This document shows, piece by piece, positions 1 to 64,000 of a stretch of DNA of 64,000 nucleotides. Every line of letters starts with the position of its first letter. The stretch's first letter is position 1. Source of the stretch: an uncultured Christensenellaceae bacterium (lineage in GTDB: Bacteria; Bacillota; Clostridia; Christensenellales; UBA3700). The stretch is taken from assembly GCA_910588015.1 (NCBI GenBank), contig CAJUOK010000003.1:79742-143741 (forward strand), written 5' to 3'. The notes beneath the pieces were generated by a model. It worked only from the letters and a program-made list of their open reading frames with translations, searched no databases and was not told the origin of the DNA. The position numbers and the translations under genes are program-made.

Positions 1-138
1 TCTCGTATTTCTTTTTTAATTTTGCTTCAATCGAGTCAAATTCCTCGGTGGTAATTATCCCCTTTCTCATAAGATTAAGGACGATTCCCACCGCACAATT
101 GAACTCGATTGTTTTGACTGCTACCTGTTCACTGTCCA
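1..138 (-). CDS. Hypothetical protein. Only the first 46 codons are present; the gene continues left of the window.
   Basis: ATG at 136-138 (minus), open to the window edge: MDSEQVAVKTIEFNCAVGIVLNLMRKGIITTEEFDSIEAKLKKKYE. It is absent from the ORF track because it is truncated. Confidence 0.35.
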
Positions 139-160
139 TAAACGTCCTCCTTCCAACCTT

Positions 161-925
161 TCAGTGCGTTGTTTTATCGCTTATTTGCTTCCATCTGAAA
201 GCGGTATTCTTGGGCAGTAAACCACGCTCCTCCATCGAGAAGCGATTGTCGAAATCGTGAAGGGTATGCCCATCCCCCTTAAACGATACGGGACTATCCG
301 TGTCCCACTTTAAAAGTAATGCCCAATACTCTGGGTAGTTTTTCCTCAACAACCGAAGTTGCTCGATTGATTGATTATGGCAGAACCAACATCCGCCCCT
401 GGCAGCACTCGTATAGATGGGACTCAATAAGTCATTCTCTTCGCACCAGGTTCTGCACATCGCTTCTGTCCAGCCATACTCAACGAGCGGACTGCGCTTC
501 GTTTCCGATAAATTATGATATCTGCGCGGTTCGTCTGCCGCAATGCCGATATAGGTAACCGCATCCTTTTGAACCCTTTCCAGAACTCCAACTTTCAACC
601 TTGAATTGCACCAGTTGCCTTTCTGTAAAGGAAACCCGTATATCTTCCCACGATTACGGCTTCTCTTGCCGTTGCACACATAATAAAAATAATCTTCATA
701 GCTATGCGGTGCGCTTATGTGTTCAACTGATATGCCGTACTTGTCAAGGATTATGGCATCCGCCTTTTTCTTGAATTCCATCATCGGCGGAAGGTCTGCC
801 GGGATGTCTTTGGTTGCCATAATCTCGACGTGTACGATTCTGTCAAGCGGTAGGCTATTGCGGTGAATAACTTCAAGCATTGCCAAGCTGTCTTTGCCGT
901 AGCTTATGCTTGCTATGTATTCCAT
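161..925 (-). CDS. PP-loop ATPase of the PAPS-reductase family
   Basis: Internal ATG at 925 with GGAGAG upstream, just after the holin stop. PP-loop-like SYGKDS near the N-terminus and a C-terminal GGCWFC cysteine motif. Confidence 0.75.
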   Translation of the reverse strand: MEYIASISYGKDSLAMLEVIHRNSLPLDRIVHVEIMATKDIPADLPPMMEFKKKADAIILDKYGISVEHISAPHSYEDYFYYVCNGKRSRNRGKIYGFPLQKGNWCNSRLKVGVLERVQKDAVTYIGIAADEPRRYHNLSETKRSPLVEYGWTEAMCRTWCEENDLLSPIYTSAARGGCWFCHNQSIEQLRLLRKNYPEYWALLLKWDTDSPVSFKGDGHTLHDFDNRFSMEERGLLPKNTAFRWKQISDKTTH

Positions 926-942
926 ACTCGCTCTCCGTCCAC

Positions 943-1323
943 TTACTGATTTTTCAAAAGGTTGATGGTGCTTTCGATTTGGTTCGTCAGCCACCCATCA
1001 AGGTTGCCGTAGGTCGAGGAGATGTATTCTTTAACATCATCCCCGAGTTGTGAAAGTGCTATATCCTTCGCCTTTGACAGAGCCGTTTTCTGCGCTTCAG
1101 CATTGAAAGAGCCGCTTGCTTTCAAGCTCTCCACATACGTTTGAAATACGCTTCTAACTGCATTAAGTACGATAGTCGTTGCCGTAGTCAGCAAGGCTGC
1201 TGCCTTTTCATTCTTGACCTTTGTGCCGATGTACTGTATGAGCTTCGTTCCTGCCCAAGTAATAAGCGGTAGCAACACTGTGGTCACTACCACCGAAATC
1301 ACGTTTATTAAGATGTCGTTCAT
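943..1323 (-). CDS. Putative holin (LL-H-like: one N-terminal TM segment followed by a long hydrophilic tail)
   Basis: Hydrophobic N-terminus VISVVVTTVLLPLITWAG, position after the tail genes, GGAGG RBS. Confidence 0.55.
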   Translation of the reverse strand: MNDILINVISVVVTTVLLPLITWAGTKLIQYIGTKVKNEKAAALLTTATTIVLNAVRSVFQTYVESLKASGSFNAEAQKTALSKAKDIALSQLGDDVKEYISSTYGNLDGWLTNQIESTINLLKNQ

Positions 1324-1333
1324 TTTGTACCTC

Positions 1334-1633
1334 CTAGTTGTCCGAAATCTGCTCGATTAAAAATTCATCAAGCTCTTTGTTTACCGAAGTGTAATCAGCG
1401 AGAGCGTGTTTGAGTTCGCCGTTCGTCTTCCCATCACGGATTGCGATGGCGTTGGCTTCCGTAAGCTCTCCTATCGCCTTGATACTTTTTAAGATGAGAA
1501 TGTTCTCCTGCCTGTGCGCTTCGTTCCGCTTGTTTTCTTTATCCTCGTGGCGTTTTATGTACCTTTGCACCAAGAACACCACTACGCCGCTTATAACGCT
1601 TGCACATACGCTTATAACGATTGATACAACCAT
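1334..1633 (-). CDS. Small membrane protein (N-terminal TM, coiled C-terminus); possible lysis accessory
   Basis: VVSIVISVCASVISGVVVFLV TM segment; GGAGG RBS. Confidence 0.45.
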   Translation of the reverse strand: MVVSIVISVCASVISGVVVFLVQRYIKRHEDKENKRNEAHRQENILILKSIKAIGELTEANAIAIRDGKTNGELKHALADYTSVNKELDEFLIEQISDN

Positions 1634-1635
1634 AA

Positions 1636-2034
1636 TCAGTCCTCCTCAAATTCTATGATTTCCGAAAGCAACAGCATATCGGTTGCCGTAGGAAAATCCG
1701 CCGCCGTTCTGAAATCGCTTTCACGGATAGTTACGACAGGAATTTCGTCCACTTCCGTTTCGTTTAGCTTGGCAATCTCCGCATCGAAGGCGGCTTTTGA
1801 TTTTGCGTCCTTGAGCTTTAATCTCCCGCCATCTACGAACACAAGCTGTCCGTTCTCGGTTTTTTCGGCATAAGCGTCAACCGCTTTCTGCTCCTGGGTG
1901 GAATAGAACTCATATTCCTCGTCCACCCGTTTTTTCAGTTTGACAAGCTCACGCAGTATTTTGTAACTGGTGAAGTGCGTGTCCGTGAGTTTCGCAAGAG
2001 CATCTCGCGCTTGCATTACGTTGATAAGTTTCAT
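1636..2034 (-). CDS. Hypothetical phage protein
   Basis: Start moved to MKLINV (GGAGGATAAAAAA-ATG). The longer track ORF overlaps the upstream gene. Confidence 0.55.
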   Translation of the reverse strand: MKLINVMQARDALAKLTDTHFTSYKILRELVKLKKRVDEEYEFYSTQEQKAVDAYAEKTENGQLVFVDGGRLKLKDAKSKAAFDAEIAKLNETEVDEIPVVTIRESDFRTAADFPTATDMLLLSEIIEFEED

Positions 2035-2050
2035 TTTTTTATCCTCCATT

Positions 2051-2425
2051 TTAATTAAGCCAGATTGGTGTATTCGGCACGACTTTGGTTTCAGTAACAT
2101 TGAGCCAGGCTTCGTACCATTCGTCCAGCTCTGCCTTTTGCGCTTCAGTCAAGCGGTCATACCACAATGCGCCACGGTTGATAACCGAGAAGCACTCATC
2201 TTCTCGCCTATGCCGTAGCGCATTCAGTTCCGACCTTGCTTTGAATTCGTCTGCTTTTGCTTTGTACTCATCGGTCTTGGTGTAGTCCACAAAGAACAAT
2301 GCCCCGTTATATCCGTTGACAATTTGATACTTTGTGCTTTCCATCGACTTGCACTTGTCGTTAAACTTCTCGAAACCATCCTCGATGATTTCTTGGTTCT
2401 CGTTTTGTAAATAGTAAATTTTCAT
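2051..2425 (-). CDS. Hypothetical protein downstream of the tail tip gene (possible fibre-associated or XkdW-like protein)
   Basis: Position immediately after Tal; GGGAG RBS; no diagnostic motif. Confidence 0.4.
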   Translation of the reverse strand: MKIYYLQNENQEIIEDGFEKFNDKCKSMESTKYQIVNGYNGALFFVDYTKTDEYKAKADEFKARSELNALRHRREDECFSVINRGALWYDRLTEAQKAELDEWYEAWLNVTETKVVPNTPIWLN

Positions 2426-2427
2426 AA

Positions 2428-5400
2428 TTAACTCCCGTAAATAAGGCAGAAAAACCCATTAGATAGTGTGCTGGTGTCGCAGATGACATAAACCGTTGTT
2501 CCTGAAATATATACACCATAACGAGACACTCCATTTATGAGATTTTTGTCACCGCTCAAACTACCACTCGAGCCAGGCGTACTTTTCTCTCGCGGAATAA
2601 CTATTGCACCCGAGACGCTCGTCAAACCATGAGTTGAACTTGTTATCGAAACACGAGAGTCATTAGCAACACTACTGTAATAAGTCCAGAAGTAGAACTT
2701 ATGCCCAACAAGGTCATAGGTTTTTCCATTGTAAGCATTTCTTAAGCGCCATGTCCCTCCATAGTAACTGTCATACACAAGCTCGGCAAGCGTGTGGCTG
2801 GCAAAGCGCAAATATGCGCCCCACTCATACTGCGCTGCATACGGAGATTTCATATAGCTTCGGCTGATGCCCAAGATGAACGGAGCTACACTTCCTACCG
2901 TTGAGCCTTGGTCTACATAATACGACTGAATGGAATATGTCGTTATGCAGCCTTCTGCTATCGTAGTATTGCCGTTACTTGAATAACTCGTCCTCTTTTG
3001 ATAGCTCGGTTGGATTTTTATTCCGCAATAAACGCTCGAAGTGTAAGATGAGATGGTTATTGCGCTATGCGATAAAGACCATCCTCTTGAACCAAGCGAT
3101 TCCTGATACCTACTGTAGCAGTTGTTCGCACCAAGGTATGTTGTATAGTTCCCGCTCGTAATTTGGATTGATGAACCACCGCTTGCGTTGGTAAGACTGC
3201 TTGAGTTAATCGTGAACCCACCTATCGTTCCGCTCGTAGCAGTTATCGTTCCCGAAATCTCTGCGTTCGTTGCATAGAGTTTGCCCGCCGCAGTTACATA
3301 GAAAGTTCCTGCACCCAAGCCAATACCATCCGTGCCAAGATAGACTCCTGTATTTGCATCGCTGTATGTTGTTTTGGTTTTGTAGATTTTATTGGTCGAA
3401 ATAGTGAATCCACCTATCGTACCACTCGGCGCAGACAGCTTTCCGCTGAAAACCGCCGTTGATGCTTTATCGATTCGCAGCCCCGGCAGATTTATGTAGT
3501 AATTGCTGTCGTTATAGTTGGCGGAAATATAGTAGCTACTGTTGCCACCAAAATACAGATATCCGTCAATCGTGAGGTTTCCTATCGAACCGCTTGTAGC
3601 ATCTATCGCACCCACCACCGACAGACCAGAGCTTGTTATCGACATCACAGTGCTTGCGTTCGAATACACATAAAAGCCTGTTGACTTCAACACCCAACCG
3701 AAAGACGAGGAACTGCTCCCGTAGGTTTCATCAACCTTCTTCGCCACTTCCGCCGAAATCTGCGTAGTCGTTTGCTTTAGCGTTGAAAGTTCCGATGTTA
3801 CAGACACGAGCTTTCCCTCAGCAGTAGTAACTCTTGTCGTAACCGCCGAAACACTGCTCGTCAGTCCATCAACGTTACTCTCGAGCGTTGCTTGCTTCGT
3901 TGTTAGCGTTTTAACGCTAGCCGTAAGATTACCCACGTTGCCAGCTAAAACGCCTACATCCGATGCCAAACCATCCACTGCAGTCTGCGCATTATCTGCC
4001 GTGGTTTGAGCTTTATCGGCAGAGGTTTGAGCTTGATTTGCGGAGGTCTGTGCTTTGTTAGCAGAAGTTTGAGCTTGGTTTGCAGTAGATTGCGCTTGAT
4101 TCGCTGCCGTTTCTACCTTTTCCACTGTTTCGGTTGTGGCGTAGGCTTTCAACACCACTTCGCCAGTATCCAAGTTCCAGAACGATGAATTATCTACAGA
4201 TGATATCGTCCCAGCCTTGATAATGTTCGCAACCAAAGTCCCCGAGGAAATAAAGTCCGCTACTATCCTCCCGTCTGCCGTGATAGCAGTTTCGTAGGGG
4301 CCATTGTAACCCTTGCTTGAAAAGCCGAGTCCGTTGACGTTCCAACGCCAAACATTCACCGCATCCTCTATCTTCGGTGCATCCAAGATAAGCAATTCAT
4401 AAGGCTGCCCCGTTTCAGTGTACGTATGCAAAACTACATATCCGCCCGTCTGTCCTGTCAAAAGGTCAGTTGCTTTGCGGATAGCAGAATTAATCAGCAT
4501 CGGCACTCTGTTAGCAGAAGCGTTTGCTTTGTCAATGACTTTTTCAAGTTCCTCGGTACTCTGCTTTATCGTGTTCATAAGGTTTGCCTTTGCCGAACCC
4601 AACGAAACAGAAGTGTACTTCTCCGCTAACGTGTTATATACTGTTTTGATGACCTTTGCTTTAGCGGTAACGCCCAATACCGAGTGCTTAATGGTTACAG
4701 TGTCGCATAGCGATAGCCGTTCCATAACCGCAGCATACTCGGGCTGTTGCCACAAAGGTTCAAATGAAATTGTTATGTTTGGAACGGGTGCATCGAGCGA
4801 ATGGCTTTCAATGTACGAAAGCGTTTTATTTCGAAGCATCTCTTCCGTGATTAAAGTCCCATCTTCGAACGAGTCCGTCAAATCAAGGATTAAAGTTTTC
4901 TTGTGTAGTAGCTGACTGTTCTCAATGGGGACAGTTGTCTCGGGAAGCGTTATCAGCGTTTCCTCATCTTCTTCGTTTTTCATAAAAGCGAACGGCAGCA
5001 CTTCGGTATAAACCTCACTGTCCTCGCTCTCATGGCTAAACTTCGTCAGGTTCTTACCGTACTCGATAACGACATCGGTGTGTTCCCCGCGACCTTGATG
5101 ATGCTTGATTTCAAAGTTGTCCCACTCGTATTCCCCGCCCCACAACGAAAGCACTGAACCTTCTTCGCCACCCAAACAAGCTCTTATGCTCTTGGGTTTC
5201 TTAACGGAAAAGTCCTTTGCTGCAGAATAGTCAGTTTGGAATGTAAAGTTGTGTGGTGTTGTTGCATTAGCGAGGACATATTCCATCGCCATTTGCGGTG
5301 TGATCGCTTTCCGCTCAAATGGCATAATTCCCACACCCGAAAGGTCGTAGGAAATATGCTGTGCGTACACAGTTATCGTTCCGTTTATCGGGAGCGATAT

Positions 5401-5628
5401 TTTATAGATACGAAACGCCTGTGCCGCCTTGGTATCGTTCGGCTTCGCTTTGATTATCCTGTCTTTGCGTATTTCGTTGTACAGCCGACCACTTGACGGA
5501 TATTGCAGTTTGCACTCGAATGTACCATTGCGTTCTTCCGTAACCTCACAAGTGAGCGTTTCCGTCAATGCCCCAATTCCAAACGTGCTGAAATCGGTGA
5601 CATCTGCTTTAAATAAAATCGGTATCAT
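2428..5628 (-). CDS. Tail-associated (Tal) / phage minor structural protein with a prophage-tail-endopeptidase-type N-terminus and a fibre-like C-terminus
   Basis: N-terminus MIPILFKADVTDFSTFGIGAL..C.V.EERNG.FE is typical of the siphophage Tal family. ATGA overlap with Dit. Central coiled heptad repeats and a Gly/Ser/Thr-rich C-terminus. Confidence 0.85.
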   Translation of the reverse strand: MIPILFKADVTDFSTFGIGALTETLTCEVTEERNGTFECKLQYPSSGRLYNEIRKDRIIKAKPNDTKAAQAFRIYKISLPINGTITVYAQHISYDLSGVGIMPFERKAITPQMAMEYVLANATTPHNFTFQTDYSAAKDFSVKKPKSIRACLGGEEGSVLSLWGGEYEWDNFEIKHHQGRGEHTDVVIEYGKNLTKFSHESEDSEVYTEVLPFAFMKNEEDEETLITLPETTVPIENSQLLHKKTLILDLTDSFEDGTLITEEMLRNKTLSYIESHSLDAPVPNITISFEPLWQQPEYAAVMERLSLCDTVTIKHSVLGVTAKAKVIKTVYNTLAEKYTSVSLGSAKANLMNTIKQSTEELEKVIDKANASANRVPMLINSAIRKATDLLTGQTGGYVVLHTYTETGQPYELLILDAPKIEDAVNVWRWNVNGLGFSSKGYNGPYETAITADGRIVADFISSGTLVANIIKAGTISSVDNSSFWNLDTGEVVLKAYATTETVEKVETAANQAQSTANQAQTSANKAQTSANQAQTSADKAQTTADNAQTAVDGLASDVGVLAGNVGNLTASVKTLTTKQATLESNVDGLTSSVSAVTTRVTTAEGKLVSVTSELSTLKQTTTQISAEVAKKVDETYGSSSSSFGWVLKSTGFYVYSNASTVMSITSSGLSVVGAIDATSGSIGNLTIDGYLYFGGNSSYYISANYNDSNYYINLPGLRIDKASTAVFSGKLSAPSGTIGGFTISTNKIYKTKTTYSDANTGVYLGTDGIGLGAGTFYVTAAGKLYATNAEISGTITATSGTIGGFTINSSSLTNASGGSSIQITSGNYTTYLGANNCYSRYQESLGSRGWSLSHSAITISSYTSSVYCGIKIQPSYQKRTSYSSNGNTTIAEGCITTYSIQSYYVDQGSTVGSVAPFILGISRSYMKSPYAAQYEWGAYLRFASHTLAELVYDSYYGGTWRLRNAYNGKTYDLVGHKFYFWTYYSSVANDSRVSITSSTHGLTSVSGAIVIPREKSTPGSSGSLSGDKNLINGVSRYGVYISGTTVYVICDTSTLSNGFFCLIYGS
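3985..4106 (-). repeat. In-frame tandem 21-nt (7-aa, ANQAQTS-like) repeats inside Tal
   Basis: The protein reads ANQAQSTANQAQTSANKAQTSANQAQTSADKAQTTADNAQT. Confidence 0.9.
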
Positions 5629-6353
5629 AAGCACACCCACCTTGGTATGATTTCAATACTCGTTATTGCACCTTCAAACGCTATCGTATTTCTGCCGGGG
5701 TAAAGGATAGGAAACCCTTCTCCGCTTACAGTGTCATTCTTCGTTTGCGTATCGTGATAGAAATTCATCTGCTCACTGTCAGCTTCCGTAAAACCATTGA
5801 GCGTTTTGAAAGTCCATATTTTATTCGAGGTATCCGACTGAATGATAAGTGTTCCTTCGCCCCTTCCATTTACCTTTATGTACGGCTTTGCATTGAATGG
5901 ATACGGGTTGATAAGCGTGAGAGTTTCTGTACTTTCTATCTTGCGTTGCCCTTCGTTCGAATACCTAAACGGATAACAGGAAAAGTAAATCGTGAAAGTT
6001 CCTATTCTTCTACACTGCTCGGCAATATCCAGTTTGTTGCTGATTACTGCCTTGCGGAAAAAGAGCTTGTCGTAGCTATCCGTTAAAACATGGTATCTGT
6101 CAGGTTCGGTATAGAGCCACGCCTTTATAGCAGTCAATTTTTCGCCAAGCGCGTCAATACTCTTTGCCGGCACAAAGCAAGTGTAAGATACAGTTGCGTT
6201 CGAAAACCGTCCGCTCGGCACTAGCAGTTCTCCATCCCTACCAGGTATGGAAACACTGCTGATGTCGTACTTCGGCGCTGAATATATGCTCTTGGACTGT
6301 ATGCGGATGCCCATATCCGCTGACGATATTCCGTTGTAAGTGAATTGAATCAT
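5625..6353 (-). CDS. Distal tail protein (Dit, siphovirus tail component)
   Basis: Position between TMP and Tal. The N-terminus F.YNG..S.D.GI....S....P is typical of Dit. Overlapping stop/start on both sides. Confidence 0.8.
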   Translation of the reverse strand: MIQFTYNGISSADMGIRIQSKSIYSAPKYDISSVSIPGRDGELLVPSGRFSNATVSYTCFVPAKSIDALGEKLTAIKAWLYTEPDRYHVLTDSYDKLFFRKAVISNKLDIAEQCRRIGTFTIYFSCYPFRYSNEGQRKIESTETLTLINPYPFNAKPYIKVNGRGEGTLIIQSDTSNKIWTFKTLNGFTEADSEQMNFYHDTQTKNDTVSGEGFPILYPGRNTIAFEGAITSIEIIPRWVCL

Positions 6354-9091
6354 TATGCGAATACTGCTCCTTTTCTTTTCATAAAATTGCCCGCCGTTTC
6401 CATTATTTCGTTAGTTAGGTCGGCTATATCCTCGCTCGAATAGTTATTGAATTGGTCGATGTAGAGTTGAATGGTTATTCCGCTGTTCCCTGCAATCGCA
6501 CCGCTTTGCACCCCGCTTGTTACGCTTGAAACATTGAAGTCCGTAGGAACTCCTGACATATACGCATTTAGGTCATTGAACACCGAATTCAAATCTTCGG
6601 TCATCGCATTTGCGCTGTCGATTACATCCCCGGCGGTCTCGTCAATTCCAACCGCAAGTCCCTCCATAAGCATATCGCCTATGAACGCCATCTTTTTAGA
6701 AGGCGAGTGAATTCCGAAGAAGTTCTTGATTCCATTCCACAGGTTTTTCGCCCAACCGCTGACCTTATCCCAAATCCATCCCGCAAGGCTCTGAATTCCT
6801 TCCCATAATCCACGCACAAGGTTTGCACCGATTTCTACGAATGAACTGATGCCTTGCGCAAATCCGTTGACGAGAGCTTTGATGATTTGAGGAACTGCCT
6901 TCACAAGCTCCACGATTATTTGAGGAAGATTGGCAATCAGCGACAAGAACAGTTGAATGCCCGCCTGGATAAGTTGCGGAATCGAGCCGAGGATGGCTTC
7001 GATAATTCCGTTTATAATTTGCGGAATTGCTTCTACTATCGCCGTTATTATTTCGGGCAAAGCCGCCACAAGCGAAATTAAAAGCTGAATACCCGCTTGT
7101 ATAATCAAAGGAATTGCACCGATAACCGCATCGATTATCCCCGATATAATCTGGGGTATAGCACCCACAATTGCAAGGATGATGTCTGGCAACGCTCCTA
7201 TGAGCGCAGTCAGCAATTGTATCCCCGCATCAATAATGAGCGGTATTGCGGTCAGCACGGCTTCGATTATCCCCGAAATAATCTCGGGAATTACCGCAAC
7301 AATGGCTTCTATGATTTCAGGCAGTGCCGCCACGAGCGAAGTCAAAAGCTGTATGCCCGCATCAATTATCTCCGGGATTGCCCCAAGAATAAAATTGACT
7401 ATTGCTAGAATAATTTCGGGCAGTGCTTTGATGATTATAGGGATTGCATCAAGGATACCTTGCGCCACTCCCTTTATAAGCTGAAGCACCGCCTTTAAAA
7501 TCGTAGGCAGATTGTTGATGAGCGTCTTGGCAACTTGCATTATCACTTGCACAACGGCTGGTATCAGCTTCGGCATTGCCTTTGCAAGACCCTCGACAAG
7601 CGTTTCTATAACTTTCAGCGCCGCATCGATAAACAGCGGAAGTTGGTCGATTATTCCGTCCACCAACGCAAGAACCAACTGCAACGCCCCGTCCGCAATC
7701 TGCGGTAAGGCGGAAATCAGTCCGTTGAGAATGGTAAAGATTATCTGCGAAACTGCGCTCATTATCATCGGCAAATTATCAACGATAGCCTTGCCAAATG
7801 AGCCAACAACGGACACTATCAAGTCCAAAATCTGCGGAACATACTGCATCACAGTGTTCAGTGCTTTCGGTAAAATATCACTTATGACATCAGCCATTTT
7901 ACTGATGTCCCCACCACATTCATTTATCCCTTTCGCAAAGTCCCCTAGAAGGTCAACCCCTGCGCCAGAGAGCTGTGTTAATATGGGAAGCAATACTGTA
8001 CCGAGAGCGTTCTTCGCTGCTGTTGCGCCCGTGGTTAGTTTTTGAAGTTGGTCATCGTATGCGCCATAAGCCGAAAGCGTATCGTCCGAAAGGACATAAC
8101 CCGCCTTTCGGGCTTCTTCGCCAAGCTCTGCCATTTTACCCGCACCCGCCGTTATTAACGGATTGAGTTCCTGTGCCGACTTGCCGAGTATCTGCATTGC
8201 AATAGCATCGCGCTCGGTTTCGTTTTCTATCTTGCCCAGTGCTTCGATTACTTCCCAATAAACGGTATCGCTATCTCGAAGATTACCTTCCGCATCCAAT
8301 GCCGAAACTCCCAGTTTCTCGTAGGCTTCAACAGAGAGCTTCGTTCCATCCTGTACGGCTTTCATGCTCTTTATCTGCTTCGCCATTGACTTGGTCAGCG
8401 TTTCGGTTGAGACATCGATAAGCTCCGCCGCATACATATACTCTTGCAATTTATCCGTAGCAATGCCTGTTACAGTTGATTCGGTAAGTACAGTATCAGC
8501 ATAGGCAGCACCTTCCCTTGTCATATCGACCAGTGCTTTGCCCGCCGCTATTGCGGCAGCGGAAACGGCAGCAAAGGCGGCTGTAATTGCACCAGCCACA
8601 CCTTTACATACGCTGCCGAGAGCTTCCATCTTGGGCGAAGATTCGTCCGCTTGATTACCAGCGTCCTCAATTTCATCGCCCATTTTATCAGCAGATTTTT
8701 TCGCATCGTCCATTCCCGAACTTGTGTTATCAAGAGCCGACTTGTTTTGCTTCAGCTCTTTTTCCATTCCGTTCAGTTCTGCTTGCGCATTATTAAGTTG
8801 TACTTGCCAAGCCTGGGTTCGCTTGTCCGTTTCGCCAAATGACGATGCAGCATTTTGGAGTGCCGAACGCAAAACTTCAATCTTCTGCTTCTGGGCTTCG
8901 ATTGACTTTTCCAGCACTTCGTTCCGTGCCGTTAGCGCCTGGGCGGATTGGTCGTTCTTGTCGAACTGACTATCCACTAGCTTCATTTCCGAACCTAGCA
9001 CCTTGAAGGCTTGGTTTATCTCGGAAAGTTGAGACTTGAACTCTTTCTCGCCTTCAAGCCCTATCTTTAAGCCGAAATTCTCCAATGCCAT
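6353..9091 (-). CDS. Tape measure protein
   Basis: 912 aa. Coiled-coil N-terminus, hydrophobic repeat core, located after the chaperone pair, AAAGGAGG RBS. Confidence 0.9.
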   Translation of the reverse strand: MALENFGLKIGLEGEKEFKSQLSEINQAFKVLGSEMKLVDSQFDKNDQSAQALTARNEVLEKSIEAQKQKIEVLRSALQNAASSFGETDKRTQAWQVQLNNAQAELNGMEKELKQNKSALDNTSSGMDDAKKSADKMGDEIEDAGNQADESSPKMEALGSVCKGVAGAITAAFAAVSAAAIAAGKALVDMTREGAAYADTVLTESTVTGIATDKLQEYMYAAELIDVSTETLTKSMAKQIKSMKAVQDGTKLSVEAYEKLGVSALDAEGNLRDSDTVYWEVIEALGKIENETERDAIAMQILGKSAQELNPLITAGAGKMAELGEEARKAGYVLSDDTLSAYGAYDDQLQKLTTGATAAKNALGTVLLPILTQLSGAGVDLLGDFAKGINECGGDISKMADVISDILPKALNTVMQYVPQILDLIVSVVGSFGKAIVDNLPMIMSAVSQIIFTILNGLISALPQIADGALQLVLALVDGIIDQLPLFIDAALKVIETLVEGLAKAMPKLIPAVVQVIMQVAKTLINNLPTILKAVLQLIKGVAQGILDAIPIIIKALPEIILAIVNFILGAIPEIIDAGIQLLTSLVAALPEIIEAIVAVIPEIISGIIEAVLTAIPLIIDAGIQLLTALIGALPDIILAIVGAIPQIISGIIDAVIGAIPLIIQAGIQLLISLVAALPEIITAIVEAIPQIINGIIEAILGSIPQLIQAGIQLFLSLIANLPQIIVELVKAVPQIIKALVNGFAQGISSFVEIGANLVRGLWEGIQSLAGWIWDKVSGWAKNLWNGIKNFFGIHSPSKKMAFIGDMLMEGLAVGIDETAGDVIDSANAMTEDLNSVFNDLNAYMSGVPTDFNVSSVTSGVQSGAIAGNSGITIQLYIDQFNNYSSEDIADLTNEIMETAGNFMKRKGAVFA
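6854..7381 (-). repeat. Four in-frame tandem 132-nt (44-aa) repeats in the tape measure gene
   Basis: Units start at residues 571, 615, 659 and 703 (AIPxIIDAGIQLLxxLxxALPxII.AIV..IPQII.GII.A). Confidence 0.85.
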
Positions 9092-9109
9092 TTTGCGTTC
9101 ACCTCCTTT

Positions 9110-9675
9110 TTAGATTCCATCGGGTATGATGTCATCTATGAACACCTCTACCTTCGGTTTTGAAATTCCGTAGTATTGCTTGTGGCATTCCCATAAATCC
9201 AATAGTAAGCCGAAAGGCATCAGCCAAACTTCGTCTTGCGTTAGGTGTAAATGCGCCAAGCCATAATAAAGTAGACGAGTAAACAACTCAACGTCATTTA
9301 CCCGTCCACCCCGTTTTTTGATTCTTCGCTCTCCACGTTACGTCTTGTACCTTTGAAAAGACACTGCGTTATCGCATCCTTGAAAGTTGCAAGGTCGGTG
9401 GGAGTCGTTAACAACTCCACTTCTTCCTCGGTAAGAAGCTGTTTTTCGTTGCCCTTGTTGCGAAGATTGAAAATAAGAATCGCTTGATTCGCAAGGGTTA
9501 CGATAAGCCACACGACTTCGTCAAGTGCTTGTTCAAAGTTCTCACTCTTCATCAGCTTCTCGCCCAGGTTTTCCAAACCGCCGTAACGACCAGCGATTGC
9601 CTTTGTTGCCTTTGTCGTAAGGATGAGTTCATAATCCTTGCCGCCGATATTAATGCTTACAGCTCTCTCGTCCAT
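9110..9675 (-). CDS. Tail assembly chaperone fusion product made by a -1 programmed frameshift (G-T type)
   Basis: The -1 frame is open from the slippery site to TAA at 9110-9112. The extension reads KKRGGRVNDVELFTRLLYYGLAHLHLTQDEVWLMPFGLLLDLWECHKQYYGISKPKVEVFIDDIIPDGI. Confidence 0.7.
9298..9675 (-). CDS. Tail assembly chaperone (G-like, zero-frame product)
   Basis: 125 aa, between the major tail gene and TMP. ATGA overlap with the major tail gene. Confidence 0.75.
   Translation of the reverse strand: MDERAVSINIGGKDYELILTTKATKAIAGRYGGLENLGEKLMKSENFEQALDEVVWLIVTLANQAILIFNLRNKGNEKQLLTEEEVELLTTPTDLATFKDAITQCLFKGTRRNVESEESKNGVDG
9313..9319 (-). promoter_or_regulatory. Slippery heptamer A_AAA_AAC for -1 ribosomal frameshifting
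   Basis: The minus strand reads TC-A-AAA-AAC in the chaperone frame, 4 codons before its stop. Confidence 0.75.
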
Positions 9676-10523
9676 CAGTTGCCTCCTCCGCCACTATGAC
9701 TGCGTGTGGTTGTAGTAGATGTATTGCCTGTCTCTTCTTCATCGTTTCTTTCCGCTTCGGGTAATCCGCCGAGACCCAAAGGAACATCCGTATCATCTCC
9801 CTCTTCCGTTACCCGTCCAGGCTCATCGATAAAACTGCCGCTCCCCGAGTTATCTGTTTCCGTTGTAGGTGTCGTACCGCCATTGGTATCCGTTTTATTT
9901 GCTGAATTTGCGGCTACTCCGCCGCTTGCTTCGCTGCCTGTCGTGGATGTTCCATAACTCGGTTCATACACCTCGTCATACCACTTGTTAACTACCGCAG
10001 CGTTTTCCGCCGATTCGGTAACCTCTGCTTTCCAAGGATGATTTTTCTTTCCGTCAAGTTTATTCCTACGAAAGATAGTGCCTTCGATAGTCGGCGTCTG
10101 GAAAGAAATCGAATCGCCCTTTGTAGCAAGGTTGGTCGCAGGCACACCGAACAGCACTCTGTAAAGCCAATAATACTTATACTTTCCGTTCGCCTTTTTT
10201 GCTCTGAAACCTACCGCTACATATTTTGCGGTATCTTCGGAACCCGAAATAAGCACACCCTTATTGTCGAGCGTTGCTCCAACAAGGTCTGCCGCTACCT
10301 CGTGTCCTATATCATCCACGCCGAGCGAGAGTGTTCCGCTTTTGAACTCTTTGACCGCTTCCGCCTGTCCGTCATCGGCATAGAGCGTGGCTTCGTTGAG
10401 TTCAACCGACAAGTCCGCCGAGATTGCTTTTGCAAGCTGCTTCGGCTTTCCGTAGGTTTCGTTGCCGTTTGCATCCTCGGTAATATCGGCATAGAAAAGT
10501 TTATCAAGACCGATTGTTGCCAT
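9675..10523 (-). CDS. Major tail protein (phi13-like family) with a low-complexity Gly/Thr/Ser/Asp C-terminal extension
   Basis: N-terminus MATIGLDKLFYA.I.ED..G..TYG.P is typical of the family; position upstream of the chaperone. Confidence 0.85.
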   Translation of the reverse strand: MATIGLDKLFYADITEDANGNETYGKPKQLAKAISADLSVELNEATLYADDGQAEAVKEFKSGTLSLGVDDIGHEVAADLVGATLDNKGVLISGSEDTAKYVAVGFRAKKANGKYKYYWLYRVLFGVPATNLATKGDSISFQTPTIEGTIFRRNKLDGKKNHPWKAEVTESAENAAVVNKWYDEVYEPSYGTSTTGSEASGGVAANSANKTDTNGGTTPTTETDNSGSGSFIDEPGRVTEEGDDTDVPLGLGGLPEAERNDEEETGNTSTTTTRSHSGGGGN

Positions 10524-10526
10524 TTT

Positions 10527-10871
10527 TTAGTCCTCCATTATTTCGTAATTTTTAGCTACGTCGATTGTGTACTGATGGTAGCCTACACCAGTATCAAAAC
10601 CGTTATATCTCCTACCCGTGATACAGAAATCTGCGGATAGGAGTTTAGCGGTTATTTTGTTTTTGAGTTTAATATAGTTTTCTTTAGAAAAAAGCGTTAT
10701 GCGCAGTTCTTGCAAATCGGTCTGCGGCATATCATCTGCGTTAAGCGGAAATGTATCCGTCAGCGGTACTAACACGATATAGGTATCGGGTGCTTCGCTC
10801 TTGAATACACCCGTCTCTATGGGAATGCCGAGAGCTTTTAACACTTCGTTGGTATCTTCGAGAATGTTCAT
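10527..10871 (-). CDS. Putative tail terminator / tail-completion protein (called by position only)
   Basis: 114 aa, between the gp10-like gene and the major tail gene. Confidence 0.4.
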   Translation of the reverse strand: MNILEDTNEVLKALGIPIETGVFKSEAPDTYIVLVPLTDTFPLNADDMPQTDLQELRITLFSKENYIKLKNKITAKLLSADFCITGRRYNGFDTGVGYHQYTIDVAKNYEIMED

Positions 10872-11281
10872 AGCTTCTTTATCTCCTTTTCGAGCGTGTC
10901 AACCATAGTATCGATGCACTGTGATTTGCTTTGACTTTTAGCGGGTTTTAGAAAAGGTCTTGCTGGCTGATTATATTTCCCGTATTCGAGAATGTTTGCA
11001 ACCATCGCATTCGAGCTGCCGTCCTTTCTCGGCTCGTCAAAACCGAGCTTTATGTTCGGATTGCCTTCTCTGTCCAACCGCACTCCCGACAAACCAAGTG
11101 CTGATACAAGCTCTCCTGAACTTTGACCGCTCAATACCGAGTTAAGATTGCTCCGCGTCTTTTGCAGAACCACTTCGCCACCAGCTTGAAGCACTTTCTC
11201 GCTGACCTCGTCCATATGGCTTCCTAACGCAGATATCTTTTTGAGAAAATCTTCGGGGAGCTTGTATGTGCATTTAGCCAT
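10868..11281 (-). CDS. HK97 gp10-like head-tail joining protein
   Basis: Start reset to MAKCTYK (ATG 11279-11281). Contains ILEYG...QPARPFL, typical of the gp10 family. The upstream 96 codons of the track ORF overlap the neighbouring gene. Confidence 0.7.
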   Translation of the reverse strand: MAKCTYKLPEDFLKKISALGSHMDEVSEKVLQAGGEVVLQKTRSNLNSVLSGQSSGELVSALGLSGVRLDREGNPNIKLGFDEPRKDGSSNAMVANILEYGKYNQPARPFLKPAKSQSKSQCIDTMVDTLEKEIKKL

Positions 11282-11609
11282 TTGATGCCTCCACACGTTT
11301 TGCGAGGACTTCCGTGTACATATTCCGCCCTTTGACATTTTCAACGGAAAGGATATCGTAACGACTGCCTTCGCAGAGAATATAATGCTTTGTAGTAACT
11401 TTAAGATTTGGTATCCGCCGAAACCGAAACAGCTCCGTAGCCTCCGTAAAAGCCGCCAGATTCGCCCAACGTTCGCTTCCGTGCCGACCTTCGACAAACA
11501 CTCGCATCTCGGCAACAACCGCCACAGTTTTGAAATTAAAGCCTTCTTTGTCGATGTCTTCCCTTTCAATGCAGAGTTGTGCTTTCTTATTCATTAACCC
11601 CAGTGCCAT
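11274..11609 (-). CDS. Head closure / head-tail adaptor protein (SPP1 gp16-like)
   Basis: 111 aa; order and size fit the module. Confidence 0.65.
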   Translation of the reverse strand: MALGLMNKKAQLCIEREDIDKEGFNFKTVAVVAEMRVFVEGRHGSERWANLAAFTEATELFRFRRIPNLKVTTKHYILCEGSRYDILSVENVKGRNMYTEVLAKRVEASNG

Positions 11610-11611
11610 GG

Positions 11612-11938
11612 TTACACCTTCCAGTCTCTATCTAAAATCAAGAGCCGATTTACAGTGTTCCAAACCTCCGCTGCCGCTTGGGGAGAGTTAGCGAAAAAGC
11701 CTGCCGTAGAGCCATCCCTACTTTCGTAGAAATGGCTGGCAAGCATTACCACACCTTGGGTGGTCGTTTCGCTCATTTCGTTGGTTTTATAGTAGTCGCG
11801 CTCCAAGTGCTGATAGCTTTCGGCATAGGATATGGCGGCAGCAATGTAAGCGCAGATGATTCCGTCATCATCGGTAAAGTCGATTATTAAATTTTTCTTG
11901 ACTCGCTCTAAAATTGCGTTATCTTCCATTACTGCCAC
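11612..11938 (-). CDS. gp6-like head-tail connector protein
   Basis: 108 aa immediately after the capsid gene. The N-terminal L..VK..L.ID..DDD pattern is typical of the family. Confidence 0.7.
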   Translation of the reverse strand: MAVMEDNAILERVKKNLIIDFTDDDGIICAYIAAAISYAESYQHLERDYYKTNEMSETTTQGVVMLASHFYESRDGSTAGFFANSPQAAAEVWNTVNRLLILDRDWKV

Positions 11939-11953
11939 CTCCTATGTGATTGC

Positions 11954-13162
11954 TTACGAACCCGCCTTAATCTGTAAAATCTTGACGGCTTCGGGAAGCA
12001 CAAGTCTTGCATCGACTCTCTTGGTTGCCAAGAAGCCAATCTGTCCCCTGTCTGCATAGAGTTCGTTGAGACGTTTGAAAGTGATGCCCGTTCTGTCCCC
12101 AATCCAATAGTAGGAAAGGTCACCGAACGCAATAACCTTCGCACCCGCCGCTACGCCGGGGATGGAGTTCGTAGTGTACACGGGTCTGCCGAGAAGCGTA
12201 TCGGGAAGTCCGACTTGCAACGAAGGCTGCCAGATGTACTGCTTGTTCTCGTCCTTGAGTTTTCTTACCGCCTGGATGGTAGTATCGTTCAAAAGCCATA
12301 CAGCTTTCTTGCGGTAAGGTGCGCGTAAACTGTGATAAAGGTCGATAAGTTCGTCAGCCGTAATGGTTGCGCCTGCCGTGGTTACGCCGACTTCGCCGCC
12401 TTCCTTCTCATCGAAAATACCGAACGGTCTGTCCGTACCCGTACCCGATACAAACGCATCTTCCTCTGCGTTGGAAATCTGCCTCGCAAACTCCTGACTG
12501 AAATACGATTCAAGGTCGAATGCCGAGTCGTTCAAGAGTTCTTCCGAAACCTTAATGAGCGCAGTCAGTTTGTGTGCGCCGATGGACTTCTCGGAAAACT
12601 TGTGCGTGGTCTCGGGAATCTGTGCGCCTTCGTCCGTCCACGATGCCGCGCCGTGCGCCGAGACAACGGGAATCTTGTGTGCGCCCGATGCCGTTTCAAA
12701 GACGTGCGCAAGTTTGCGGATAATGAGCGTGTCGTTCAGCCCGTCAACGAGCGTTCTCTCGAAAGTGTCGGGTACAAGGAAACCGCCATCGGCGTCCGTG
12801 CCTTCCGACAAAGCGTTCAAAACATCCGCCGAGGGCATTTTGCTGCGCATAGCGTTCCAGAAGTTCTTTTTATAACCCTTGGATGCTCTGCCCTTCTTCT
12901 CGTCTTCCTCGGCGGTTGCCGTCATAGGCTTGCCCGTCAAAGGTGCTGCAACGGGTTTGTTGAGTTCCGCCTCGATTGCTTCCTTGCGTTCTCTGCGCTT
13001 GATTTCGGTGGTTAAATCCTCGAGGTCTTTTTCCATCTTGTTGTAGGTGGCATCGTCTTCCGCCGAAAGCACACCATTGTCGTTTGCGTGGGTGTCAAGG
13101 AACGACTCCATTGCACTCCACAGTTTTGCCCTGCTGTCTCTTAATTCAGCGATAGTTTTCAT
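11954..13162 (-). CDS. Major capsid protein, HK97 family
   Basis: Start at MKTIAELR (GGAGG plus 8 nt). N-terminal delta-like coiled region, then the capsid core. Follows the ClpP-type protease. Confidence 0.9.
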   Translation of the reverse strand: MKTIAELRDSRAKLWSAMESFLDTHANDNGVLSAEDDATYNKMEKDLEDLTTEIKRRERKEAIEAELNKPVAAPLTGKPMTATAEEDEKKGRASKGYKKNFWNAMRSKMPSADVLNALSEGTDADGGFLVPDTFERTLVDGLNDTLIIRKLAHVFETASGAHKIPVVSAHGAASWTDEGAQIPETTHKFSEKSIGAHKLTALIKVSEELLNDSAFDLESYFSQEFARQISNAEEDAFVSGTGTDRPFGIFDEKEGGEVGVTTAGATITADELIDLYHSLRAPYRKKAVWLLNDTTIQAVRKLKDENKQYIWQPSLQVGLPDTLLGRPVYTTNSIPGVAAGAKVIAFGDLSYYWIGDRTGITFKRLNELYADRGQIGFLATKRVDARLVLPEAVKILQIKAGS

Positions 13163-13179
13163 TTTTAATTCCTCCAAAA

Positions 13180-13926
13180 TTAAATAAATTTTTTGATTTT
13201 TTGAAGCTCACTCATAAGCTCCGAGATTTTCCGTCCCTGGGGAACGGGTTCGTCAGTTGTTGCATTTTTTGCAACTACTGACATTGCCTTGTCTTTCGTT
13301 ACCTTGGCGGTTATTCTGCCCCACAGTGCGTTGTCCGTCTCCTTGGTGGAAAACATAAACGGCTCGGCGGCGGTTTTCTTTTCGTCTTCCAAAATACCGT
13401 CCGCAAAACCAAGCTCTACTGCTTTTCTTACATTCATCCACGTTTCGTTTTCCATAAGGTGGGAAAGCACTGCTCTCGACTGTCCCGTCTTAATTTCGTA
13501 AGCATTGATGATGGACTGTTTCACTTCTTCCAACAGGTCGATGGCTTTCTGCATATCGTTGTGATCACCGAACGCCGCAGTCGAAGGATTGTGAATCATC
13601 ATAAGCGCCGTGGGACTCATCAACACCTTCGTTCCAGCCATAGCGATTACGCTTGCCGCCGAAGCCGCGATTCCGTCAATCTTGACAGTGACTTCCCCTG
13701 CATAGTCCATAAGCATCGAGTAAATTTGGCTTGCTGCTACGCAATCTCCGCCGGGACTGTTAATCCATATCGTGACTGCGCCGCTTCCTGCGTTCAACTC
13801 GTCCTTGAACATTTGCGGAGTAATGTCATCGTCAAACCACGACTCATCCGCTATCGTTCCGTTAAGCTCAAGAACTCTCTCGGGTGTTTCGCCGTCTTGG
13901 TTTTTCCAATTCCAAAACTTCCTCAT
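13180..13926 (-). CDS. ClpP-like prohead maturation protease
   Basis: INSPGG, GIAASAASVIAMAG (Ser) and MIHNP (His) motifs. Start at MRKFWNW with a GGAGA RBS. Confidence 0.9.
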   Translation of the reverse strand: MRKFWNWKNQDGETPERVLELNGTIADESWFDDDITPQMFKDELNAGSGAVTIWINSPGGDCVAASQIYSMLMDYAGEVTVKIDGIAASAASVIAMAGTKVLMSPTALMMIHNPSTAAFGDHNDMQKAIDLLEEVKQSIINAYEIKTGQSRAVLSHLMENETWMNVRKAVELGFADGILEDEKKTAAEPFMFSTKETDNALWGRITAKVTKDKAMSVVAKNATTDEPVPQGRKISELMSELQKIKKFI

Positions 13927-15184
13927 TGTCTGTCTCCTTTTCGTTATTTTTATCTGCATAAGCACCTGCTTTTTCAAGCGGGAGCATATTGCCGTTTACT
14001 AGGTATAAGTCCCCGCCTTGCTCGGGCGATAACTTATCCAAGTCCTCAAGTTCCCGTATATCGTTTGCCGACATCCCGCCGTTCTGCCTTGCGATTGCAT
14101 ATCCGTTCATTCGGCTTTGGTAATCTCCACGCAACAAGCCTTCAAGGTTGAATTTGAAGAAGTATCGCTTCTTCTCATCTTCCGAAAGCAGTGAGCGCGA
14201 AAGCGACTGTTCCCAACGAACTACCCACGGGTCAAGTGTGTATTTTACAAACTCAAGGCTCTGTTGCTCGATATTAGAAAAGCTCGACTTTTCAAGGTCT
14301 CCAACCATATGCGGTGGCACTCTGAAAATTCGAGCTATTTCGTTGATTTGGAATTTACGGGTTTCAAGGAACTGCGCTTGCTCCGGCGAAATGGAAATCG
14401 GCGTGTACTTCATTCCTTCTTCAAGGACTGCTACTTTGCCCGAGTTACCGCTTCCGCCAAATTGCGACTGCCACGCTTCCCGAACCCTAGTCGGGTCTTT
14501 AATCGTGCCGGGATGTTCCAACACACCCGAAGGTGCTGCGCCGTTCGCAAAAAACTTACTGCCAAACTCCTCTGTCGCAATTGCCAAACCGATAGCGTTT
14601 TTTGCCATTGCTATAGGACTATACCCCACCAAACCATCAAAACCGAGTCCAGGAATATGCAAGACATCCTTTGGTTCAAGCACAACGGACGAGCCGTTCA
14701 TCGTGTTCGGTTCGCAGTCGCTGCGTGTGTAGGTATAATAGAGTTTTCCGTTCTCGTCCCTATCCACCGACATCTTGTTCGGCATCAATGGATACAACGC
14801 AATTATCTCGCCCTTTCCGTTGCGGATTATCTGCGCATACGCATTTCCCCAAAGTAACAAGTGAGTCATCAGCGTTTCCCTGAAAACGAAAGAACTCATC
14901 TCGGGGTTCGGTTCATCGTGTAGCAAGTGGTACAAATTACTGTCGATTGCTTTCTCTTTCGAGCCGTCTTCCTTGTATCGGTAAAAGTGCAAAGGTAACC
15001 CCGCTACCGCTTCCGAAAGAATTCTTACGCAAGCATATACCGCAGTCATTTGCATTGCGCTGCGTTCGGTTACCGATTTGCCCGAGGACGAATTGCCCAT
15101 AAAAAAGGTAAAGCTACTACCGACTGTCCTATCTTCGACCTTGGGTGCATCCCTCGACTTTTTTCTGTTCTTGAAAAGTCCCAT
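13868..15184 (-). CDS. Portal protein, HK97 family
   Basis: 438 aa, between TerL and the protease, AGGAGA RBS. Confidence 0.9.
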   Translation of the reverse strand: MGLFKNRKKSRDAPKVEDRTVGSSFTFFMGNSSSGKSVTERSAMQMTAVYACVRILSEAVAGLPLHFYRYKEDGSKEKAIDSNLYHLLHDEPNPEMSSFVFRETLMTHLLLWGNAYAQIIRNGKGEIIALYPLMPNKMSVDRDENGKLYYTYTRSDCEPNTMNGSSVVLEPKDVLHIPGLGFDGLVGYSPIAMAKNAIGLAIATEEFGSKFFANGAAPSGVLEHPGTIKDPTRVREAWQSQFGGSGNSGKVAVLEEGMKYTPISISPEQAQFLETRKFQINEIARIFRVPPHMVGDLEKSSFSNIEQQSLEFVKYTLDPWVVRWEQSLSRSLLSEDEKKRYFFKFNLEGLLRGDYQSRMNGYAIARQNGGMSANDIRELEDLDKLSPEQGGDLYLVNGNMLPLEKAGAYADKNNEKETDNEEVLELEKPRRRNTRESS

Positions 15185-15193
15185 AATCTCTCC

Positions 15194-16792
15194 TTAAATA
15201 AAAATTAGCCCACGGCTGTCATAGATTGATTCGGTTGATGCCCCGTTGCGTATTGCTCTGTCCAGAGCCATAACGGTTGCAACCGCTCCGTCTATTTTTT
15301 CCGTTGACTTTGATTTGTCCATTTTTATGTTCCCGGCAGGGTCTGTGCGAACGCATACATTATCCATCATCCAATGCAGCACTGGCTGACCATTGTGGCG
15401 GATTTTCTTGCCAAGCACCAAGTTCATCAGTTCTTTGGTTGCAGGACTCATATCCTTAAACCCCTGCCCAAACGGGATGACAGTGAAACCGAGGTTCTCA
15501 AGGTTCTGTGTCATTTGAACTGCACCCCATCGGTCAAAGGCGATTTCCTTTATGTTGTATTTCTTGCCAAGCTCATCAATGAAATTCTCGATGAACCCGT
15601 AATGGATAACGTTGCCTTCCGTGGTCTGTATATATCCTTGCTGTTCCCAGATATCATACGGCACATGGTCTTTTGCAACTCTCCGCTCCAAGTTCTCCTC
15701 GGGTATCCAGAAGAACGACAAGATGTAATAATTTTCATCCGTATCCGTTGGCGGAAACACCAACACAAACGCCGTAATATCGGTTGAGGACGAAAGGTCA
15801 AGTCCGCCGTAACACACTCTGCCTTCCAAGCTCTCGGGCGAGAAATCCGCCTTACACGCCTCCCACTTTTCCATTGGCATCCAACGCACCGCTTGCTTTA
15901 CCCATTGATTCAATCGCAACTGTCGGAAGGTGTTCTCCTCGGCTGGGTTCTGCCGCGCCGATTCAAACGCCACTCGAACCTTGTCGATGCCTACTGTTAT
16001 GCCAAGACTGGGGTTCGCTTTTTTCCATACTTTTGGATCCGTCCAGTCATCATTTTCGTCTGCCCCATATATTACGGGATAGAAGGTTGAGTCTAGTTTT
16101 CTGCCTAGAATAATGTCCTTGGCTTTTTGGTGTGTTTCGTAGCAGATGGATTTTGTATCCGTTCCCGCAGTCGTGATTAAAAAGTACAGCGGTTGCATTC
16201 GAGCATCGCCAGAGCCTTTGGTCATAACATCAAACAGCTTTCTGTTCGGTTGGGTGTGCAACTCATCGAACACAACGCCGTGAATATTGAAACCATGCTT
16301 GCTGTACGCTTCCGCCGAAAGAACTTGATAGAAGCTGTTCTTCGGCAGATAGATTATACGCTTGCTTGCCGTGAGTATCTTGCACCGCTTGTTCAAAGCA
16401 GGACACATCCGAATCATATCGGCAGCGACTTCAAAGACAATCGATGCTTGCCCTCTGTCCGCTGCACAACCATAAACTTCGGCTCGTTCCTCACCATCTC
16501 CGCAAGTAAGCAAAAGGGCAACAGCCGCCGCCAACTCGCTCTTGCCCATCTTCTTCGGTATTTCTATGTACGCAGTATTAAACTGCCGATACCCGTTCGG
16601 CTTGATGATTCCAAAAAGGTCTCGAATTATCTGTTCTTGCCAATCGATAAGTTCAAACGGCTCTCCCGCCCATGTGCCTTTCGTATGACATAGGCACTGT
16701 ATGAAATTGACCGCATAGTCCGCCGCCGACTTGTCATATACGGAGTCCTTGGCTTTGAACTTGGTCGGCACATATTTCTTTAGCTTTCTCAA
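15194..16792 (-). CDS. terL: Terminase large subunit (Terminase_1 type)
   Basis: TTG start with GGGAGG upstream. Walker A-like IPKKMGKSE; 532 aa; upstream of the portal gene. Confidence 0.9.
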   Translation of the reverse strand: MRKLKKYVPTKFKAKDSVYDKSAADYAVNFIQCLCHTKGTWAGEPFELIDWQEQIIRDLFGIIKPNGYRQFNTAYIEIPKKMGKSELAAAVALLLTCGDGEERAEVYGCAADRGQASIVFEVAADMIRMCPALNKRCKILTASKRIIYLPKNSFYQVLSAEAYSKHGFNIHGVVFDELHTQPNRKLFDVMTKGSGDARMQPLYFLITTAGTDTKSICYETHQKAKDIILGRKLDSTFYPVIYGADENDDWTDPKVWKKANPSLGITVGIDKVRVAFESARQNPAEENTFRQLRLNQWVKQAVRWMPMEKWEACKADFSPESLEGRVCYGGLDLSSSTDITAFVLVFPPTDTDENYYILSFFWIPEENLERRVAKDHVPYDIWEQQGYIQTTEGNVIHYGFIENFIDELGKKYNIKEIAFDRWGAVQMTQNLENLGFTVIPFGQGFKDMSPATKELMNLVLGKKIRHNGQPVLHWMMDNVCVRTDPAGNIKMDKSKSTEKIDGAVATVMALDRAIRNGASTESIYDSRGLIFI

Positions 16793-16818
16793 GTAGCCTT
16801 GCCTCCCTTTCTATTTTT

Positions 16819-16849
16819 GCAAAAGAAAAAGCCGACCTTGTCAGTCGAC
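16819..16849 (-). terminator. Weak rho-independent terminator upstream of terL
   Basis: Minus strand GUCGAC-UGACAAG-GUCGGC followed by UUUUUCUUUUG. Confidence 0.45.
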
Positions 16850-16884
16850 CTTTCGTTTGATGTTTTCTTTTTTTCGTTATTCCG

Positions 16885-17172
16885 TCAAATAGCTATCTTG
16901 CCCTTTTTAACGTGTCTATCCACTTGCCGTAGGTATTCAATCATATCGTGAATTCGGTAGTCCTTGTTTTTGTCGGCTATCAATCGTTCCTGAACCAAGA
17001 ACCATCTCATCGTTTCCGAAATGTCCGCGCTTCTCGCCAGTATCGCTTTTTTCAGCTTTTCAGTTACCACCTCGCCACCGCAGTTGGGTTGGACAGCATC
17101 GATGTACTCTAGTAGCGTCTCACGAACTTCCGCCGCCTTTATTCCTTTCACTTCTTGTGCTTTGTAGTGCAT
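16885..17172 (-). CDS. Hypothetical protein
   Basis: Start at MHYKAQE (GAGGTGAGGG RBS). Confidence 0.5.
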   Translation of the reverse strand: MHYKAQEVKGIKAAEVRETLLEYIDAVQPNCGGEVVTEKLKKAILARSADISETMRWFLVQERLIADKNKDYRIHDMIEYLRQVDRHVKKGKIAI

Positions 17173-17176
17173 ACCC

Positions 17177-17374
17177 TCACCTCTTGTTTTTATTTTCGTA
17201 GTCAGCAATCGCTGCTATGATTTCTGCTTTCTCCGCTTCCGAAACACCTGCGATATCCAACGCTTCACGAGTTCCGCAAAGCGGGCAGATTTCTTGGTGA
17301 TTATCGAACCTTGAAATCGCAGGTCGCGCCGTGTAGGTCTTTCCGCATTTCGGGCAAGTCCTGGTCGTTTCCAT
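17177..17374 (-). CDS. Small zinc-ribbon protein
   Basis: Start at METTRTCPKCG (GGAGG RBS); CPKC...CPLC. Confidence 0.6.
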   Translation of the reverse strand: METTRTCPKCGKTYTARPAISRFDNHQEICPLCGTREALDIAGVSEAEKAEIIAAIADYENKNKR

Positions 17375-17384
17375 TCCACACCTC

Positions 17385-17612
17385 CTAGTTGTAATCGTAA
17401 GCGATGATGTCAAAGGCATCACGCTGTTCGGTGTTGCTCGGCTCAATGTTCCAAGCCTTATCGTAGCTCGTTATCACCTTGCCCTTACACTTAATGGTCA
17501 GCTTCGCAATTTTTCCGCCCTCAATGCCGTACTTCGATTTTCTGCTGTACTGCATCCCTTCGTAGTGGTAGCCGTTGTTGTTTACGATTACAAAACCTTT
17601 GAACGCTTTCAT
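17385..17612 (-). CDS. Hypothetical protein; paralogous to the C-terminal domain of the 17625-18068 product
   Basis: Shared motif YGIEGGKIAKLTIK...SYDKAWNIEP versus FGIEGGRISKLTIK...NYDRGWDIQP. Confidence 0.55.
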   Translation of the reverse strand: MKAFKGFVIVNNNGYHYEGMQYSRKSKYGIEGGKIAKLTIKCKGKVITSYDKAWNIEPSNTEQRDAFDIIAYDYN

Positions 17613-17624
17613 CTCGCCACCTCG

Positions 17625-18068
17625 TTAATTGAAGTTGCGAAGCACCCAGTCGAGTGCTGCTTGCGCTGACTTGGTCTTGGGTTGAATGTCCCAACCCCTG
17701 TCGTAGTTTACGACTTCCTTGCCCGTGCGCTCGTTCTTGATGGTTAGCTTGGAAATCCTACCGCCCTCAATACCGAACTCCGAACCTTCGTCAAACCGCT
17801 TAATCCAAAAGCGGAAGGTGCAGCCCGCAATTTGAAGTCTGCCATCGTTCCAAGGGCTGTCATCGTTGGGTTTGCGTTCCTCTTGGTAGCAAGGAACATA
17901 AAAGGTTTCTTCTTTGCCGTTGATAACCAAGTGGACTGACCTGGGGTTCTGAAGTCCCCCAGCCGTTCCCGTTACGGAGCCAAGCGAAAGAACCTCGGCG
18001 TTTCCGTGCTTCTGCGCTATCTTTTGCAGGCTTGCTATATACTCGTTTAAGGTTACAAATTTTTTCAT
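17625..18068 (-). CDS. Hypothetical protein carrying the GIEGGRISKL domain
   Basis: AGGAG RBS; first gene downstream of promoter cassette copy A. Confidence 0.55.
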   Translation of the reverse strand: MKKFVTLNEYIASLQKIAQKHGNAEVLSLGSVTGTAGGLQNPRSVHLVINGKEETFYVPCYQEERKPNDDSPWNDGRLQIAGCTFRFWIKRFDEGSEFGIEGGRISKLTIKNERTGKEVVNYDRGWDIQPKTKSAQAALDWVLRNFN

Positions 18069-18114
18069 TTTGAACTCCTTTTGAGGGGGGCTTCCCTCTC
18101 CGTTTTGTAGGTGT

Positions 18115-18143
18115 ATATTAACTCTAAAACGAATATATATCCA
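18115..18143 (-). promoter_or_regulatory. Repeated promoter, copy A (TGGATA-N17-TAATAT)
   Basis: Conserved 29-nt block inside a roughly 130-bp repeat present four times. Confidence 0.55.
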
Positions 18144-18210
18144 GTGATATGCGCCACTATTATGCAGATATTTAATTATTTTTTCGGGTTTTTTGCACTA
18201 CTCTTTCAAC

Positions 18211-18235
18211 GAAAAAACCACCCTTTCGGGTGGCT
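18211..18235 (-). terminator. Rho-independent terminator (cassette copy A)
   Basis: Minus strand CCACCCGAAAGGGUGG followed by a U-run. Confidence 0.75.
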
Positions 18236-18248
18236 CTATTTTGCCTTT

Positions 18249-18575
18249 TTATTTCTTAATTACGGCGGTGTATCGTGCGTAATCATAACCCTCGCTTTCA
18301 ACCAGAACGCTGATTTTGCTGCCCCTTGCGGTTACTTTTATGCAATGCCATATTCCGTTTTCGTCCACCTTCATTATGCCGCTGTTCACTTTGATAAAAT
18401 CCTTATCTTCGAGGAAGTTATCGCAGAACGCTGCGAACTCGGTGGGTGTTAAAGTAATGGTCTTTTCGACAACAATCTCGCGCTTGGGTTTTTCCCCACT
18501 GTAGCAATTAATGCATTCTTTAGCTGCTTCCCAGTCTTCTACGCTATCTGCCTTTCTTATCATGTATGCTTTCAT
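18249..18575 (-). CDS. Hypothetical protein
   Basis: 108 aa, GGAGA RBS, bracketed by cassette copies A and B. Confidence 0.55.
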   Translation of the reverse strand: MKAYMIRKADSVEDWEAAKECINCYSGEKPKREIVVEKTITLTPTEFAAFCDNFLEDKDFIKVNSGIMKVDENGIWHCIKVTARGSKISVLVESEGYDYARYTAVIKK

Positions 18576-18605
18576 TTCACTTTCTCCTTCGCTTTTTGTA
18601 TGTGT

Positions 18606-18634
18606 ATATTAACTCTAATACACATATATATCCA
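18606..18634 (-). promoter_or_regulatory. Repeated promoter, copy B (TGGATA-N17-TAATAT)
   Basis: Same spacing and hexamers as copy A. Confidence 0.55.
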
Positions 18635-18680
18635 GTGAATTTTGGCATTATTTTGAAGAATAATTTATTTATTTTTTAAC

Positions 18681-18706
18681 GAAAAAACCACCCTTTTGAG
18701 GTGGTC
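18681..18706 (-). terminator. Rho-independent terminator (cassette copy B)
   Basis: Minus strand ACCACC-UCAAAAG-GGUGGU followed by a U-run. Confidence 0.7.
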
Positions 18707-18737
18707 ATTTCCGTTGGTATTTGGTTCGTTCCTGGCA

Positions 18738-19130
18738 TTAGCTTCCGAAAAGAATTCTGCCCGTTTCGAGAACTTCGTAGTCGTGCAGCACTTCAATGAT
18801 TCGAGTGATGTCATCGTATTCGTCCTCGGCATACTCGCTCAATTCGTCCCACCATCTGCTCCTCAAAACCTCGCGCCTTTCAACCTTTCCAACCGAGCCG
18901 AGGTTGCTGTTGTAGGCTTCGGGGTTGTAGGTCGCTGCCTCTGCGTTGAAGGCATCTTTCAACTTCAACCAAAGTGCGTGTGCCTTGCGGTAGGTCTCGG
19001 GGTTCGTTACCCCAGTCTTCTTGGCTACCGAGCCAACTCCAAAGGTGGGGAACTTTACCACCGTATCAATGTTTGCGATTACTTCCTCTGCTGTTTTCCA
19101 TTCGTATTTGTAGGTCTTGGGTGCTTTCAT
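18738..19130 (-). CDS. Hypothetical protein
   Basis: Start reset to MKAPKTYKYEW (GGAGA RBS). The longer track ORF runs into the repeat. Confidence 0.55.
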   Translation of the reverse strand: MKAPKTYKYEWKTAEEVIANIDTVVKFPTFGVGSVAKKTGVTNPETYRKAHALWLKLKDAFNAEAATYNPEAYNSNLGSVGKVERREVLRSRWWDELSEYAEDEYDDITRIIEVLHDYEVLETGRILFGS

Positions 19131-19162
19131 TTTTGTTTGTCTCCTTCGCTTTTTGTAGGTGT

Positions 19163-19191
19163 ATATTACCTCTAACTCACTTATATATCCA
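19163..19191 (-). promoter_or_regulatory. Repeated promoter, copy C (TGGATA-N17-TAATAT)
   Basis: Same architecture as copies A and B. Confidence 0.55.
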
Positions 19192-19260
19192 GTGAATTTT
19201 GGCACTATTTCGAAGAATTATTAGTTTATTTTTAGCCTTTTTTTGCACCCTTTTCTGCAA

Positions 19261-19285
19261 CGAAAAACCACCCTTTCGGGTGGCT
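19261..19285 (-). terminator. Rho-independent terminator (cassette copy C)
   Basis: Minus strand GCCACCCGAAAGGGUGG followed by UUUUUCG. Confidence 0.75.
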
Positions 19286-19315
19286 AAAGTCAAGGATATT
19301 ACGGGGTCAATGCGA

Positions 19316-19696
19316 TTAGAGCTTGTCGGAACAGTAGGTCTTTCCGCTACGTAGATCGATGAGAATTTCGACATACCTGTCTCGTTCTGAACCTTCGCTG
19401 CCAAGAACGCATTCCTCATAGAAGTCGATGGCTTCCTGCCTGTCGTCAAAGGTGCGGTCTTTGCCGTAGTTGTGGACGATGACATAGTTCAGCTTTTTGC
19501 AGATGTCTTCGCCATATGCAACATTCAAACTGCTGCCGTTGTCCCACTTGACCATTATTGAGCCGATGTCATCAACCCCTCTCACTGTCCCTTTGGTGCC
19601 GATGGGCGGTGCTTGCTCATCTTCCATTTTTTCAAGCACCACCCTTGCCCCTACAGGAAACTGCTGACGAAGGCTTTCAAGTTCTCTGGTGTTCAT
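19316..19696 (-). CDS. DUF4314-like domain protein
   Basis: PPIGTKGTVRGVDDIGSIMVKWDNGSSL matches my recollection of the DUF4314 signature (G..GTV..VDD.G.I.V.WDNG.SL). Confidence 0.6.
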   Translation of the reverse strand: MNTRELESLRQQFPVGARVVLEKMEDEQAPPIGTKGTVRGVDDIGSIMVKWDNGSSLNVAYGEDICKKLNYVIVHNYGKDRTFDDRQEAIDFYEECVLGSEGSERDRYVEILIDLRSGKTYCSDKL

Positions 19697-19724
19697 ATTG
19701 CTTCCTCCATTTTTAAGTATGCGT

Positions 19725-19753
19725 ATATTAACTCTAAACGGAAATTATATCCA
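19725..19753 (-). promoter_or_regulatory. Repeated promoter, copy D (TGGATA-N17-TAATAT); no terminator half
   Basis: Lies directly after the methyltransferase stop codon. Confidence 0.5.
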
Positions 19754-19769
19754 GCGATAATTGCAAGAA

Positions 19770-22181
19770 TTATGCTTCTTTTTCATAGAGCTTTGCAATT
19801 GCTCTCAACACATATTTGACACAAGGTAATGCCACCCCGTTACCCCACAGCTTATACTCCGCTGCGTCGGAATACGGGTCTTTTATGTACGAAATAATCT
19901 GCGACCTGGTCTTCGGTTTTATTGCACTCCCTGTTGTCAAACGATAGGTTTCAAACACCTCCGTCCAGAACTCTATATCTTCTTCCATAGGTTCTGCGAT
20001 GCCAAGGTTGCGACACCAATCGCTAGGGAAACCTTGAAGTTTTGCGCATTCGGTTGGTGTGAGCCTACGCACGGAATAATCCGCGCCGACCATTCCGTTA
20101 TGATAGCCGGGGCAAGTGCCGTTCAACACGGTGTTCCCCTTGTTCTTCAGCACATACCTACCCACATCACGACTTGCGCTAGGATCGAATCCGTAAGGCT
20201 CGACAACCGCCCCCGGACCTTTCGCCATAAGCGGAGGTTCGAGTTCTTCTTCAAAGGACGGTTTGAACTTTGCGTTTGTACCTTGGTTGAAAGCATCACG
20301 CCCCACCCCATAGCTCGGTGCGTTTATGACATTGGGGTCTTTGTAATCCCTAGCCATAAGCGTAGGCGATTTCTCTTTCTCTACATCAGTGTAGCTTCCC
20401 GTTGTCATGCAGTAAACGGCAGGTTCACCACCGTGCGTACAAGTCAAGGTCGGTGCCTGGTTTTTTGGAACATTGCAAGCCGACTTCCCTCCGCCTTGGT
20501 CTACTGCGTAAACTTCATCGCTACTGTCGGAAGGGACGTGTTCTTCCACCACGGCAATTCCGCCTTGGTTACAAGTGGGGTTTCCGCCGTTCCCGTCAAG
20601 CGTTCTCGAAGTTTCCGCTTCGTAGACTCCGCTGTTAGGGTTGCTCGACTTCATTGAGTTGCTGTCCTTTGCGCAAATGCCAAAGGTGCGCTGAATCACG
20701 CAGTTGAAGTTGTCCTTGTCGGGCATCCGTTGATTGCCACCTGCGTTCTGCTTTGTGAGCGTGGGCGAAATTTGTCCACCATCCCAATTGCAAGGTTCAA
20801 AGAGCGTCTGGTCGTTATTGCAAGCAAGCGTAGCCGATTTGTCTTTTTGAATCAACGGCCCCTTGCCACCACCTTCACAGCCACTGCGGATTTTCATCAG
20901 AAGCGGAACACTGTTTTTTCTATTTTCAGAATCGACCACAAAAGGCTGATTGTTTCCACCCATACCATAAGTCGATGCTACTGTAGGTGCAACTTTTAAC
21001 GGCCCCCTATATCTTGTGTCTTGACTGTGATTCTCATAAACCTCGGGTAGCTCATTATCAGTTTGTTCTTCGTTTAAAACAAGCGGAACATTCCCTCCGC
21101 CTGTTCCCATTCGAGAAGTGAGCGTTTGAACTTTGCCATCCTCTGCAATTTTTACTCGGCTGTCCGTAGGATGGTTTTCCAATGCCACCGCTGCCGGGAC
21201 TTTCCCCGCTCGTATCGTGGGTGATGTTTCTTCTTCGTAGCCAATGCTCCTGGACTGCGCTGAATGCTCGGTATTGAAACCCGCCGCCATAACACACGGA
21301 GGATGGTGCGCTTCTGCGCGAAGTGCCGCAACCTTGTCTTTGGTTACGCCCATTCGGCTTCCGCCTTGGTCGTTGAGAACCACTCCGTTTCTGCCAGAGG
21401 ACATTCCGCAGTTCACACCGAGCGTTGCTTCAACATCGCCCGTTACGCTTCCGTTATACCCATCGAAGCCTGCCGCTCGAGCGCAAGTTTCAGCACCTCT
21501 GGCAGTTCCTTCCCTCGTATCGCTGCTCTCCGCAAAATCCCTTGACACGCCTTCGGACTCAAATAGTATTTTGCCTGCACATTCGCTTCCAAAATCTGCG
21601 ACAAGGTAGATTCTGCGACGTCTTTGAGGGACTCCGAAGTATTGCGCATCGATTGTGCGCCAGGCGAGAGAGTAACCGTTTCCCACGATTTCTCCCGCAT
21701 AAGTCCACTTCCCGTCTGCAGGTTCAGGTATAAGTATTTCTGGTTCTTTAACGGAGCAGACTGCTTCGAGAACCGAGCGGAAGTCTTGTCCCTTGTTGGA
21801 GCTGAATGCTCCGGGGACGTTTTCCCAAACAATGAACCTTGGATATTTTCCATTTGTTTTACTCCTCATTTCTTTGATGATGCGTATGGCTTGGTAGAAA
21901 AGGTTTGACCGCTCTCCGTTTTCCAAACCCGCACGTTTTCCCGCAACAGATAAATCTTGGCAAGGCGAACCGAAAGTGATTATGTCCACGGGTTCAACCT
22001 CGCCACCATCTATCTTGGAAACATCCCCGTAGTGCTTCACATTGGGGAAGTGCTTATTCGTTACGGCAATCGCAAACGGCTCGATTTCGGACTTCCACTT
22101 GGGTTCAATGCCGCAAAGCACTCCCCCAAGCGGAAAGCCACCCGAGCCATCAAACAGACTGCCCAGTGTTAACTTCTTCAT
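19770..22181 (-). CDS. DNA (cytosine-5)-methyltransferase with an unusually long (about 500 aa) variable region; probably multispecific
   Basis: Motif I FDGSGG, motif IV GSPCQDLS, ENV, QRRRRIYLV, C-terminal RRLTPTECAKLQGFP and GNGVALP. About 8 TL-type TRD-like motifs lie between them. Confidence 0.85.
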   Translation of the reverse strand: MKKLTLGSLFDGSGGFPLGGVLCGIEPKWKSEIEPFAIAVTNKHFPNVKHYGDVSKIDGGEVEPVDIITFGSPCQDLSVAGKRAGLENGERSNLFYQAIRIIKEMRSKTNGKYPRFIVWENVPGAFSSNKGQDFRSVLEAVCSVKEPEILIPEPADGKWTYAGEIVGNGYSLAWRTIDAQYFGVPQRRRRIYLVADFGSECAGKILFESEGVSRDFAESSDTREGTARGAETCARAAGFDGYNGSVTGDVEATLGVNCGMSSGRNGVVLNDQGGSRMGVTKDKVAALRAEAHHPPCVMAAGFNTEHSAQSRSIGYEEETSPTIRAGKVPAAVALENHPTDSRVKIAEDGKVQTLTSRMGTGGGNVPLVLNEEQTDNELPEVYENHSQDTRYRGPLKVAPTVASTYGMGGNNQPFVVDSENRKNSVPLLMKIRSGCEGGGKGPLIQKDKSATLACNNDQTLFEPCNWDGGQISPTLTKQNAGGNQRMPDKDNFNCVIQRTFGICAKDSNSMKSSNPNSGVYEAETSRTLDGNGGNPTCNQGGIAVVEEHVPSDSSDEVYAVDQGGGKSACNVPKNQAPTLTCTHGGEPAVYCMTTGSYTDVEKEKSPTLMARDYKDPNVINAPSYGVGRDAFNQGTNAKFKPSFEEELEPPLMAKGPGAVVEPYGFDPSASRDVGRYVLKNKGNTVLNGTCPGYHNGMVGADYSVRRLTPTECAKLQGFPSDWCRNLGIAEPMEEDIEFWTEVFETYRLTTGSAIKPKTRSQIISYIKDPYSDAAEYKLWGNGVALPCVKYVLRAIAKLYEKEA

Positions 22182-23427
22182 TTTCGTTTAACTCCTTCAC
22201 GAGTTCCTTGTAAGGTATCTGCTGTCCGCCACGGATGCAGTAAACGTTCTCGGCATCGTTGGTGTTCTCCACATACCTGCGCAAGATGACCGATGCGTAC
22301 TTTTCGTCAAGTTCCATCGTGTAGCAAATGCGGTTAGAAAGTTCGCAAGCCATAAGCGTAGAACCACTCCCACCAAAGGTATCCACCACGATTGCGTTTT
22401 CCTGCGTTGAGTTCTTCAACGGATAGGAAAGCAAATCAAGCGGTTTACTGGTGGGATGGTTCTCGTTGCGCTTCGGCTTTTTGAAGTTCCAAATCGTAGT
22501 CTGCTTTCTGTCGGAATACCAACTGTGCTTGCCGTTTTTAAGGAAGCCGTACAGCACAGGCTCGTGCTGCCATTGATAGTCACTGCGCCCAAGAACGAGC
22601 GAGTCCTTAACCCATATGCAGCACCCCGCTAGGTGGAAGCCTGCGTTGGAGAATGCGTTACGGAAATTCAAACCTTCGGTGTCAGCGTGGAAAACATATC
22701 CCGCCGCCCCCGGTTCTGCGTGTGCGACCATATTCTTGAAAGCCGCAAGCAAGAAGTTGTAAAACTCCTCGTTCTTGAGCGAGTCGTTCTGTATTTTCAG
22801 TCCGCTCGATGATGTGAACGATACTCCGTAGGGCGGGTCGGTAAGGATAAGGTTTGCCTTCTTCCCGTCCATCAGAAGGTTGACATCGGCTTCGTTGGTT
22901 GCATCGCCGCAGACAAGTCTGTGCCTTCCGACAACCCACACATCACCACGCTCAACGAAGGATGCCTTCTCGAGTGCTTCCGTAAGGTCATAGTCATCGT
23001 CTTCCACTTCGGCTTTAACGTCCGCAAAAAAGTCTGCGAGTTCCTTTTCGTCAAAACCCGTAAGACCAAGGTCGAAGTTGAGACCTTCCAACTCCTGCAA
23101 TTCCACACGCAAGAGTTCTTCATCCCAACCCGCATCAAGCGCCATTCGGTTGTCCGCCAAAATGTATGCTTTCTTTTGCGCTTCGGTGAGATGGTCAACG
23201 AACACGCACGGTACTTCTTTGATGCCTTCCGCTTTCGCCGCCATAACTCTGCCGTGTCCTGCTATGATGGTCAAATCCCTATCAACGATGACTGGGTTAA
23301 TGAAGCCGAACTCACGCAGCGAAGAACGCAGTTTCAAAATCTGCTCCTGGCTGTGGGTTCTGGCATTGTTCGCATACGGCACGAGCTTATCGGTTGCGAC
23401 AAGCGTGAGTTCGGTAGTCGTATTCAT
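22150..23427 (-). CDS. ParB-like N-terminal domain fused to an N6-adenine/N4-cytosine DNA methyltransferase
   Basis: Start at MNTTTELT (TAATG overlap with the metK-like gene). ParB-like IIAGHGR; catalytic DPPYG; SAM-binding DTFGGSGST. Confidence 0.85.
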   Translation of the reverse strand: MNTTTELTLVATDKLVPYANNARTHSQEQILKLRSSLREFGFINPVIVDRDLTIIAGHGRVMAAKAEGIKEVPCVFVDHLTEAQKKAYILADNRMALDAGWDEELLRVELQELEGLNFDLGLTGFDEKELADFFADVKAEVEDDDYDLTEALEKASFVERGDVWVVGRHRLVCGDATNEADVNLLMDGKKANLILTDPPYGVSFTSSSGLKIQNDSLKNEEFYNFLLAAFKNMVAHAEPGAAGYVFHADTEGLNFRNAFSNAGFHLAGCCIWVKDSLVLGRSDYQWQHEPVLYGFLKNGKHSWYSDRKQTTIWNFKKPKRNENHPTSKPLDLLSYPLKNSTQENAIVVDTFGGSGSTLMACELSNRICYTMELDEKYASVILRRYVENTNDAENVYCIRGGQQIPYKELVKELNENEEVNTGQSV

Positions 23428-24209
23428 TACACCAACCCCCACTCTGCAAACTTCTCGAAACCGCCAAGGTCGAAGATGAACTCCCTAGCAATCTCCACGA
23501 TTTCGTTATAAGGTTTTCCGTCTATGTACTCGTCCCCGATTGCACAGCACAGTTCCACAGGTACTCCCGTTTCCTGTGCTTTAATGAATGCATACACATT
23601 CACGCTCACATCCGCCTTCGACAAGTCCTTACCATGCAAGCCACCACCCGTTACCGAGTCCGCCATATCCGAGCCGAGCTTGCGGTTGGTTGCGCCCGTG
23701 TCAACATCAGTGCCACCAAACCAATCTCCAAGCGGATTGACCTCTGCCGTTTTATACTTGCTTGAAAGTTCCGTGCTTCTCGCTTGGCTTTGGCAAATAA
23801 TGAGCCTTTCGCCATTCAGGATGTATTTCCCGTCAGTGGGATACGCAGCATAGATTTCTCTTGCCACTCTTGCGAGTTCTTTCTGTTCCTTTGTAAGCGG
23901 TACACCCCTGAATATGCCGTTGTCACCGCAGCGGAAACCATCCGCCTGGTTCTCTGCGAGATGCTTGTCTTGCGGCACTTCAACATAATCCACAGCGACA
24001 TTACCCGCAATGCGTTTTACGAGTTCCTTGACTTCCGACGTTGCCAAGCACACCGAACTTTCTGCGATTATATGGCACTTGCCGTGTCCGATAAGGACTT
24101 CAACCGCAATCTTGGGATTGTCCTGGTTCTTGTACGCAAGGTCAACTATCGCTCCCGCAATTCGGTCTGCCACCTTATCGGGATGACTAGGGTTTACTTT
24201 TTCAAACAT
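23427..24209 (-). CDS. metK: Compact (260 aa) S-adenosylmethionine synthetase-like protein
   Basis: SHPDKVADRI (compare GHPDK..D.IS), CGDNG (compare GAGDQG), TGATNRK and GGGLHGKDLSKADVS (compare GGGAFSGKDPSKVDRS). Confidence 0.7.
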   Translation of the reverse strand: MFEKVNPSHPDKVADRIAGAIVDLAYKNQDNPKIAVEVLIGHGKCHIIAESSVCLATSEVKELVKRIAGNVAVDYVEVPQDKHLAENQADGFRCGDNGIFRGVPLTKEQKELARVAREIYAAYPTDGKYILNGERLIICQSQARSTELSSKYKTAEVNPLGDWFGGTDVDTGATNRKLGSDMADSVTGGGLHGKDLSKADVSVNVYAFIKAQETGVPVELCCAIGDEYIDGKPYNEIVEIAREFIFDLGGFEKFAEWGLV

Positions 24210-24211
24210 TG

Positions 24212-24754
24212 TTACTTCCTCCTGGTGTTAAGTAATCTTTCCATCAAATCGTCCTGTGGGTTCGCGCCCGAATAATCAACCGTGCAGTTGTCCTTGACGA
24301 TTTGATAAATTTCATTCCATTGCCTTATGGCTTGGTTCATGTACTGAATGCCAATATTAATGAACGGCGAAGGTATCGGCTTACCCGTGGTAGGATGCCT
24401 ACCGAGCATACCGAGTTGGTTCGTCATCTCCTCGCACTGAATCCATCTCGCAGCGCAGACAGCGTATCGCTCAATAAGTTGCGGAGACACAATTGCCGTG
24501 CATCCTATCTTCTTCAACCACTGCCAAGTTTCAGTGTAGATTTCCTTGGCTTGCAGTTCACCACCGTCTCTCTGCTTTGCGGAAAGGAACTCGTGGGGTT
24601 CGGGCATCTCCACACCTTCTGTGTCGGGAATATCCAGAACCTTAATTGTTTTGCCACTGCCTTCTGCAAGTTTATCAATGGCAGGCTTCGGCTTTCTGCC
24701 AGCACCATTTCTTGCACCGCCTTTTCCGCCGATATTATTCGATTTTGTTGGCAC
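24212..24754 (-). CDS. terS: Terminase small subunit, P27 family
   Basis: GTG start with a GGAGG RBS. The central region (AKEIY..TW.WL...G......L.ERYA) is typical of P27-type TerS. Sits next to HNH. Confidence 0.75.
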   Translation of the reverse strand: MPTKSNNIGGKGGARNGAGRKPKPAIDKLAEGSGKTIKVLDIPDTEGVEMPEPHEFLSAKQRDGGELQAKEIYTETWQWLKKIGCTAIVSPQLIERYAVCAARWIQCEEMTNQLGMLGRHPTTGKPIPSPFINIGIQYMNQAIRQWNEIYQIVKDNCTVDYSGANPQDDLMERLLNTRRK

Positions 24755-24924
24755 AAAGCCACCTCCTTTCTCTCGCCCAAAGGCATCGAAATTGTGACCT
24801 TTGAGCGGGAATTATTTTGGAAATCAGCTAGGCTTTAATTACCCTTTTGATTTCGACGTTTTTGCGTAAGAAACCCCACGCCGATGCCCAAATAAAAAAT
24901 CGTAGAGATTTGACCGCCCTACCC
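24755..24924 (-). other. Probable cos (packaging) region between HNH and terS
   Basis: By analogy with HK97-type cos phages, where the HNH gene and terS flank cos. No end sequence can be read directly. Confidence 0.3.
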
Positions 24925-25287
24925 CTAACGCTCGGAAGGATGACGGTCACCAAGTTCGATATGGATTTTATTGTGGCAACTTCTGCACAAACTCATTAAG
25001 TTGCTGTCTGCATTCGAGCCGCCTCGGTTGACGGGTAAAATGTGGTGAACTTCTTCCACAGGTGTCAGCCGCCCTTCTGCAAGGCATCTCTCACAAAGCG
25101 GATGCGCTTTGACGTACCTTGCACGGATGCGCTTCCATTCTCGTCCATACTTCTTGTTGTGGTCGGAACTGCGCTGATATTTGTTGTAGCTGTTCACCGC
25201 CTGGCTCTTGTGCTTTGCACAGTAGGTTTCGTCCGTAAGATTTGGACAGCCAGGGAAGGCGCACGGTTTTTTCGGTTTGTGCGGCAT
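24925..25287 (-). CDS. HNH endonuclease (packaging-associated)
   Basis: Start at MPHKPKKPC (GGAGGG RBS); CERC...HHILP...N...LCRSCHNKIH. Confidence 0.85.
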   Translation of the reverse strand: MPHKPKKPCAFPGCPNLTDETYCAKHKSQAVNSYNKYQRSSDHNKKYGREWKRIRARYVKAHPLCERCLAEGRLTPVEEVHHILPVNRGGSNADSNLMSLCRSCHNKIHIELGDRHPSER

Positions 25288-25376
25288 ACTGCCCTCCTTC
25301 ATAGTTCGCGAAAAAAACATCTCCTATTATGGAGAGCAGAATTATCTGTTCTACTACCACAATAGGAGGTGCCGTT

Positions 25377-25556
25377 ATGGACACGATTTTTGAAATAAAA
25401 ATCAAGTCGTTAGAAGTTGCTATTGATAGACAAGCGTTGCGTATTCTGCACAACGGAAGCCAGGTATTCAAAATCAGCCACATTGAAATCAAATCACTGG
25501 CTCTGCTCGTCATCAATAAGGTAAAGCAACTTCAAGAAAGCAAAGAAATCCAATAA
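25377..25556 (+). CDS. Hypothetical 59-aa protein; the only plus-strand gene inside the phage body
   Basis: Start reset to MDTIFEIK (AGGAGGTGCCGTT-ATG). Confidence 0.45.
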   Translation: MDTIFEIKIKSLEVAIDRQALRILHNGSQVFKISHIEIKSLALLVINKVKQLQESKEIQ

Positions 25557-25603
25557 ATAATTAAGGGGTGCGGTTAATTCCGTTCCCCTTGATTATTACT
25601 CAG

Positions 25604-25626
25604 AATGCGCTAAAATTTTATGCGCA
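25604..25626. repeat. 23-nt imperfect palindrome (AATGCGCTAAAATTTTATGCGCA); an exact inverted copy lies at 55768-55790
   Basis: The reverse complement is identical to 55768-55790 and both flanks diverge. Confidence 0.9.
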
Positions 25627-25858
25627 TTTCCATTGCATAGAAAAAGGCTCGTGAGCTTTCGCCCACAAGCCTCTGTGTGATTTTCCACGATACCATTTTA
25701 ACATAAGGAAAGGTATCTCACAAGTACCATCAAGTGCCACTCAGGCACCATATAAGTACCATTGAGTGCCGACTTTCTAAAATACTGTTCGCATTCAACA
25801 ATTTTCTACAATCTTGGGAATAAAATTCATACAATCTTGGGAATTACTTTGTGTTTTC

Positions 25859-25888
25859 AGAAAAAACCGCACCCTTTCAAGTGCGGTT
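25859..25888 (-). terminator. Rho-independent terminator after the parE-like gene
   Basis: Minus strand AACCGCAC-UUGAAAGG-GUGCGGUU followed by UUUUUC. Confidence 0.8.
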
Positions 25889-25898
25889 CGGTTGTTGA

Positions 25899-26222
25899 TT
25901 AAGTTATCTTCTTCAATACCCTTGTGTAATCTTTCTTGCCATTGAACACAGCGTTGATATAGACCTTCGCTAAAGACTCATCAACCGTATAGAAAATCAA
26001 ATACTCTTTATGTACCAGAAACCTATACCCTGAACTCGACAAAGTCCTATCCTTTGGTATCGCCCCTGACATAGGAAAATCCACAAGTCTTGCACACTGG
26101 TCCGTTAGTTCTCTGACAAATCGCTTTGCAATTTCTTTATTCTTTGACTCTTCTGCGATATAAACTGCAATGTCTCTTAAATCCGATTTCGCTGTATCGG
26201 TGAATTCTATCGTATATTTCAT
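25899..26222 (-). CDS. parE: ParE/RelE-family toxin
   Basis: 107 aa; 4-nt overlap with the upstream antitoxin gene. The Y.I.F...A..DL..I..YI N-terminus is typical. Confidence 0.75.
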   Translation of the reverse strand: MKYTIEFTDTAKSDLRDIAVYIAEESKNKEIAKRFVRELTDQCARLVDFPMSGAIPKDRTLSSSGYRFLVHKEYLIFYTVDESLAKVYINAVFNGKKDYTRVLKKIT

Positions 26223-26515
26223 AATTCGATTTTATCAATATCCCTCAAGATATCTTCCACCGCCGAACTCATCGGTTGCACTCTGCCAAGTTTGATATCA
26301 TCTTGCGCTTGAGCCAAGTGTGCGTAAAGTTGCAATCTTTCTTGCATCTCTGCTATTTGACGCTGTTGTTCCAAAAAGTCATTATGACTCATCAGCACAG
26401 TATCTTCACGCCCATTGACGGTTATCGCCACTGGATGCTGATGCGCTATTGCCGCTATCTGTGCATAGTTCGTCCTTATATCCTTTGAAGGTCTAATCGA
26501 GATTTCTCCGCTCAT
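26219..26515 (-). CDS. Phd/YefM-type antitoxin
   Basis: 98 aa; N-terminal R.NY..I.......P..IT.NG....V.MS pattern. Confidence 0.7.
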   Translation of the reverse strand: MSGEISIRPSKDIRTNYAQIAAIAHQHPVAITVNGREDTVLMSHNDFLEQQRQIAEMQERLQLYAHLAQAQDDIKLGRVQPMSSAVEDILRDIDKIEL

Positions 26516-26544
26516 AATTTCACCTCGCTTTATTTGGTAGTCAT

Positions 26545-26573
26545 ATTATACCCTAATTTGACAACCTTGTCAA
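26545..26573 (-). promoter_or_regulatory. Consensus sigma-A promoter (TTGACA-N17-TATAAT) with an embedded TTGACAAGGTTGTCAA palindrome (probable antitoxin operator)
   Basis: Read directly on the minus strand upstream of the antitoxin gene. Confidence 0.75.
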
Positions 26574-26587
26574 TAGTATTTTATGCA

Positions 26588-26660
26588 AAAAACAAAAAAA
26601 TAAGCACCGCATAACAGATTAAACGAGAATCTCTCATCGCCCCTGCCTCAAACGGTGCTT
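26588..26660 (-). terminator. Long-stem terminator after the late-regulator gene
   Basis: AAGCACCG...CGGUGCUU followed by AUUUUUUUGUUUUUUG on the minus strand. Confidence 0.6.
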
Positions 26661-26695
26661 AAAAATAGTATATTCAAAAACGACAACTATGTCAA

Positions 26696-27109
26696 TCATT
26701 CTGGAACTACTATTTTGCTTATTGCCTCCCTATGCCATCGCATTGCAGTCGTCTTTGCGATAGAGAGTTTTGCACAGACCATCCCCCACTCTAAATCTTG
26801 CAAATATCGAAGTATCAACAGTGCCTTGTAATCTTCGTTTGACAATTCTTCGATTACGCTTGTTATTTCGGCTTGAAGATTATCACGCTGTTCTTTCAGC
26901 TTTTCAACTTTCTCTTCAAGTTCGAGAACCTTATGCACCATTTTCGTAAACGGCGCATCAGTGCTTCGACTTCTGCTTACCCTCGGTTCGTCATTTGAGG
27001 AACTTGACGGAGAGCAAGACAGTTCTCTATAAAAGCCGATATTCGTTTCTAGCTTTGCTATCTGCCGCCCAAGCACTGCTGCCTGCGACAAGTATTCCTC
27101 CTTTGTCAT
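26696..27109 (-). CDS. Sigma-70 region-4-like HTH regulator (ArpU/RinA/DUF1492-type late activator candidate)
   Basis: Start at MTKEEY (1-nt overlap with the upstream stop). C-terminal LILRYLQDLEWGMVCAKLSIAKTTAMRWHREA. Confidence 0.55.
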   Translation of the reverse strand: MTKEEYLSQAAVLGRQIAKLETNIGFYRELSCSPSSSSNDEPRVSRSRSTDAPFTKMVHKVLELEEKVEKLKEQRDNLQAEITSVIEELSNEDYKALLILRYLQDLEWGMVCAKLSIAKTTAMRWHREAISKIVVPE

Positions 27110-27342
27110 TACTTCTCTAACTCCTTCAATTTTGCTATGAACTTCGATTGCGGAATAATCGATAAATCGAGAAACCATCCACTTTTTGCAAAGTCCATTA
27201 TGCTCTCCATTTCTGCTTCGGCTTTTTTCCGCATTATCGAGCCTTCGGGGTAGGTCTTATGTATTTTCACGCACTGTTTATAGTCCGTTAGTGCTTGCAT
27301 CACGATTGCTGCCGCCAAACCTCTAACTCCTACGCTATCCAT
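27109..27342 (-). CDS. Hypothetical protein
   Basis: 77 aa; coupled to its neighbours. Confidence 0.5.
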   Translation of the reverse strand: MDSVGVRGLAAAIVMQALTDYKQCVKIHKTYPEGSIMRKKAEAEMESIMDFAKSGWFLDLSIIPQSKFIAKLKELEK

Positions 27343-27763
27343 TGTTGATAACCTCCTCCGTGAATTTGCCTAGCTGATTTACTTCAATGAGTATTCCACA
27401 TTCGTCTTCGTACACCCAGCTCTTTTCCGCAGTCTCTCTTACAACCTGCGCATCGTCTATCCAAAACCCTACTTCCGTCATACAGTCCTTGAGCATTTTT
27501 TCGAGATTGTCGGTATCGGGTTTCGTTATCCGCCACTCGTTAGCCTTATGCGACTTGCCTTTCGGAAACCGCCACGAGACTTTCAGCTCAATTGCACCCT
27601 CCATCGGTTCTTGCGGTTTGAAAGGTCGCAAATGCCGGATTATTTCCGCTTGCGCAACCTTGACATTTTCGGGTTTATAGAAAAAAGGTCTACCGCGCAC
27701 TATTTTGACCTTGCGTTCTTGCGCCGTTACTGTCGGCGGAATCATAAAGAGAAAAATCTTCAT
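27335..27763 (-). CDS. rusA: RusA-like Holliday junction resolvase
   Basis: Start at MKIFLF (GGAGG RBS); KPDTDNLEKMLKDCM motif. Confidence 0.8.
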   Translation of the reverse strand: MKIFLFMIPPTVTAQERKVKIVRGRPFFYKPENVKVAQAEIIRHLRPFKPQEPMEGAIELKVSWRFPKGKSHKANEWRITKPDTDNLEKMLKDCMTEVGFWIDDAQVVRETAEKSWVYEDECGILIEVNQLGKFTEEVINNG

Positions 27764-27943
27764 TTCTGTTGCCTCCTTGTTTTTTTCAGAAAGGTTAAGA
27801 GCCAATAAACGGGAGGTGCTTGGGGATAGGACGGACTTTGAGTCCTATCCTACAACCCCTCTCCGTATTGGCGGCGTCAGTTGCTATTTATAAGCCCTTT
27901 CTGCCAGTTTTTTCTGCCGCCAAAATTGCGCCTTCTGCCAATA

Positions 27944-29944
27944 TCACTTTTTGCGAGTTATTAAGCCTTTATGAGTCGCATATTCATCTGCGAATTCCGT
28001 AACTCTCGCTCGTACCGTCCGCTCGGCTATACCCAAGTATTCCGCTATTGTCGATGCCGGGCAAGTTCCATCAATTGAAACGTTTATATCAAAGGCTCTG
28101 TCGAACTCCTCCTTACGAAGCTCTGGTGTCTGCTTGCGCTTACCGCTCTTTGTAAGATTACTTTTGGGGTCTCCTTCGCTATATAAGCCGCCAAGTATGC
28201 CTTGCTCATCAACTCGGTGAATCGGGTATTCGAACCAGAAGTTGCGAGGCTTGAAGTTCGGGAACTCTCGAAGTGAGCATTCTAATCGCCAAGCCGTAGA
28301 GTTGAGATTATCGGCATTTTCGTTCAAGAACTCTTCGCTAGTTTCGAGCTGAATCATATCGAGTTGCGCATCGGGGTCTCTTGCGAAAACTCCACTGCCG
28401 GATGCTCTGTCCATTGCCTTTTTATAGCCTTGCGCGCCCTTCGAATGGTGATGGCAGTAAATTGTAGCGCATCCAGAAACTTGGCAGATTTTATCAAACT
28501 GATTACAGAACTGCCCCATTTCAGAAGCGTTATTTTCATCCCCAGTAATGACTTTATAAATGGGGTCGATTATGACCGCATCAAAGTGCTGACTGCTTAC
28601 CCTTCGCAGCAGTTTCGGTACAAGCTTGTCAAGCGGTACGGCGTGACCGCGCAAATTCCAGATGTAAATATCATTTGGGTATTGCGGCTTGATATTCTGT
28701 GCCTTATAAATTTCCGAAAAGCGGTTGATGCACGATGCAGGGTCTATTTCGAGATTGACATATATGACCTTGGATTTCTTACACTCGAAACCGAGCCATT
28801 TCTTGCCTTCCGCCATTGCCACAGCAAGCTCCATCAATAGAAACGACTTACCCGCTTTGGACGAACCCGAAATGAGCATTTTATGTCCGCAACGCAGAAC
28901 GCCCTTGATGAGTTCGTCCGGCAGCTTCGGCGGATTTTCGAGTGCTTCACCGAGTAGCGTGAAAGCGGGCAATTCGTCATCCGCACCTTCGACATAGTCG
29001 AGCCAATCTACCCAAGACCGCCTTCCTATATTCGTTGCAATAAGCGTTTGCATCTGCCCGTTCCGCGTAACCCCAGGCATACGAGAAAGCCGAGACGGAT
29101 TTCTGTTCTGCTTGTCTACCTTCAGTCCGTTCTTTTCAAGATAGTCGTAAAGGAAATCGACACGCTTACGATATTCTTCGTAGTTTTCTGCATCCACCCT
29201 CACAATAGCGTGAAGGCTCTTTCCACCAGAGTGCGTGAGCGTTGCAATCGGTAATTCGAGCTTGCGGTAAAGCGCATCTTGCTCGGGTATCGGCATATCA
29301 TCGCTTTCTACAAGCGCATAGGAAAACCGAGTAACGTTTTCGTTTTTAACGCCCATTCCATCAAGCGGATTAAATCGCACCCAGGCACCGCAGTCCTTTT
29401 TCCAATCCCCAATGGTTGCACCGAGGTCGTTCGGGTACTTGCGGATTTGCGCAATAAGTTCCGCTGCCGTGCGGTCATATACGCCCTTGCTCGGCATCCA
29501 TTTGCCTTCGTTGTCTTTCCAGACATCATTTGAAACATAGCCAACCAGGTCATTGGGTTCAAACAAGGTTTCAAGAAACTTTATAAGCTGTTCTGCCGGG
29601 GACTGCGTTTTCGGCAATTCGTATGTTACCCCGTCCCCGTCATACTCAATGACATCGTTCCAGTCCATACACCCATCGCCTTCAAAGGCGTGAGGTGTGA
29701 ACCCGCGCTCTTTCGCCATCTGCACTATCGTTCCGCCCGACACTGGTTTTGCCGAACCCGTGAAAGACTTCCACTTTCTCTCGCACTCGCCAGGCTTATA
29801 CCGCTTGTCCGCTTGACTCCAACTATCCCAAACAGTCCAGTCGTAGCCTTCGGTCTTTAACGCCATACCAACCTGCACCCATTCTTCATAAGAAGTCGAT
29901 GCCGCATCAATGTATTTCAGTGCTTCGAGAATGTTGTTTTCCAT
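27944..29944 (-). CDS. Primase/helicase-type replication protein (PriCT-like N-terminus, primase-polymerase core, RepA/DnaB-like P-loop ATPase, C-terminal HTH)
   Basis: Walker A SGSSKAGKS; ...DAVIIDP...; 666 aa. Confidence 0.7.
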   Translation of the reverse strand: MENNILEALKYIDAASTSYEEWVQVGMALKTEGYDWTVWDSWSQADKRYKPGECERKWKSFTGSAKPVSGGTIVQMAKERGFTPHAFEGDGCMDWNDVIEYDGDGVTYELPKTQSPAEQLIKFLETLFEPNDLVGYVSNDVWKDNEGKWMPSKGVYDRTAAELIAQIRKYPNDLGATIGDWKKDCGAWVRFNPLDGMGVKNENVTRFSYALVESDDMPIPEQDALYRKLELPIATLTHSGGKSLHAIVRVDAENYEEYRKRVDFLYDYLEKNGLKVDKQNRNPSRLSRMPGVTRNGQMQTLIATNIGRRSWVDWLDYVEGADDELPAFTLLGEALENPPKLPDELIKGVLRCGHKMLISGSSKAGKSFLLMELAVAMAEGKKWLGFECKKSKVIYVNLEIDPASCINRFSEIYKAQNIKPQYPNDIYIWNLRGHAVPLDKLVPKLLRRVSSQHFDAVIIDPIYKVITGDENNASEMGQFCNQFDKICQVSGCATIYCHHHSKGAQGYKKAMDRASGSGVFARDPDAQLDMIQLETSEEFLNENADNLNSTAWRLECSLREFPNFKPRNFWFEYPIHRVDEQGILGGLYSEGDPKSNLTKSGKRKQTPELRKEEFDRAFDINVSIDGTCPASTIAEYLGIAERTVRARVTEFADEYATHKGLITRKK

Positions 29945-31539
29945 TATGCCTTCGCTCCTTCGGGTACATATTTAGAGGGGTCAATGCCACGGGGCAAGAA
30001 CCATCTGTTATTTGCAATTCTTGTTATCATCTTGCTTGCCGCTTCGAAACTCCAAGTACCCACATGGTAGAAACCGTAACGTTCCAAACAGCGTATCTGC
30101 TTCGGCGTTGCAAGTCCCTCAAACTGCCGAGTTTTCAGCTTGTCGATGATAAGCGTTGCTAAACCACAGTTCGTTACGCTCTCGGGATAGATGCCGTGCA
30201 TTTCAAGGTAATCGAGCTGCCGTTCCGTGGGCGGAGACATCTCCCAAGCGAAGGTCGGCGTGTAATTTGCCAAGTCCTCCGCAGCAATCGAAAGCGCATA
30301 TTGTATGGGGTCAACCAACTTTCTCTGACGCTTCTTCATAGCTTCAAGCTCACGAGCAAGGCTCTCTTCCCTTTCACGGATGACATCGCTCTCCGCTTCA
30401 TCCTCCGCAGCGATTAGGTCGATACCGCTCTCGTTGTCCATCATTTTTTTATCGATGCGAGCGGCAATCTGCTCGTCTTTTGAAATAAGCGCCGAAGGTC
30501 TACAAAGGTCGTGCCGTTCTGTCATCCAAAGGAAATCAAGCAAAAGAAGCTCTTTCTTGTTGGGAGACAGTCGCATTCCCCGTCCGACCATTTGTTGGTA
30601 TAAACTGCGAACCTTCGTAGGTCGTAACACAATGATGCAGTCTACACTGGGGCAGTCCCAACCTTCCGTCAGCAACATCGAATTACAAAGCACATCGTAT
30701 TCGCCGTCTTCAAAGTTTTTGAGTATTTTGTCTCTATCTTTGCTTGCGCCATTGACCTCGGCAGCTCGGAAGCCGTGAACATTCAACAGCTCACAGAAAT
30801 TCTGCGATGTTTTGACGAGCGGTAGGAAAACCACTGTCTTTCTGCCCTTGCAATAGTTCAACATTTCAAGAGAGATTTGGTTTAAGTAAGGTTCAAGCGC
30901 ACTGCCGATTTCGCCAACAGCATAGTCCCCGTTGGAAAATCCGACATTCGCAATATCCAATTCCAAAGGAATCATCTGTGCTTTTACAGGGCAAAGGAAT
31001 TTGTCTCTTACCGCCTGGTTGAGTGTGTACTCAAACGCCTTGCTGTCGAAAAACTTACCGAGACTCTTTTGGTCTGCTCTGTCCGGGGTTGCCGTAACGC
31101 CGAGAACCTTTGCGGTATCGAAATAGCCGAGTATGCGTTGGTAGCTTTCGCTCATACAGTGATGAGCTTCGTCCACTACTATCAAATCGAAGTAGTCCTT
31201 GGGAAACTTCGCCAGCCTTCGCTCCTGACACAACGTTTGCACCGATGCCACCGTTACTCGCTCGAATCTGCCAAGCGAAGTTGACTCGGCTTTTTCAAGC
31301 GCAGTGTCCAACCCACAAGCGAACTTCAATTTGTCCGATGCTTGGTCGAGCAACTCTCCGCGGTGTGCAAGGATAAGTGCGCGCTTCCCATTCAAGACAC
31401 TACTTTCTACTACTTTCGCAAATACTATCTTGTTACCCGTACCCGTAGGAAGCACAACCAAAGTATGGTTATGCCCCCTTTGGAATTCGTCGGATACGGC
31501 TTGGATAGCACTCGACTGATAAGGTCGAAGTTCTATCAT
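29944..31539 (-). CDS. DEAD/DEAH-box (SF2) helicase
   Basis: PTGTGNK, VVDEAHH and SAT-like GVTATP motifs; 1-nt overlap with the primase gene. Confidence 0.8.
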   Translation of the reverse strand: MIELRPYQSSAIQAVSDEFQRGHNHTLVVLPTGTGNKIVFAKVVESSVLNGKRALILAHRGELLDQASDKLKFACGLDTALEKAESTSLGRFERVTVASVQTLCQERRLAKFPKDYFDLIVVDEAHHCMSESYQRILGYFDTAKVLGVTATPDRADQKSLGKFFDSKAFEYTLNQAVRDKFLCPVKAQMIPLELDIANVGFSNGDYAVGEIGSALEPYLNQISLEMLNYCKGRKTVVFLPLVKTSQNFCELLNVHGFRAAEVNGASKDRDKILKNFEDGEYDVLCNSMLLTEGWDCPSVDCIIVLRPTKVRSLYQQMVGRGMRLSPNKKELLLLDFLWMTERHDLCRPSALISKDEQIAARIDKKMMDNESGIDLIAAEDEAESDVIREREESLARELEAMKKRQRKLVDPIQYALSIAAEDLANYTPTFAWEMSPPTERQLDYLEMHGIYPESVTNCGLATLIIDKLKTRQFEGLATPKQIRCLERYGFYHVGTWSFEAASKMITRIANNRWFLPRGIDPSKYVPEGAKA

Positions 31540-31553
31540 TTAGCACCTCGCTA

Positions 31554-32033
31554 TTAGAACGGGATGTCCCCATCGTCATCGCAAACGACAAGATTATCGA
31601 TTGCCGTGAAAAAATCGGGATTGTAATCGTAGAACTTATCGATGTCGTTGATGGTTTTTTCCTCGCCGCTATTGTTGGTATAGGTTCTCTGCTTGAAATG
31701 CGCTCTGCCCTTGCTGCCGACAACCTTATTCCAGTCCATAACGAGCTTTTCGCCCGCTTTCTTCTGTCCAATGCAACGGAAGAAGGATGCAATACGCCAT
31801 TCGAGCGTTCTGTAAAGCAGTAAGTCGAACCTTACCACGCAAACGCCTTCTTTCGTCTTGACTTGCACGGTAATCGTTGCCTTGTTGCAAGCGGGAACTT
31901 TCTGTCCGCCGGGGAATCTGCCGCGCTCGAAGTTTGTAACGATGAAGTTGTAATCGCCCTCTTCAAGCAATACGAACTCCTGTCCGTCCGATTCGATGGT
32001 ATCGTTCCAATCCATCATGTTCTTGTCTTCCAT
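31554..32033 (-). CDS. DUF669/SSB-like protein with an SSB-type acidic C-terminal tail
   Basis: Ends in DDDGDIPF; lies between the ATPase and helicase genes. Confidence 0.55.
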   Translation of the reverse strand: MEDKNMMDWNDTIESDGQEFVLLEEGDYNFIVTNFERGRFPGGQKVPACNKATITVQVKTKEGVCVVRFDLLLYRTLEWRIASFFRCIGQKKAGEKLVMDWNKVVGSKGRAHFKQRTYTNNSGEEKTINDIDKFYDYNPDFFTAIDNLVVCDDDGDIPF

Positions 32034-32995
32034 TATTCGTTTCCTCCGTTATTGTTTTCTTTGATTGTTTGCACGATTTTTTTGAAATTGGGAATCACCC
32101 AACGATTGAAAAATTCGGGAGCGTATTCTTCAAGGATAGTCCCTTCGGGATAGTGTCCCTTGGAAACCACAAGGCTTTCAAGCTGACCTTCCGTGATGCC
32201 GCTGTCCGCCACGAGTTTCTTGACCTTTTCTACAAGGTTCTCTGCCTTCAGTTCTTCCTTCTTGGGTGTATTTTTCTTTGTGGGGACATCGGTGAAAAGA
32301 TGTGCGATTGCCGCAAAGTCAAGGTCAAGCTCGTCGGGAAGGTCAAATCTGTTTTTCGCATCCCAGCACGGGTTGTGAGTCGTGTACATTACACGCTTGC
32401 CGCCTTGCGCTTTCTTTGCGTTATTTTCCGTAGTAACTACGAAAGTCTTATAGTTACAGAACAGGAGCATATCGCACCATTCCTTGATAAGCGGCGCAAC
32501 CTGTCTTGTGAGTTTGGTTTCGTATCTGTCGAAAGCACCTTGCTCATCGGGAAGCTCGAACTTTCTCGGTTTGCCGTGTGCGATGATTACAGGGTTGATC
32601 CCAACTTCCGTGAGCTTGTTTAAGAGTTTCAGGAACTCGCCAAACTCCTCTTGCAAGTAGGTATAGCCTTTACCGTAGCCAAACGACTCGATGCTGACTT
32701 GGCGGTACTTCGCACAAATATAATCGATGCAAAAACTCTCCGCCCAGTCTGCCGTGTCGATAACGAGACTCTTGCATACTTCAGGGTAAGCTATGACTTC
32801 CTTGACTGTTGCAAGCAGTTCTTCCCAACCCGTAATCTTGATACGGCGAACGTCAAGTCTCGAAGTACCGCCTTCGGTATCCAAGAATAAAGCGTTCGGG
32901 AACTTTGCGGCGAGAGAGCTTTTGCCGACACCTTCTGCGCCATAGATGACTGTTTTGATAGGCGTTTTCTCTACGCCTGTGGTAATGTTTAACAT
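32033..32995 (-). CDS. RecA-fold AAA ATPase (Sak4-like recombination ATPase)
   Basis: Walker A GAEGVGKS; Walker B-like LVIDT. Confidence 0.65.
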   Translation of the reverse strand: MLNITTGVEKTPIKTVIYGAEGVGKSSLAAKFPNALFLDTEGGTSRLDVRRIKITGWEELLATVKEVIAYPEVCKSLVIDTADWAESFCIDYICAKYRQVSIESFGYGKGYTYLQEEFGEFLKLLNKLTEVGINPVIIAHGKPRKFELPDEQGAFDRYETKLTRQVAPLIKEWCDMLLFCNYKTFVVTTENNAKKAQGGKRVMYTTHNPCWDAKNRFDLPDELDLDFAAIAHLFTDVPTKKNTPKKEELKAENLVEKVKKLVADSGITEGQLESLVVSKGHYPEGTILEEYAPEFFNRWVIPNFKKIVQTIKENNNGGNE

Positions 32996-33001
32996 TGGTT
33001 T

Positions 33002-34153
33002 TTATTCTCCTTTTTTGATAATGATTTCGGTTCTTGAATCCCCTTCGGGGACGAGTGTGGGTTGTCCTTTTGGACGAGTTACATAGTTGCCAACCAAGGT
33101 GTCGAACTGCGACTTGCCGACCATTTTTTGAATGTCGCTTATTGACAGCAGTTTCTTGGTGTAAGGGTCATACCCCGCATCGGTCAGTATTTTTCCAACG
33201 GCAACTTCGTCTGTTATCTTGCGCTTGGTCTGCGATTCCACGAGCTTGAACCCCAACCATCTGCGACCTTGCTCTATGGCTTTTTTCAGCGCATACTCCT
33301 TGACTGCTTCCGCATAGGCAATGACACTGTCGAGCTTCGGCAACACCGCTTCTATTTCCTCATCGGTCATAAGGTTCGGCTGTTTCATCTCGCCCACCGC
33401 ACTGAAAGCCTCATCGTGGCGAGTTCTGCACGTTGCCTTCCCTGGGCAGTATTTGCACCACCAGCCACTTGCTGACTTGGGATTTTCGCTCATAGCGTTT
33501 TGCGCTGCCGGAACAAGTACATCTTTCTCCCACGCTTCGAGCTGTTCCGCCGTTACCGCGATTTCCGAAAAGTTATGAATACGCTCTTGGAAGATAACAA
33601 GACGTATCTGCTTTATGGGGTACACATCCTTGAATGCCTTGTACGCATACAGACCATAAATGGCAAGTTGACTGTTGAGCTGTCCGTCTTCTTCGGCGGT
33701 TACTTTGATGAACCCAGTCTTGTTGTCTATGACTGTTAACGTATCTCCTGCGATGATGCAACAGTCCACTGTGCCGTGGGTATCGGGCGCATAGTCCATT
33801 TCGAGATACTGCTCGATAAGCACAATAGGTTCTTTTCCCGTTCGCTTCCTTTCAAAATCCACCTGTTCCACAACATAAGTCGAGTAACTTTTTGCGAGAT
33901 ATTCCATCTCATCGTTGTAAAGATTGAGTGTTTTCTTTAACTCTCCCGCTATGGGCGCGACATTTGCATCGTAAGCCGTAAGTTTCAAAGACTCGTTGAT
34001 GTACGCCTCCGCAAGCGCGTGGGTTTCTGTGCCGAACTGTGCGGCTTCACTGCCTTCATCTTCTTCCTTGTTTGCGAGGAACTTTGCAGCGAGTCCGCAG
34101 TGTACCCATTCCTTTGCACTGGGTGCTAGTATGCTATGCGTTCTCGGTGGCAT
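33002..34153 (-). CDS. PD-(D/E)XK exonuclease of the Cas4/RecB-like DUF2800 type
   Basis: Start at MPPRTHSILAPS; GTVDCCII..D...VIDNKTG; C-terminal Cys cluster WWCKYCPGKATC. Confidence 0.65.
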   Translation of the reverse strand: MPPRTHSILAPSAKEWVHCGLAAKFLANKEEDEGSEAAQFGTETHALAEAYINESLKLTAYDANVAPIAGELKKTLNLYNDEMEYLAKSYSTYVVEQVDFERKRTGKEPIVLIEQYLEMDYAPDTHGTVDCCIIAGDTLTVIDNKTGFIKVTAEEDGQLNSQLAIYGLYAYKAFKDVYPIKQIRLVIFQERIHNFSEIAVTAEQLEAWEKDVLVPAAQNAMSENPKSASGWWCKYCPGKATCRTRHDEAFSAVGEMKQPNLMTDEEIEAVLPKLDSVIAYAEAVKEYALKKAIEQGRRWLGFKLVESQTKRKITDEVAVGKILTDAGYDPYTKKLLSISDIQKMVGKSQFDTLVGNYVTRPKGQPTLVPEGDSRTEIIIKKGE

Positions 34154-34304
34154 TGCTCGTCCCTCCCGTATCTGAACTCTCGTCAGCTTCGACACCATCG
34201 ATATCGGCTTTGAGTTTCTCCATCCCAACTGCATCGTTGGGTTGCTTGGTTACCTTGACATTTATTGCTTCGTCCGACTCGATAACCACTTTTACCTTTG
34301 CCAT
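34134..34304 (-). CDS. Small acidic hypothetical protein (56 aa)
   Basis: Start at MAKVKVV (AGGAGG RBS). Confidence 0.45.
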   Translation of the reverse strand: MAKVKVVIESDEAINVKVTKQPNDAVGMEKLKADIDGVEADESSDTGGTSNATENA

Positions 34305-34424
34305 AAAATTACCTCCTGTTTTGTTAGGACTTATGCCCTTCATTACATAAGGAGTGGCAGCAGAGAAATTTCGGGTATCAGTGCAAAATTTCTTTTATTT
34401 TTTTTAATCCTCTGAAAAAGGACA

Positions 34425-34461
34425 TAAAAAAACCTCTTATGCATTGCTAGTGCATAAGAGG
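34425..34461 (-). terminator. Strong rho-independent terminator after the 636-aa gene
   Basis: 11-bp stem CCUCUUAUGCA/UGCAUAAGAGG followed by UUUUUUUA. Confidence 0.85.
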
Positions 34462-34485
34462 TAAATTAGTTTTTATTTCATTTTA

Positions 34486-34505
34486 GTTCGCAAAAATTTG
34501 CGAGA
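34486..34505. promoter_or_regulatory. Conserved inverted repeat GTTCGCAAAAATTTGCGAGA (operator candidate, copy 1)
   Basis: The minus-strand reading of 37112-37133 (ggTTCGCAAAAATCTGCGAAac) matches this plus-strand 20-mer at all but 2 positions. Confidence 0.55.
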
Positions 34506-34511
34506 ATTTTT

Positions 34512-36422
34512 TTAAGGAAGAGTCCACTCTACTTTTTCTATTGCGTTAAGCTGTGCATTCCACGCATCTAGTCCCTGGTCATAGTATTCACGGATAAGGA
34601 AGTCATATGCTCCATCCATCTCGGTTGACAAATTAAGTCGCTTACCTGCAACTTCCAGGAGTTTGTGCGTTACGATAGGATGCAAATGCATTGCAGCGCA
34701 GATTGCCAACACCTCGCCTTTGCTGGGTTCCTTTTCACCAGACAGAAATTGTGCGATTTTATGGTCATTGATGTAACTTTCACTGTACAAACTATTATTG
34801 CTGAAACCATTTTCTTTCATTAAAAAAGCCAAAGACTCTGCAAATGAACCGTTCATATTTCTGACAAGATTGTTTGCTTCCTGTATTTCAAAAATCTCAT
34901 CGCTTAAATCCGCTAATTGCGATGCACTTTCTAGTATTGCAGAGTTATGTTCATCCGCTGAATTTACATTGGAATTGAACTCCTTCCCCCTACTTCTAGC
35001 AAGGAAGCACATCGAATAATATCGGTCATTGAAGCTGTTATGATTTTTTCTCTCATGGTTAAAGACAAGACAGCACTCATCCATATGTTCGAGCGCATAA
35101 TCTGTCAGTTCTTGCTTGCCAGTCTCTTTGTCTTTATAGGTGTACTTTTTATTGTTTATGACAAAGAAACCGCTAGCATAAACAATCGTCCGCTTTTCGA
35201 GGCAATCCCGAAGTTGCTTGTTAATCGTTCCATTTGCCACGGCATCATAGAAACTTGCCGAGAAGGATTGTTCAGGTTTAATCTTTGATGCGTTATAAAG
35301 ATATGATTTCGTATGGCTATTGTCTATGTAATCGTGAATGCCCTTTAAATAATCATATCCCAATTCGAGCAACCGAATTTTGACGGAAGTTATTGTAACA
35401 TCGAAAAATGTAGCTAGCCTATTTATAGTTTGCTCGTAAACTTTAACGAGACTGGTTTCGCCACTTGATATCACCTCTGCCTTTATTTGCTCGAATTTCA
35501 GCTTGGTCATATCGGCGGGCATAAGGATGCGCGGTGCGAGAGCATTTGCTTGCCACTCCATCCACTTGTATTCTTCCATCAAACTATCGTCTATGGTTTT
35601 TATATCTTCACCCAAGACTGTACAAGTAATATTTGACAGCGAAGAATTAAGTAAATGCAGTAAAGCAAAGAATTTCCTATGCAGTTCCCAGTGAACACAC
35701 TCGTGTACAATGGTATTATTTAAAGACCCAACTCCATAATAAAAGAATGCATTGTTGTCACAAACAATAGTTCCGCGCTTAATCGTTACGGGTTTTCCAT
35801 CTTTGTCCTTTGCATTTTTATCTATGAAATAACACTTACCGAACACCCCACCTTTAAGGTGTCCTGTTAGCACCTTTACCCCCATTGCCTTTACTAGTTT
35901 TGCAAGGGGTAACGCCATAGGCACTTCCAGAGCTTTGGGATAGTATTTTTTCAAAATTTGCGTTGCGTGATATTCTAAATCTTTCTCTTGAATATACGGA
36001 ACGAAATTCTTTGTGGAAGCGGCTTGAATTCTAAAGCTCTCTCTGTCCTCAAGCAATCGAACATCGACAACTTCCATATCCTGGAACTGGTCTATGAACC
36101 TTGCTTTCAACTTCATACTCAACCAAAGTAAAGCTGTGTCTTGGTCGATGTCCCCTTTGCGCTTACCATACGCATAACCAGTTATAATAACAGAAACCGA
36201 TACCGCACAGTGAATATAAACATAGTCATCTTTCAATGCTTCCGTATAAAGGCTAGTAATAGTACAAGAATCTAACTCCGGTTCTTCTGTTGTGAAAGGA
36301 ATATAGTTGGTTTTGAAATCTAACTTGTGTTGCGCAATATAACCCGAGGCGGATTCTGCCAACAAGTCGTAAAAATTATCGGTGAGATATTCAGCTAAAG
36401 TCCTATATTTCGTCTTCGCCAC
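34512..36422 (-). CDS. Large ImmA/IrrE-type (M78, HExxH) metallopeptidase-domain protein with a C-terminal HTH-like region
   Basis: GTG start. IVHECVHWELH plus WMEWQANALAPRILMP. C-terminal LSGEKEPSKGEVLAICAAMHL. Confidence 0.6.
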   Translation of the reverse strand: MAKTKYRTLAEYLTDNFYDLLAESASGYIAQHKLDFKTNYIPFTTEEPELDSCTITSLYTEALKDDYVYIHCAVSVSVIITGYAYGKRKGDIDQDTALLWLSMKLKARFIDQFQDMEVVDVRLLEDRESFRIQAASTKNFVPYIQEKDLEYHATQILKKYYPKALEVPMALPLAKLVKAMGVKVLTGHLKGGVFGKCYFIDKNAKDKDGKPVTIKRGTIVCDNNAFFYYGVGSLNNTIVHECVHWELHRKFFALLHLLNSSLSNITCTVLGEDIKTIDDSLMEEYKWMEWQANALAPRILMPADMTKLKFEQIKAEVISSGETSLVKVYEQTINRLATFFDVTITSVKIRLLELGYDYLKGIHDYIDNSHTKSYLYNASKIKPEQSFSASFYDAVANGTINKQLRDCLEKRTIVYASGFFVINNKKYTYKDKETGKQELTDYALEHMDECCLVFNHERKNHNSFNDRYYSMCFLARSRGKEFNSNVNSADEHNSAILESASQLADLSDEIFEIQEANNLVRNMNGSFAESLAFLMKENGFSNNSLYSESYINDHKIAQFLSGEKEPSKGEVLAICAAMHLHPIVTHKLLEVAGKRLNLSTEMDGAYDFLIREYYDQGLDAWNAQLNAIEKVEWTLP

Positions 36423-36494
36423 TTTCCCTTCGCTCCTTTTGATTTATTATATCAAAATTGGAGCATAAAAGCAACTTTTCTACATATGCCCTTG

Positions 36495-36887
36495 TTATTG
36501 CAGAATATCTTTTAATTTTTTCAAAATTCTCTGCAACCGTTCTGTGAACGAGCTGTTGGCAATGCCGAGCGACTTGGCAACTTCACTTTTTTTTTCGCCG
36601 TTGAAATATACTCGGCGGATGATTTCTTGTTGTTCTGCAGTAAGTTGCGAAATAGCCTTGCACAATTCCGCCTTTTCCTCGTCTTCTTCCAAAGTGTCTG
36701 GGGCGGCAAACTGTACACCTTGCGCTTCCATTGCTTCGAGCGAACAGTTGTGTTTTCTATTCCTCCAGTCTTGTCTCCACTGCTCACGCTTGCTCTCCGC
36801 TTCAATCTCCAAGTACGCCGAAGCAAAGCTCTCCTCTACTTCAATCTCCGTTACCTTACCGTTGATTTCACATTTGATAGTTGTCAT
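36495..36887 (-). CDS. Sigma-70 region-4-like HTH protein
   Basis: Start at MTTIKCE; LTAEQQEIIRRVYFNGEKKSEVAKSLGIANSSFTERL. Confidence 0.6.
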   Translation of the reverse strand: MTTIKCEINGKVTEIEVEESFASAYLEIEAESKREQWRQDWRNRKHNCSLEAMEAQGVQFAAPDTLEEDEEKAELCKAISQLTAEQQEIIRRVYFNGEKKSEVAKSLGIANSSFTERLQRILKKLKDILQ

Positions 36888-37111
36888 AAAAAAGCACCTC
36901 CGCTTGAATTTCTTGTTCAAGACAGAAGTGCCTTTCTATCCGCCGAAAAGAGCGCGACAAAATTAAGGTGGTATTACTTCCATCTTGATTTTGTAGCTCT
37001 CCCGATTGCGACGGCAAAGTTACCTATTAATTTTATTTTGCGTACCCACGCAATTTCCGAGTAGCTAGTTCGGATGAGTACGCACAAATTATACAATTTT
37101 TATTTTTCTGT

Positions 37112-37133
37112 GTTTCGCAGATTTTTGCGAACC
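37112..37133. promoter_or_regulatory. Conserved inverted repeat (operator candidate, copy 2), upstream of and close to a minus-strand TATAAT at 37088-37093
   Basis: Plus strand GTTTCGCAGATTTTTGCGAACC. It lies about 18 nt upstream of the -10 element in front of the sigma-like gene. Confidence 0.5.
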
Positions 37134-37197
37134 TTTTTACGATTAAATTGTAGCCTGTAAAATGTCCGCTTTTGTCCGCTTTTTACTTTGCACCCTA

Positions 37198-37264
37198 GAA
37201 AACAAAAAAGGCTACCGACAAACGATAGACTCCCTCTCTGGGAATTCTCGTTCATCGGTAGCCT
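37198..37264 (-). terminator. Long hairpin terminator after the 65-aa Zn-ribbon gene
   Basis: GGCUACCGA...UCGGUAGCC followed by UUUUUUGUUUUC on the minus strand. Confidence 0.7.
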
Positions 37265-37389
37265 CTCAAATAATCTTTGGATAAACCTTAAACCGCCTTA
37301 TTGCATAGTATCCGCTGGGTTTATACTTGTCCCTATTTCAGACCGACCATCGTCCTGTTGCAACGTTTTTTATTAAATTGTGATTTCCG

Positions 37390-37587
37390 TTATTGAATTA
37401 ATACTTCGCCTTCGGGTGCGAATATGTCCATTTGAACGTGTCTTCGGCTCATCACTTTTGAAACCGTCATTGTCTTGCATCTAGGACACACCCACTTGGC
37501 TTTTCCTTCAGCGTCCCGCCACACGATGATTTTTTGATGGCAATTCGGACACTCCGTTTCGACTGGTTTACAGCCATACTTCTGCAT
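37390..37587 (-). CDS. Small double-CxxC zinc-ribbon protein
   Basis: CPNC...CPRC; GGAGGG RBS; its own TGgTATAAT extended -10 near 37705-37713. Confidence 0.6.
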   Translation of the reverse strand: MQKYGCKPVETECPNCHQKIIVWRDAEGKAKWVCPRCKTMTVSKVMSRRHVQMDIFAPEGEVLIQ

Positions 37588-37732
37588 TAAACTACCCTCC
37601 TTGTCCCTGTAGTACGAACGATTGATTTTATCAAACTTTCTTGCGTGGTCGGGACTTCCAACGCTAAAGTAAGACTTCTTTCGTACCTGATATGATTATA
37701 CCATAGCAACGGGGCATTTGCTTAAATGGTAT

Positions 37733-37915
37733 TCATTTTACTTGTGCAACCAACTGCTGCGGTGTCAGGAGGGGAATTCTAACAGGTCGCTTGAACCTTG
37801 GTACTTGCTGTTCGCTATGACAGCTCTCGCAGATGTACCTACCCTCCGTCTCGTAAAGATAAAGGTTTTTGTTTTCCGTTCCACACTTTGGACACTTCAC
37901 GTCAAATTGCTCCAC
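37733..37915 (-). CDS. Small zinc-ribbon protein
   Basis: CPKC...CESC; 60 aa. Confidence 0.55.
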   Translation of the reverse strand: MEQFDVKCPKCGTENKNLYLYETEGRYICESCHSEQQVPRFKRPVRIPLLTPQQLVAQVK

Positions 37916-38159
37916 GCTTCTTTACCTCCGTACTTCGTTTTGCTATGTCTATAATCCGCGCATCGGCTTGTCCGTTCACGCCCATTACATACAAATCCTG
38001 AACATCCTCTTGCTTGTAGTCATAGGTCAAAGCACCATTCTCTGCTTCTTTGTACCTAAACCTTAACTTGCAACCAGGGCATTGACTCCGCTTGAATCTA
38101 CGCCCAAAGTCCAGCTCCATTTTACAGCCACACCTAATACAATACTGGGTTATTTTCAT
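37902..38159 (-). CDS. Small zinc-ribbon protein
   Basis: CIRCGC...CPGC; 85 aa. Confidence 0.55.
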   Translation of the reverse strand: MKITQYCIRCGCKMELDFGRRFKRSQCPGCKLRFRYKEAENGALTYDYKQEDVQDLYVMGVNGQADARIIDIAKRSTEVKKRGAI

Positions 38160-38173
38160 TATACCACCTCCAT

Positions 38174-38494
38174 CTATGTTTCTCGCAGTTTTATGTCATA
38201 AATATTGTCGAAGTACACCTTTTCCGACCCCAACAACAGATATTTGTGTGTAAAATCAATCGCCTTCACATACCCTTTCGATACCACCTCGTGATAAGCG
38301 CGATAATGAAGGACTTCTGCTTCCATTCCAATCTCCACCCTACCGAGTATGCTTGAAATATACTCTATGGTGTCTTCGGAAAGCTCTCTCTTTTCTACGC
38401 GGTTATGCCGTTCTTCTCGTATCACCAAGGCTTCTTTTAAACCCTTCATAGCATCAAACGGCATAAATTGTTTAGCTCTTTCTTGTCGTGTCAT
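38174..38494 (-). CDS. yolD: YolD-like protein (accessory factor of Y-family polymerases in Firmicutes)
   Basis: N-terminal R...QFMPF.A..G motif; overlaps the 3' end of the polymerase gene. Confidence 0.75.
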   Translation of the reverse strand: MTRQERAKQFMPFDAMKGLKEALVIREERHNRVEKRELSEDTIEYISSILGRVEIGMEAEVLHYRAYHEVVSKGYVKAIDFTHKYLLLGSEKVYFDNIYDIKLRET

Positions 38495-39758
38495 CGTAAC
38501 CTGCCCTGTGTCCGCCTATGAAAGTATTACGCTCTCGTTGCGTTGCACCATCCATATAGTTTAGACCTCGTAATATAGCGTTCTTTCCGTATTTATCGGC
38601 TATTTCCAAGAACGCTTGCTCTCGCTTTTTTTCACGCTCGACTTCTTCAAAATCCGTAAATAAATCATACCCTTCGCACCCCTCATCACACACGGAGAAA
38701 TCTATGCCAAGTCTGCGAATTGGGGTAGTCTTGTCCGTTGTTCGCTCAAAAAGCTCTTCCACATAAGGCACTATCTTTGAGTATAGACTGGTTGTTATAA
38801 GCATCTTTTTTGAACCACCTGTACTCTCTCGACCACCATAAGTGTAACCGACATAAATGCCAACCCTATTCGTGATCACTTTTCTGCGCATCATTTCATG
38901 ACAACCGTTTAGCACCATTTCCAACATTACAACCTTCGCTTCTTCATAGGTATAGTCCTTTGGCAGAACTTGCGAGAAAGATACGGAATGGCTTTTGCTA
39001 TGGTAGTTTTTGATGTCCTTGATTAAGCACGGCTCTCTACCCCATGCGTGGTCGATGAGCAGTTCTGCGTTAACGCCGAAAACCTTGTACAATAAGTCCG
39101 TTGGTGCTTTCGCTATATGCTCCATATCGTTAATTCCATATCTGACAAGTCTGCGCTCTGTACCACTTGCTATCTGCCAAAAATCGGTTATTGGCTTATG
39201 CGTCCACAAGGTTTTTTTATACAGCTCTTCGTCCAAATAACCGATGTGGTCTTTGCTATGCTTTGCCGTGATATCCAAAGCTATCTTCGCAAGATAAAGG
39301 TTCGTCCCTATCCCGGCGGTAGATGGTATCCGCTTTTTATAAGCAATTTCGTTCATCAGCTTTTTGGCGAAAGAAACTGCATCTGTATTGTATAGTCCTA
39401 GGTAGTCCGTAACGTCGATGAACGACTCGTCAATCGAATAGACGTGAATGTCCTGGGGGTCAAAATAGTTAAGATAGATTTCGTAAATGTCCGCTGCGTA
39501 GTCAATATACAACTGCATACGCGGCAACGCACGGATGAAATCAATGTTCTTCGGTATTTCCGACATTCTGCATCGATTCTTAATTCCTTGCGCTTTCATC
39601 TTCGGCGTAATGGCAAGGCATAAAGCATTCTTCCCACGGGTTTCGTCCACAACAGCAAGGTTGGTTTCAAAAGGATTCAACCCACGCTCCGCACACTCTA
39701 CGCTTGCGTAGAATGTCTTCATGTCTATGCAGAAATATAATCTCTGCTTGTCCGCCAT
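38472..39758 (-). CDS. Y-family (UmuC/UvrX/DinB-like) translesion DNA polymerase
   Basis: N-terminal FCIDMKTFYASVE motif; 428 aa. Confidence 0.85.
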   Translation of the reverse strand: MADKQRLYFCIDMKTFYASVECAERGLNPFETNLAVVDETRGKNALCLAITPKMKAQGIKNRCRMSEIPKNIDFIRALPRMQLYIDYAADIYEIYLNYFDPQDIHVYSIDESFIDVTDYLGLYNTDAVSFAKKLMNEIAYKKRIPSTAGIGTNLYLAKIALDITAKHSKDHIGYLDEELYKKTLWTHKPITDFWQIASGTERRLVRYGINDMEHIAKAPTDLLYKVFGVNAELLIDHAWGREPCLIKDIKNYHSKSHSVSFSQVLPKDYTYEEAKVVMLEMVLNGCHEMMRRKVITNRVGIYVGYTYGGRESTGGSKKMLITTSLYSKIVPYVEELFERTTDKTTPIRRLGIDFSVCDEGCEGYDLFTDFEEVEREKKREQAFLEIADKYGKNAILRGLNYMDGATQRERNTFIGGHRAGYDDTTRKS

Positions 39759-39770
39759 TAGCCACCGCCT

Positions 39771-40373
39771 TTAAATTAAATCTTTCAAAACCTTAACTGC
39801 TACTCCTTGAACTGACAGCTCGTCCACATAAATGTCTTTCAGCGTTTCGTTCTCGGGGTGCAGATAATAACGCTGTCTACGTTCGTTGAACTCTAACCGC
39901 TTGAGCGTGTTTTCGTTTTCAACGAGCGCAACTACTATATCCCCAACTTCTGCGGTTTGTTGCTGCCTTATAAGCACAAGGTCACCATCGTCTATTCCCG
40001 CATCCACCATTGAGTTTCCGCTTGCCTTCAAGAGATAAAACTTCCCTTGACCTATCATCGACTCTGGAAGCCGTATGTACCCCTCTATGCATTCTTCGCA
40101 CTCGGTTAAGGGGCCACAAGGAACAGCGCCTACGATTGCCACGGAACGCATCGCTCGGTCTGTCATTGCAAGAGCATTTGACTCGTAGCCGTTCCGTCCC
40201 CGTGAAATCCGCCCTTCCAAAACAAGTGTCTGAATGTACCGATGCGTGTTCGTTGGACTGATGCCTAGCTCGTCTGCGATGTCTCGCACCGTGGGACCGT
40301 AACCATGCTTATCGCAGCACTCCTCTATGTATTCCTGTATGCGCTCCAACAACTCTTGATTTTTAGTTCTCAT
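39771..40373 (-). CDS. lexA: LexA-type repressor (winged HTH plus S24 self-cleaving peptidase)
   Basis: GPTVRDIADELGISPTNTHRYIQ HTH; SGNSM catalytic Ser; downstream LKRL Lys; its own promoter carries two GAAC-N4-GTTC boxes. Confidence 0.85.
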   Translation of the reverse strand: MRTKNQELLERIQEYIEECCDKHGYGPTVRDIADELGISPTNTHRYIQTLVLEGRISRGRNGYESNALAMTDRAMRSVAIVGAVPCGPLTECEECIEGYIRLPESMIGQGKFYLLKASGNSMVDAGIDDGDLVLIRQQQTAEVGDIVVALVENENTLKRLEFNERRQRYYLHPENETLKDIYVDELSVQGVAVKVLKDLI

Positions 40374-40394
40374 CTGTACCTCTCTTTTCTAAAA

Positions 40395-40408
40395 GGAACA
40401 GCCGTTCC
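40395..40408. promoter_or_regulatory. LexA (Cheo-type) box GGAACAGCCGTTCC
   Basis: Perfect GAAC-N4-GTTC palindrome between the promoter and the lexA-like start. Confidence 0.7.
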
Positions 40409-40423
40409 GTTTAGAGTACCGTT

Positions 40424-40452
40424 ATTATACTACTCGAACATTTGTTTGTCAA
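40424..40452 (-). promoter_or_regulatory. Consensus promoter TTGACA-N17-TATAAT of the lexA-polY-yolD operon
   Basis: Minus strand TTGACAaacaaatgttcgagtagTATAAT. Confidence 0.8.
40435..40448. promoter_or_regulatory. LexA (Cheo-type) box CGAACATTTGTTTG inside the promoter spacer
   Basis: Matches the Firmicutes consensus CGAAC-N4-GTTYG apart from the last position. Confidence 0.7.
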
Positions 40453-40632
40453 TAGCTAGGTGTCATAGTTTTATGACTTTGAAAAAAAATTTTTAAAGTG
40501 ATCGAATTCGACCAGGTTTTTGTAACCCCCTTTTTACGCTTATATTGTAAGAACTTACTCCTCTCTTGGTACTCTTAGAGAGAGGGGGTTAACACCCAAT
40601 GCAGTATATATAGGAGACTTGTGTCCCCCAAG

Positions 40633-40708
40633 TTACTCTTTAAGTGAAAACCCCGCCCCCTCTTACTCTTTAAGTGTAAGGGGGTTACCCCTTTTTACTC
40701 TTTAGGTA
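40633..40708 (+). repeat. Three direct 14-nt repeats TTACTCTTTA(A/G)GT(G/A), spaced 30 and 32 nt apart, each preceded by a C-run
   Basis: Copies at 40633-40646, 40663-40676 and 40695-40708; degenerate copy GTACTCTTAGAGAG at 40569-40582. Confidence 0.85.
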
Positions 40709-40712
40709 GAAA

Positions 40713-40746
40713 CCACTGCTTCGGCGGTGGCTTTTATAATTTTTTT
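40713..40746 (+). terminator. Hairpin plus T-run immediately upstream of the 40762 ORF (terminator or attenuator candidate)
   Basis: CCACTGC-TTCG-GCGGTGG followed by CTTTTATAATTTTTTT. Confidence 0.5.
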
Positions 40747-40761
40747 AAGGAGCATATCTTT

Positions 40762-41142
40762 ATGCAAAATTTCTCTTTTCTTGACCAGTTGCTTGAAACC
40801 TACAAGGCTTTGATGCCGAAAACCGTGTACCTTGTGAAAAACAAAAAACGGTATGACGAAGCGGTAAAAGCTATCTGCGAAATCGCCTCGTGCGCTGTGG
40901 ATGCGGACAGCGATGCCAAGGTCAAAGTATCCCTCGACCCCCTCGCGGGTTCTTCACTGTGCTTGGAAGTTACCACTTCCTTGATAATCGTGGACTTGCT
41001 CGACAAGTTCTGCGCTGCGTTGAAAAAAGCAAACAACATTGAAGTGTACGCCAGAACGGACGGATTGATAAACTTCAACGTTGTCTTTGAGGACGCTTTC
41101 GTTGCCGCTCCCCCTTTCAGCAGCAAGGAGGTGAGACAATGA
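40762..41142 (+). CDS. Hypothetical protein
   Basis: AAGGAG RBS at 9 nt; ATGA-coupled to the next gene. Confidence 0.55.
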   Translation: MQNFSFLDQLLETYKALMPKTVYLVKNKKRYDEAVKAICEIASCAVDADSDAKVKVSLDPLAGSSLCLEVTTSLIIVDLLDKFCAALKKANNIEVYARTDGLINFNVVFEDAFVAAPPFSSKEVRQ

Positions 41143-41489
41143 ACACGGCAGTTACAAAGCACAGCGTTGAAAAAGCAAAAGAAAGACTCGGCGTCAACAA
41201 AAAGAACGCCGAGAAAAGAATCAACGATGCCCTTCGCCGGGGCAAGACTGCCGAGGACTTTTCCTCGTGGGAACGCTCGTTCCTTGAGCAAGAAGGTAAA
41301 GGTGGATGCCGTGCAGTTGCGTACAACGGTTTCTGCTACATAATCAGTCCCTTAGCCACTTGCGTTACCCTTTACCCGCTTCCTTCTTGGTTCGGACGAA
41401 AGAAGCATTTTGACGGAAAGGAAAAAATCCGCAACCCCAAAAAGTACAATAAAATCCACCTTACGGCGGATGCTAGGAGCGTATTATGA
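41139..41489 (+). CDS. Hypothetical basic protein
   Basis: AAGGAGGTG RBS; coupled on both sides. Confidence 0.55.
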   Translation: MNTAVTKHSVEKAKERLGVNKKNAEKRINDALRRGKTAEDFSSWERSFLEQEGKGGCRAVAYNGFCYIISPLATCVTLYPLPSWFGRKKHFDGKEKIRNPKKYNKIHLTADARSVL

Positions 41490-41662
41490 AAAACGATGAC
41501 TTCAACATTTGGCGCGACCTTTTCGGTTCCCACGACATGGACTTTGACGGGGACGTCGATTTTGAGGATGTTGACCTTGAAGATGACATCTTTGACGAAA
41601 CCGAGCGCAAGCTACACCCCCACATATCTTTTGATTTCGATGATGATGACGATGACTTTTAA
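41486..41662 (+). CDS. 58-aa hyper-acidic protein with an EF-hand-like DxDxDG loop (below the ORF-track size cutoff)
   Basis: ATGA overlap with the upstream stop; AGGAG RBS. Sequence MKNDDFNIWRDLFGSHDMDFDGDVDFEDVDLEDDIFDETERKLHPHISFDFDDDDDDF. Confidence 0.55.
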   Translation: MKNDDFNIWRDLFGSHDMDFDGDVDFEDVDLEDDIFDETERKLHPHISFDFDDDDDDF

Positions 41663-41665
41663 CGA

Positions 41666-41694
41666 TTGACATTTCACTTGGCTTTGTGTATAAT
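41666..41694 (+). promoter_or_regulatory. Consensus promoter TTGACA-N17-TATAAT with no ORF behind it
   Basis: TTGACAtttcacttggctttgtgTATAAT. Confidence 0.75.
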
Positions 41695-41700
41695 AAACAT

Positions 41701-41887
41701 AGAGCATTCGTCCTCACTGCAGTGTTAGGACTGTTATTGGACGGATTGCTCTGCTTCTGTCGGTATAGCCAAGAGGTCGTATCGTCGGGCGAATAACCCG
41801 AAGCTGTTGGTTAGACTCCAACTGCCACTATATCGACTACTTTGTAAAGTTCCACCCAGGGCAATATTGCCCTGGGTGTTTTCTTTT
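41701..41887 (+). ncRNA. Candidate structured small RNA of about 185 nt, family unknown
   Basis: Runs from the consensus promoter to a perfect 13-bp palindromic terminator (41853-41878) plus a T-run. No ATG and no RBS. Several 5-7 bp hairpins. Confidence 0.5.
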
Positions 41888-41890
41888 GCT

Positions 41891-42166
41891 TTATAGGCTC
41901 TTTATGTATTCGCTGAACTTTACCTTGCGCACGTTTGCATATTGTGGCGCTATCCAAGCGAACATAGCAACATTGGCGAGTTTGCCATCAGCGTGAATAG
42001 ACAAATGGAAAAAGTCCGTTCCTTTACGCGGTTTGATTTCTTCACCGTTTAACCAAACACACCCAAGGTCTTTCGCCCACTGAAGGAACTTCCGCCCCTC
42101 CTTCTTCATATCCAATAACTCAAACCAAACGCACGATTCGCTGCCGCATACATCCTTGTAAGTCAT
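41891..42166 (-). CDS. Hypothetical protein
   Basis: 91 aa; AGGAGG RBS. Confidence 0.5.
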   Translation of the reverse strand: MTYKDVCGSESCVWFELLDMKKEGRKFLQWAKDLGCVWLNGEEIKPRKGTDFFHLSIHADGKLANVAMFAWIAPQYANVRKVKFSEYIKSL

Positions 42167-42202
42167 TTTTAATTCCTCCTATGATTATTCCATAAAGAGG
42201 TC

Positions 42203-42229
42203 AAAAAAACTCCCATCGTACAATGGGAG
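42203..42229 (-). terminator. Rho-independent terminator
   Basis: Minus strand CUCCCAU-UGUACG-AUGGGAG followed by UUUUUUU. Confidence 0.65.
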
Positions 42230-42422
42230 AATTATAGCGTTATTATTCTACCCATCGTTCAGCCTTTAGCACCTTTCCTTTCGGTAGGTTGCTGTGCGGT
42301 CATAGGGGCTGTCCCTTACGCACTCTTTATGGTGGTTTTATTATACTTGATTTAGACTTCGCTGTCAAATAAAAGGTGTCGTACTTTTAAGTCAACTATT
42401 CTAAAAATTCGAATAGTTGAGC

Positions 42423-42656
42423 TTAATCAGTCACTTCATCAAAAATGGGGTCATCAAAAAACTCCTTAAGGCTCACTCCCATGGTTGACAAAATGTCATA
42501 TAGCAAATTTAACATTACTTTATTTTGTTTATGATTAAGCAAGTTCGACAGTGTTGATTTAGCTATTCCACCATCTCTATTCAAACTATATAAAGAGGCA
42601 TTTTTGTCTTTCATAATGGTCTCAAGTCTAATTAAAACAGCATCTATGAGCTTCAT
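42423..42656 (-). CDS. XRE-family HTH repressor
   Basis: NASLYSLNRDGGIAKSTLSNLLN HTH; divergent from the surface-protein gene. Confidence 0.7.
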   Translation of the reverse strand: MKLIDAVLIRLETIMKDKNASLYSLNRDGGIAKSTLSNLLNHKQNKVMLNLLYDILSTMGVSLKEFFDDPIFDEVTD

Positions 42657-42672
42657 TTTACATCTCCCATCG

Positions 42673-42741
42673 GTTCAATAGACTGAACTACCCTCACATT
42701 ATAGAGTATTACCTAATAATTATGGGTTCAGCCGACTGAAC
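42673..42741. promoter_or_regulatory. Operators O1 (42673-42688) and O2 (42726-42741): GTTCA-N6-TGAAC
   Basis: GTTCAATAGACTGAAC and GTTCAGCCGACTGAAC. Confidence 0.6.
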
Positions 42742-42854
42742 TGCTTTTCGCTATAGAGCTATCCACCGTAAAGCTAAAAAAAGATGACGAAATAATTCGC
42801 CATCGAATTTACTTTTCTAATGAACCGAAGCAATCTCACACTGCTATAAAATGG

Positions 42855-42883
42855 TTGAATTATTTTATTACAAGTTGTATAAT
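42855..42883 (+). promoter_or_regulatory. Promoter TTGAAT-N17-TATAAT of the surface-protein gene
   Basis: Read directly on the plus strand; O3 follows immediately. Confidence 0.65.
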
Positions 42884-42884
42884 A

Positions 42885-42900
42885 GTTCGGTGTACTGAAC
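42885..42900. promoter_or_regulatory. Operator O3 GTTCGGTGTACTGAAC, just downstream of the -10 element
   Basis: Same half-sites as O1 and O2. Confidence 0.6.
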
Positions 42901-42917
42901 CATATAGGAGATTAATT

Positions 42918-44153
42918 ATGATTCGTATTAAGAAACATTTAATAGTTTTATTACTCCTTAGTATCCTTGCGACTCTATCTGTTCTCTCTATGTCCACTAC
43001 CTTTGTCGCAAATGCGATGAGCGATGATTGGTATCCGCCGACTTGCGAATGCAGTTTCGGTGAGTCCTCCGCGACCCTAGCTTCAAAATCAACTGCTATA
43101 AACTATGGCAACGGAACAGCATCTTTGACCACAACCTATATATTCTCCGCTTCTACGCCCACCGAGCTAACTTGCACTCTCCCTGTCTTTTGTAGGCAAT
43201 TTGAACTTTCAACTTACGAAGCCTCTTTACGGTTAAACGGCTCCATAGTTACCCCCGGCTATGGTTACGGGAGTCTCGCGGCGCGATTCTTTGGATGTGA
43301 AACATACTCCGATGTCCTTTCGCTGCGAGAAACATTATCCGAATTAGATTCGAGTATAATGGTTCATCGGTTCATCGTTTCTGCCACGGAGGACACTAGC
43401 TTTTCTTTTTCTCTTCAAGAAAAAGACCATATCATGCACTCTTTTGGTCGACATTCTTATTCCTCTAATACTCGATTATTTGAAGTAAACATTACCCCCA
43501 ATTTTCCTGGTTCTTTCCTAGTCTTCGGCAACAAACCAACCCTTGATACCACCGAATTCTGCAAAGTAGATTATACCGAACTGACACTGAATGAATATAT
43601 AAGCGAGTCAGTTGAATTCCTAACAGAGATGACGAACGGCTATGACTGCACAGACATCGTCACGCATAGACTGAACGAATTTCTTTCATCCAACAATCGT
43701 ATTTCTGATGACCTTTTTCTTGACAGTGTTTCACTGTCCACATATGGTTTTCTTGACTATACACTTCCGCTTCCCGTGGGTGAATCTACAATAGTAGTCG
43801 AACAACCGATGGCGGTTGGATTGAACAGTCTCTTTACCCCTAGAGTATATGTTGGTAAGATTTATGCCCCGGCACAAACCGCTCCTCTGTCATTCTCCGT
43901 AACAACCGAGCAATTTGTTGTTGATTCCACGCTTACACTGAAAAATAATGCTTACAGCGGAGATGCATCAGAATCGATTACGATTGCATTTTGCGAAGTC
44001 CAAAACCCAGACCTCGTCAATGATGCTGCGCCAGTCAAATGGGAACCTTGGCGCATTGCCGTGGTCAGCGTTTGCGGTGTCATAGGTTTAGCAAGTATAG
44101 TCACATTTTTGGTTTTCGTAGTTCCTTGGAAAAAAATCAAAAGACGAAAATAA
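42918..44153 (+). CDS. Secreted, C-terminally membrane-anchored protein of unknown function
   Basis: Start reset to MIRIKKHLIVLLLLSILATLSVLS...ANA (signal peptide; AGGAGA RBS). C-terminal TM WRIAVVSVCGVIGLASIVTFLVFVV followed by KKIKRRK. Confidence 0.6.
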   Translation: MIRIKKHLIVLLLLSILATLSVLSMSTTFVANAMSDDWYPPTCECSFGESSATLASKSTAINYGNGTASLTTTYIFSASTPTELTCTLPVFCRQFELSTYEASLRLNGSIVTPGYGYGSLAARFFGCETYSDVLSLRETLSELDSSIMVHRFIVSATEDTSFSFSLQEKDHIMHSFGRHSYSSNTRLFEVNITPNFPGSFLVFGNKPTLDTTEFCKVDYTELTLNEYISESVEFLTEMTNGYDCTDIVTHRLNEFLSSNNRISDDLFLDSVSLSTYGFLDYTLPLPVGESTIVVEQPMAVGLNSLFTPRVYVGKIYAPAQTAPLSFSVTTEQFVVDSTLTLKNNAYSGDASESITIAFCEVQNPDLVNDAAPVKWEPWRIAVVSVCGVIGLASIVTFLVFVVPWKKIKRRK

Positions 44154-44187
44154 TCACCGCAAAACGGAATTATATGACAAGTTAAAA

Positions 44188-44204
44188 GCGACCCAGGTGG
44201 TCGC
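44188..44204. terminator. Bidirectional terminator between convergent genes
   Basis: GCGACC-CAGGT-GGTCGC with T-runs on both strands. Confidence 0.75.
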
Positions 44205-44292
44205 TTTCTTTTTCCTATTATGCGGCTATAAAGCAGTTGGAGAATTACGAAACCCACCATTGCTATAGTAGAATTTTAGGTTTACATTACAT

Positions 44293-44892
44293 TTAAAAAT
44301 ACTCAATTCTATAAATCATCTCTTTTATGGTTGGGAATACTACTTCTCTTTCTTCCCCACGAGCTATCCATATCTTTGATGCAAATTTGTTATTATAGAA
44401 TTCTTGAAAGCCTTCCAAATCAAACCCCACCATATTAGGTGGGATATTACAATATAATCTTGTCATACACCCATAAAGTTTGCTTTCAATATAAGAAATT
44501 TCTTTATTTTTACTCCAAGAAACGAAAATATCATTATAGATTGGCTCAATATGCTTTTTCTTTGTTGGACTTGGATAACCCAAATAACGATAAACCTTTC
44601 CATGATAAACTAAACTGCTTACCAAGTCCCGCTCGTCTTGTGTTGGACATATTTTTTCATCTTGTAGCAACGCAATCAAAGAACTTAATGATCGATAAAA
44701 ATCCTGGAAGATTGCCGTTTCAGCACTTGTTTTCTTATTCCCGACATAAGTATTTCCAACCCAATACTCCAAAAATCCTGCAATACCATCACATAAAATC
44801 TCAAAGAAATCGTTCCTAATAATTAACTTCTTCCTCTGCTCTATATAAGCCTTAACGGCGATTGTATACATTTGTAACGTGCTATAATCCAT
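44293..44892 (-). CDS. 199-aa protein with R / SxS / ExE motifs reminiscent of ADP-ribosyltransferases (tentative)
   Basis: YR102Y, S125-W-S127 and E181-R-E183, in the order and approximate spacing of R-S-E ARTs. Last gene of the six-gene operon. Confidence 0.3.
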   Translation of the reverse strand: MDYSTLQMYTIAVKAYIEQRKKLIIRNDFFEILCDGIAGFLEYWVGNTYVGNKKTSAETAIFQDFYRSLSSLIALLQDEKICPTQDERDLVSSLVYHGKVYRYLGYPSPTKKKHIEPIYNDIFVSWSKNKEISYIESKLYGCMTRLYCNIPPNMVGFDLEGFQEFYNNKFASKIWIARGEEREVVFPTIKEMIYRIEYF

Positions 44893-44919
44893 ATTTTTTA
44901 GCTGACCACTCGCTTTTAA

Positions 44920-47700
44920 TTAAAACCCTATTCTCCGGGGTCTACCATTCGAAGGCGGAGAATTGATTTCCTCAGTGTGCTGACAAGTCGGGTAATTCGA
45001 GCATCCATAGAACTTGCCGAATCTGCCACTGCGCTCAACCATAAAACCACCGCATACACGGCACTTTCTAGGATTTTCAAGAACTGCCGTATCATTGACT
45101 GTATAATCGCACTGCGGATAGTTGGAACAGCCTAGGAAGTATCTATTCCTTTCCTCGTTCTTACGAACCACAAGTCGACCCGTTTTACACCTAGGGCAAT
45201 CCACCACTGTTGTTATTTTCGAACACTCTCCTATCTCAATAGTAATGTTCGGATTATTCTTCAAATCCTCGAAAAAGACGGAAGGTTTATTGTTGTCCGT
45301 TAACACTATAAACCGATTCTTTGTTCGAGTCATAGCAACATAGAAAAGCCTGCGTTCCTCGCCAAATAAATAATTATCGGCATTACTCAAAACTAGTTCG
45401 AGCATTGGGTCATCGGAGATTTTGTTGGGGAAGCCAAGCGTAGAGTTCTGGAAATTCAGCAATATGACATTGTCTGCTTCCAGTCCCTTTGCCCTATGAA
45501 CAGTCAAGAACGATATCGGTGTATTTGGTGATTTCTTGTAAACATAGCGTTCTGATGCCTTACTCCTACGCTCATAAAACAAACCAGACGCATCAAGCAT
45601 TTCCGAATCATATGCGGTTCGTCCAAGCAAAAGAATGGACTGCCCTTCATAGTTTTTTACGAGTTCGGTTATAGCTTTATCCAAAGCTCTAAAGGGATTA
45701 TCATCGTACATCCAAAAAGTGATGGGATGGTTTAAGTGCTTAGATGATACTAGGTTCTTCTGCATTTGGCGTGGATTCATTTGAATAAATGCTCCCGCCA
45801 CATTTATTAGTTCCTGCGAATTACGATATGTACGCTCGAGCTTCATTATCGATGTTTTGCCACTGTAATATTTGTTGAAGTCTGTAAACAAGGAAATGTC
45901 GCTTCCTGCAAATCTATAAATAGACTGCCAGTCATCACCTACACACAGTAGTTTGGCATGTGTTTGGTCTAGGATTGCCTTCACCAACTTATAACGAGCG
46001 ACAGAAATATCTTGATATTCGTCTATGATGACATACTTGTACGGTGCAACCTTAAACCCAGTCCGTATAGCTTCTGCTGCCATATTAATCATATCCGAAA
46101 AGTCAATCATATGATTTTCTTCAAGATACCTGTCGTAGGCTTCAAGCAAAGGTTTTATAAGCAACACAAACAGCGCAATGCGCCTTTGAAAGTACGAGTT
46201 CAAATACCGCGATTTCTTTTCCCTTAATTTTTCCAATTCCGCTATGCGATATGCGTTGGATTTAAATAAAGCCAAAAACGTGCCGCAGAGCTTCTTAAAC
46301 TCTGAAAAGTAAGCATCTGATTGCGTTTTATAGATTGAGTCGAAAACCTCACGATAGTCCACCTCTTTCAGCTTGACTCCGTTCTGTCGCAACAACGCTT
46401 CCAACTTTTCTAAAAGCACACCTTGGCTTGAATAGTACGAATAGGTCTCTATAAGTTTTGTGCCATTTATGCGGTGTTGTTGCCGTTTCCAAGCCATACC
46501 TTCGAGGTACTTCTTCTCTTCTATGTCGGAAAGCCACGGGAGCTTGCCGTTTTTATTTACGCCGAAATGCTCGATGAAAATATCGTAATCCGGCAAATAA
46601 AAGTCTGGTCTATATACCTTGAAATTCGCATCGTTGGTTTGGTAGGGATATTTTGACTCGTACTCGTACCGCACCCCGTTAAGGAATAGAAAGTTTGCAA
46701 TGCTCACTTCCTCAAGGCTCTTTACTCTCTCACCGCGGAGCGTATGCTTCGACTCACGGTTCTCCGCCACTGAAGAATCGACAAGCTGCGTTCTATCGAA
46801 CTTGGACTTTATGGTTTCAAAGTCCATTCCCTTCTCGTAAGCATAGGCTTCGCCCAAAGAGTCGAAGTTGTCCATATTTGCAGGGATATGTAGATAGTAC
46901 GCAAAATACTCAAGAAGCAGTTTGATGGTTTCAGGCTGCTTCAACAGTTCCTTTTCAAAATACTGGTTCACAAACTTCGAGGTATCTTCCAACACATCCA
47001 GGCTTTCGTTCCTCGCCTTTTTAAGCGTGTCCAAACCGAGCTTATGGAAGGTTGTTGCTGTGATAGGAATACCGAGTCTGTTAGATATACGCTCGGTCAT
47101 TTCATCGGCTGATTTCCTAGTAAACGCAATCAGCAGAATTTCGCCAGGAGCGACCTTTTTTACTTCGCAAAGGTATTTGACCTTCCCCGAAATCGTGAGC
47201 GTTTTACCGCTTCCTGCGCCCGCCAGAACGAGCGTATTGTCCTCGGCGGAAACTACCACATCTTGCTGCTGCGAATCTAGGCTTTTTCCATCGATATTCG
47301 CAAGTAAAACGAACTGTCTTTTTTTCTCCGCAGCAACGAACTCTGCGTTCCATTTGGAGAAGATATTATTAAGGTTTCCGTATGTTTGCTTGAAGCTATT
47401 AACGAGCCGATTAGTTTCCGTTTCTGCGTAATAATGCAGTTGCTTGAACTCTTGGTAGGTCGGCTTCCATTCTTCTTGAATCGCCTTTATCTGCGAACCG
47501 CAAACATACCCCTGGACTTTTAAACTTTGGATGGCAGCAGAAAAAGCACCGCAGATGCCTTGAATCCTTTCCAAGTGTTCTGCCGCGATAGCAATTTGGA
47601 GAGCCTTTAGCTTCTTGGCTTTTACGGCTCTCCAAATCAACACAGCAATAACAACTAGTGCTACTGCTCCTATTCCTAACCCAATGTAGAGACCTATCAT
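44920..47700 (-). CDS. Membrane-anchored UvrD/helicase-IV-like SF1 helicase with an internal nuclease-fold-like insert and two C-terminal topoisomerase-type zinc ribbons
   Basis: N-terminal TM IGLYIGLGIGAVALVVIAVLIW; AGAGSGKT; VIIDEYQD; VHRAKGLEA; YVAMTRTK. Insert YRPDFYLPDYDIFIEHFG. CPRC...GCSNYPQC and CRVC...GCSNYPTC. Confidence 0.75.
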   Translation of the reverse strand: MIGLYIGLGIGAVALVVIAVLIWRAVKAKKLKALQIAIAAEHLERIQGICGAFSAAIQSLKVQGYVCGSQIKAIQEEWKPTYQEFKQLHYYAETETNRLVNSFKQTYGNLNNIFSKWNAEFVAAEKKRQFVLLANIDGKSLDSQQQDVVVSAEDNTLVLAGAGSGKTLTISGKVKYLCEVKKVAPGEILLIAFTRKSADEMTERISNRLGIPITATTFHKLGLDTLKKARNESLDVLEDTSKFVNQYFEKELLKQPETIKLLLEYFAYYLHIPANMDNFDSLGEAYAYEKGMDFETIKSKFDRTQLVDSSVAENRESKHTLRGERVKSLEEVSIANFLFLNGVRYEYESKYPYQTNDANFKVYRPDFYLPDYDIFIEHFGVNKNGKLPWLSDIEEKKYLEGMAWKRQQHRINGTKLIETYSYYSSQGVLLEKLEALLRQNGVKLKEVDYREVFDSIYKTQSDAYFSEFKKLCGTFLALFKSNAYRIAELEKLREKKSRYLNSYFQRRIALFVLLIKPLLEAYDRYLEENHMIDFSDMINMAAEAIRTGFKVAPYKYVIIDEYQDISVARYKLVKAILDQTHAKLLCVGDDWQSIYRFAGSDISLFTDFNKYYSGKTSIMKLERTYRNSQELINVAGAFIQMNPRQMQKNLVSSKHLNHPITFWMYDDNPFRALDKAITELVKNYEGQSILLLGRTAYDSEMLDASGLFYERRSKASERYVYKKSPNTPISFLTVHRAKGLEADNVILLNFQNSTLGFPNKISDDPMLELVLSNADNYLFGEERRLFYVAMTRTKNRFIVLTDNNKPSVFFEDLKNNPNITIEIGECSKITTVVDCPRCKTGRLVVRKNEERNRYFLGCSNYPQCDYTVNDTAVLENPRKCRVCGGFMVERSGRFGKFYGCSNYPTCQHTEEINSPPSNGRPRRIGF

Positions 47701-47710
47701 TTAACTCCTA

Positions 47711-49096
47711 TTACTCAAAAATCTGTTTTATGGCTTTACGCAAGTTTTCAGCAGTTTTATTAGAATCATCTTCAAATATAAACGGAAGCCTTACAAGGTA
47801 AAGCTGAATTTTGGAATGTCCATCCCCCATATGCACTTTACCCGTAACTGGATGTGGCTCAATGTCTTCATATCTAAACATAGGATACAGCAAATAGACT
47901 TTTTTTAACCCACGTTTTTCTGCATATGTCAACACTTGATAAATATCAGCCGTAGAAACTTTGGTGCTTATTATCGTATCAAAATTGCTATTGCCCTCAA
48001 ATCTATCAAGCATTTTGTATTTTGTATCAAGAACGAAGACACCTTTTTCCTTATGTTCTACCAGAATGTCGTGTCGCATCGTCAGTGCTTTTCCGTAGGA
48101 TTGCCCTGCATACTCTACTTCTTCGAACACAGACATCTCGCTTGCTTGCAATGTAACTTTAGCTTCGCCGTGAAGAACGTGGTGCATAAAGCCACCAATA
48201 AAGCCTTCAAACAATATTTCCGTAGGAAACATAAAGCAAAATGACTCGTTGTTGTCGACATTGTAAGATGAAGTTTTATTCAGCAAAAACATCTTACTCA
48301 TACTCAAAATAATCGAGTAATGCCTATGAAGACGGCTCAAGCGCACAGTATCGCAATCGTGCGGTGTACACCTAATATCCGAGACATCGTTCAACTTCAT
48401 CAAAATGTGACGGACTGCCTTTTGATTTTTTGGTGAGAGGTTTTCACTCATTAAACCTTTACAAGTGTACTTGATAATTCGGTTTAATACGTTGTCAAAT
48501 TCGAAATTTGAGTATGTACATTGGAACTTGTCCAGTTGCCCGTTGGGATACTTCCGCGTGAAGTAATCCTTGAAATCAACTTTACCTTTAATCGCAGAAC
48601 AGTCTTCTGTCTGTTCTTCATATCGGTAAAATAAGCCACGGTCTAATGCGTTCTTAACATACCGCACATAAAGCGTTATAAACAGCTCACGGAGGTCATT
48701 ACAATCCTCGAATTCGCTGTCAATGCTTATGTATGGATAATCCATTTTCCCACAGTACTCAATCCATCTTACTAAATTTTTCATAAGGTGATGGAGGTCT
48801 AATTCATCTCTTTCGTTGTCTCCACTGTCCGTTCGAAAGACTTTTGGAAAAATGTTAAGCTGTTGTCCTTTGAATACTATCGTACCGATATAGTTGTTGG
48901 TTCTAATGCCCCTTGCACCCTTCATTTCAAGGAACTGCTGCGAACTCGTTACTTGACCATCATCATAGAACACCGAACGTTGCTCCCAGTTAAGTTGCAA
49001 AAAGGTAGCCAACTCATCAAGTGATGCTTGGCTTCGCCACTCTGCCGGGAGCTTTGAAAGTCCTATTAGTGATTCTTCAAAGTAATTGAGTATCAT
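47711..49096 (-). CDS. mcrC: McrC-like nuclease subunit
   Basis: ATG at 49096 (a TTG one codon upstream is possible). The N-terminus is typical of McrC. C-terminal PD-(D/E)xK-like VFVLDTKYK. Confidence 0.75.
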   Translation of the reverse strand: MILNYFEESLIGLSKLPAEWRSQASLDELATFLQLNWEQRSVFYDDGQVTSSQQFLEMKGARGIRTNNYIGTIVFKGQQLNIFPKVFRTDSGDNERDELDLHHLMKNLVRWIEYCGKMDYPYISIDSEFEDCNDLRELFITLYVRYVKNALDRGLFYRYEEQTEDCSAIKGKVDFKDYFTRKYPNGQLDKFQCTYSNFEFDNVLNRIIKYTCKGLMSENLSPKNQKAVRHILMKLNDVSDIRCTPHDCDTVRLSRLHRHYSIILSMSKMFLLNKTSSYNVDNNESFCFMFPTEILFEGFIGGFMHHVLHGEAKVTLQASEMSVFEEVEYAGQSYGKALTMRHDILVEHKEKGVFVLDTKYKMLDRFEGNSNFDTIISTKVSTADIYQVLTYAEKRGLKKVYLLYPMFRYEDIEPHPVTGKVHMGDGHSKIQLYLVRLPFIFEDDSNKTAENLRKAIKQIFE

Positions 49097-49108
49097 CAAT
49101 TCTTACCA

Positions 49109-51643
49109 TTAACCTTTTTTAACAAGTTTCATTCTGCCAACTGTATTGTCCGCAATATCGAAGTCGTACCCTTCCACCGCTTTTTTAATTTGCTCTTTTA
49201 CCTTCTTTGCATTGTCATAGAAATACTCATAAAGCAAAGGTATGATTGCATTGTTCATTATTTCGCATAAATCATCCTTTGTCTTTCCAATAAAGTATGC
49301 ATGTCCTATAAGCAAATCTGTGCTATCCAAGGCTTCTACCAAACCTTTATTCAGCCTTTCCAATACTGTTTTTAAAGTCGTATCTGCCACGGTTGAATAA
49401 TCGGGTGTAATTTCTATGAATTGGAACCGCCTTCTCAACGCAGCATCTATCAAAGAAATTGACTTGTCTGCGCTATTCATCGTTCCTATAATGTAAAGGT
49501 TGTTGGGAACAGCAAACGACTCACCCGAAGGAAGCGTAACACTTATTGCGTTGACTTCGCCCCATCTTTTGTCATCTTCTATGAGCGTGATTAATTCACC
49601 GAAAACTTTAGAGATATTTGCCCTATTAATTTCGTCTATGATTATTACGTAGTCGTTTGTCTCATCCATCATAGCTTTATCTGCTATGCGTTTGAACACT
49701 CCGTCTATGGTTTTAAACTCCATTTTTTCAGACGAGGTATCGGGGCGCAAGCCTTGTATGAATTCCTCATATCCATAGCTTTGATGGAATGTCGTAAACA
49801 CAATTTGCCCAGTCTTTATCAACTCTTTATAACGGCTCATCAATGCCGCCCTTTCTTCCGCTGATTTTTGAGCTGTGTCTATCTCTCTATCCTCAATTAT
49901 TGCTAACGCATATTCAGCAGTCGAGTATGTTTTACCAGTGCCGGGCGCACCATACAGAATGCTATTCAACGGATGGGTTTTATTTGCCCTCGGCGCTCTA
50001 TCAATTAAGACATACTTCTCTTTACTATTCTCCTGCTCATCTAACTCAACTACTCTATTGTGGAGAATATCGAAAATAACGGACTTATATTCGTTTAACG
50101 AGAAAATAGAACGGGTCGCATAGAAGGCTTTATGCAAGTCGTGCGGAAGGTCTTGATATGCAACATCCTTCAGCCACTTCACATTTTTATTATGCGCATA
50201 GTCTGCATCTTGATTTGGAGTCTCCTGGGTAAAATAATATTCCGAAGTAATTTGACCTATATGCGCAGACTTTCCATCTCCAAAAACGACATAATCACCA
50301 ACTTTGAGCTTATCCAAAAAACTCCAAATTTGACTTACATCTTGTCCACGTCCACGGGTCGTTTTTTCGGGATACTTCTCATCATAAAGCACACCCAATT
50401 CTTCTTTGGATGCAATATGGCTTAAATCACCAAGGATACCCCACCCAATGCAGATATGCGGATTAGTTGGATTTAAAGCATCATTCAAATTGGTTATGTG
50501 CAACCCCATTACATTGTGTTCTAGGATTTCATAGAATTCATCACCTTTGGAGTTTGCACCCTCACCATTTTCAAAGACTGTATGGTTTGTATCGCTGAAC
50601 GGAACTCTAATCATATCTCCCTCCATAGCTTTTTCTTTATCGATTACTTGCGAAATATAGTCAAACATTAACTCGCCTAGTCGCTCATTATGCAAATAAA
50701 AATAGGCAGCAACCAAACGGTCAAGGGTAATAAACGGAGCAAAACACCCAAACGGAATATCGCTTACATATTCTTTTAAGGAGTTCTTCGGTGCTTCACT
50801 TATTCCAAAGCAATGATTATATAGTGTTTTAATCAGCGCAGTTGGCGTTGCTTTATAAACTTCAACCTTTGGAAAGATTTCAAACAATCCTTTCCGTATA
50901 TCACAGAGATAATTGTAAAAATCTGCGTTCTGCCGTGGAGAACCTCCCATAATAGGGGCTGCACTCATTCCCTTTCCGTTTTCAGCAATATAATTTATGA
51001 AATTGATGTGTTTCGGGATATACCTTAATATTGACTTCTTCTCACCAAACTGAAATATCGGTGTATCATTGAGACAGTTAAATAAGCTACTTAAATATAC
51101 CGCCCCACTTTCAATCTTAACCCGTGTCTTTGGAACTGTTGAGTCGACATCGTATATTCTTTCGCCAACCAGTCTAGTGACCAAATTATCCGTTAATTCA
51201 TCGTAACTTTCCAAAGGCGAAAGGTATTCATAGCATTCCGCACATGTGATAAACCTTTCGGATTCATCGATATTTAGCTTTGCCATTTTTGAAAAGACAA
51301 TAGATAAAAGCACTACAGGTTTAAGGTTTATTGCTTCATCCCTTGTTGTATTGCGTTTTGCAATTATCTCTAAAACAAATTCACTGTAATCGAAAAGTCC
51401 TAGTCTATACAGCAAAGCAGAATCACTCAATTGCCCATTGGGTCCAATGATACCGACATTGCGGGCAAAGGTTATCCTTGAACTCGCATTTCCGTCTAAT
51501 GGAAAAAAGGATTTGATTGCTGAACCGTCAACCTCTTTCCCAGACTTTTTAATTTTCGATACTACCCCGATAAATTCGTCCACAAAGTTTTTTGTTATGT
51601 AGAACCTATTGTCGAGATACCATGCATATTGGTAGTTTCGCAT
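49109..51643 (-). CDS. mcrB: McrB-like AAA+ GTPase subunit with a long (about 540 aa) N-terminal region of unknown specificity
   Basis: GAPGTGKT, IIIDEINRAN, GTMNSADKS and RRRF motifs in the C-terminal 300 aa. Confidence 0.8.
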   Translation of the reverse strand: MRNYQYAWYLDNRFYITKNFVDEFIGVVSKIKKSGKEVDGSAIKSFFPLDGNASSRITFARNVGIIGPNGQLSDSALLYRLGLFDYSEFVLEIIAKRNTTRDEAINLKPVVLLSIVFSKMAKLNIDESERFITCAECYEYLSPLESYDELTDNLVTRLVGERIYDVDSTVPKTRVKIESGAVYLSSLFNCLNDTPIFQFGEKKSILRYIPKHINFINYIAENGKGMSAAPIMGGSPRQNADFYNYLCDIRKGLFEIFPKVEVYKATPTALIKTLYNHCFGISEAPKNSLKEYVSDIPFGCFAPFITLDRLVAAYFYLHNERLGELMFDYISQVIDKEKAMEGDMIRVPFSDTNHTVFENGEGANSKGDEFYEILEHNVMGLHITNLNDALNPTNPHICIGWGILGDLSHIASKEELGVLYDEKYPEKTTRGRGQDVSQIWSFLDKLKVGDYVVFGDGKSAHIGQITSEYYFTQETPNQDADYAHNKNVKWLKDVAYQDLPHDLHKAFYATRSIFSLNEYKSVIFDILHNRVVELDEQENSKEKYVLIDRAPRANKTHPLNSILYGAPGTGKTYSTAEYALAIIEDREIDTAQKSAEERAALMSRYKELIKTGQIVFTTFHQSYGYEEFIQGLRPDTSSEKMEFKTIDGVFKRIADKAMMDETNDYVIIIDEINRANISKVFGELITLIEDDKRWGEVNAISVTLPSGESFAVPNNLYIIGTMNSADKSISLIDAALRRRFQFIEITPDYSTVADTTLKTVLERLNKGLVEALDSTDLLIGHAYFIGKTKDDLCEIMNNAIIPLLYEYFYDNAKKVKEQIKKAVEGYDFDIADNTVGRMKLVKKG

Positions 51644-51645
51644 TG

Positions 51646-52737
51646 TCAGTCTCCCAATTTTACATATTTCAAAATTTGCAAAATCAATGCCTTAAGTACA
51701 GGCACTGCGATTGAATTGCCCGACTGCCTATACATAATTCTGTCTTCATTGACAATTTTAAAGTCTTTAAATCCCATAAGCCTTAAGCACTCATCGGGTG
51801 TAAGTTTCCTTGCAACTGCATCCTCACCATTATACTTTCCAACATAAATATTAGGGTTTGTATAATGGGACGGCTTCGGCTTTTCAATTCTAAAATCTCC
51901 AGACCAGTTAATTTGCTGCACCGCCGTTTGACATCCAATAATGTCCCTATTTACTCTAGCTTTCCCTTGGTTACGTTCCCACTCCGTTACCCACTTGAAT
52001 CCTTTTTCAGGAAGATAATATTCATCGGGAACATCTGCATCCAAATAAGCAGTTGCTTTTTTCGACAGAGGTTTTCTTTCTGGAAATTCAAAGCTAGTTA
52101 TTCCTAACTCTTTTCTAATGCCAACCACAAATATCCTCTTGCGCATTTGCGGTAAATCATAATACTGTGCATCAAGTACCTTGTAAAAAATTTGATAGTT
52201 TAACGAATCGAAAACCTCACTGATAGTTTTCCATGTGCGACCAGAATCGTGACTCAACAAGCCTCTAACATTTTCGTAGATGAATACCTTTGGCTTTATT
52301 TCACTTACAAGCCTTGCGTATTCGTAAAACAATGTACCTCTCGTATCTTCCAACCCACGCTTTTTCCCATAGGTTGAAAAACTTTGACAAGGGCTGCCGC
52401 CAACGAATAAATCTACTTTACCCGCATAAGGAATACCGCTTAAAAACCGAACATCCTCGTACCAATTATCCTCGGTTATTTTATAGTTGGCGAAATAAGA
52501 CTTCTTTACGTAGTTGATTTTTCCCGTTTGGTCGTACAGTTCTTCTATAACCTGTTTTTGAGTTTTCCCAGTTTTCTTGCTTTCATTTTTGATAATGTCA
52601 AGCAACTCCTCTTGAGACTGCTTTAAATATCTCTCGCCGTTATCACACGCAAACACGATATTGTGTTCCAGTCCAAGCTGTTTGAATGCTTGTTCAACAG
52701 CCCCAATCCCACTAAAAGCCGTAGCTAATTTTATCAT
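51646..52737 (-). CDS. DNA (cytosine-5)-methyltransferase
   Basis: FSGIG, GGSPCQSFS, ENV and QMRKRIFVVG motifs; C-terminal RKLTPDECLRLMGF and GNSIAVP. Confidence 0.9.
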   Translation of the reverse strand: MIKLATAFSGIGAVEQAFKQLGLEHNIVFACDNGERYLKQSQEELLDIIKNESKKTGKTQKQVIEELYDQTGKINYVKKSYFANYKITEDNWYEDVRFLSGIPYAGKVDLFVGGSPCQSFSTYGKKRGLEDTRGTLFYEYARLVSEIKPKVFIYENVRGLLSHDSGRTWKTISEVFDSLNYQIFYKVLDAQYYDLPQMRKRIFVVGIRKELGITSFEFPERKPLSKKATAYLDADVPDEYYLPEKGFKWVTEWERNQGKARVNRDIIGCQTAVQQINWSGDFRIEKPKPSHYTNPNIYVGKYNGEDAVARKLTPDECLRLMGFKDFKIVNEDRIMYRQSGNSIAVPVLKALILQILKYVKLGD

Positions 52738-52931
52738 TTCGTCTCCTCAAATTCAATACCTTTTTCTCGACAGAAGGCTTCGAACTTTTTTTCCGATATA
52801 AATTGTGGGTCTATACCTTGCGTTTCCCATCTTGCAACGGTAACTTGGGACACCCCTATTTCCTTGGCTAGCTTCTCTTGACTGAGGAACAGCTTCGCTC
52901 GAACTATCTTTACCTTATCAGCAAATGTCAT
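52734..52931 (-). CDS. XRE-type HTH protein (R-M controller-like)
   Basis: LSQEKLAKEIGVSQVTVARWE; ATGA overlap with the methyltransferase gene. Confidence 0.65.
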   Translation of the reverse strand: MTFADKVKIVRAKLFLSQEKLAKEIGVSQVTVARWETQGIDPQFISEKKFEAFCREKGIEFEETK

Positions 52932-52961
52932 TTAATATACCTCGATGTCATTGTATATCGT

Positions 52962-52990
52962 ATTATATCATTTTTTGAGTTAGGAGTCAA
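52962..52990 (-). promoter_or_regulatory. Promoter TTGACT-N17-TATAAT of the six-gene operon, followed by an ATATAC-N12-GTATAT inverted repeat
   Basis: Minus strand TTGACTcctaactcaaaaaatgaTATAAT. Confidence 0.75.
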
Positions 52991-53025
52991 CCGAAAGCTG
53001 AACGAAAAGGTTAGTGTGACTGCGA

Positions 53026-53451
53026 TTATTCACTCAAAAATCCGTAATCAAACTCCAAGAGGTAATCGTAAGGGAGAGCTTTTCGGATTTCATTATACAA
53101 GTCCACTAGGTCCTGGCTGTGTTCTTCCATCACAACGCCAATCGAAACTTCGTCTTCGGTTTTTATCGTGAGCCGGTCAGGTTCAGCATCGGCAACGAAA
53201 TCATCATAGCACTGCTTGATTTGTTCTATCACCTTTTCAGCATTAGAAATAAAGGCGTTGGCTTGCTCGGGTGTGATGCGGTATCGAATTTTTCGCATCG
53301 TCTTATACTCCCACATTTGTCCCGTTTTCAGACCATAGGTCGTAAACCACACCATTCCATTTGCCTTGATTGTAAGCCTCTGCCTTTCCTCTTTGTCAGG
53401 CTCAAATGGACGATACCCGCCCTTTGATTTTTCGATTACAAGCGTTGTCAT
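53026..53451 (-). CDS. Hypothetical protein (141 aa), fourth gene of the WYL operon
   Basis: ATGA overlap with the upstream gene; no recognisable motif. Confidence 0.5.
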   Translation of the reverse strand: MTTLVIEKSKGGYRPFEPDKEERQRLTIKANGMVWFTTYGLKTGQMWEYKTMRKIRYRITPEQANAFISNAEKVIEQIKQCYDDFVADAEPDRLTIKTEDEVSIGVVMEEHSQDLVDLYNEIRKALPYDYLLEFDYGFLSE

Positions 53452-53762
53452 TTTAGCTTAATGGTTATGGTTCTATCTTTCAAATATCCACCACCGTTCT
53501 TGTAGTCCTTAAGCGAAATCCAACCCTCAACCGGAACTTGTTCAAGCGGGTTCTTACTATCACGATAATAAGCCTGATTGTGTGGTGTAAGTTTTACTTC
53601 GACACTTTCAAAGCTATCCGTGGTAGCAAGTTTGAAAAGCTCATCCATTCCAACGGGGCCTTCGCCAGTGTACGGTTCATATTGCTTGTTCACTCCCAGA
53701 ACTTTCGATTCGAGCTTTACCGCAACTGGATGTTCAATGGGATTGTAAAATAATTTTTTCAA
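53448..53762 (-). CDS. Hypothetical protein (104 aa), third gene of the WYL operon
   Basis: TTG start with GGAGG at 9 nt. Confidence 0.5.
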   Translation of the reverse strand: MKKLFYNPIEHPVAVKLESKVLGVNKQYEPYTGEGPVGMDELFKLATTDSFESVEVKLTPHNQAYYRDSKNPLEQVPVEGWISLKDYKNGGGYLKDRTITIKLK

Positions 53763-53798
53763 TTTATAATTCCTCCGTATTTAGTTTATTTTCGAGAA

Positions 53799-54563
53799 TT
53801 AGTGCCTCCAATTAGCAAACGGCAGTTGATTATATTTTGTTTCAAAGTCATTTAATAGGGCGCTCTCCATTTCCTTTGGGTTATCGCACGGCAAATACCA
53901 CACTTCCAAATCTTCAAAATGTTGGATTTGCGCAATACTTCGTCCACCCCAGGCTGAGATAGGTTTACCGTTCCAAAATTCGATATGTTGTTGCATACGC
54001 TTTTCAACACTGCCTTCGCTTTTACCCAAATATAAAATATCTGCTTGGACGAGCAATTTCTGTTTTAATTTCTCAATATTTACAGTAGGGTCTTTTCCCT
54101 TGTACTTCCCTGCATTACTGGTTTGATTAAGAAGAATGTCTTGCATTTTTTCTGGACGCACAATAATGTAAATACCCTTAAAGTTGCCTCTGTCACTATC
54201 CAACTTTCCTATCGTTCCAGCATACTCAAATTGCTTATTCAAAAACATTCTCTTACTAATTTGATTGAGCATTACTATCTCTTTTTCTTCATGACCGACC
54301 AATTCTTCGATATAGTTATTGCCAAACGGCTTACCGCAATGCGGACAGATGTTGACGGTATAAACGTCATCGTTTGGATACAATACCGTTTTTATGACCA
54401 CTCCGTTTTCGGCAGCAACTGCTTTTTCTTTTTCCAAAAAGTTGCCAGGCGAAACTACACACTGCTTTTCGTTCCTCTCCCATTTTCCATAGGCTGCCTT
54501 GAATTCCTTTTTACAATTCCAGCAGATAGCTTTGCAAATGTAGAGCGTTCTTTTAGCACTCAT
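53799..54563 (-). CDS. Zinc-ribbon plus GIY-YIG-like nuclease-domain protein
   Basis: CWNC...CPHC N-terminal ribbon. KGIYIIV...ILYLGKSEGSVEKRMQQH...E...N resembles GIY-YIG with a long insert between GIY and YLG. Confidence 0.5.
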   Translation of the reverse strand: MSAKRTLYICKAICWNCKKEFKAAYGKWERNEKQCVVSPGNFLEKEKAVAAENGVVIKTVLYPNDDVYTVNICPHCGKPFGNNYIEELVGHEEKEIVMLNQISKRMFLNKQFEYAGTIGKLDSDRGNFKGIYIIVRPEKMQDILLNQTSNAGKYKGKDPTVNIEKLKQKLLVQADILYLGKSEGSVEKRMQQHIEFWNGKPISAWGGRSIAQIQHFEDLEVWYLPCDNPKEMESALLNDFETKYNQLPFANWRH

Positions 54564-54571
54564 ATACTCAC

Positions 54572-55579
54572 CTATCCTTCGTAGTTTCTCATCGATGCTT
54601 TTATGCGCTCTTTGAGTTCATCAATTACTGACTGTGGTGATGTAACTTTAAGGCTCTCACCAAAACCGATAACCCAAGCCAAGAACGGACTGCTCACTTG
54701 CACATCTACGGCAAACGATATCGTATCGGCATCGTGTTCATAGATTTTTACGCTTTCACCAAACTTGTCGAACACGGCATCCACTATACCCTTCTCGCCT
54801 ATTAAATGCACTCGCTCGGTCTTTCCACGGTACATACCCACAAGGCTTCTTTGGTGCTTTGAAAGGTCAAAATCTGATGCTTCCTTGTTTGGTGTTATTT
54901 CGTCATCAAGCATCTTCACTTGCTCCATTCGGTCAACTCGATACTGCACTATATTGCCGTGGTAATCATTATAGCAGAATAAGTAGTATTTATCATCGTG
55001 AAAAACAGTCGCAACGGGGTTTACGATATACCACCGCTGTTCGTCTGGCTTCGATGTGCGCATACGATACTTCCGCTTGTGATGAAGGTCGTAGTCAAAA
55101 TAATAAAAGCCAATCTTCCGCTTTTCGATAATGGCTTGGGAGATTTCATTCACGGAATAATAAATGCTTTCGTTGCTTCCTTTTACCGTTCCAAACTGCA
55201 CGATGTTACTCTTCAAAACCTCTGCCCTTTGACTGCCAGCGAGTTGTGCAATCTTGTCTATAAGAACCGGGGTTTTCTTATCGGTGATGAAACTCGCAGC
55301 CTGAACCGCATCCATAAGGATTTGAATTTCTGGTATATCGAAGCTACGGTCTTCAACATAATATCCGTTGCTCTTTCCCTTCTTCACGAGTATCTCATAG
55401 CCGTTTACGTTCAATTCTTCGATGTTTCGATAGAGCGTTCTACGATCACAACTGATGCCACACGCTTCAAGTCTCGCAATAAGGTCGTGGGTACTCATTG
55501 GATGTTGCTCATCAGTTTCTTGACGAAGAATATCCCATATCTTCAAGTATTTAATTTTGGATACGCTCTCTGCTTTCAT
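54572..55579 (-). CDS. WYL-domain transcriptional regulator (HTH-WYL-WCX architecture, BrxR/CapW-like)
   Basis: N-terminal wHTH (YLKIWDILRQ...HPMSTHDLI..L); central YYFDY...RWYIVNPVA..F.DDKYYLFCY WYL-like core. Confidence 0.75.
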   Translation of the reverse strand: MKAESVSKIKYLKIWDILRQETDEQHPMSTHDLIARLEACGISCDRRTLYRNIEELNVNGYEILVKKGKSNGYYVEDRSFDIPEIQILMDAVQAASFITDKKTPVLIDKIAQLAGSQRAEVLKSNIVQFGTVKGSNESIYYSVNEISQAIIEKRKIGFYYFDYDLHHKRKYRMRTSKPDEQRWYIVNPVATVFHDDKYYLFCYNDYHGNIVQYRVDRMEQVKMLDDEITPNKEASDFDLSKHQRSLVGMYRGKTERVHLIGEKGIVDAVFDKFGESVKIYEHDADTISFAVDVQVSSPFLAWVIGFGESLKVTSPQSVIDELKERIKASMRNYEG

Positions 55580-55606
55580 AGTCTGTCTCCCATTATGGAC
55601 TTCTAG

Positions 55607-55636
55607 ATTATATCACAATCCTCACCCCTTTGTCTA
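55607..55636 (-). promoter_or_regulatory. Promoter of the WYL operon (TAGACA-N18-TGaTATAAT, extended -10), bracketed by CTAGA/TCTAG half-sites
   Basis: Read on the minus strand upstream of the GGGAGA RBS. Confidence 0.6.
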
Positions 55637-55767
55637 GTTTTACTGTCGCAAAAGTATGACACAAAATAACAAAATAAAACCGCCATGATTAGGATTCTAA
55701 AATTTGCCCCGCACGGACTACCAGTCCGTTCGAACCCATCACCACAACGGTATTATTGAAAAATTAT

Positions 55768-55790
55768 TGCGCATAAAATTTTAGCGCATT
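55768..55790. repeat. Inverted exact copy of the 23-nt palindrome at 25604-25626
   Basis: TGCGCATAAAATTTTAGCGCATT. Confidence 0.9.
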
Positions 55791-55801
55791 TCGCAATTTA
55801 A

Positions 55802-56001
55802 TTTAGACTTTTCATAGGTCATAAAAACCCCAAATTTAGACTTTTCATAGAATGCACTTTCAACTCTAACCCCCATTTAGGGTTGTATCCTTTGCGGCAG
55901 TGAGTGTTTATCCTTGTTCCTATGAAAAGTCTAACCCCCTAAAAATGCCCATATTTTGGGCAAAAATGCCCCATTTTAGCCATATTTTGGGTTAGACTTT
56001 T
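55802..56001. repeat. Junction repeat array. TTTAGACTTTTCATAG occurs twice in direct orientation, once inverted and once as a partial copy. Duplicated AAAAATGCCC / CCATATTTTGGG blocks are also present.
   Basis: Copies at 55802-55817 and 55835-55850, inverted at 55920-55934, partial at 55992-56001 overlapping the capsid stop codon. Confidence 0.85.
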
Positions 56002-57043
56002 ATCGCTCAAACAATCTCCAATCGCAAAGCTGATGCAACTTAAAGTCCTTGCTGTTGAGCAAATACATAGTTCCCGATTCGACGAATCTGTCGGCAACAA
56101 GCGGGATGCCGTTGTAAGACAGCGCCTTGAAACCTCCGTCGAGATTCATAAAATCAACATTGGTTCTCGTCAACGCAAGATAGTCGAGATAAGCTCTCCT
56201 CACGTCGTAAGAGCATACTATAAAGTCGATTTGAGAACCTGCCACTTCGTCGATATAGTCTATCGCGCTTTGAATCTTCGCCGTGGAAATCGCTCCCACG
56301 TTGTCATAACGCTTGGGCGAAAGCCAACTTCTGCCCGCTCTCGAAAGTCCGTAAAGGTCTTTGTCCGAAAAAATAGCGCCAAGTCCCGTCAGCTCGTTTT
56401 CTTTGGAGCCTTGCACCGTCACCGTATCTCCCTCTTCAATCTTCGTCGTAGCAGTCGCCGAAACCGTCACGGTGTTGTTTACTCTGTCGACGCTAGTTAT
56501 TCTCACGCCCTTAAAGTCGGGATAAAGAGAACCCGTCTTAGAATAAACGTCCACGACCATACCTTCCATAACGTTGCGAACGCTGTCGAGAGCAATGACG
56601 TTGCTTGCCGAGCTTTGCTCTTTGCAAGTTGCCAAAACGCCGCTGCCGTCGCCGTAAAGCATTCTGCCGAGATTGAATTTGGAAGCTTTGAGCAAACCTT
56701 CCATCTCTGCGTTGAGAAGATTGACGAAGGCTCCCGTGTTGGACTGCGACGCTCTGATAGCTTTGTCCGAAAGCTCTATCGTGCCGTAAAGATTCTTGAG
56801 TTCGAGTTTGAATCTATCGTAATTATTAGCCGCAGGCGAAGGCAGTTCGCCAGTCTCTGTGCCCGCGCCGATACCGCCGTTGAGACCGTAAGGCACAAGT
56901 TTGATTATCTCCTTGCCCCACACGTCTCCCGTCGTCTGTTCAATCTTGGCAAGAAGCGGATTGACGCCCACGTTGAGTTGGTCTGCCACTACGTTTAAAT
57001 ATACGCTCTTAAGCGCTTTTTCTGCTGTTTCTAACGTTACCAT
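56000..57043 (-). CDS. Major capsid protein of the second phage, possibly truncated at the 3' end
   Basis: Follows the scaffold gene. Ends ...FKLHQLCDW-RLFER directly at the repeat array. Confidence 0.7.
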   Translation of the reverse strand: MVTLETAEKALKSVYLNVVADQLNVGVNPLLAKIEQTTGDVWGKEIIKLVPYGLNGGIGAGTETGELPSPAANNYDRFKLELKNLYGTIELSDKAIRASQSNTGAFVNLLNAEMEGLLKASKFNLGRMLYGDGSGVLATCKEQSSASNVIALDSVRNVMEGMVVDVYSKTGSLYPDFKGVRITSVDRVNNTVTVSATATTKIEEGDTVTVQGSKENELTGLGAIFSDKDLYGLSRAGRSWLSPKRYDNVGAISTAKIQSAIDYIDEVAGSQIDFIVCSYDVRRAYLDYLALTRTNVDFMNLDGGFKALSYNGIPLVADRFVESGTMYLLNSKDFKLHQLCDWRLFER

Positions 57044-57639
57044 TATATCCTCCTATTGTCGAGCATAGCCTTGATTACGCTGCCCGCCTCGGCTATGCTC
57101 TTGGGTCTGCTAGGCGGTGTAAGCGCAGTTCGTCCCCTTGACGAAATGGATTTCGGGGGAAGATTTTGCTGTAAGCCGTCAAGATATTCTTGTATTATTT
57201 TATCTTTGACGGCATTATTCTCATAGATGTATTTTTGCAAGAACTCTTCGTCGCCGGCAAGTTTTTCGGGAGATACGTAAGCCGTCGCAAGCACGGCGGC
57301 AAGCGCTTTTTCCAAACAGTCACCGTCTTGTTGAAGCGATTGGTTCTGCGCTATCTCGCTGCCTATCTGCGCCGAAAATTGCTTTGCAATAGGATACCTT
57401 TGCAAAAAATCCGTCACTTTGTCTTTCCAACCGACCTGCGCAAATACGGGCACACTCTCATTCTCGGAAGCGACGTCTTCGTCCTTCCCTTCTTCTGCGT
57501 CATCTGCGCCGCCGTCGATTAAATTGACTTCTGTATTGTCAAAATCTTCTCCGCTATCAATTTCGCGGGGTATATTCTCAAGCTCGGTCGGCATTGCCGA
57601 CTCGCCGTCGAAATCTTCAGTTTGTCGATACGGTTGCAT
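57043..57639 (-). CDS. Scaffolding protein
   Basis: Start at MQPYRQ (GGAGGAG RBS). Acidic, helical, between portal and capsid. Confidence 0.6.
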   Translation of the reverse strand: MQPYRQTEDFDGESAMPTELENIPREIDSGEDFDNTEVNLIDGGADDAEEGKDEDVASENESVPVFAQVGWKDKVTDFLQRYPIAKQFSAQIGSEIAQNQSLQQDGDCLEKALAAVLATAYVSPEKLAGDEEFLQKYIYENNAVKDKIIQEYLDGLQQNLPPKSISSRGRTALTPPSRPKSIAEAGSVIKAMLDNRRI

Positions 57640-59488
57640 TGTTTTCTCCTCCGACCGCCGACGTATCCGCAACGGTCTTCATCATTTTATGTCTCTTGAT
57701 ATGTTCGTCAATCAAATCTATTACGCTTTGGTCTTTTTCTTCAAGCAAATGTTTGAGATGTTCGTCGATATGCAAGGTATGGTCGTCGTAATCGGCGACG
57801 TCTATTTCCTCTTTGCCGAAATCTAAATTTTCCTTCATAGCTTTTTTGCGATGACTTTCGTCGACGTCTTTGCTCGACTCCCAATTGCCGAATCCCAATA
57901 TCTCCAAAATCTTCAGCTTATTGCGATTGGAAACATAGCCGTTGCCGTCGTTGAATATACCCATACGCACAAGCTCCAACACCATATTACGTTTGTTTTC
58001 CAACGTGTCGGTGAGTTCGTTTTCATTGTCGAAAACAAGGTCGTCGCTTTGCAAGTCGCTGGCGGTAAAATACGCAAGCTCGACTTCGCCGTTGTCTCCC
58101 GAGAATTTTTTCATACGCTTGGTAACACAAAACTGTCTGTAAAGACGAAGCATCTGTTCGCAAATTCTTTTGATACCCATACGCAACGACGTCGTGGCAA
58201 TCGACAGTCTCGTGTCGTCCTGCTCTACCAACATACCTATTGCCTTACCCGACATTTGATTGAGCACGTTGGAATATTTGCTCAACTCGCTCACGCCCGA
58301 TATCGTTGTGAATTCAGAAAGTATCCTGTCTTCTTCGTATTGAAAATCCACGGGAACTCTGCCGCTCTCAAGCAATTTCGGAGGCGTCGAACCCTGTCGG
58401 TATATCAAGACCTTGCCGGGAGACAGACCGTCTTCTTCGAGTTCGTCGGTGTCTATCGAACCGTCCTCCACGCTCAACACTCCCATAGAAATTCTGTTGA
58501 TGAATTCGTGCTTGCGGTTCTTGACGGCGTTGTAAGCCCTCTGCAGCGGAATAAGCCGCTCTATTATACTCGAGCCGTAAAAACAGCCCAATTTTTCCAA
58601 ACAAACAATCTTGGTAAACGGATAACCGCGACATTCGTTGACTGCGTTGATATAGGGCAATTCGCCGTGATACAACAGTCTGTCGCCCGCGACTATGCTC
58701 AATTCTCCGTTGGGCTTTTGCGCGGTGGGACGGGAATATTTTTCGATGACGACGCACATATCGTGAGCCACGCCGTCAAAGGCGTTGCGCGCGCCGCCCG
58801 TCTGAAAGACTCCGCCCGCGCCGTCAAGAGAAAACACGTTGACGTCCTCTCCTTTTACGTCAACTCCCCATATATCTTTTATTTCGTCGACGTGATACGC
58901 TTTTGCGTGTATGATACTCATACAGTCGTCGATATTGACCGTGCCGAGGCTGTCGGGAAAGAGCTCGTACGGCGGAACTACGGAAATGTCAACGTCGCCC
59001 TCTCTCACCGCGCCCGTCTTGCTTTGCCCTATGACTTTGCCTTTTTCGCCCGACCACACCGTCTTGAAAAAACAACTGCCCGTAACTTCGCTCCAACTGC
59101 TGGCTTCGTTGAGCAATCGCGGTATTTGATTCTCTTCGCAAAGAGCTTTGACAATCTGCGTCGAGAGTTTTGCGGTCTGCACGTCGCTGTCGTCGTTGCT
59201 GAACGGACGTACGCTTATGGCGCATTTAAGCCTGTTGAGCTTGGACAGTCTTGTCTCGATTATCGACGCGATATGATTGTATACTTCCCTTTCCTGCCAA
59301 TAATACTGCTTGCCGTATTGCTCGATATCGCCCACGGGCGTAATCTCCGAATACTGCTCGCCGTTGTAGAAATTCATATTCAGCCGCCATTGCAATTCCA
59401 GTTGTTTTCTCTCGGCTCTGCGTCTTTCGAAATCCTTGCGTACCTGTTTGACAATATCCTCGCAAAATTCGCTTTTAAACTTGTTCAT
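57617..59488 (-). CDS. Portal protein (second phage)
   Basis: 623 aa downstream of TerL; AAGGAG RBS. Confidence 0.75.
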   Translation of the reverse strand: MNKFKSEFCEDIVKQVRKDFERRRAERKQLELQWRLNMNFYNGEQYSEITPVGDIEQYGKQYYWQEREVYNHIASIIETRLSKLNRLKCAISVRPFSNDDSDVQTAKLSTQIVKALCEENQIPRLLNEASSWSEVTGSCFFKTVWSGEKGKVIGQSKTGAVREGDVDISVVPPYELFPDSLGTVNIDDCMSIIHAKAYHVDEIKDIWGVDVKGEDVNVFSLDGAGGVFQTGGARNAFDGVAHDMCVVIEKYSRPTAQKPNGELSIVAGDRLLYHGELPYINAVNECRGYPFTKIVCLEKLGCFYGSSIIERLIPLQRAYNAVKNRKHEFINRISMGVLSVEDGSIDTDELEEDGLSPGKVLIYRQGSTPPKLLESGRVPVDFQYEEDRILSEFTTISGVSELSKYSNVLNQMSGKAIGMLVEQDDTRLSIATTSLRMGIKRICEQMLRLYRQFCVTKRMKKFSGDNGEVELAYFTASDLQSDDLVFDNENELTDTLENKRNMVLELVRMGIFNDGNGYVSNRNKLKILEILGFGNWESSKDVDESHRKKAMKENLDFGKEEIDVADYDDHTLHIDEHLKHLLEEKDQSVIDLIDEHIKRHKMMKTVADTSAVGGENNATVSTN

Positions 59489-59699
59489 AAATTACGCTCC
59501 TTTTTCTCTTTTTGCATTTTTTGCCGCAGTCGCGCTCAAGCTGACTTCCCACGGCAAGATATATCTTACGCGCGCAATCTTTGCACAGATGGATATATCC
59601 GTCGGCATTTACGCCGTCGGGTATCAGCGAATAAAGCGCAAGGTTGCGGCAGTTTCCCGCGTCGCATTTAACTTTGTTGGTCTGAATTGTTATCTTCAT
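59475..59699 (-). CDS. Small Cys-rich basic protein
   Basis: C..GNC...LCKDC; AAGGAGA RBS. Confidence 0.5.
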   Translation of the reverse strand: MKITIQTNKVKCDAGNCRNLALYSLIPDGVNADGYIHLCKDCARKIYLAVGSQLERDCGKKCKKRKRSVIYEQV

Positions 59700-59979
59700 A
59701 CTTTTCTCCTTTTTGAATGTCGCCGAGTTTTTTCAGCAATTTGATTTTGAGTTTTTCAAGTTCTACGTCGCTCAAATCGGATAAATCGTTTTCTCTTCCT
59801 TCGAGTTCGAGCGCCGCTTTGAGAGCCGCCAAATCGGGCGGTATTTGCTTGATGCTTATTTTGCGCTTGATGAGTTGGTCGTCCGCGCTGTATTCCTCCA
59901 CAACTTCGCGCGCCTCATATCCTATGGCTTTTCGCAATATAGCGCGCCGTAGGTCTTGGTTTTGCAATTCGCCTTTCAT
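59668..59979 (-). CDS. Hypothetical coiled-coil protein
   Basis: 103 aa; AAGGAG RBS. Confidence 0.45.
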   Translation of the reverse strand: MKGELQNQDLRRAILRKAIGYEAREVVEEYSADDQLIKRKISIKQIPPDLAALKAALELEGRENDLSDLSDVELEKLKIKLLKKLGDIQKGEKYEDNNSDQQS

Positions 59980-59988
59980 ATCGCTCCT

Positions 59989-61407
59989 TCAAACATTTTG
60001 CCTGCGCCTGATAAGTTTTCGTTTGTCCTTTTGAATTTCGCTTTGCGGCGAGGACGGCAATTTTGCAGGCTGAGGTTTTGACGAAATATAATATCTCAAC
60101 GCGTCAAGCGCGTGGTCGTCTTTTTTTATAGGTCTGTCGCCCTTGCCCCACCAATAACTTTTGAGCTCTCTAATTAGGTTTACGCAGGTGGAAAATATCT
60201 TTATCTTTCCTTCGGCAAAATAACTTTTGACTCGCGCAATCCCACCGAAGAGTTGCTTATCGACGTTGGTATTTACCAATATGCCTCTCTCGTAAAAGAG
60301 TTCGCTGACGCTTTTTCTAGAAGCAAGAGTATGCTGGTCCGCCGCGCTGTCTATCAAAGCCGTCAATCTGCCTTTGGAATCGGTGTGCCAATTGAGTTTG
60401 CGCGCAAGTTCTTTTATTTGCTCCGAATGGTAATCTATATCTTTGCCCGCCATATACCATTCCCCGACAACGTAGATATTGCCGTCGTAATCAGAAGCGA
60501 AAAACAGACAGGCAAGCGGATTGTTGAGTCCCGGGTCTATGGAAATATTGTCTTGCCAATCAAATGGCACGTCAAAAGGCTCAATCACGTCTCTGGCGAT
60601 GTCGAATTCTTTATAGACTATACCCTCAGCCTCGCAGAACCTGCCGAAACGGCGGGAAGAGAGCGTCTTTTCATCCATATTCGCAGACAGACTCGCGACC
60701 TCTTTTTCGTCCAAGAAGGGATTGTCAGCCCATTCTACGTGCTGATGCCACACTTCTTTGTCGTCGGACGAATTGAGATATATTTCGTCGTATACCCAAG
60801 TTAGACCTTTGAGAGGAGTCATAGTTCCCCATATGTCTCCCACTCTGTCGATAATTCGCATACGGCATTCGTCGTAGACGTCCTTGGGCGGCTCTTCGTC
60901 AAACCAAACGAAATCCAGCGAAGCTCCCTGAAATTTTTCTCTGCCTTGGTCGCAACTTTTAAAAGACACTTTGGAGGTTCCGCCCAACACGTTTTTTACA
61001 AGAACGTAATCTATAACGCCGTACTCGGCAGACCCTTTTTTGCCTGAAAGCATAACTATGTCGGCTATCCAATCGGGATTGAGATAGGACAAAAATTTGC
61101 TTTGCGCAACGTCTCTTTGCACTTCGTAAGACAACGACACTATCCATCCCGACACGTTGTTGCGATTTTGCCTGTAGGGATGAATTCCTCTTGCCCACCA
61201 TACCGCTTCCACTGCTCCGCACTCGGTTTTTCCCGAACGGTTGCCGCCGAACACCCATCTGTTGCGCTTTTGACACTTGTGAAATTCAAGCTGCTTTTTA
61301 TGCACTTTCTCGCCTGTGTTATACCTCGAGAGCCTGTCGTTTGCCTTGCGCCTGTTTTGCTCTTTTTCTATGGCGAGCAATGCAAAAATTATTTCTTTTT
61401 CTTCCAT
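59989..61407 (-). CDS. terL: Terminase large subunit (second phage)
   Basis: Walker A GGNRSGKT; Walker B LDFVWFDEE; C-terminal nuclease-like region; 472 aa. No terS is visible upstream. Confidence 0.8.
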   Translation of the reverse strand: MEEKEIIFALLAIEKEQNRRKANDRLSRYNTGEKVHKKQLEFHKCQKRNRWVFGGNRSGKTECGAVEAVWWARGIHPYRQNRNNVSGWIVSLSYEVQRDVAQSKFLSYLNPDWIADIVMLSGKKGSAEYGVIDYVLVKNVLGGTSKVSFKSCDQGREKFQGASLDFVWFDEEPPKDVYDECRMRIIDRVGDIWGTMTPLKGLTWVYDEIYLNSSDDKEVWHQHVEWADNPFLDEKEVASLSANMDEKTLSSRRFGRFCEAEGIVYKEFDIARDVIEPFDVPFDWQDNISIDPGLNNPLACLFFASDYDGNIYVVGEWYMAGKDIDYHSEQIKELARKLNWHTDSKGRLTALIDSAADQHTLASRKSVSELFYERGILVNTNVDKQLFGGIARVKSYFAEGKIKIFSTCVNLIRELKSYWWGKGDRPIKKDDHALDALRYYISSKPQPAKLPSSPQSEIQKDKRKLIRRRQNV

Positions 61408-61509
61408 AATTCGTCAATTTATCCGTATATTTTTTTGATTTATTGCCGCAATAGTATTGTAAAAATCTTATAAATGCAATATAATTGAATTATACTTTTA
61501 GAGGTCCGT

Positions 61510-62325
61510 ATGAAAAAATTAATAATTCTTACAATGCTACTTATGATTTTGAGCGTATGCGCGCTGTCTGCGGGCGTATGTTTTGCCGACGAGACTTCGA
61601 CTTATTATTACGTCGAAAAAGACAAAGAACTCACAGTATATATATCGCCGCAGAGAACAAGCGGCATAGCGTTGCAAATCCCCGCTACTTACGCTTTTAA
61701 ATACATCAAAGACGAAAACGGCGATTTCGCGGCGATAGAATACAACGGCTGTCAAGGTTACGTCTTGCTCAACGACTTCAACGTAATGTGTAAAAAAGTC
61801 GACGCCAAGTGGGGCGAAAATCCTTATGAATATACTTTCAAAGCCCAAGACTTCGATAAGTTCAAGTCTGAAAATATCGTCGCTTATACATATAACGGCA
61901 ACAGCCTTTCCGCTGTCAACAATCCCACTCCGTCGAATCTTATAACTATCAAAAACGTCTACGGATATTTCAAAGACGGCAACCAAACGTATATCCTCGT
62001 GGACATCGCGCTAAACGTAGGCATAGGCTATGAAATGCTCAAACATTATATCAAAGCCGACGATATTCAAGGCGCTTTGGAACTTGTCAACGGCATTCCG
62101 CAAAGCGCGGGATATATTGCCCAGACAACCCCGGACAAGCCGACCGTTCCCAGCGGAGACTCAAATTCGGGAGACAACAATACTCCCAACGTCGGCGACA
62201 ATAACTCGGATACGCAGACCCCAAAAAATTCTTTGGACAGATATATTATGATTGCCGTAATTGCCGTACTGTGCGTCGTCATAATAATACTAATTTTTGC
62301 TCCGACGAAAAAAAGACAAGGTTGA
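61510..62325 (+). CDS. Secreted protein with a C-terminal membrane anchor and a low-complexity linker
   Basis: Signal peptide MKKLIILTMLLMILSVCALSAGVCFA; C-terminal TM IMIAVIAVLCVVIIILIF. Confidence 0.55.
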   Translation: MKKLIILTMLLMILSVCALSAGVCFADETSTYYYVEKDKELTVYISPQRTSGIALQIPATYAFKYIKDENGDFAAIEYNGCQGYVLLNDFNVMCKKVDAKWGENPYEYTFKAQDFDKFKSENIVAYTYNGNSLSAVNNPTPSNLITIKNVYGYFKDGNQTYILVDIALNVGIGYEMLKHYIKADDIQGALELVNGIPQSAGYIAQTTPDKPTVPSGDSNSGDNNTPNVGDNNSDTQTPKNSLDRYIMIAVIAVLCVVIIILIFAPTKKRQG

Positions 62326-62363
62326 TTTAAACTTCCGTCGGCTCTCCGTTATGGGGAGCCGAT

Positions 62364-62927
62364 TTACATTGACGCAACTCCGCTCGCGCCGTCGGCGCTA
62401 AAACTCATATACCCGTCGCGCAAATTCAATCTGTCGGCAAACTTAACTTTTTTGTCTTCAACGGCTTGGCTTTTGTCTTTAAGTTGGCAATATCTGATAC
62501 CTTTGACAAAAACAGGGTCTTCTGCGTAACGCTTGTCCAACCATTTTTCGTCATAACCTTTTATAATGCAATAACTTGAGAACTGCTTCAACGCGATTTC
62601 GTGCCATCTGAACACGCTTCGCAAGCATATATTCAAGGCGTCAGCGATTTCTTCAAAGCTTTTACGCTGTAAATACCTCAACTCCAAAACTCTTCTGCTG
62701 TTTGGTTTCAACGCGCCGAGAGCGTTGTCAACTATGACTTTTGCGTTTATCAACAGTTCTTTGCGAGCGTTGTTCGCCATCATTTTGTTCATCAAATCCA
62801 ACGCGTTGCCTTGATAAGAAAAACTGCCGAGCGCTATTTGCATATTGCTTCTGTCAATGCACTTGACCACAAGCGGCAAAGCGTTGTAAGTCGCCAGCAA
62901 ACTCTTTGACCATAAATCTTGATGCAT
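62364..62927 (-). CDS. Sigma-70 region-4-like HTH regulator
   Basis: RRVLELRYLQRKSFEEIADALNICLRSVFRWH; GGGAGG RBS. Confidence 0.6.
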   Translation of the reverse strand: MHQDLWSKSLLATYNALPLVVKCIDRSNMQIALGSFSYQGNALDLMNKMMANNARKELLINAKVIVDNALGALKPNSRRVLELRYLQRKSFEEIADALNICLRSVFRWHEIALKQFSSYCIIKGYDEKWLDKRYAEDPVFVKGIRYCQLKDKSQAVEDKKVKFADRLNLRDGYMSFSADGASGVASM

Positions 62928-63084
62928 AAAAAATCACCTCCCTGTTTCCCAGCTCCGTCGTCGGATTTGGGCGTTCATCTTAATATTCTCAACATACGGC
63001 TAACCTTATTTTGACTTATTTCGCCGCAACACCCAAATTATAAGACACAAATTTTCCCAAATGCAATCTTTTATGACACATTTT

Positions 63085-63098
63085 TGAACATTTGTTCG
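63085..63098. promoter_or_regulatory. LexA (Cheo-type) box TGAACATTTGTTCG
   Basis: Perfect GAAC-N4-GTTC. The core GAACATTTGTT is identical to the box at 40435-40448. It lies 19 nt upstream of a TTGCAT-N18-TATAAT minus-strand promoter. Confidence 0.55.
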
Positions 63099-63302
63099 TA
63101 AAATTAATTTGATTAAGATATTTATCGTCTATATGGGATATTTTTTGGACTTTGTTATAATCTTGAATAATTAAATTTAAGGATTTCGACGTAAGCGTAT
63201 TCTTAAAACCTTAACTGTTATTAAAATGTATCTTGACATAGTATTTTCTTAATGATAATATATTTATATAATTTTATTTATTTATATAAATTGGTGGAAG
63301 TT

Positions 63303-64000
63303 ATGAAAAAAAACATTTTTAAATTCTTTTGCGCATCAATATTGGCTATATCTTTGGCTGTCTGCGCAACGGCGTGCAATTCAAAAGACAACACAAACTT
63401 TTCTCAATACTCAAAAAGGTCTTATTCCACAACTTTCTCCGTGTTGTCGGACAAAAGAAACCCGTCAAGCAATTGGCGCGAAGGTATGGTGTCGGGCAAC
63501 GGACTACAAGGCTTTGTTACAAGCGGAGCTCCGTATAACGACACTTTGATTTATCAAAACATTCACTTTGTTTTGCCAAACAAAAACGCGAGAGAAAATC
63601 CAGTTTCTTATCAAGACCTGGATTACGTCAGACAAAGCATAGTCAACGGCGAGGACATTGTCGACAATCAAAGTTACGACGACGTATATACATATCACGC
63701 GGGCGCTACTTTGAGAATAAAACAAAATCAACCGTCGTCGCCTAGCGATTACCAACGCTTTACCGACTATACGACGGCTTGCGTAGGCGTAAAATATAGC
63801 GATATAAACGGCAAGTGGGAAAGATTAAGCTTTACATCCCAATGCGACAACGTTTCAATAAGCAAGATTTCTTCGTCGGACGCCGGAGTCAAAATCAACG
63901 CTACTCTGTCTATGGACAATATATCGAGTATGGCGAATTTCGGCAAGGGCAACGAAGTCGACTTGCGTTATAAAAAATTCGTCGACAATGACGCTACGGC
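63303..64000 (+). CDS. Lipoprotein, open to the window end; possibly a glycoside hydrolase (GH95-like N-terminus). Probable host gene.
   Basis: I translated this frame by hand from ATG 63303 and found no stop. Lipobox LAVC/ATAC. The SGNGLQG motif is reminiscent of the GH95 N-terminal GNG..G. TTGACA-N17-TAATAT promoter about 45 nt upstream. Absent from the ORF track because it is unterminated. Confidence 0.5.
   Translation, partial: MKKNIFKFFCASILAISLAVCATACNSKDNTNFSQYSKRSYSTTFSVLSDKRNPSSNWREGMVSGNGLQGFVTSGAPYNDTLIYQNIHFVLPNKNARENPVSYQDLDYVRQSIVNGEDIVDNQSYDDVYTYHAGATLRIKQNQPSSPSDYQRFTDYTTACVGVKYSDINGKWERLSFTSQCDNVSISKISSSDAGVKINATLSMDNISSMANFGKGNEVDLRYKKFVDNDAT

What the first reader, a model, noticed from the sequence alone, without database searches (positions are those of the whole stretch)
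55760..56020. Repeat-rich junction where a capsid gene of a second phage ends abruptly: a possible element-in-prophage insertion
Seen in sequence: the second phage module (terL to capsid, 61407 down to 56000) stops at ...FKLHQLCDW-RLFER-TAA. No connector, tail or lysis genes follow. The stop codon overlaps a partial copy of a 16-nt motif (TTTAGACTTTTCATAG) that occurs twice directly and once inverted within the next 200 bp. Duplicated AAAAATGCCC and CCATATTTTGGG blocks are also present. Codon and CG-dinucleotide usage change sharply at 56.0 kb. Inference: the 56-kb unit to the left (prophage plus island) may have integrated into the capsid gene of a resident prophage, and the repeats may be recombinase arm sites. 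From my memory of related capsid proteins, they continue a few tens of residues beyond the LHQLCDW motif, but I cannot verify this here.
Basis: partly seen in the sequence, partly recalled or inferred. Interest (0 to 1): 0.65.

Follow-up and report, generated by a model that had tools for sequence, protein, structure and literature searches.

The report
Prophage inserted in GTA-like capsid gene
A temperate phage more than 56 kb long has cut the capsid gene of an old, chromosomally fixed phage-like gene cluster in a gut Christensenellaceae bacterium, and related phages hit the same cluster at three precise sites, so this looks like targeted, probably reversible, gene disruption and not decay.

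Summary
The capsid ORF (56000-57043, minus strand) stops 46 codons early. Of its 120 closest homologues, 108 are 382-397 aa, and the motif repeats exceed chance.

1. The "second phage" is not an ordinary prophage. It is half of a ~12-kb phage-like cluster (sigma-like regulator, terL, portal, scaffold, capsid, five structural ORFs, holins). The cluster sits next to gyrA-GH95 in at least 11 Christensenellaceae species. Its dN/dS is 0.03-0.1 and its CpG signature matches the host flank, so it is a GTA-like candidate.

2. The recombinases are probably tandem large serine recombinases (LSRs), which lie just off the window's left edge in every close relative. They are not an arm-site tyrosine integrase.

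Five capsid sublineages are cut at the same nucleotide, yet four are 99.7-100% identical to intact alleles. A related phage shows the reciprocal junction: LSRs, 140 nt, then capsid codons 344-389. Related phages also use a second capsid site and a terL site.

The motif copy over the stop codon is the phage-side half-site. The three other copies are unexplained. The window's own left junction was not seen.

The parts
56016..57043 (-). 5' part (codons 1-343) of the major capsid gene of the resident phage-like cluster. The called ORF is 56000-57043 (347 aa) and ends in four phage-derived codons (LFER) plus a stop.
   Evidence: PHROG major head protein, E = 1.7e-55, covering profile positions 4-349 of 396. 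89-92% identical to 389-390-aa homologues, with 46 C-terminal residues missing. Full-length 26-29% matches to the capsid proteins of isolated actinophages.
56016..56017 (-). Inferred crossover dinucleotide: AG on the minus strand, the first two bases of the Arg343 codon.
   Evidence: Intact ...GATTGG AG ATGGCTCGAGGG; window ...GATTGG AG ATTGTTTGAGCGATAA; L001 ...GATTGG AG TTTGTACGAGCCATAA. The reciprocal junction in L106 reads ...GGTTAAT CG GTGGCTGGAAGGG. The position is inferred by comparison and was not tested biochemically.
55989..56015 (-). Phage-side (P') half-site: ATTGTTTGAGCGAT followed by the outer motif AAAAGTCTAACCC. It supplies the codons LFER and the stop.
   Evidence: Conserved next to the breakpoint in L001-L006 and L011. 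The same outer motif, AAAAGTCTAAC, lies 12-23 nt from the crossover in the site-2 phage. It mirrors TCAGACCTTT, 14-23 nt from the crossover, in the P arm of L105-L107.
55803..55934 (.). Three further full copies of the motif TTAGACTTTTCATAG: 55803-55817 and 55836-55850 direct, 55920-55934 inverted. Their role is unknown.
   Evidence: 3 matches against 0.18 expected. All copies are conserved in L001 and L003.
55676..56015 (-). Conserved attachment-site-proximal arm of the prophage (about 340 bp).
   Evidence: Homologous in L001-L003 up to window position 55676, where the cargo diverges.
55706..55737 (-). Conserved stem-loop followed by GTGCGGGGCAAATTTTAGAA, upstream of the WYL gene.
   Evidence: Present in L001 and L003 and in the site-2 phages L194-L196, with a compensatory stem change. 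No Rfam family matches.
54572..55579 (-). WYL-domain regulator, the first gene of the prophage at this end. A promoter-like site lies at 55636-55607.
   Evidence: Pfam WYL, WCX and HTH_11. PADLOC WYL. 91% identical in L003 and 61% in the site-2 phages, at the same position. Promoter scan.
44920..52737 (-). Defence cargo: a UvrD/GajB-like helicase with topoisomerase zinc ribbons, McrC, an AAA_5 McrB-like protein and a C5 cytosine methyltransferase.
1..56015 (-). The inserted temperate siphovirus-type prophage, incomplete at the window's left edge. It holds a PAPS-reductase-like gene, holin, tail, tape measure, HK97-type capsid, portal, TerL, methylases, a replication module, a LexA-like repressor with UmuC/YolD, defence cargo and WYL.
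   Evidence: No recombinase in the window. Window 1-3476 is 80-84% identical to L025, L026 and L120-L122, which continue directly into tandem large serine recombinases.
57043..62927 (-). Upstream half of the resident cluster, all ORFs intact: scaffold-like 57043-57672, P22-like portal 57617-59488, small ORFs 59475-59979, terL 59989-61407, 271-aa ORF 61510-62325 (+ strand), sigma-70 region-4-like regulator 62364-62927.
   Evidence: Colinear with L007-L021.
63303..64000 (+). Host GH95 glycoside hydrolase gene, which flanks the cluster in every genome where that flank is visible.
   Evidence: tblastn, 81% identity to the L007 GH95. The gyrA-GH95 flank appears.

Best explanation
The junction at 56015/56016 is a B-O-P' hybrid attachment site. 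A temperate siphovirus-type phage of more than 56 kb integrated, most likely by its tandem large serine recombinases (LSRs), into codon 343 of the major capsid gene of a resident phage-derived cluster. That cluster is ~12 kb, vertically inherited and a GTA-like candidate in a Christensenellaceae bacterium.

Integration splits the gene. The 5' 343 codons are fused to four phage codons and a stop. The 46 highly conserved C-terminal codons and the downstream structural and holin genes are displaced beyond the far end of the prophage, outside the window. No replacement sequence is supplied, so the cluster cannot make a complete capsid protein while the prophage is resident. Excision would restore the gene exactly.

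The motif copy over the stop codon is the outer part of the P' half-site.

Shown: the truncation, the recurrence at one nucleotide, presence/absence polymorphism, the conserved phage end, and the fixed, selected nature of the cluster.
Inferred from relatives: the recombinase type, the reciprocal junction, and reversibility.
For: Truncation and recurrence
- Capsid truncated at codon 343, whereas 108 of 120 homologues are 382-397 aa.
- Same breakpoint in five sublineages that are only 85-90% identical to each other. Four of them have intact alleles that are 99.7-100% identical: P0007 = P0016, P0052 = P0056/57/71, P0014 ~ P0019, P0024 ~ P0028. The window's own sublineage (window, P0001) has none closer than 92%.
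- The DNA after the breakpoint is homologous in all of them.

Recombinases and reciprocal junction
- Relatives of the window's left end (80-84% nt identity over window 1-3476) continue directly into LSRs with Resolvase, Recombinase and Zn_ribbon_recom domains.
- L106 carries SR-A, SR-B, 140 nt, then capsid codons 344-389. The junction is at the same base of the Arg343 codon.

Other sites in the same cluster
- Site 2 was reconstructed in full from attB, attL and attR with a CT crossover. Two LSRs lie next to the capsid 3' end.
- The terL site was verified against the intact attB.

Nature of the resident cluster
- Same order and same gyrA-GH95 flank in L001-2, L007-L021 and L194-5.
- dN/dS is 0.03-0.10 for terL, portal and capsid, with dS of about 1-2, like the flanking GH95.
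- CpG observed/expected equals the host flank and differs from the insert.

The junction is not an assembly artefact. It is present in the window and in three independent runs (L001-L003).
Against: - The window's own left end is not visible. The capsid remainder is absent from the window, and no contig with the window's leftmost protein is on record.
- The closest relatives with downstream sequence (L120, L121) carry a third LSR and then other genes, with no capsid remainder within 10 kb. The element could therefore be longer, or composite.
- The reciprocal junction comes from a phage whose SR-B is only 68% identical to that of the window's relatives.
- No recombination assay exists. The crossover dinucleotide and half-site assignment are comparative inferences.
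- That the cluster is a working GTA is not shown. The AlphaFold model of the capsid was too poor to place the missing tail.
Confidence: 0.8

Rival explanations
1. Decay, not insertion. The terL-to-capsid module is the stump of a dying prophage whose right half was deleted, and the neighbouring 56 kb merely abuts it.
For: No capsid remainder, connector, tail or lysis genes of that module are in the window.
Against: - The breakpoint is the same nucleotide in five diverged sublineages, four of which have 99.7-100% identical intact alleles.
- The sequence beyond the breakpoint is shared.
- A reciprocal junction exists.
- The upstream cluster genes are all intact.
- The cluster is under purifying selection.
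Confidence: 0.04
2. The insertion is real but was made by a tyrosine integrase using the repeated 15-16-nt motifs as arm-type sites, or by some other unseen recombinase.
For: There are four motif copies within 200 bp, conserved in relatives. Large serine recombinases are not known to need extra sites.
Against: - No tyrosine integrase or any other recombinase is in the 64 kb.
- Every close relative of the phage's far end carries 2-3 LSRs there.
- At site 2 and in L106 the LSR genes lie 140-840 nt from the junction.
- At the fully reconstructed site 2, attB, attL and attR share only a short core around a 2-nt crossover. At site 1, no extended identity continues past the crossover between the phage end and the intact capsid sequence.
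Confidence: 0.07
3. The insertion is real, but the resident cluster is just an ordinary cryptic prophage remnant with no present function. On this reading the capsid gene is a neutral landing pad and nothing is regulated.
For: - No direct evidence of particle production from this locus.
- terL is called as two ORFs in some genomes.
- An integrase lies next to the cluster in L007 and L014.
Against: - Same locus and gene order across at least 11 species.
- dS is saturated while dN/dS is 0.03-0.10, comparable with the host GH95.
- CpG signature matches the host.
- GTA-like packaging of Christensenellaceae DNA has been observed in faecal particles (PMC12946183), though it is not linked to this locus.
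Confidence: 0.2
4. Assembly chimera at a repeat.
For: Several related contigs end within tens of bases of the junction (L004-L006, L011, L105).
Against: - The same junction is assembled independently in L001, L002 and L003.
- L003 reads through into the WYL gene.
- Contig breaks at the junction are what strain-level presence/absence polymorphism produces.
Confidence: 0.02

Closest known systems
Helper-embedded PICIs (HE-PICIs; Tommasini, Mageeney & Williams 2023, PMC10111431)
   Same: - Mobile elements integrated inside phage late genes.
- The capsid gene is the commonest target, and terminase and portal genes are also used.
- Several precise sites are used by related integrases.
- attP carries no replacement sequence, so the late gene is off until excision.
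   Different: - HE-PICIs are small satellites with a tyrosine integrase and AlpA, embedded in an inducible helper prophage in Gram-negatives.
- Here the insert is a complete phage of more than 56 kb with its own head, tail and lysis genes.
- The recombinases are tandem LSRs.
- The host element is a fixed, non-mobile cluster in a Firmicute.
Regulated gene integrity / active lysogeny by serine-recombinase elements: SPbeta in spsM, skin in sigK, A118-type phages in comK (own knowledge; concept cited in PMC10111431 and PMC7192596)
   Same: - A large-serine-recombinase prophage splits a coding gene without replacing the lost part.
- Exact excision restores the gene.
- The window's phage also has a LexA-like repressor and a YolD/UmuC pair, as SPbeta does.
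   Different: - The target is a structural gene of a domesticated phage-like cluster, not a housekeeping or developmental gene.
- Three targets lie in one cluster.
- Regulated excision was not tested.
SCCmec CcrA/CcrB (own knowledge)
   Same: Two paralogous large serine recombinases are encoded side by side and used for one element's integration and excision.
   Different: - Here there are two or three paralogues, 30-52% identical to each other, in a phage.
- Whether they act together or give alternative target specificities is unknown.
Gene transfer agents and GTA-like elements: RcGTA, PBSX, and FpGTA of Faecalibacterium (PMC12946183)
   Same: - The resident cluster is a ~12-kb head/short-tail/holin operon with a TerS-like ORF, TerL, portal, scaffold and capsid.
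- It has no replication or lysogeny genes, is vertically inherited and is under purifying selection.
- Its architecture resembles the 10.5-kb podovirus-like FpGTA I.
   Different: - Packaging of random host DNA was not tested for this locus.
- Homology to the FpGTA proteins was not tested.
- No GTA has been reported, in the library searched, as a phage integration target.

Membership tests
Large-serine-recombinase prophage integration | The element encodes one or more recombinases with Resolvase, Recombinase and Zn-ribbon domains near one end. | tested here: inconclusive
   None is in the window. Seven relatives of the window's left end (L025, L026, L120-L122, L125, L126) continue straight into 2-3 such genes. 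The window stops about 10 nt short of where the first one begins in L025.
Large-serine-recombinase prophage integration | Hybrid junctions share only a 2-nt crossover with attB, with no long direct repeat and no duplication. | tested here: met
   Site 2 was fully reconstructed: attB AAGC[CT]ATTGG, attL AAGC[CT]TATGG, attR GAATA[CT]ATTGG. For site 1, the left junction (window, L001, L004, L011) and the right junction (L106) meet at the first two bases of the Arg343 codon.
Large-serine-recombinase prophage integration | attP is built of two imperfect inverted half-sites of about 20-25 bp. | tested here: inconclusive
   The P' outer motif AAAAGTCTAA at +15..+24 (window) mirrors TCAGACCTTT at -23..-14 (L106). 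However, the two arms come from different phages, because no single attP was recovered.
Large-serine-recombinase prophage integration | Both junctions of the same insertion are seen, and joining them restores the target. | not testable with these tools
   The window ends inside the element, and no contig extends it.
Regulated gene integrity / active lysogeny | Integration inactivates the target gene, with no replacement sequence in attP. | tested here: met
   The hybrid ORF ends after 4 (LFER/LYEP) or 12 foreign codons. The 46 lost residues include 21 invariant ones.
Regulated gene integrity / active lysogeny | Excision restores the gene and is timed by a cellular or phage programme. | not testable with these tools
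   The only evidence is population-level: intact and interrupted alleles are identical over codons 1-343.
HE-PICI | A satellite lacking most virion genes, with a tyrosine integrase of the HE-PICI clade plus AlpA. | tested here: not met
   The insert has a full TerL, portal, HK97 capsid, tail and holin set. No tyrosine integrase is present.
HE-PICI | [quoted passage not shown] | tested here: met
   Capsid codon 343 (window), a second capsid site, and terL.
Gene transfer agent (the resident cluster) | Head and tail genes only, with no replication, lysogeny or integration module. | tested here: met
   The gene content of L007-L021 is a sigma-like regulator, terL, portal, scaffold, capsid, structural ORFs and holins. 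The integrase next to it is present in only some genomes.
Gene transfer agent (the resident cluster) | Vertical inheritance at a fixed locus under purifying selection. | tested here: met
   The gyrA-GH95 flank is present wherever it is visible. dN/dS is 0.03-0.10 with dS of about 1-2. CpG signature matches the host.
Gene transfer agent (the resident cluster) | Particles package random host DNA in pieces shorter than the cluster. | not testable with these tools
   There is only a literature lead: GTA-like packaging was seen for Christensenellaceae MAGs, with the locus not identified (PMC12946183).

The most novel reading that the evidence does not exclude
A clade of temperate phages with two or three tandem large serine recombinases has evolved a tropism for the late genes of a Christensenellaceae gene transfer agent, using two capsid sites and one terL site. 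On this reading:
- Lysogeny switches the GTA off and excision switches it back on.
- The paralogous recombinases let one attP use alternative targets (capsid or terL), depending on which sequence the host offers.

This would be a phage-versus-GTA conflict, or a phage-timed GTA release, run by site-specific recombination.
Probability: 0.3. Interest if true: 0.8.

Novelty: new variant of a known kind. Interest (0 to 1): 0.6.

Why it matters
Gene disruption by serine-recombinase prophages and satellites embedded in prophage late genes are both known. A complete temperate phage that repeatedly targets the capsid and terminase genes of a domesticated, vertically inherited phage-like cluster did not turn up in the three literature searches aimed at this, or in the three papers consulted.

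If the cluster is the agent behind the GTA-like packaging reported for gut Christensenellaceae, three things follow:
- Lysogeny would control horizontal gene transfer in a heritable, health-associated gut family.
- The intact-versus-interrupted alleles would give a natural on/off pair to test GTA function.
- The pairs of one attP with two attB sites, and the tandem recombinases, are also of practical interest for integrase engineering.

Tried and rejected
- **tRNA or tmRNA target:** none in the window, although 55706-55737 looks T-arm-like by eye.
- **Rfam on 55300-56200:** nothing.
- **Capsid 3' remainder in the window:** absent.
- **Extending the window leftwards through its last ORF:** the protein is not on record.
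- **Exact search for the P' motif in IMG/VR:** no hit.
- **Recovering the other end of the L106 and L108 phage contigs:** the contigs start inside the phage, or the stored chunk does not reach the end.
- **Recovering a site-1 right junction in the Christensenella lineages through the 104-aa downstream protein:** only intact contexts were returned among the longest contigs.
- **L120 and L121, the closest phage relatives with downstream sequence:** a third recombinase and other genes, no capsid remainder.
- **AlphaFold2 of the full-length capsid:** mean pLDDT 61, below 50 over residues 334-370, so it was not used and no fold search was run.
- **A GACTTT/AAAGTC inverted repeat I noticed in the capsid attB:** rejected as a recognition element, because it is not conserved in other lineages that also carry the insertion.
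- **A TTAATCG match between the P arm and the L007 terL:** rejected, because it is out of register with the verified attB of L197-L202.
Full report
**1. Observation**

The region reads as described. TTAGACTTTTCATAG lies at 55803 and 55836 (direct) and at 55920-55934 (inverted). A partial copy, GGGTTAGACTTTT, spans 55989-56001 and overlaps the stop codon of the minus-strand ORF 56000-57043. With up to two mismatches, the 15-mer occurs three times in the window against 0.18 expected, and no shuffle of 100 reaches three. AAAAATGCCC and CCATATTTTGGG are each duplicated. GC rises from about 0.40 to 0.48-0.50 at 56.0 kb, and CpG observed/expected rises from 1.1-1.2 to 1.5-1.75. The ORF ends ...LHQLCDWR-LFER*.

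**2. The capsid is truncated**

The protein matches a PHROG major-head-protein profile over positions 4-349 of 396. Of its 120 closest database homologues, 108 are 382-397 aa and continue WLEGDNGKVIKQKAG..TY.ATLVKYADMICDKPIGQAKLSGIT. That tail holds 21 invariant residues among 26 homologues of 66-92% identity. Isolated actinophage capsid proteins align to residue 373-387. The 46 missing codons are nowhere in the window.

**3. The break is recurrent and polymorphic**

Five database proteins (P0001, P0007, P0014, P0024, P0052) end at the same place with LYEP*, or with LFER plus a read-through tail. Over residues 1-343 they are only 85-90% identical to each other. Yet four of them are 99.7-100% identical to full-length proteins of their own sublineage: P0007 = P0016, P0052 = P0056/57/71, P0014 ~ P0019, P0024 ~ P0028. 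At the DNA level, all interrupted copies diverge from the intact ones after ...GATTGG AG and then share a homologous sequence, (A/T)TTGT(TT/AC)GAGC(G/C)ATA(A/T)(A/G)AGTCTAACCC. Contigs L001-L003, from three sequencing runs, match the window at 98-99% from 64000 down to 55676, so the junction is not an assembly artefact.

**4. What the "second phage" is**

Contigs with the intact capsid show one arrangement: gyrA, a GH95 hydrolase, then a sigma-70-region-4-like regulator, a 270-aa ORF, terL, two small ORFs (one TerS-like), a P22-type portal, a scaffold-like ORF, the capsid, ORFs of 104, 183, 476, 124 and 333 aa (the last DUF7934), and two holin-like ORFs. Host genes follow. The same ~12-kb order recurs in species-representative genomes labelled Christensenella, Christensenellaceae or Clostridia, at 62-100% protein identity. 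The same left flank is present wherever it is visible. The cluster has no replication, repressor or integration module. A tyrosine integrase next to it occurs in only some genomes.

Pairwise dN/dS is 0.03-0.10 for terL, portal and capsid, and 0.06-0.3 for the rest. dS is about 1-2, like the flanking GH95. Its CpG signature equals that of the host flank.

This is therefore a vertically inherited, selected, phage-derived DNA-packaging cluster, a GTA-like candidate. GTA-like packaging of Christensenellaceae DNA in faecal particles has been reported. So has a 10.5-kb podovirus-like GTA operon in Faecalibacterium, but the Christensenellaceae locus was not identified there (PMC12946183). Packaging by this particular locus was not tested here.

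**5. What is inserted**

Everything from 56015 leftwards is transcribed in the capsid direction. In order, it contains:
- a WYL regulator (54572-55579);
- small ORFs;
- a C5 methyltransferase, an McrBC-like pair and a UvrD/GajB-like helicase (44.9-52.7 kb);
- a LexA-like repressor with UmuC and YolD;
- a replication module (DUF2800 nuclease, AAA_24, helicase, primase/AAA_25, RusA);
- methylases;
- TerL, portal, an HK97-type capsid, tape measure, Dit, a tail protein, a holin and a PAPS-reductase-like gene at 161-994.

No recombinase of any kind is in the window. Window 1-3476 is 80-84% identical to viral and metagenomic contigs. In these, the PAPS-reductase-like gene is followed at once by two, and in L120/L121 three, large serine recombinases with Resolvase, Recombinase and zinc-ribbon domains. 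The window stops about 10 nt before the first.

The "island" is part of the phage. L003 has the same arm and a 91% identical WYL protein, but 6 kb of different cargo between them. The site-2 phage (section 7) has a 61% identical WYL gene at the same position, followed by other defence genes.

**6. Reciprocal junction**

In L106, a related phage (SR-B 68% identical) has SR-A, SR-B and a 140-nt arm ending ...TCAGACCTTTCGACGGTTAAT CG. It then runs G TGG CTG GAA GGG..., which is the third base of the Arg343 codon followed by capsid codons 344-389. The host there uses CGG for Arg343, and the window's host uses AGA. The inferred crossover dinucleotide is the first two bases of that codon in both.

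The P-arm outer motif TCAGACCTTT, 14-23 nt from the crossover, mirrors the window's AAAAGTCTAA at 15-24 nt. This is the geometry expected of serine-integrase half-sites (own knowledge of A118- and phiC31-type sites). The two arms come from different phages, so this is an inference.

**7. Two further targets in the same cluster**

*Site 2.* Proteins P0015 and P0019-21 have a foreign tail after ...MICDKP. L194-L196 show capsid, junction, then WYL and defence genes. L013 shows a phage end with two serine recombinases (519 and 534 aa) and a Tag glycosylase, then the last 11 capsid codons. The three sites fit a CT crossover: attB AAGC[CT]ATTGGACAGG, attL AAGC[CT]TATGGACGGGCAAAAAGTCTAAC, attR GGGCGAATA[CT]ATTGGACAGG.

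*terL.* In L105, L107 and L124, the same phage end as in L106 is joined to a terL Pro codon about two-thirds into the gene. That phage end differs from L106 by 3 nt in 4.1 kb that include both recombinase genes. The junction was checked against the intact gene in L197-L202: attB ...GTTATCGATC[CG]TTTCCCGTCCCG, junction ...CGACGGTTAAT[CG]TTTCCCGTCCCG. How one attP serves two dissimilar attB sites is unexplained.

More distant recombinase relatives (54%) sit next to a transporter-like gene, so the tropism is not universal.

**8. Mechanism proposed**

The phage integrates by serine-recombinase crossover at a 2-nt core inside the capsid gene. No replacement coding sequence is carried, so the lysogen makes a capsid protein lacking its conserved C-terminus. 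The downstream structural and holin genes are separated from their operon by more than 56 kb. Excision, which for serine integrases needs a directionality factor (own knowledge), would rebuild the gene exactly. This fits the identical intact alleles found in the population.

Whether the disruption benefits the phage, the host or neither is open. The phage might gain by removing a competing packaging machine. The host or GTA might gain if GTA release is coupled to induction. Or the gene may simply be a conserved, dispensable landing site.

The three extra motif copies, conserved in L001/L003, have no assigned role. Duplicated half-site-like copies also occur in the site-2 and L105-7 phages.

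**9. Comparison and novelty**

The nearest described phenomenon is the helper-embedded PICI: tyrosine-integrase satellites at 14 sites in prophage late genes, most often the capsid gene (PMC10111431). The nearest mechanism is regulated gene integrity by serine-recombinase prophages such as SPbeta in spsM and skin in sigK (own knowledge). This case differs in three ways:
- the insert is a complete phage;
- the recombinases are tandem serine recombinases;
- the target is a fixed, domesticated cluster.

Three full-text searches aimed at this, and the three papers consulted, turned up no report of a phage using a GTA-like element's structural genes as attB. I rate it a new variant of a known kind.

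**10. Limits**

- The left junction of this particular insertion was not seen.
- The recombinase assignment rests on relatives.
- The crossover and half-sites are comparative inferences.
- GTA activity of the cluster is untested.
- The structure prediction was too weak to use.

Noticed in passing
window 55706-55737 (minus-strand sense); L001 about 8490-8533; L194 about 11430-11474: A conserved stem-loop followed by GTGCGGGGCAAATTTTAGAA lies about 120 nt upstream of the WYL gene. It is shared by site-1 and site-2 phages, with a compensatory stem change (CGGAC/GTCCG versus CGAAC/GTTCG). No Rfam family matches. It could be an operator or a barrier to read-through from the capsid operon.
   Followed up: partly
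window 55676-55679; L003 2741-8696: This is a cargo hotspot. A close relative carries 6 kb inserted exactly here, between the attachment arm and the WYL gene. The inserted ORFs are 1077 aa, 341 aa (with an Alpha_L_fucos Pfam hit) and 484 aa.
   Followed up: partly
L105, L106, L107, L124 (phage ends); L197-L202 (intact terL): Nearly identical recombinase genes and P arm (3 nt differences in 4.1 kb) are joined to the capsid gene in one contig and to terL in three others. That is one attP with two dissimilar attB sites in the same cluster.
   Followed up: yes
L013 8659-8720; L194 11130-11210: There is a second integration site 11 codons before the capsid stop, used by a phage with a DGR-type Mtd tail fibre and two serine recombinases. 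Its P half-site is duplicated (GTAGACAAAGGACAGGGCGAA, twice).
   Followed up: yes
window 44920-52737: The defence cargo is a 926-aa UvrD/GajB-like helicase with C-terminal topoisomerase zinc ribbons, McrC, an 844-aa AAA_5 McrB-like protein and a C5 methyltransferase. The ORFs at 42855-44153 (+ strand, 432 aa) and 44293-44892 have no family hit.
   Followed up: partly
window 38174-40373: A LexA-like S24 peptidase repressor lies next to a UmuC-like (impB) gene and a YolD-like gene. This arrangement is known from SPbeta, which also uses a serine recombinase.
   Followed up: no
L018 3229-4733; L198-L202: The cluster's terL is called as two ORFs (about 188 + 298 aa, or two overlapping pieces) in several genomes. 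This could be a frameshift, a programmed shift or a real split; it was not resolved.
   Followed up: no
L120 7947-15313: The closest relatives of the window's phage carry a third serine recombinase. Further on the opposite strand are an HTH gene, DUF6551 and two more Resolvase-domain ORFs. This may be a second element in tandem.
   Followed up: partly
window 19770-24209: The prophage carries an 803-aa protein with C5-methylase domains, a ParB-N/N6_N4 methylase fusion and a protein with a SAM-synthetase N-terminal domain. These are likely anti-restriction or self-protection functions.
   Followed up: no
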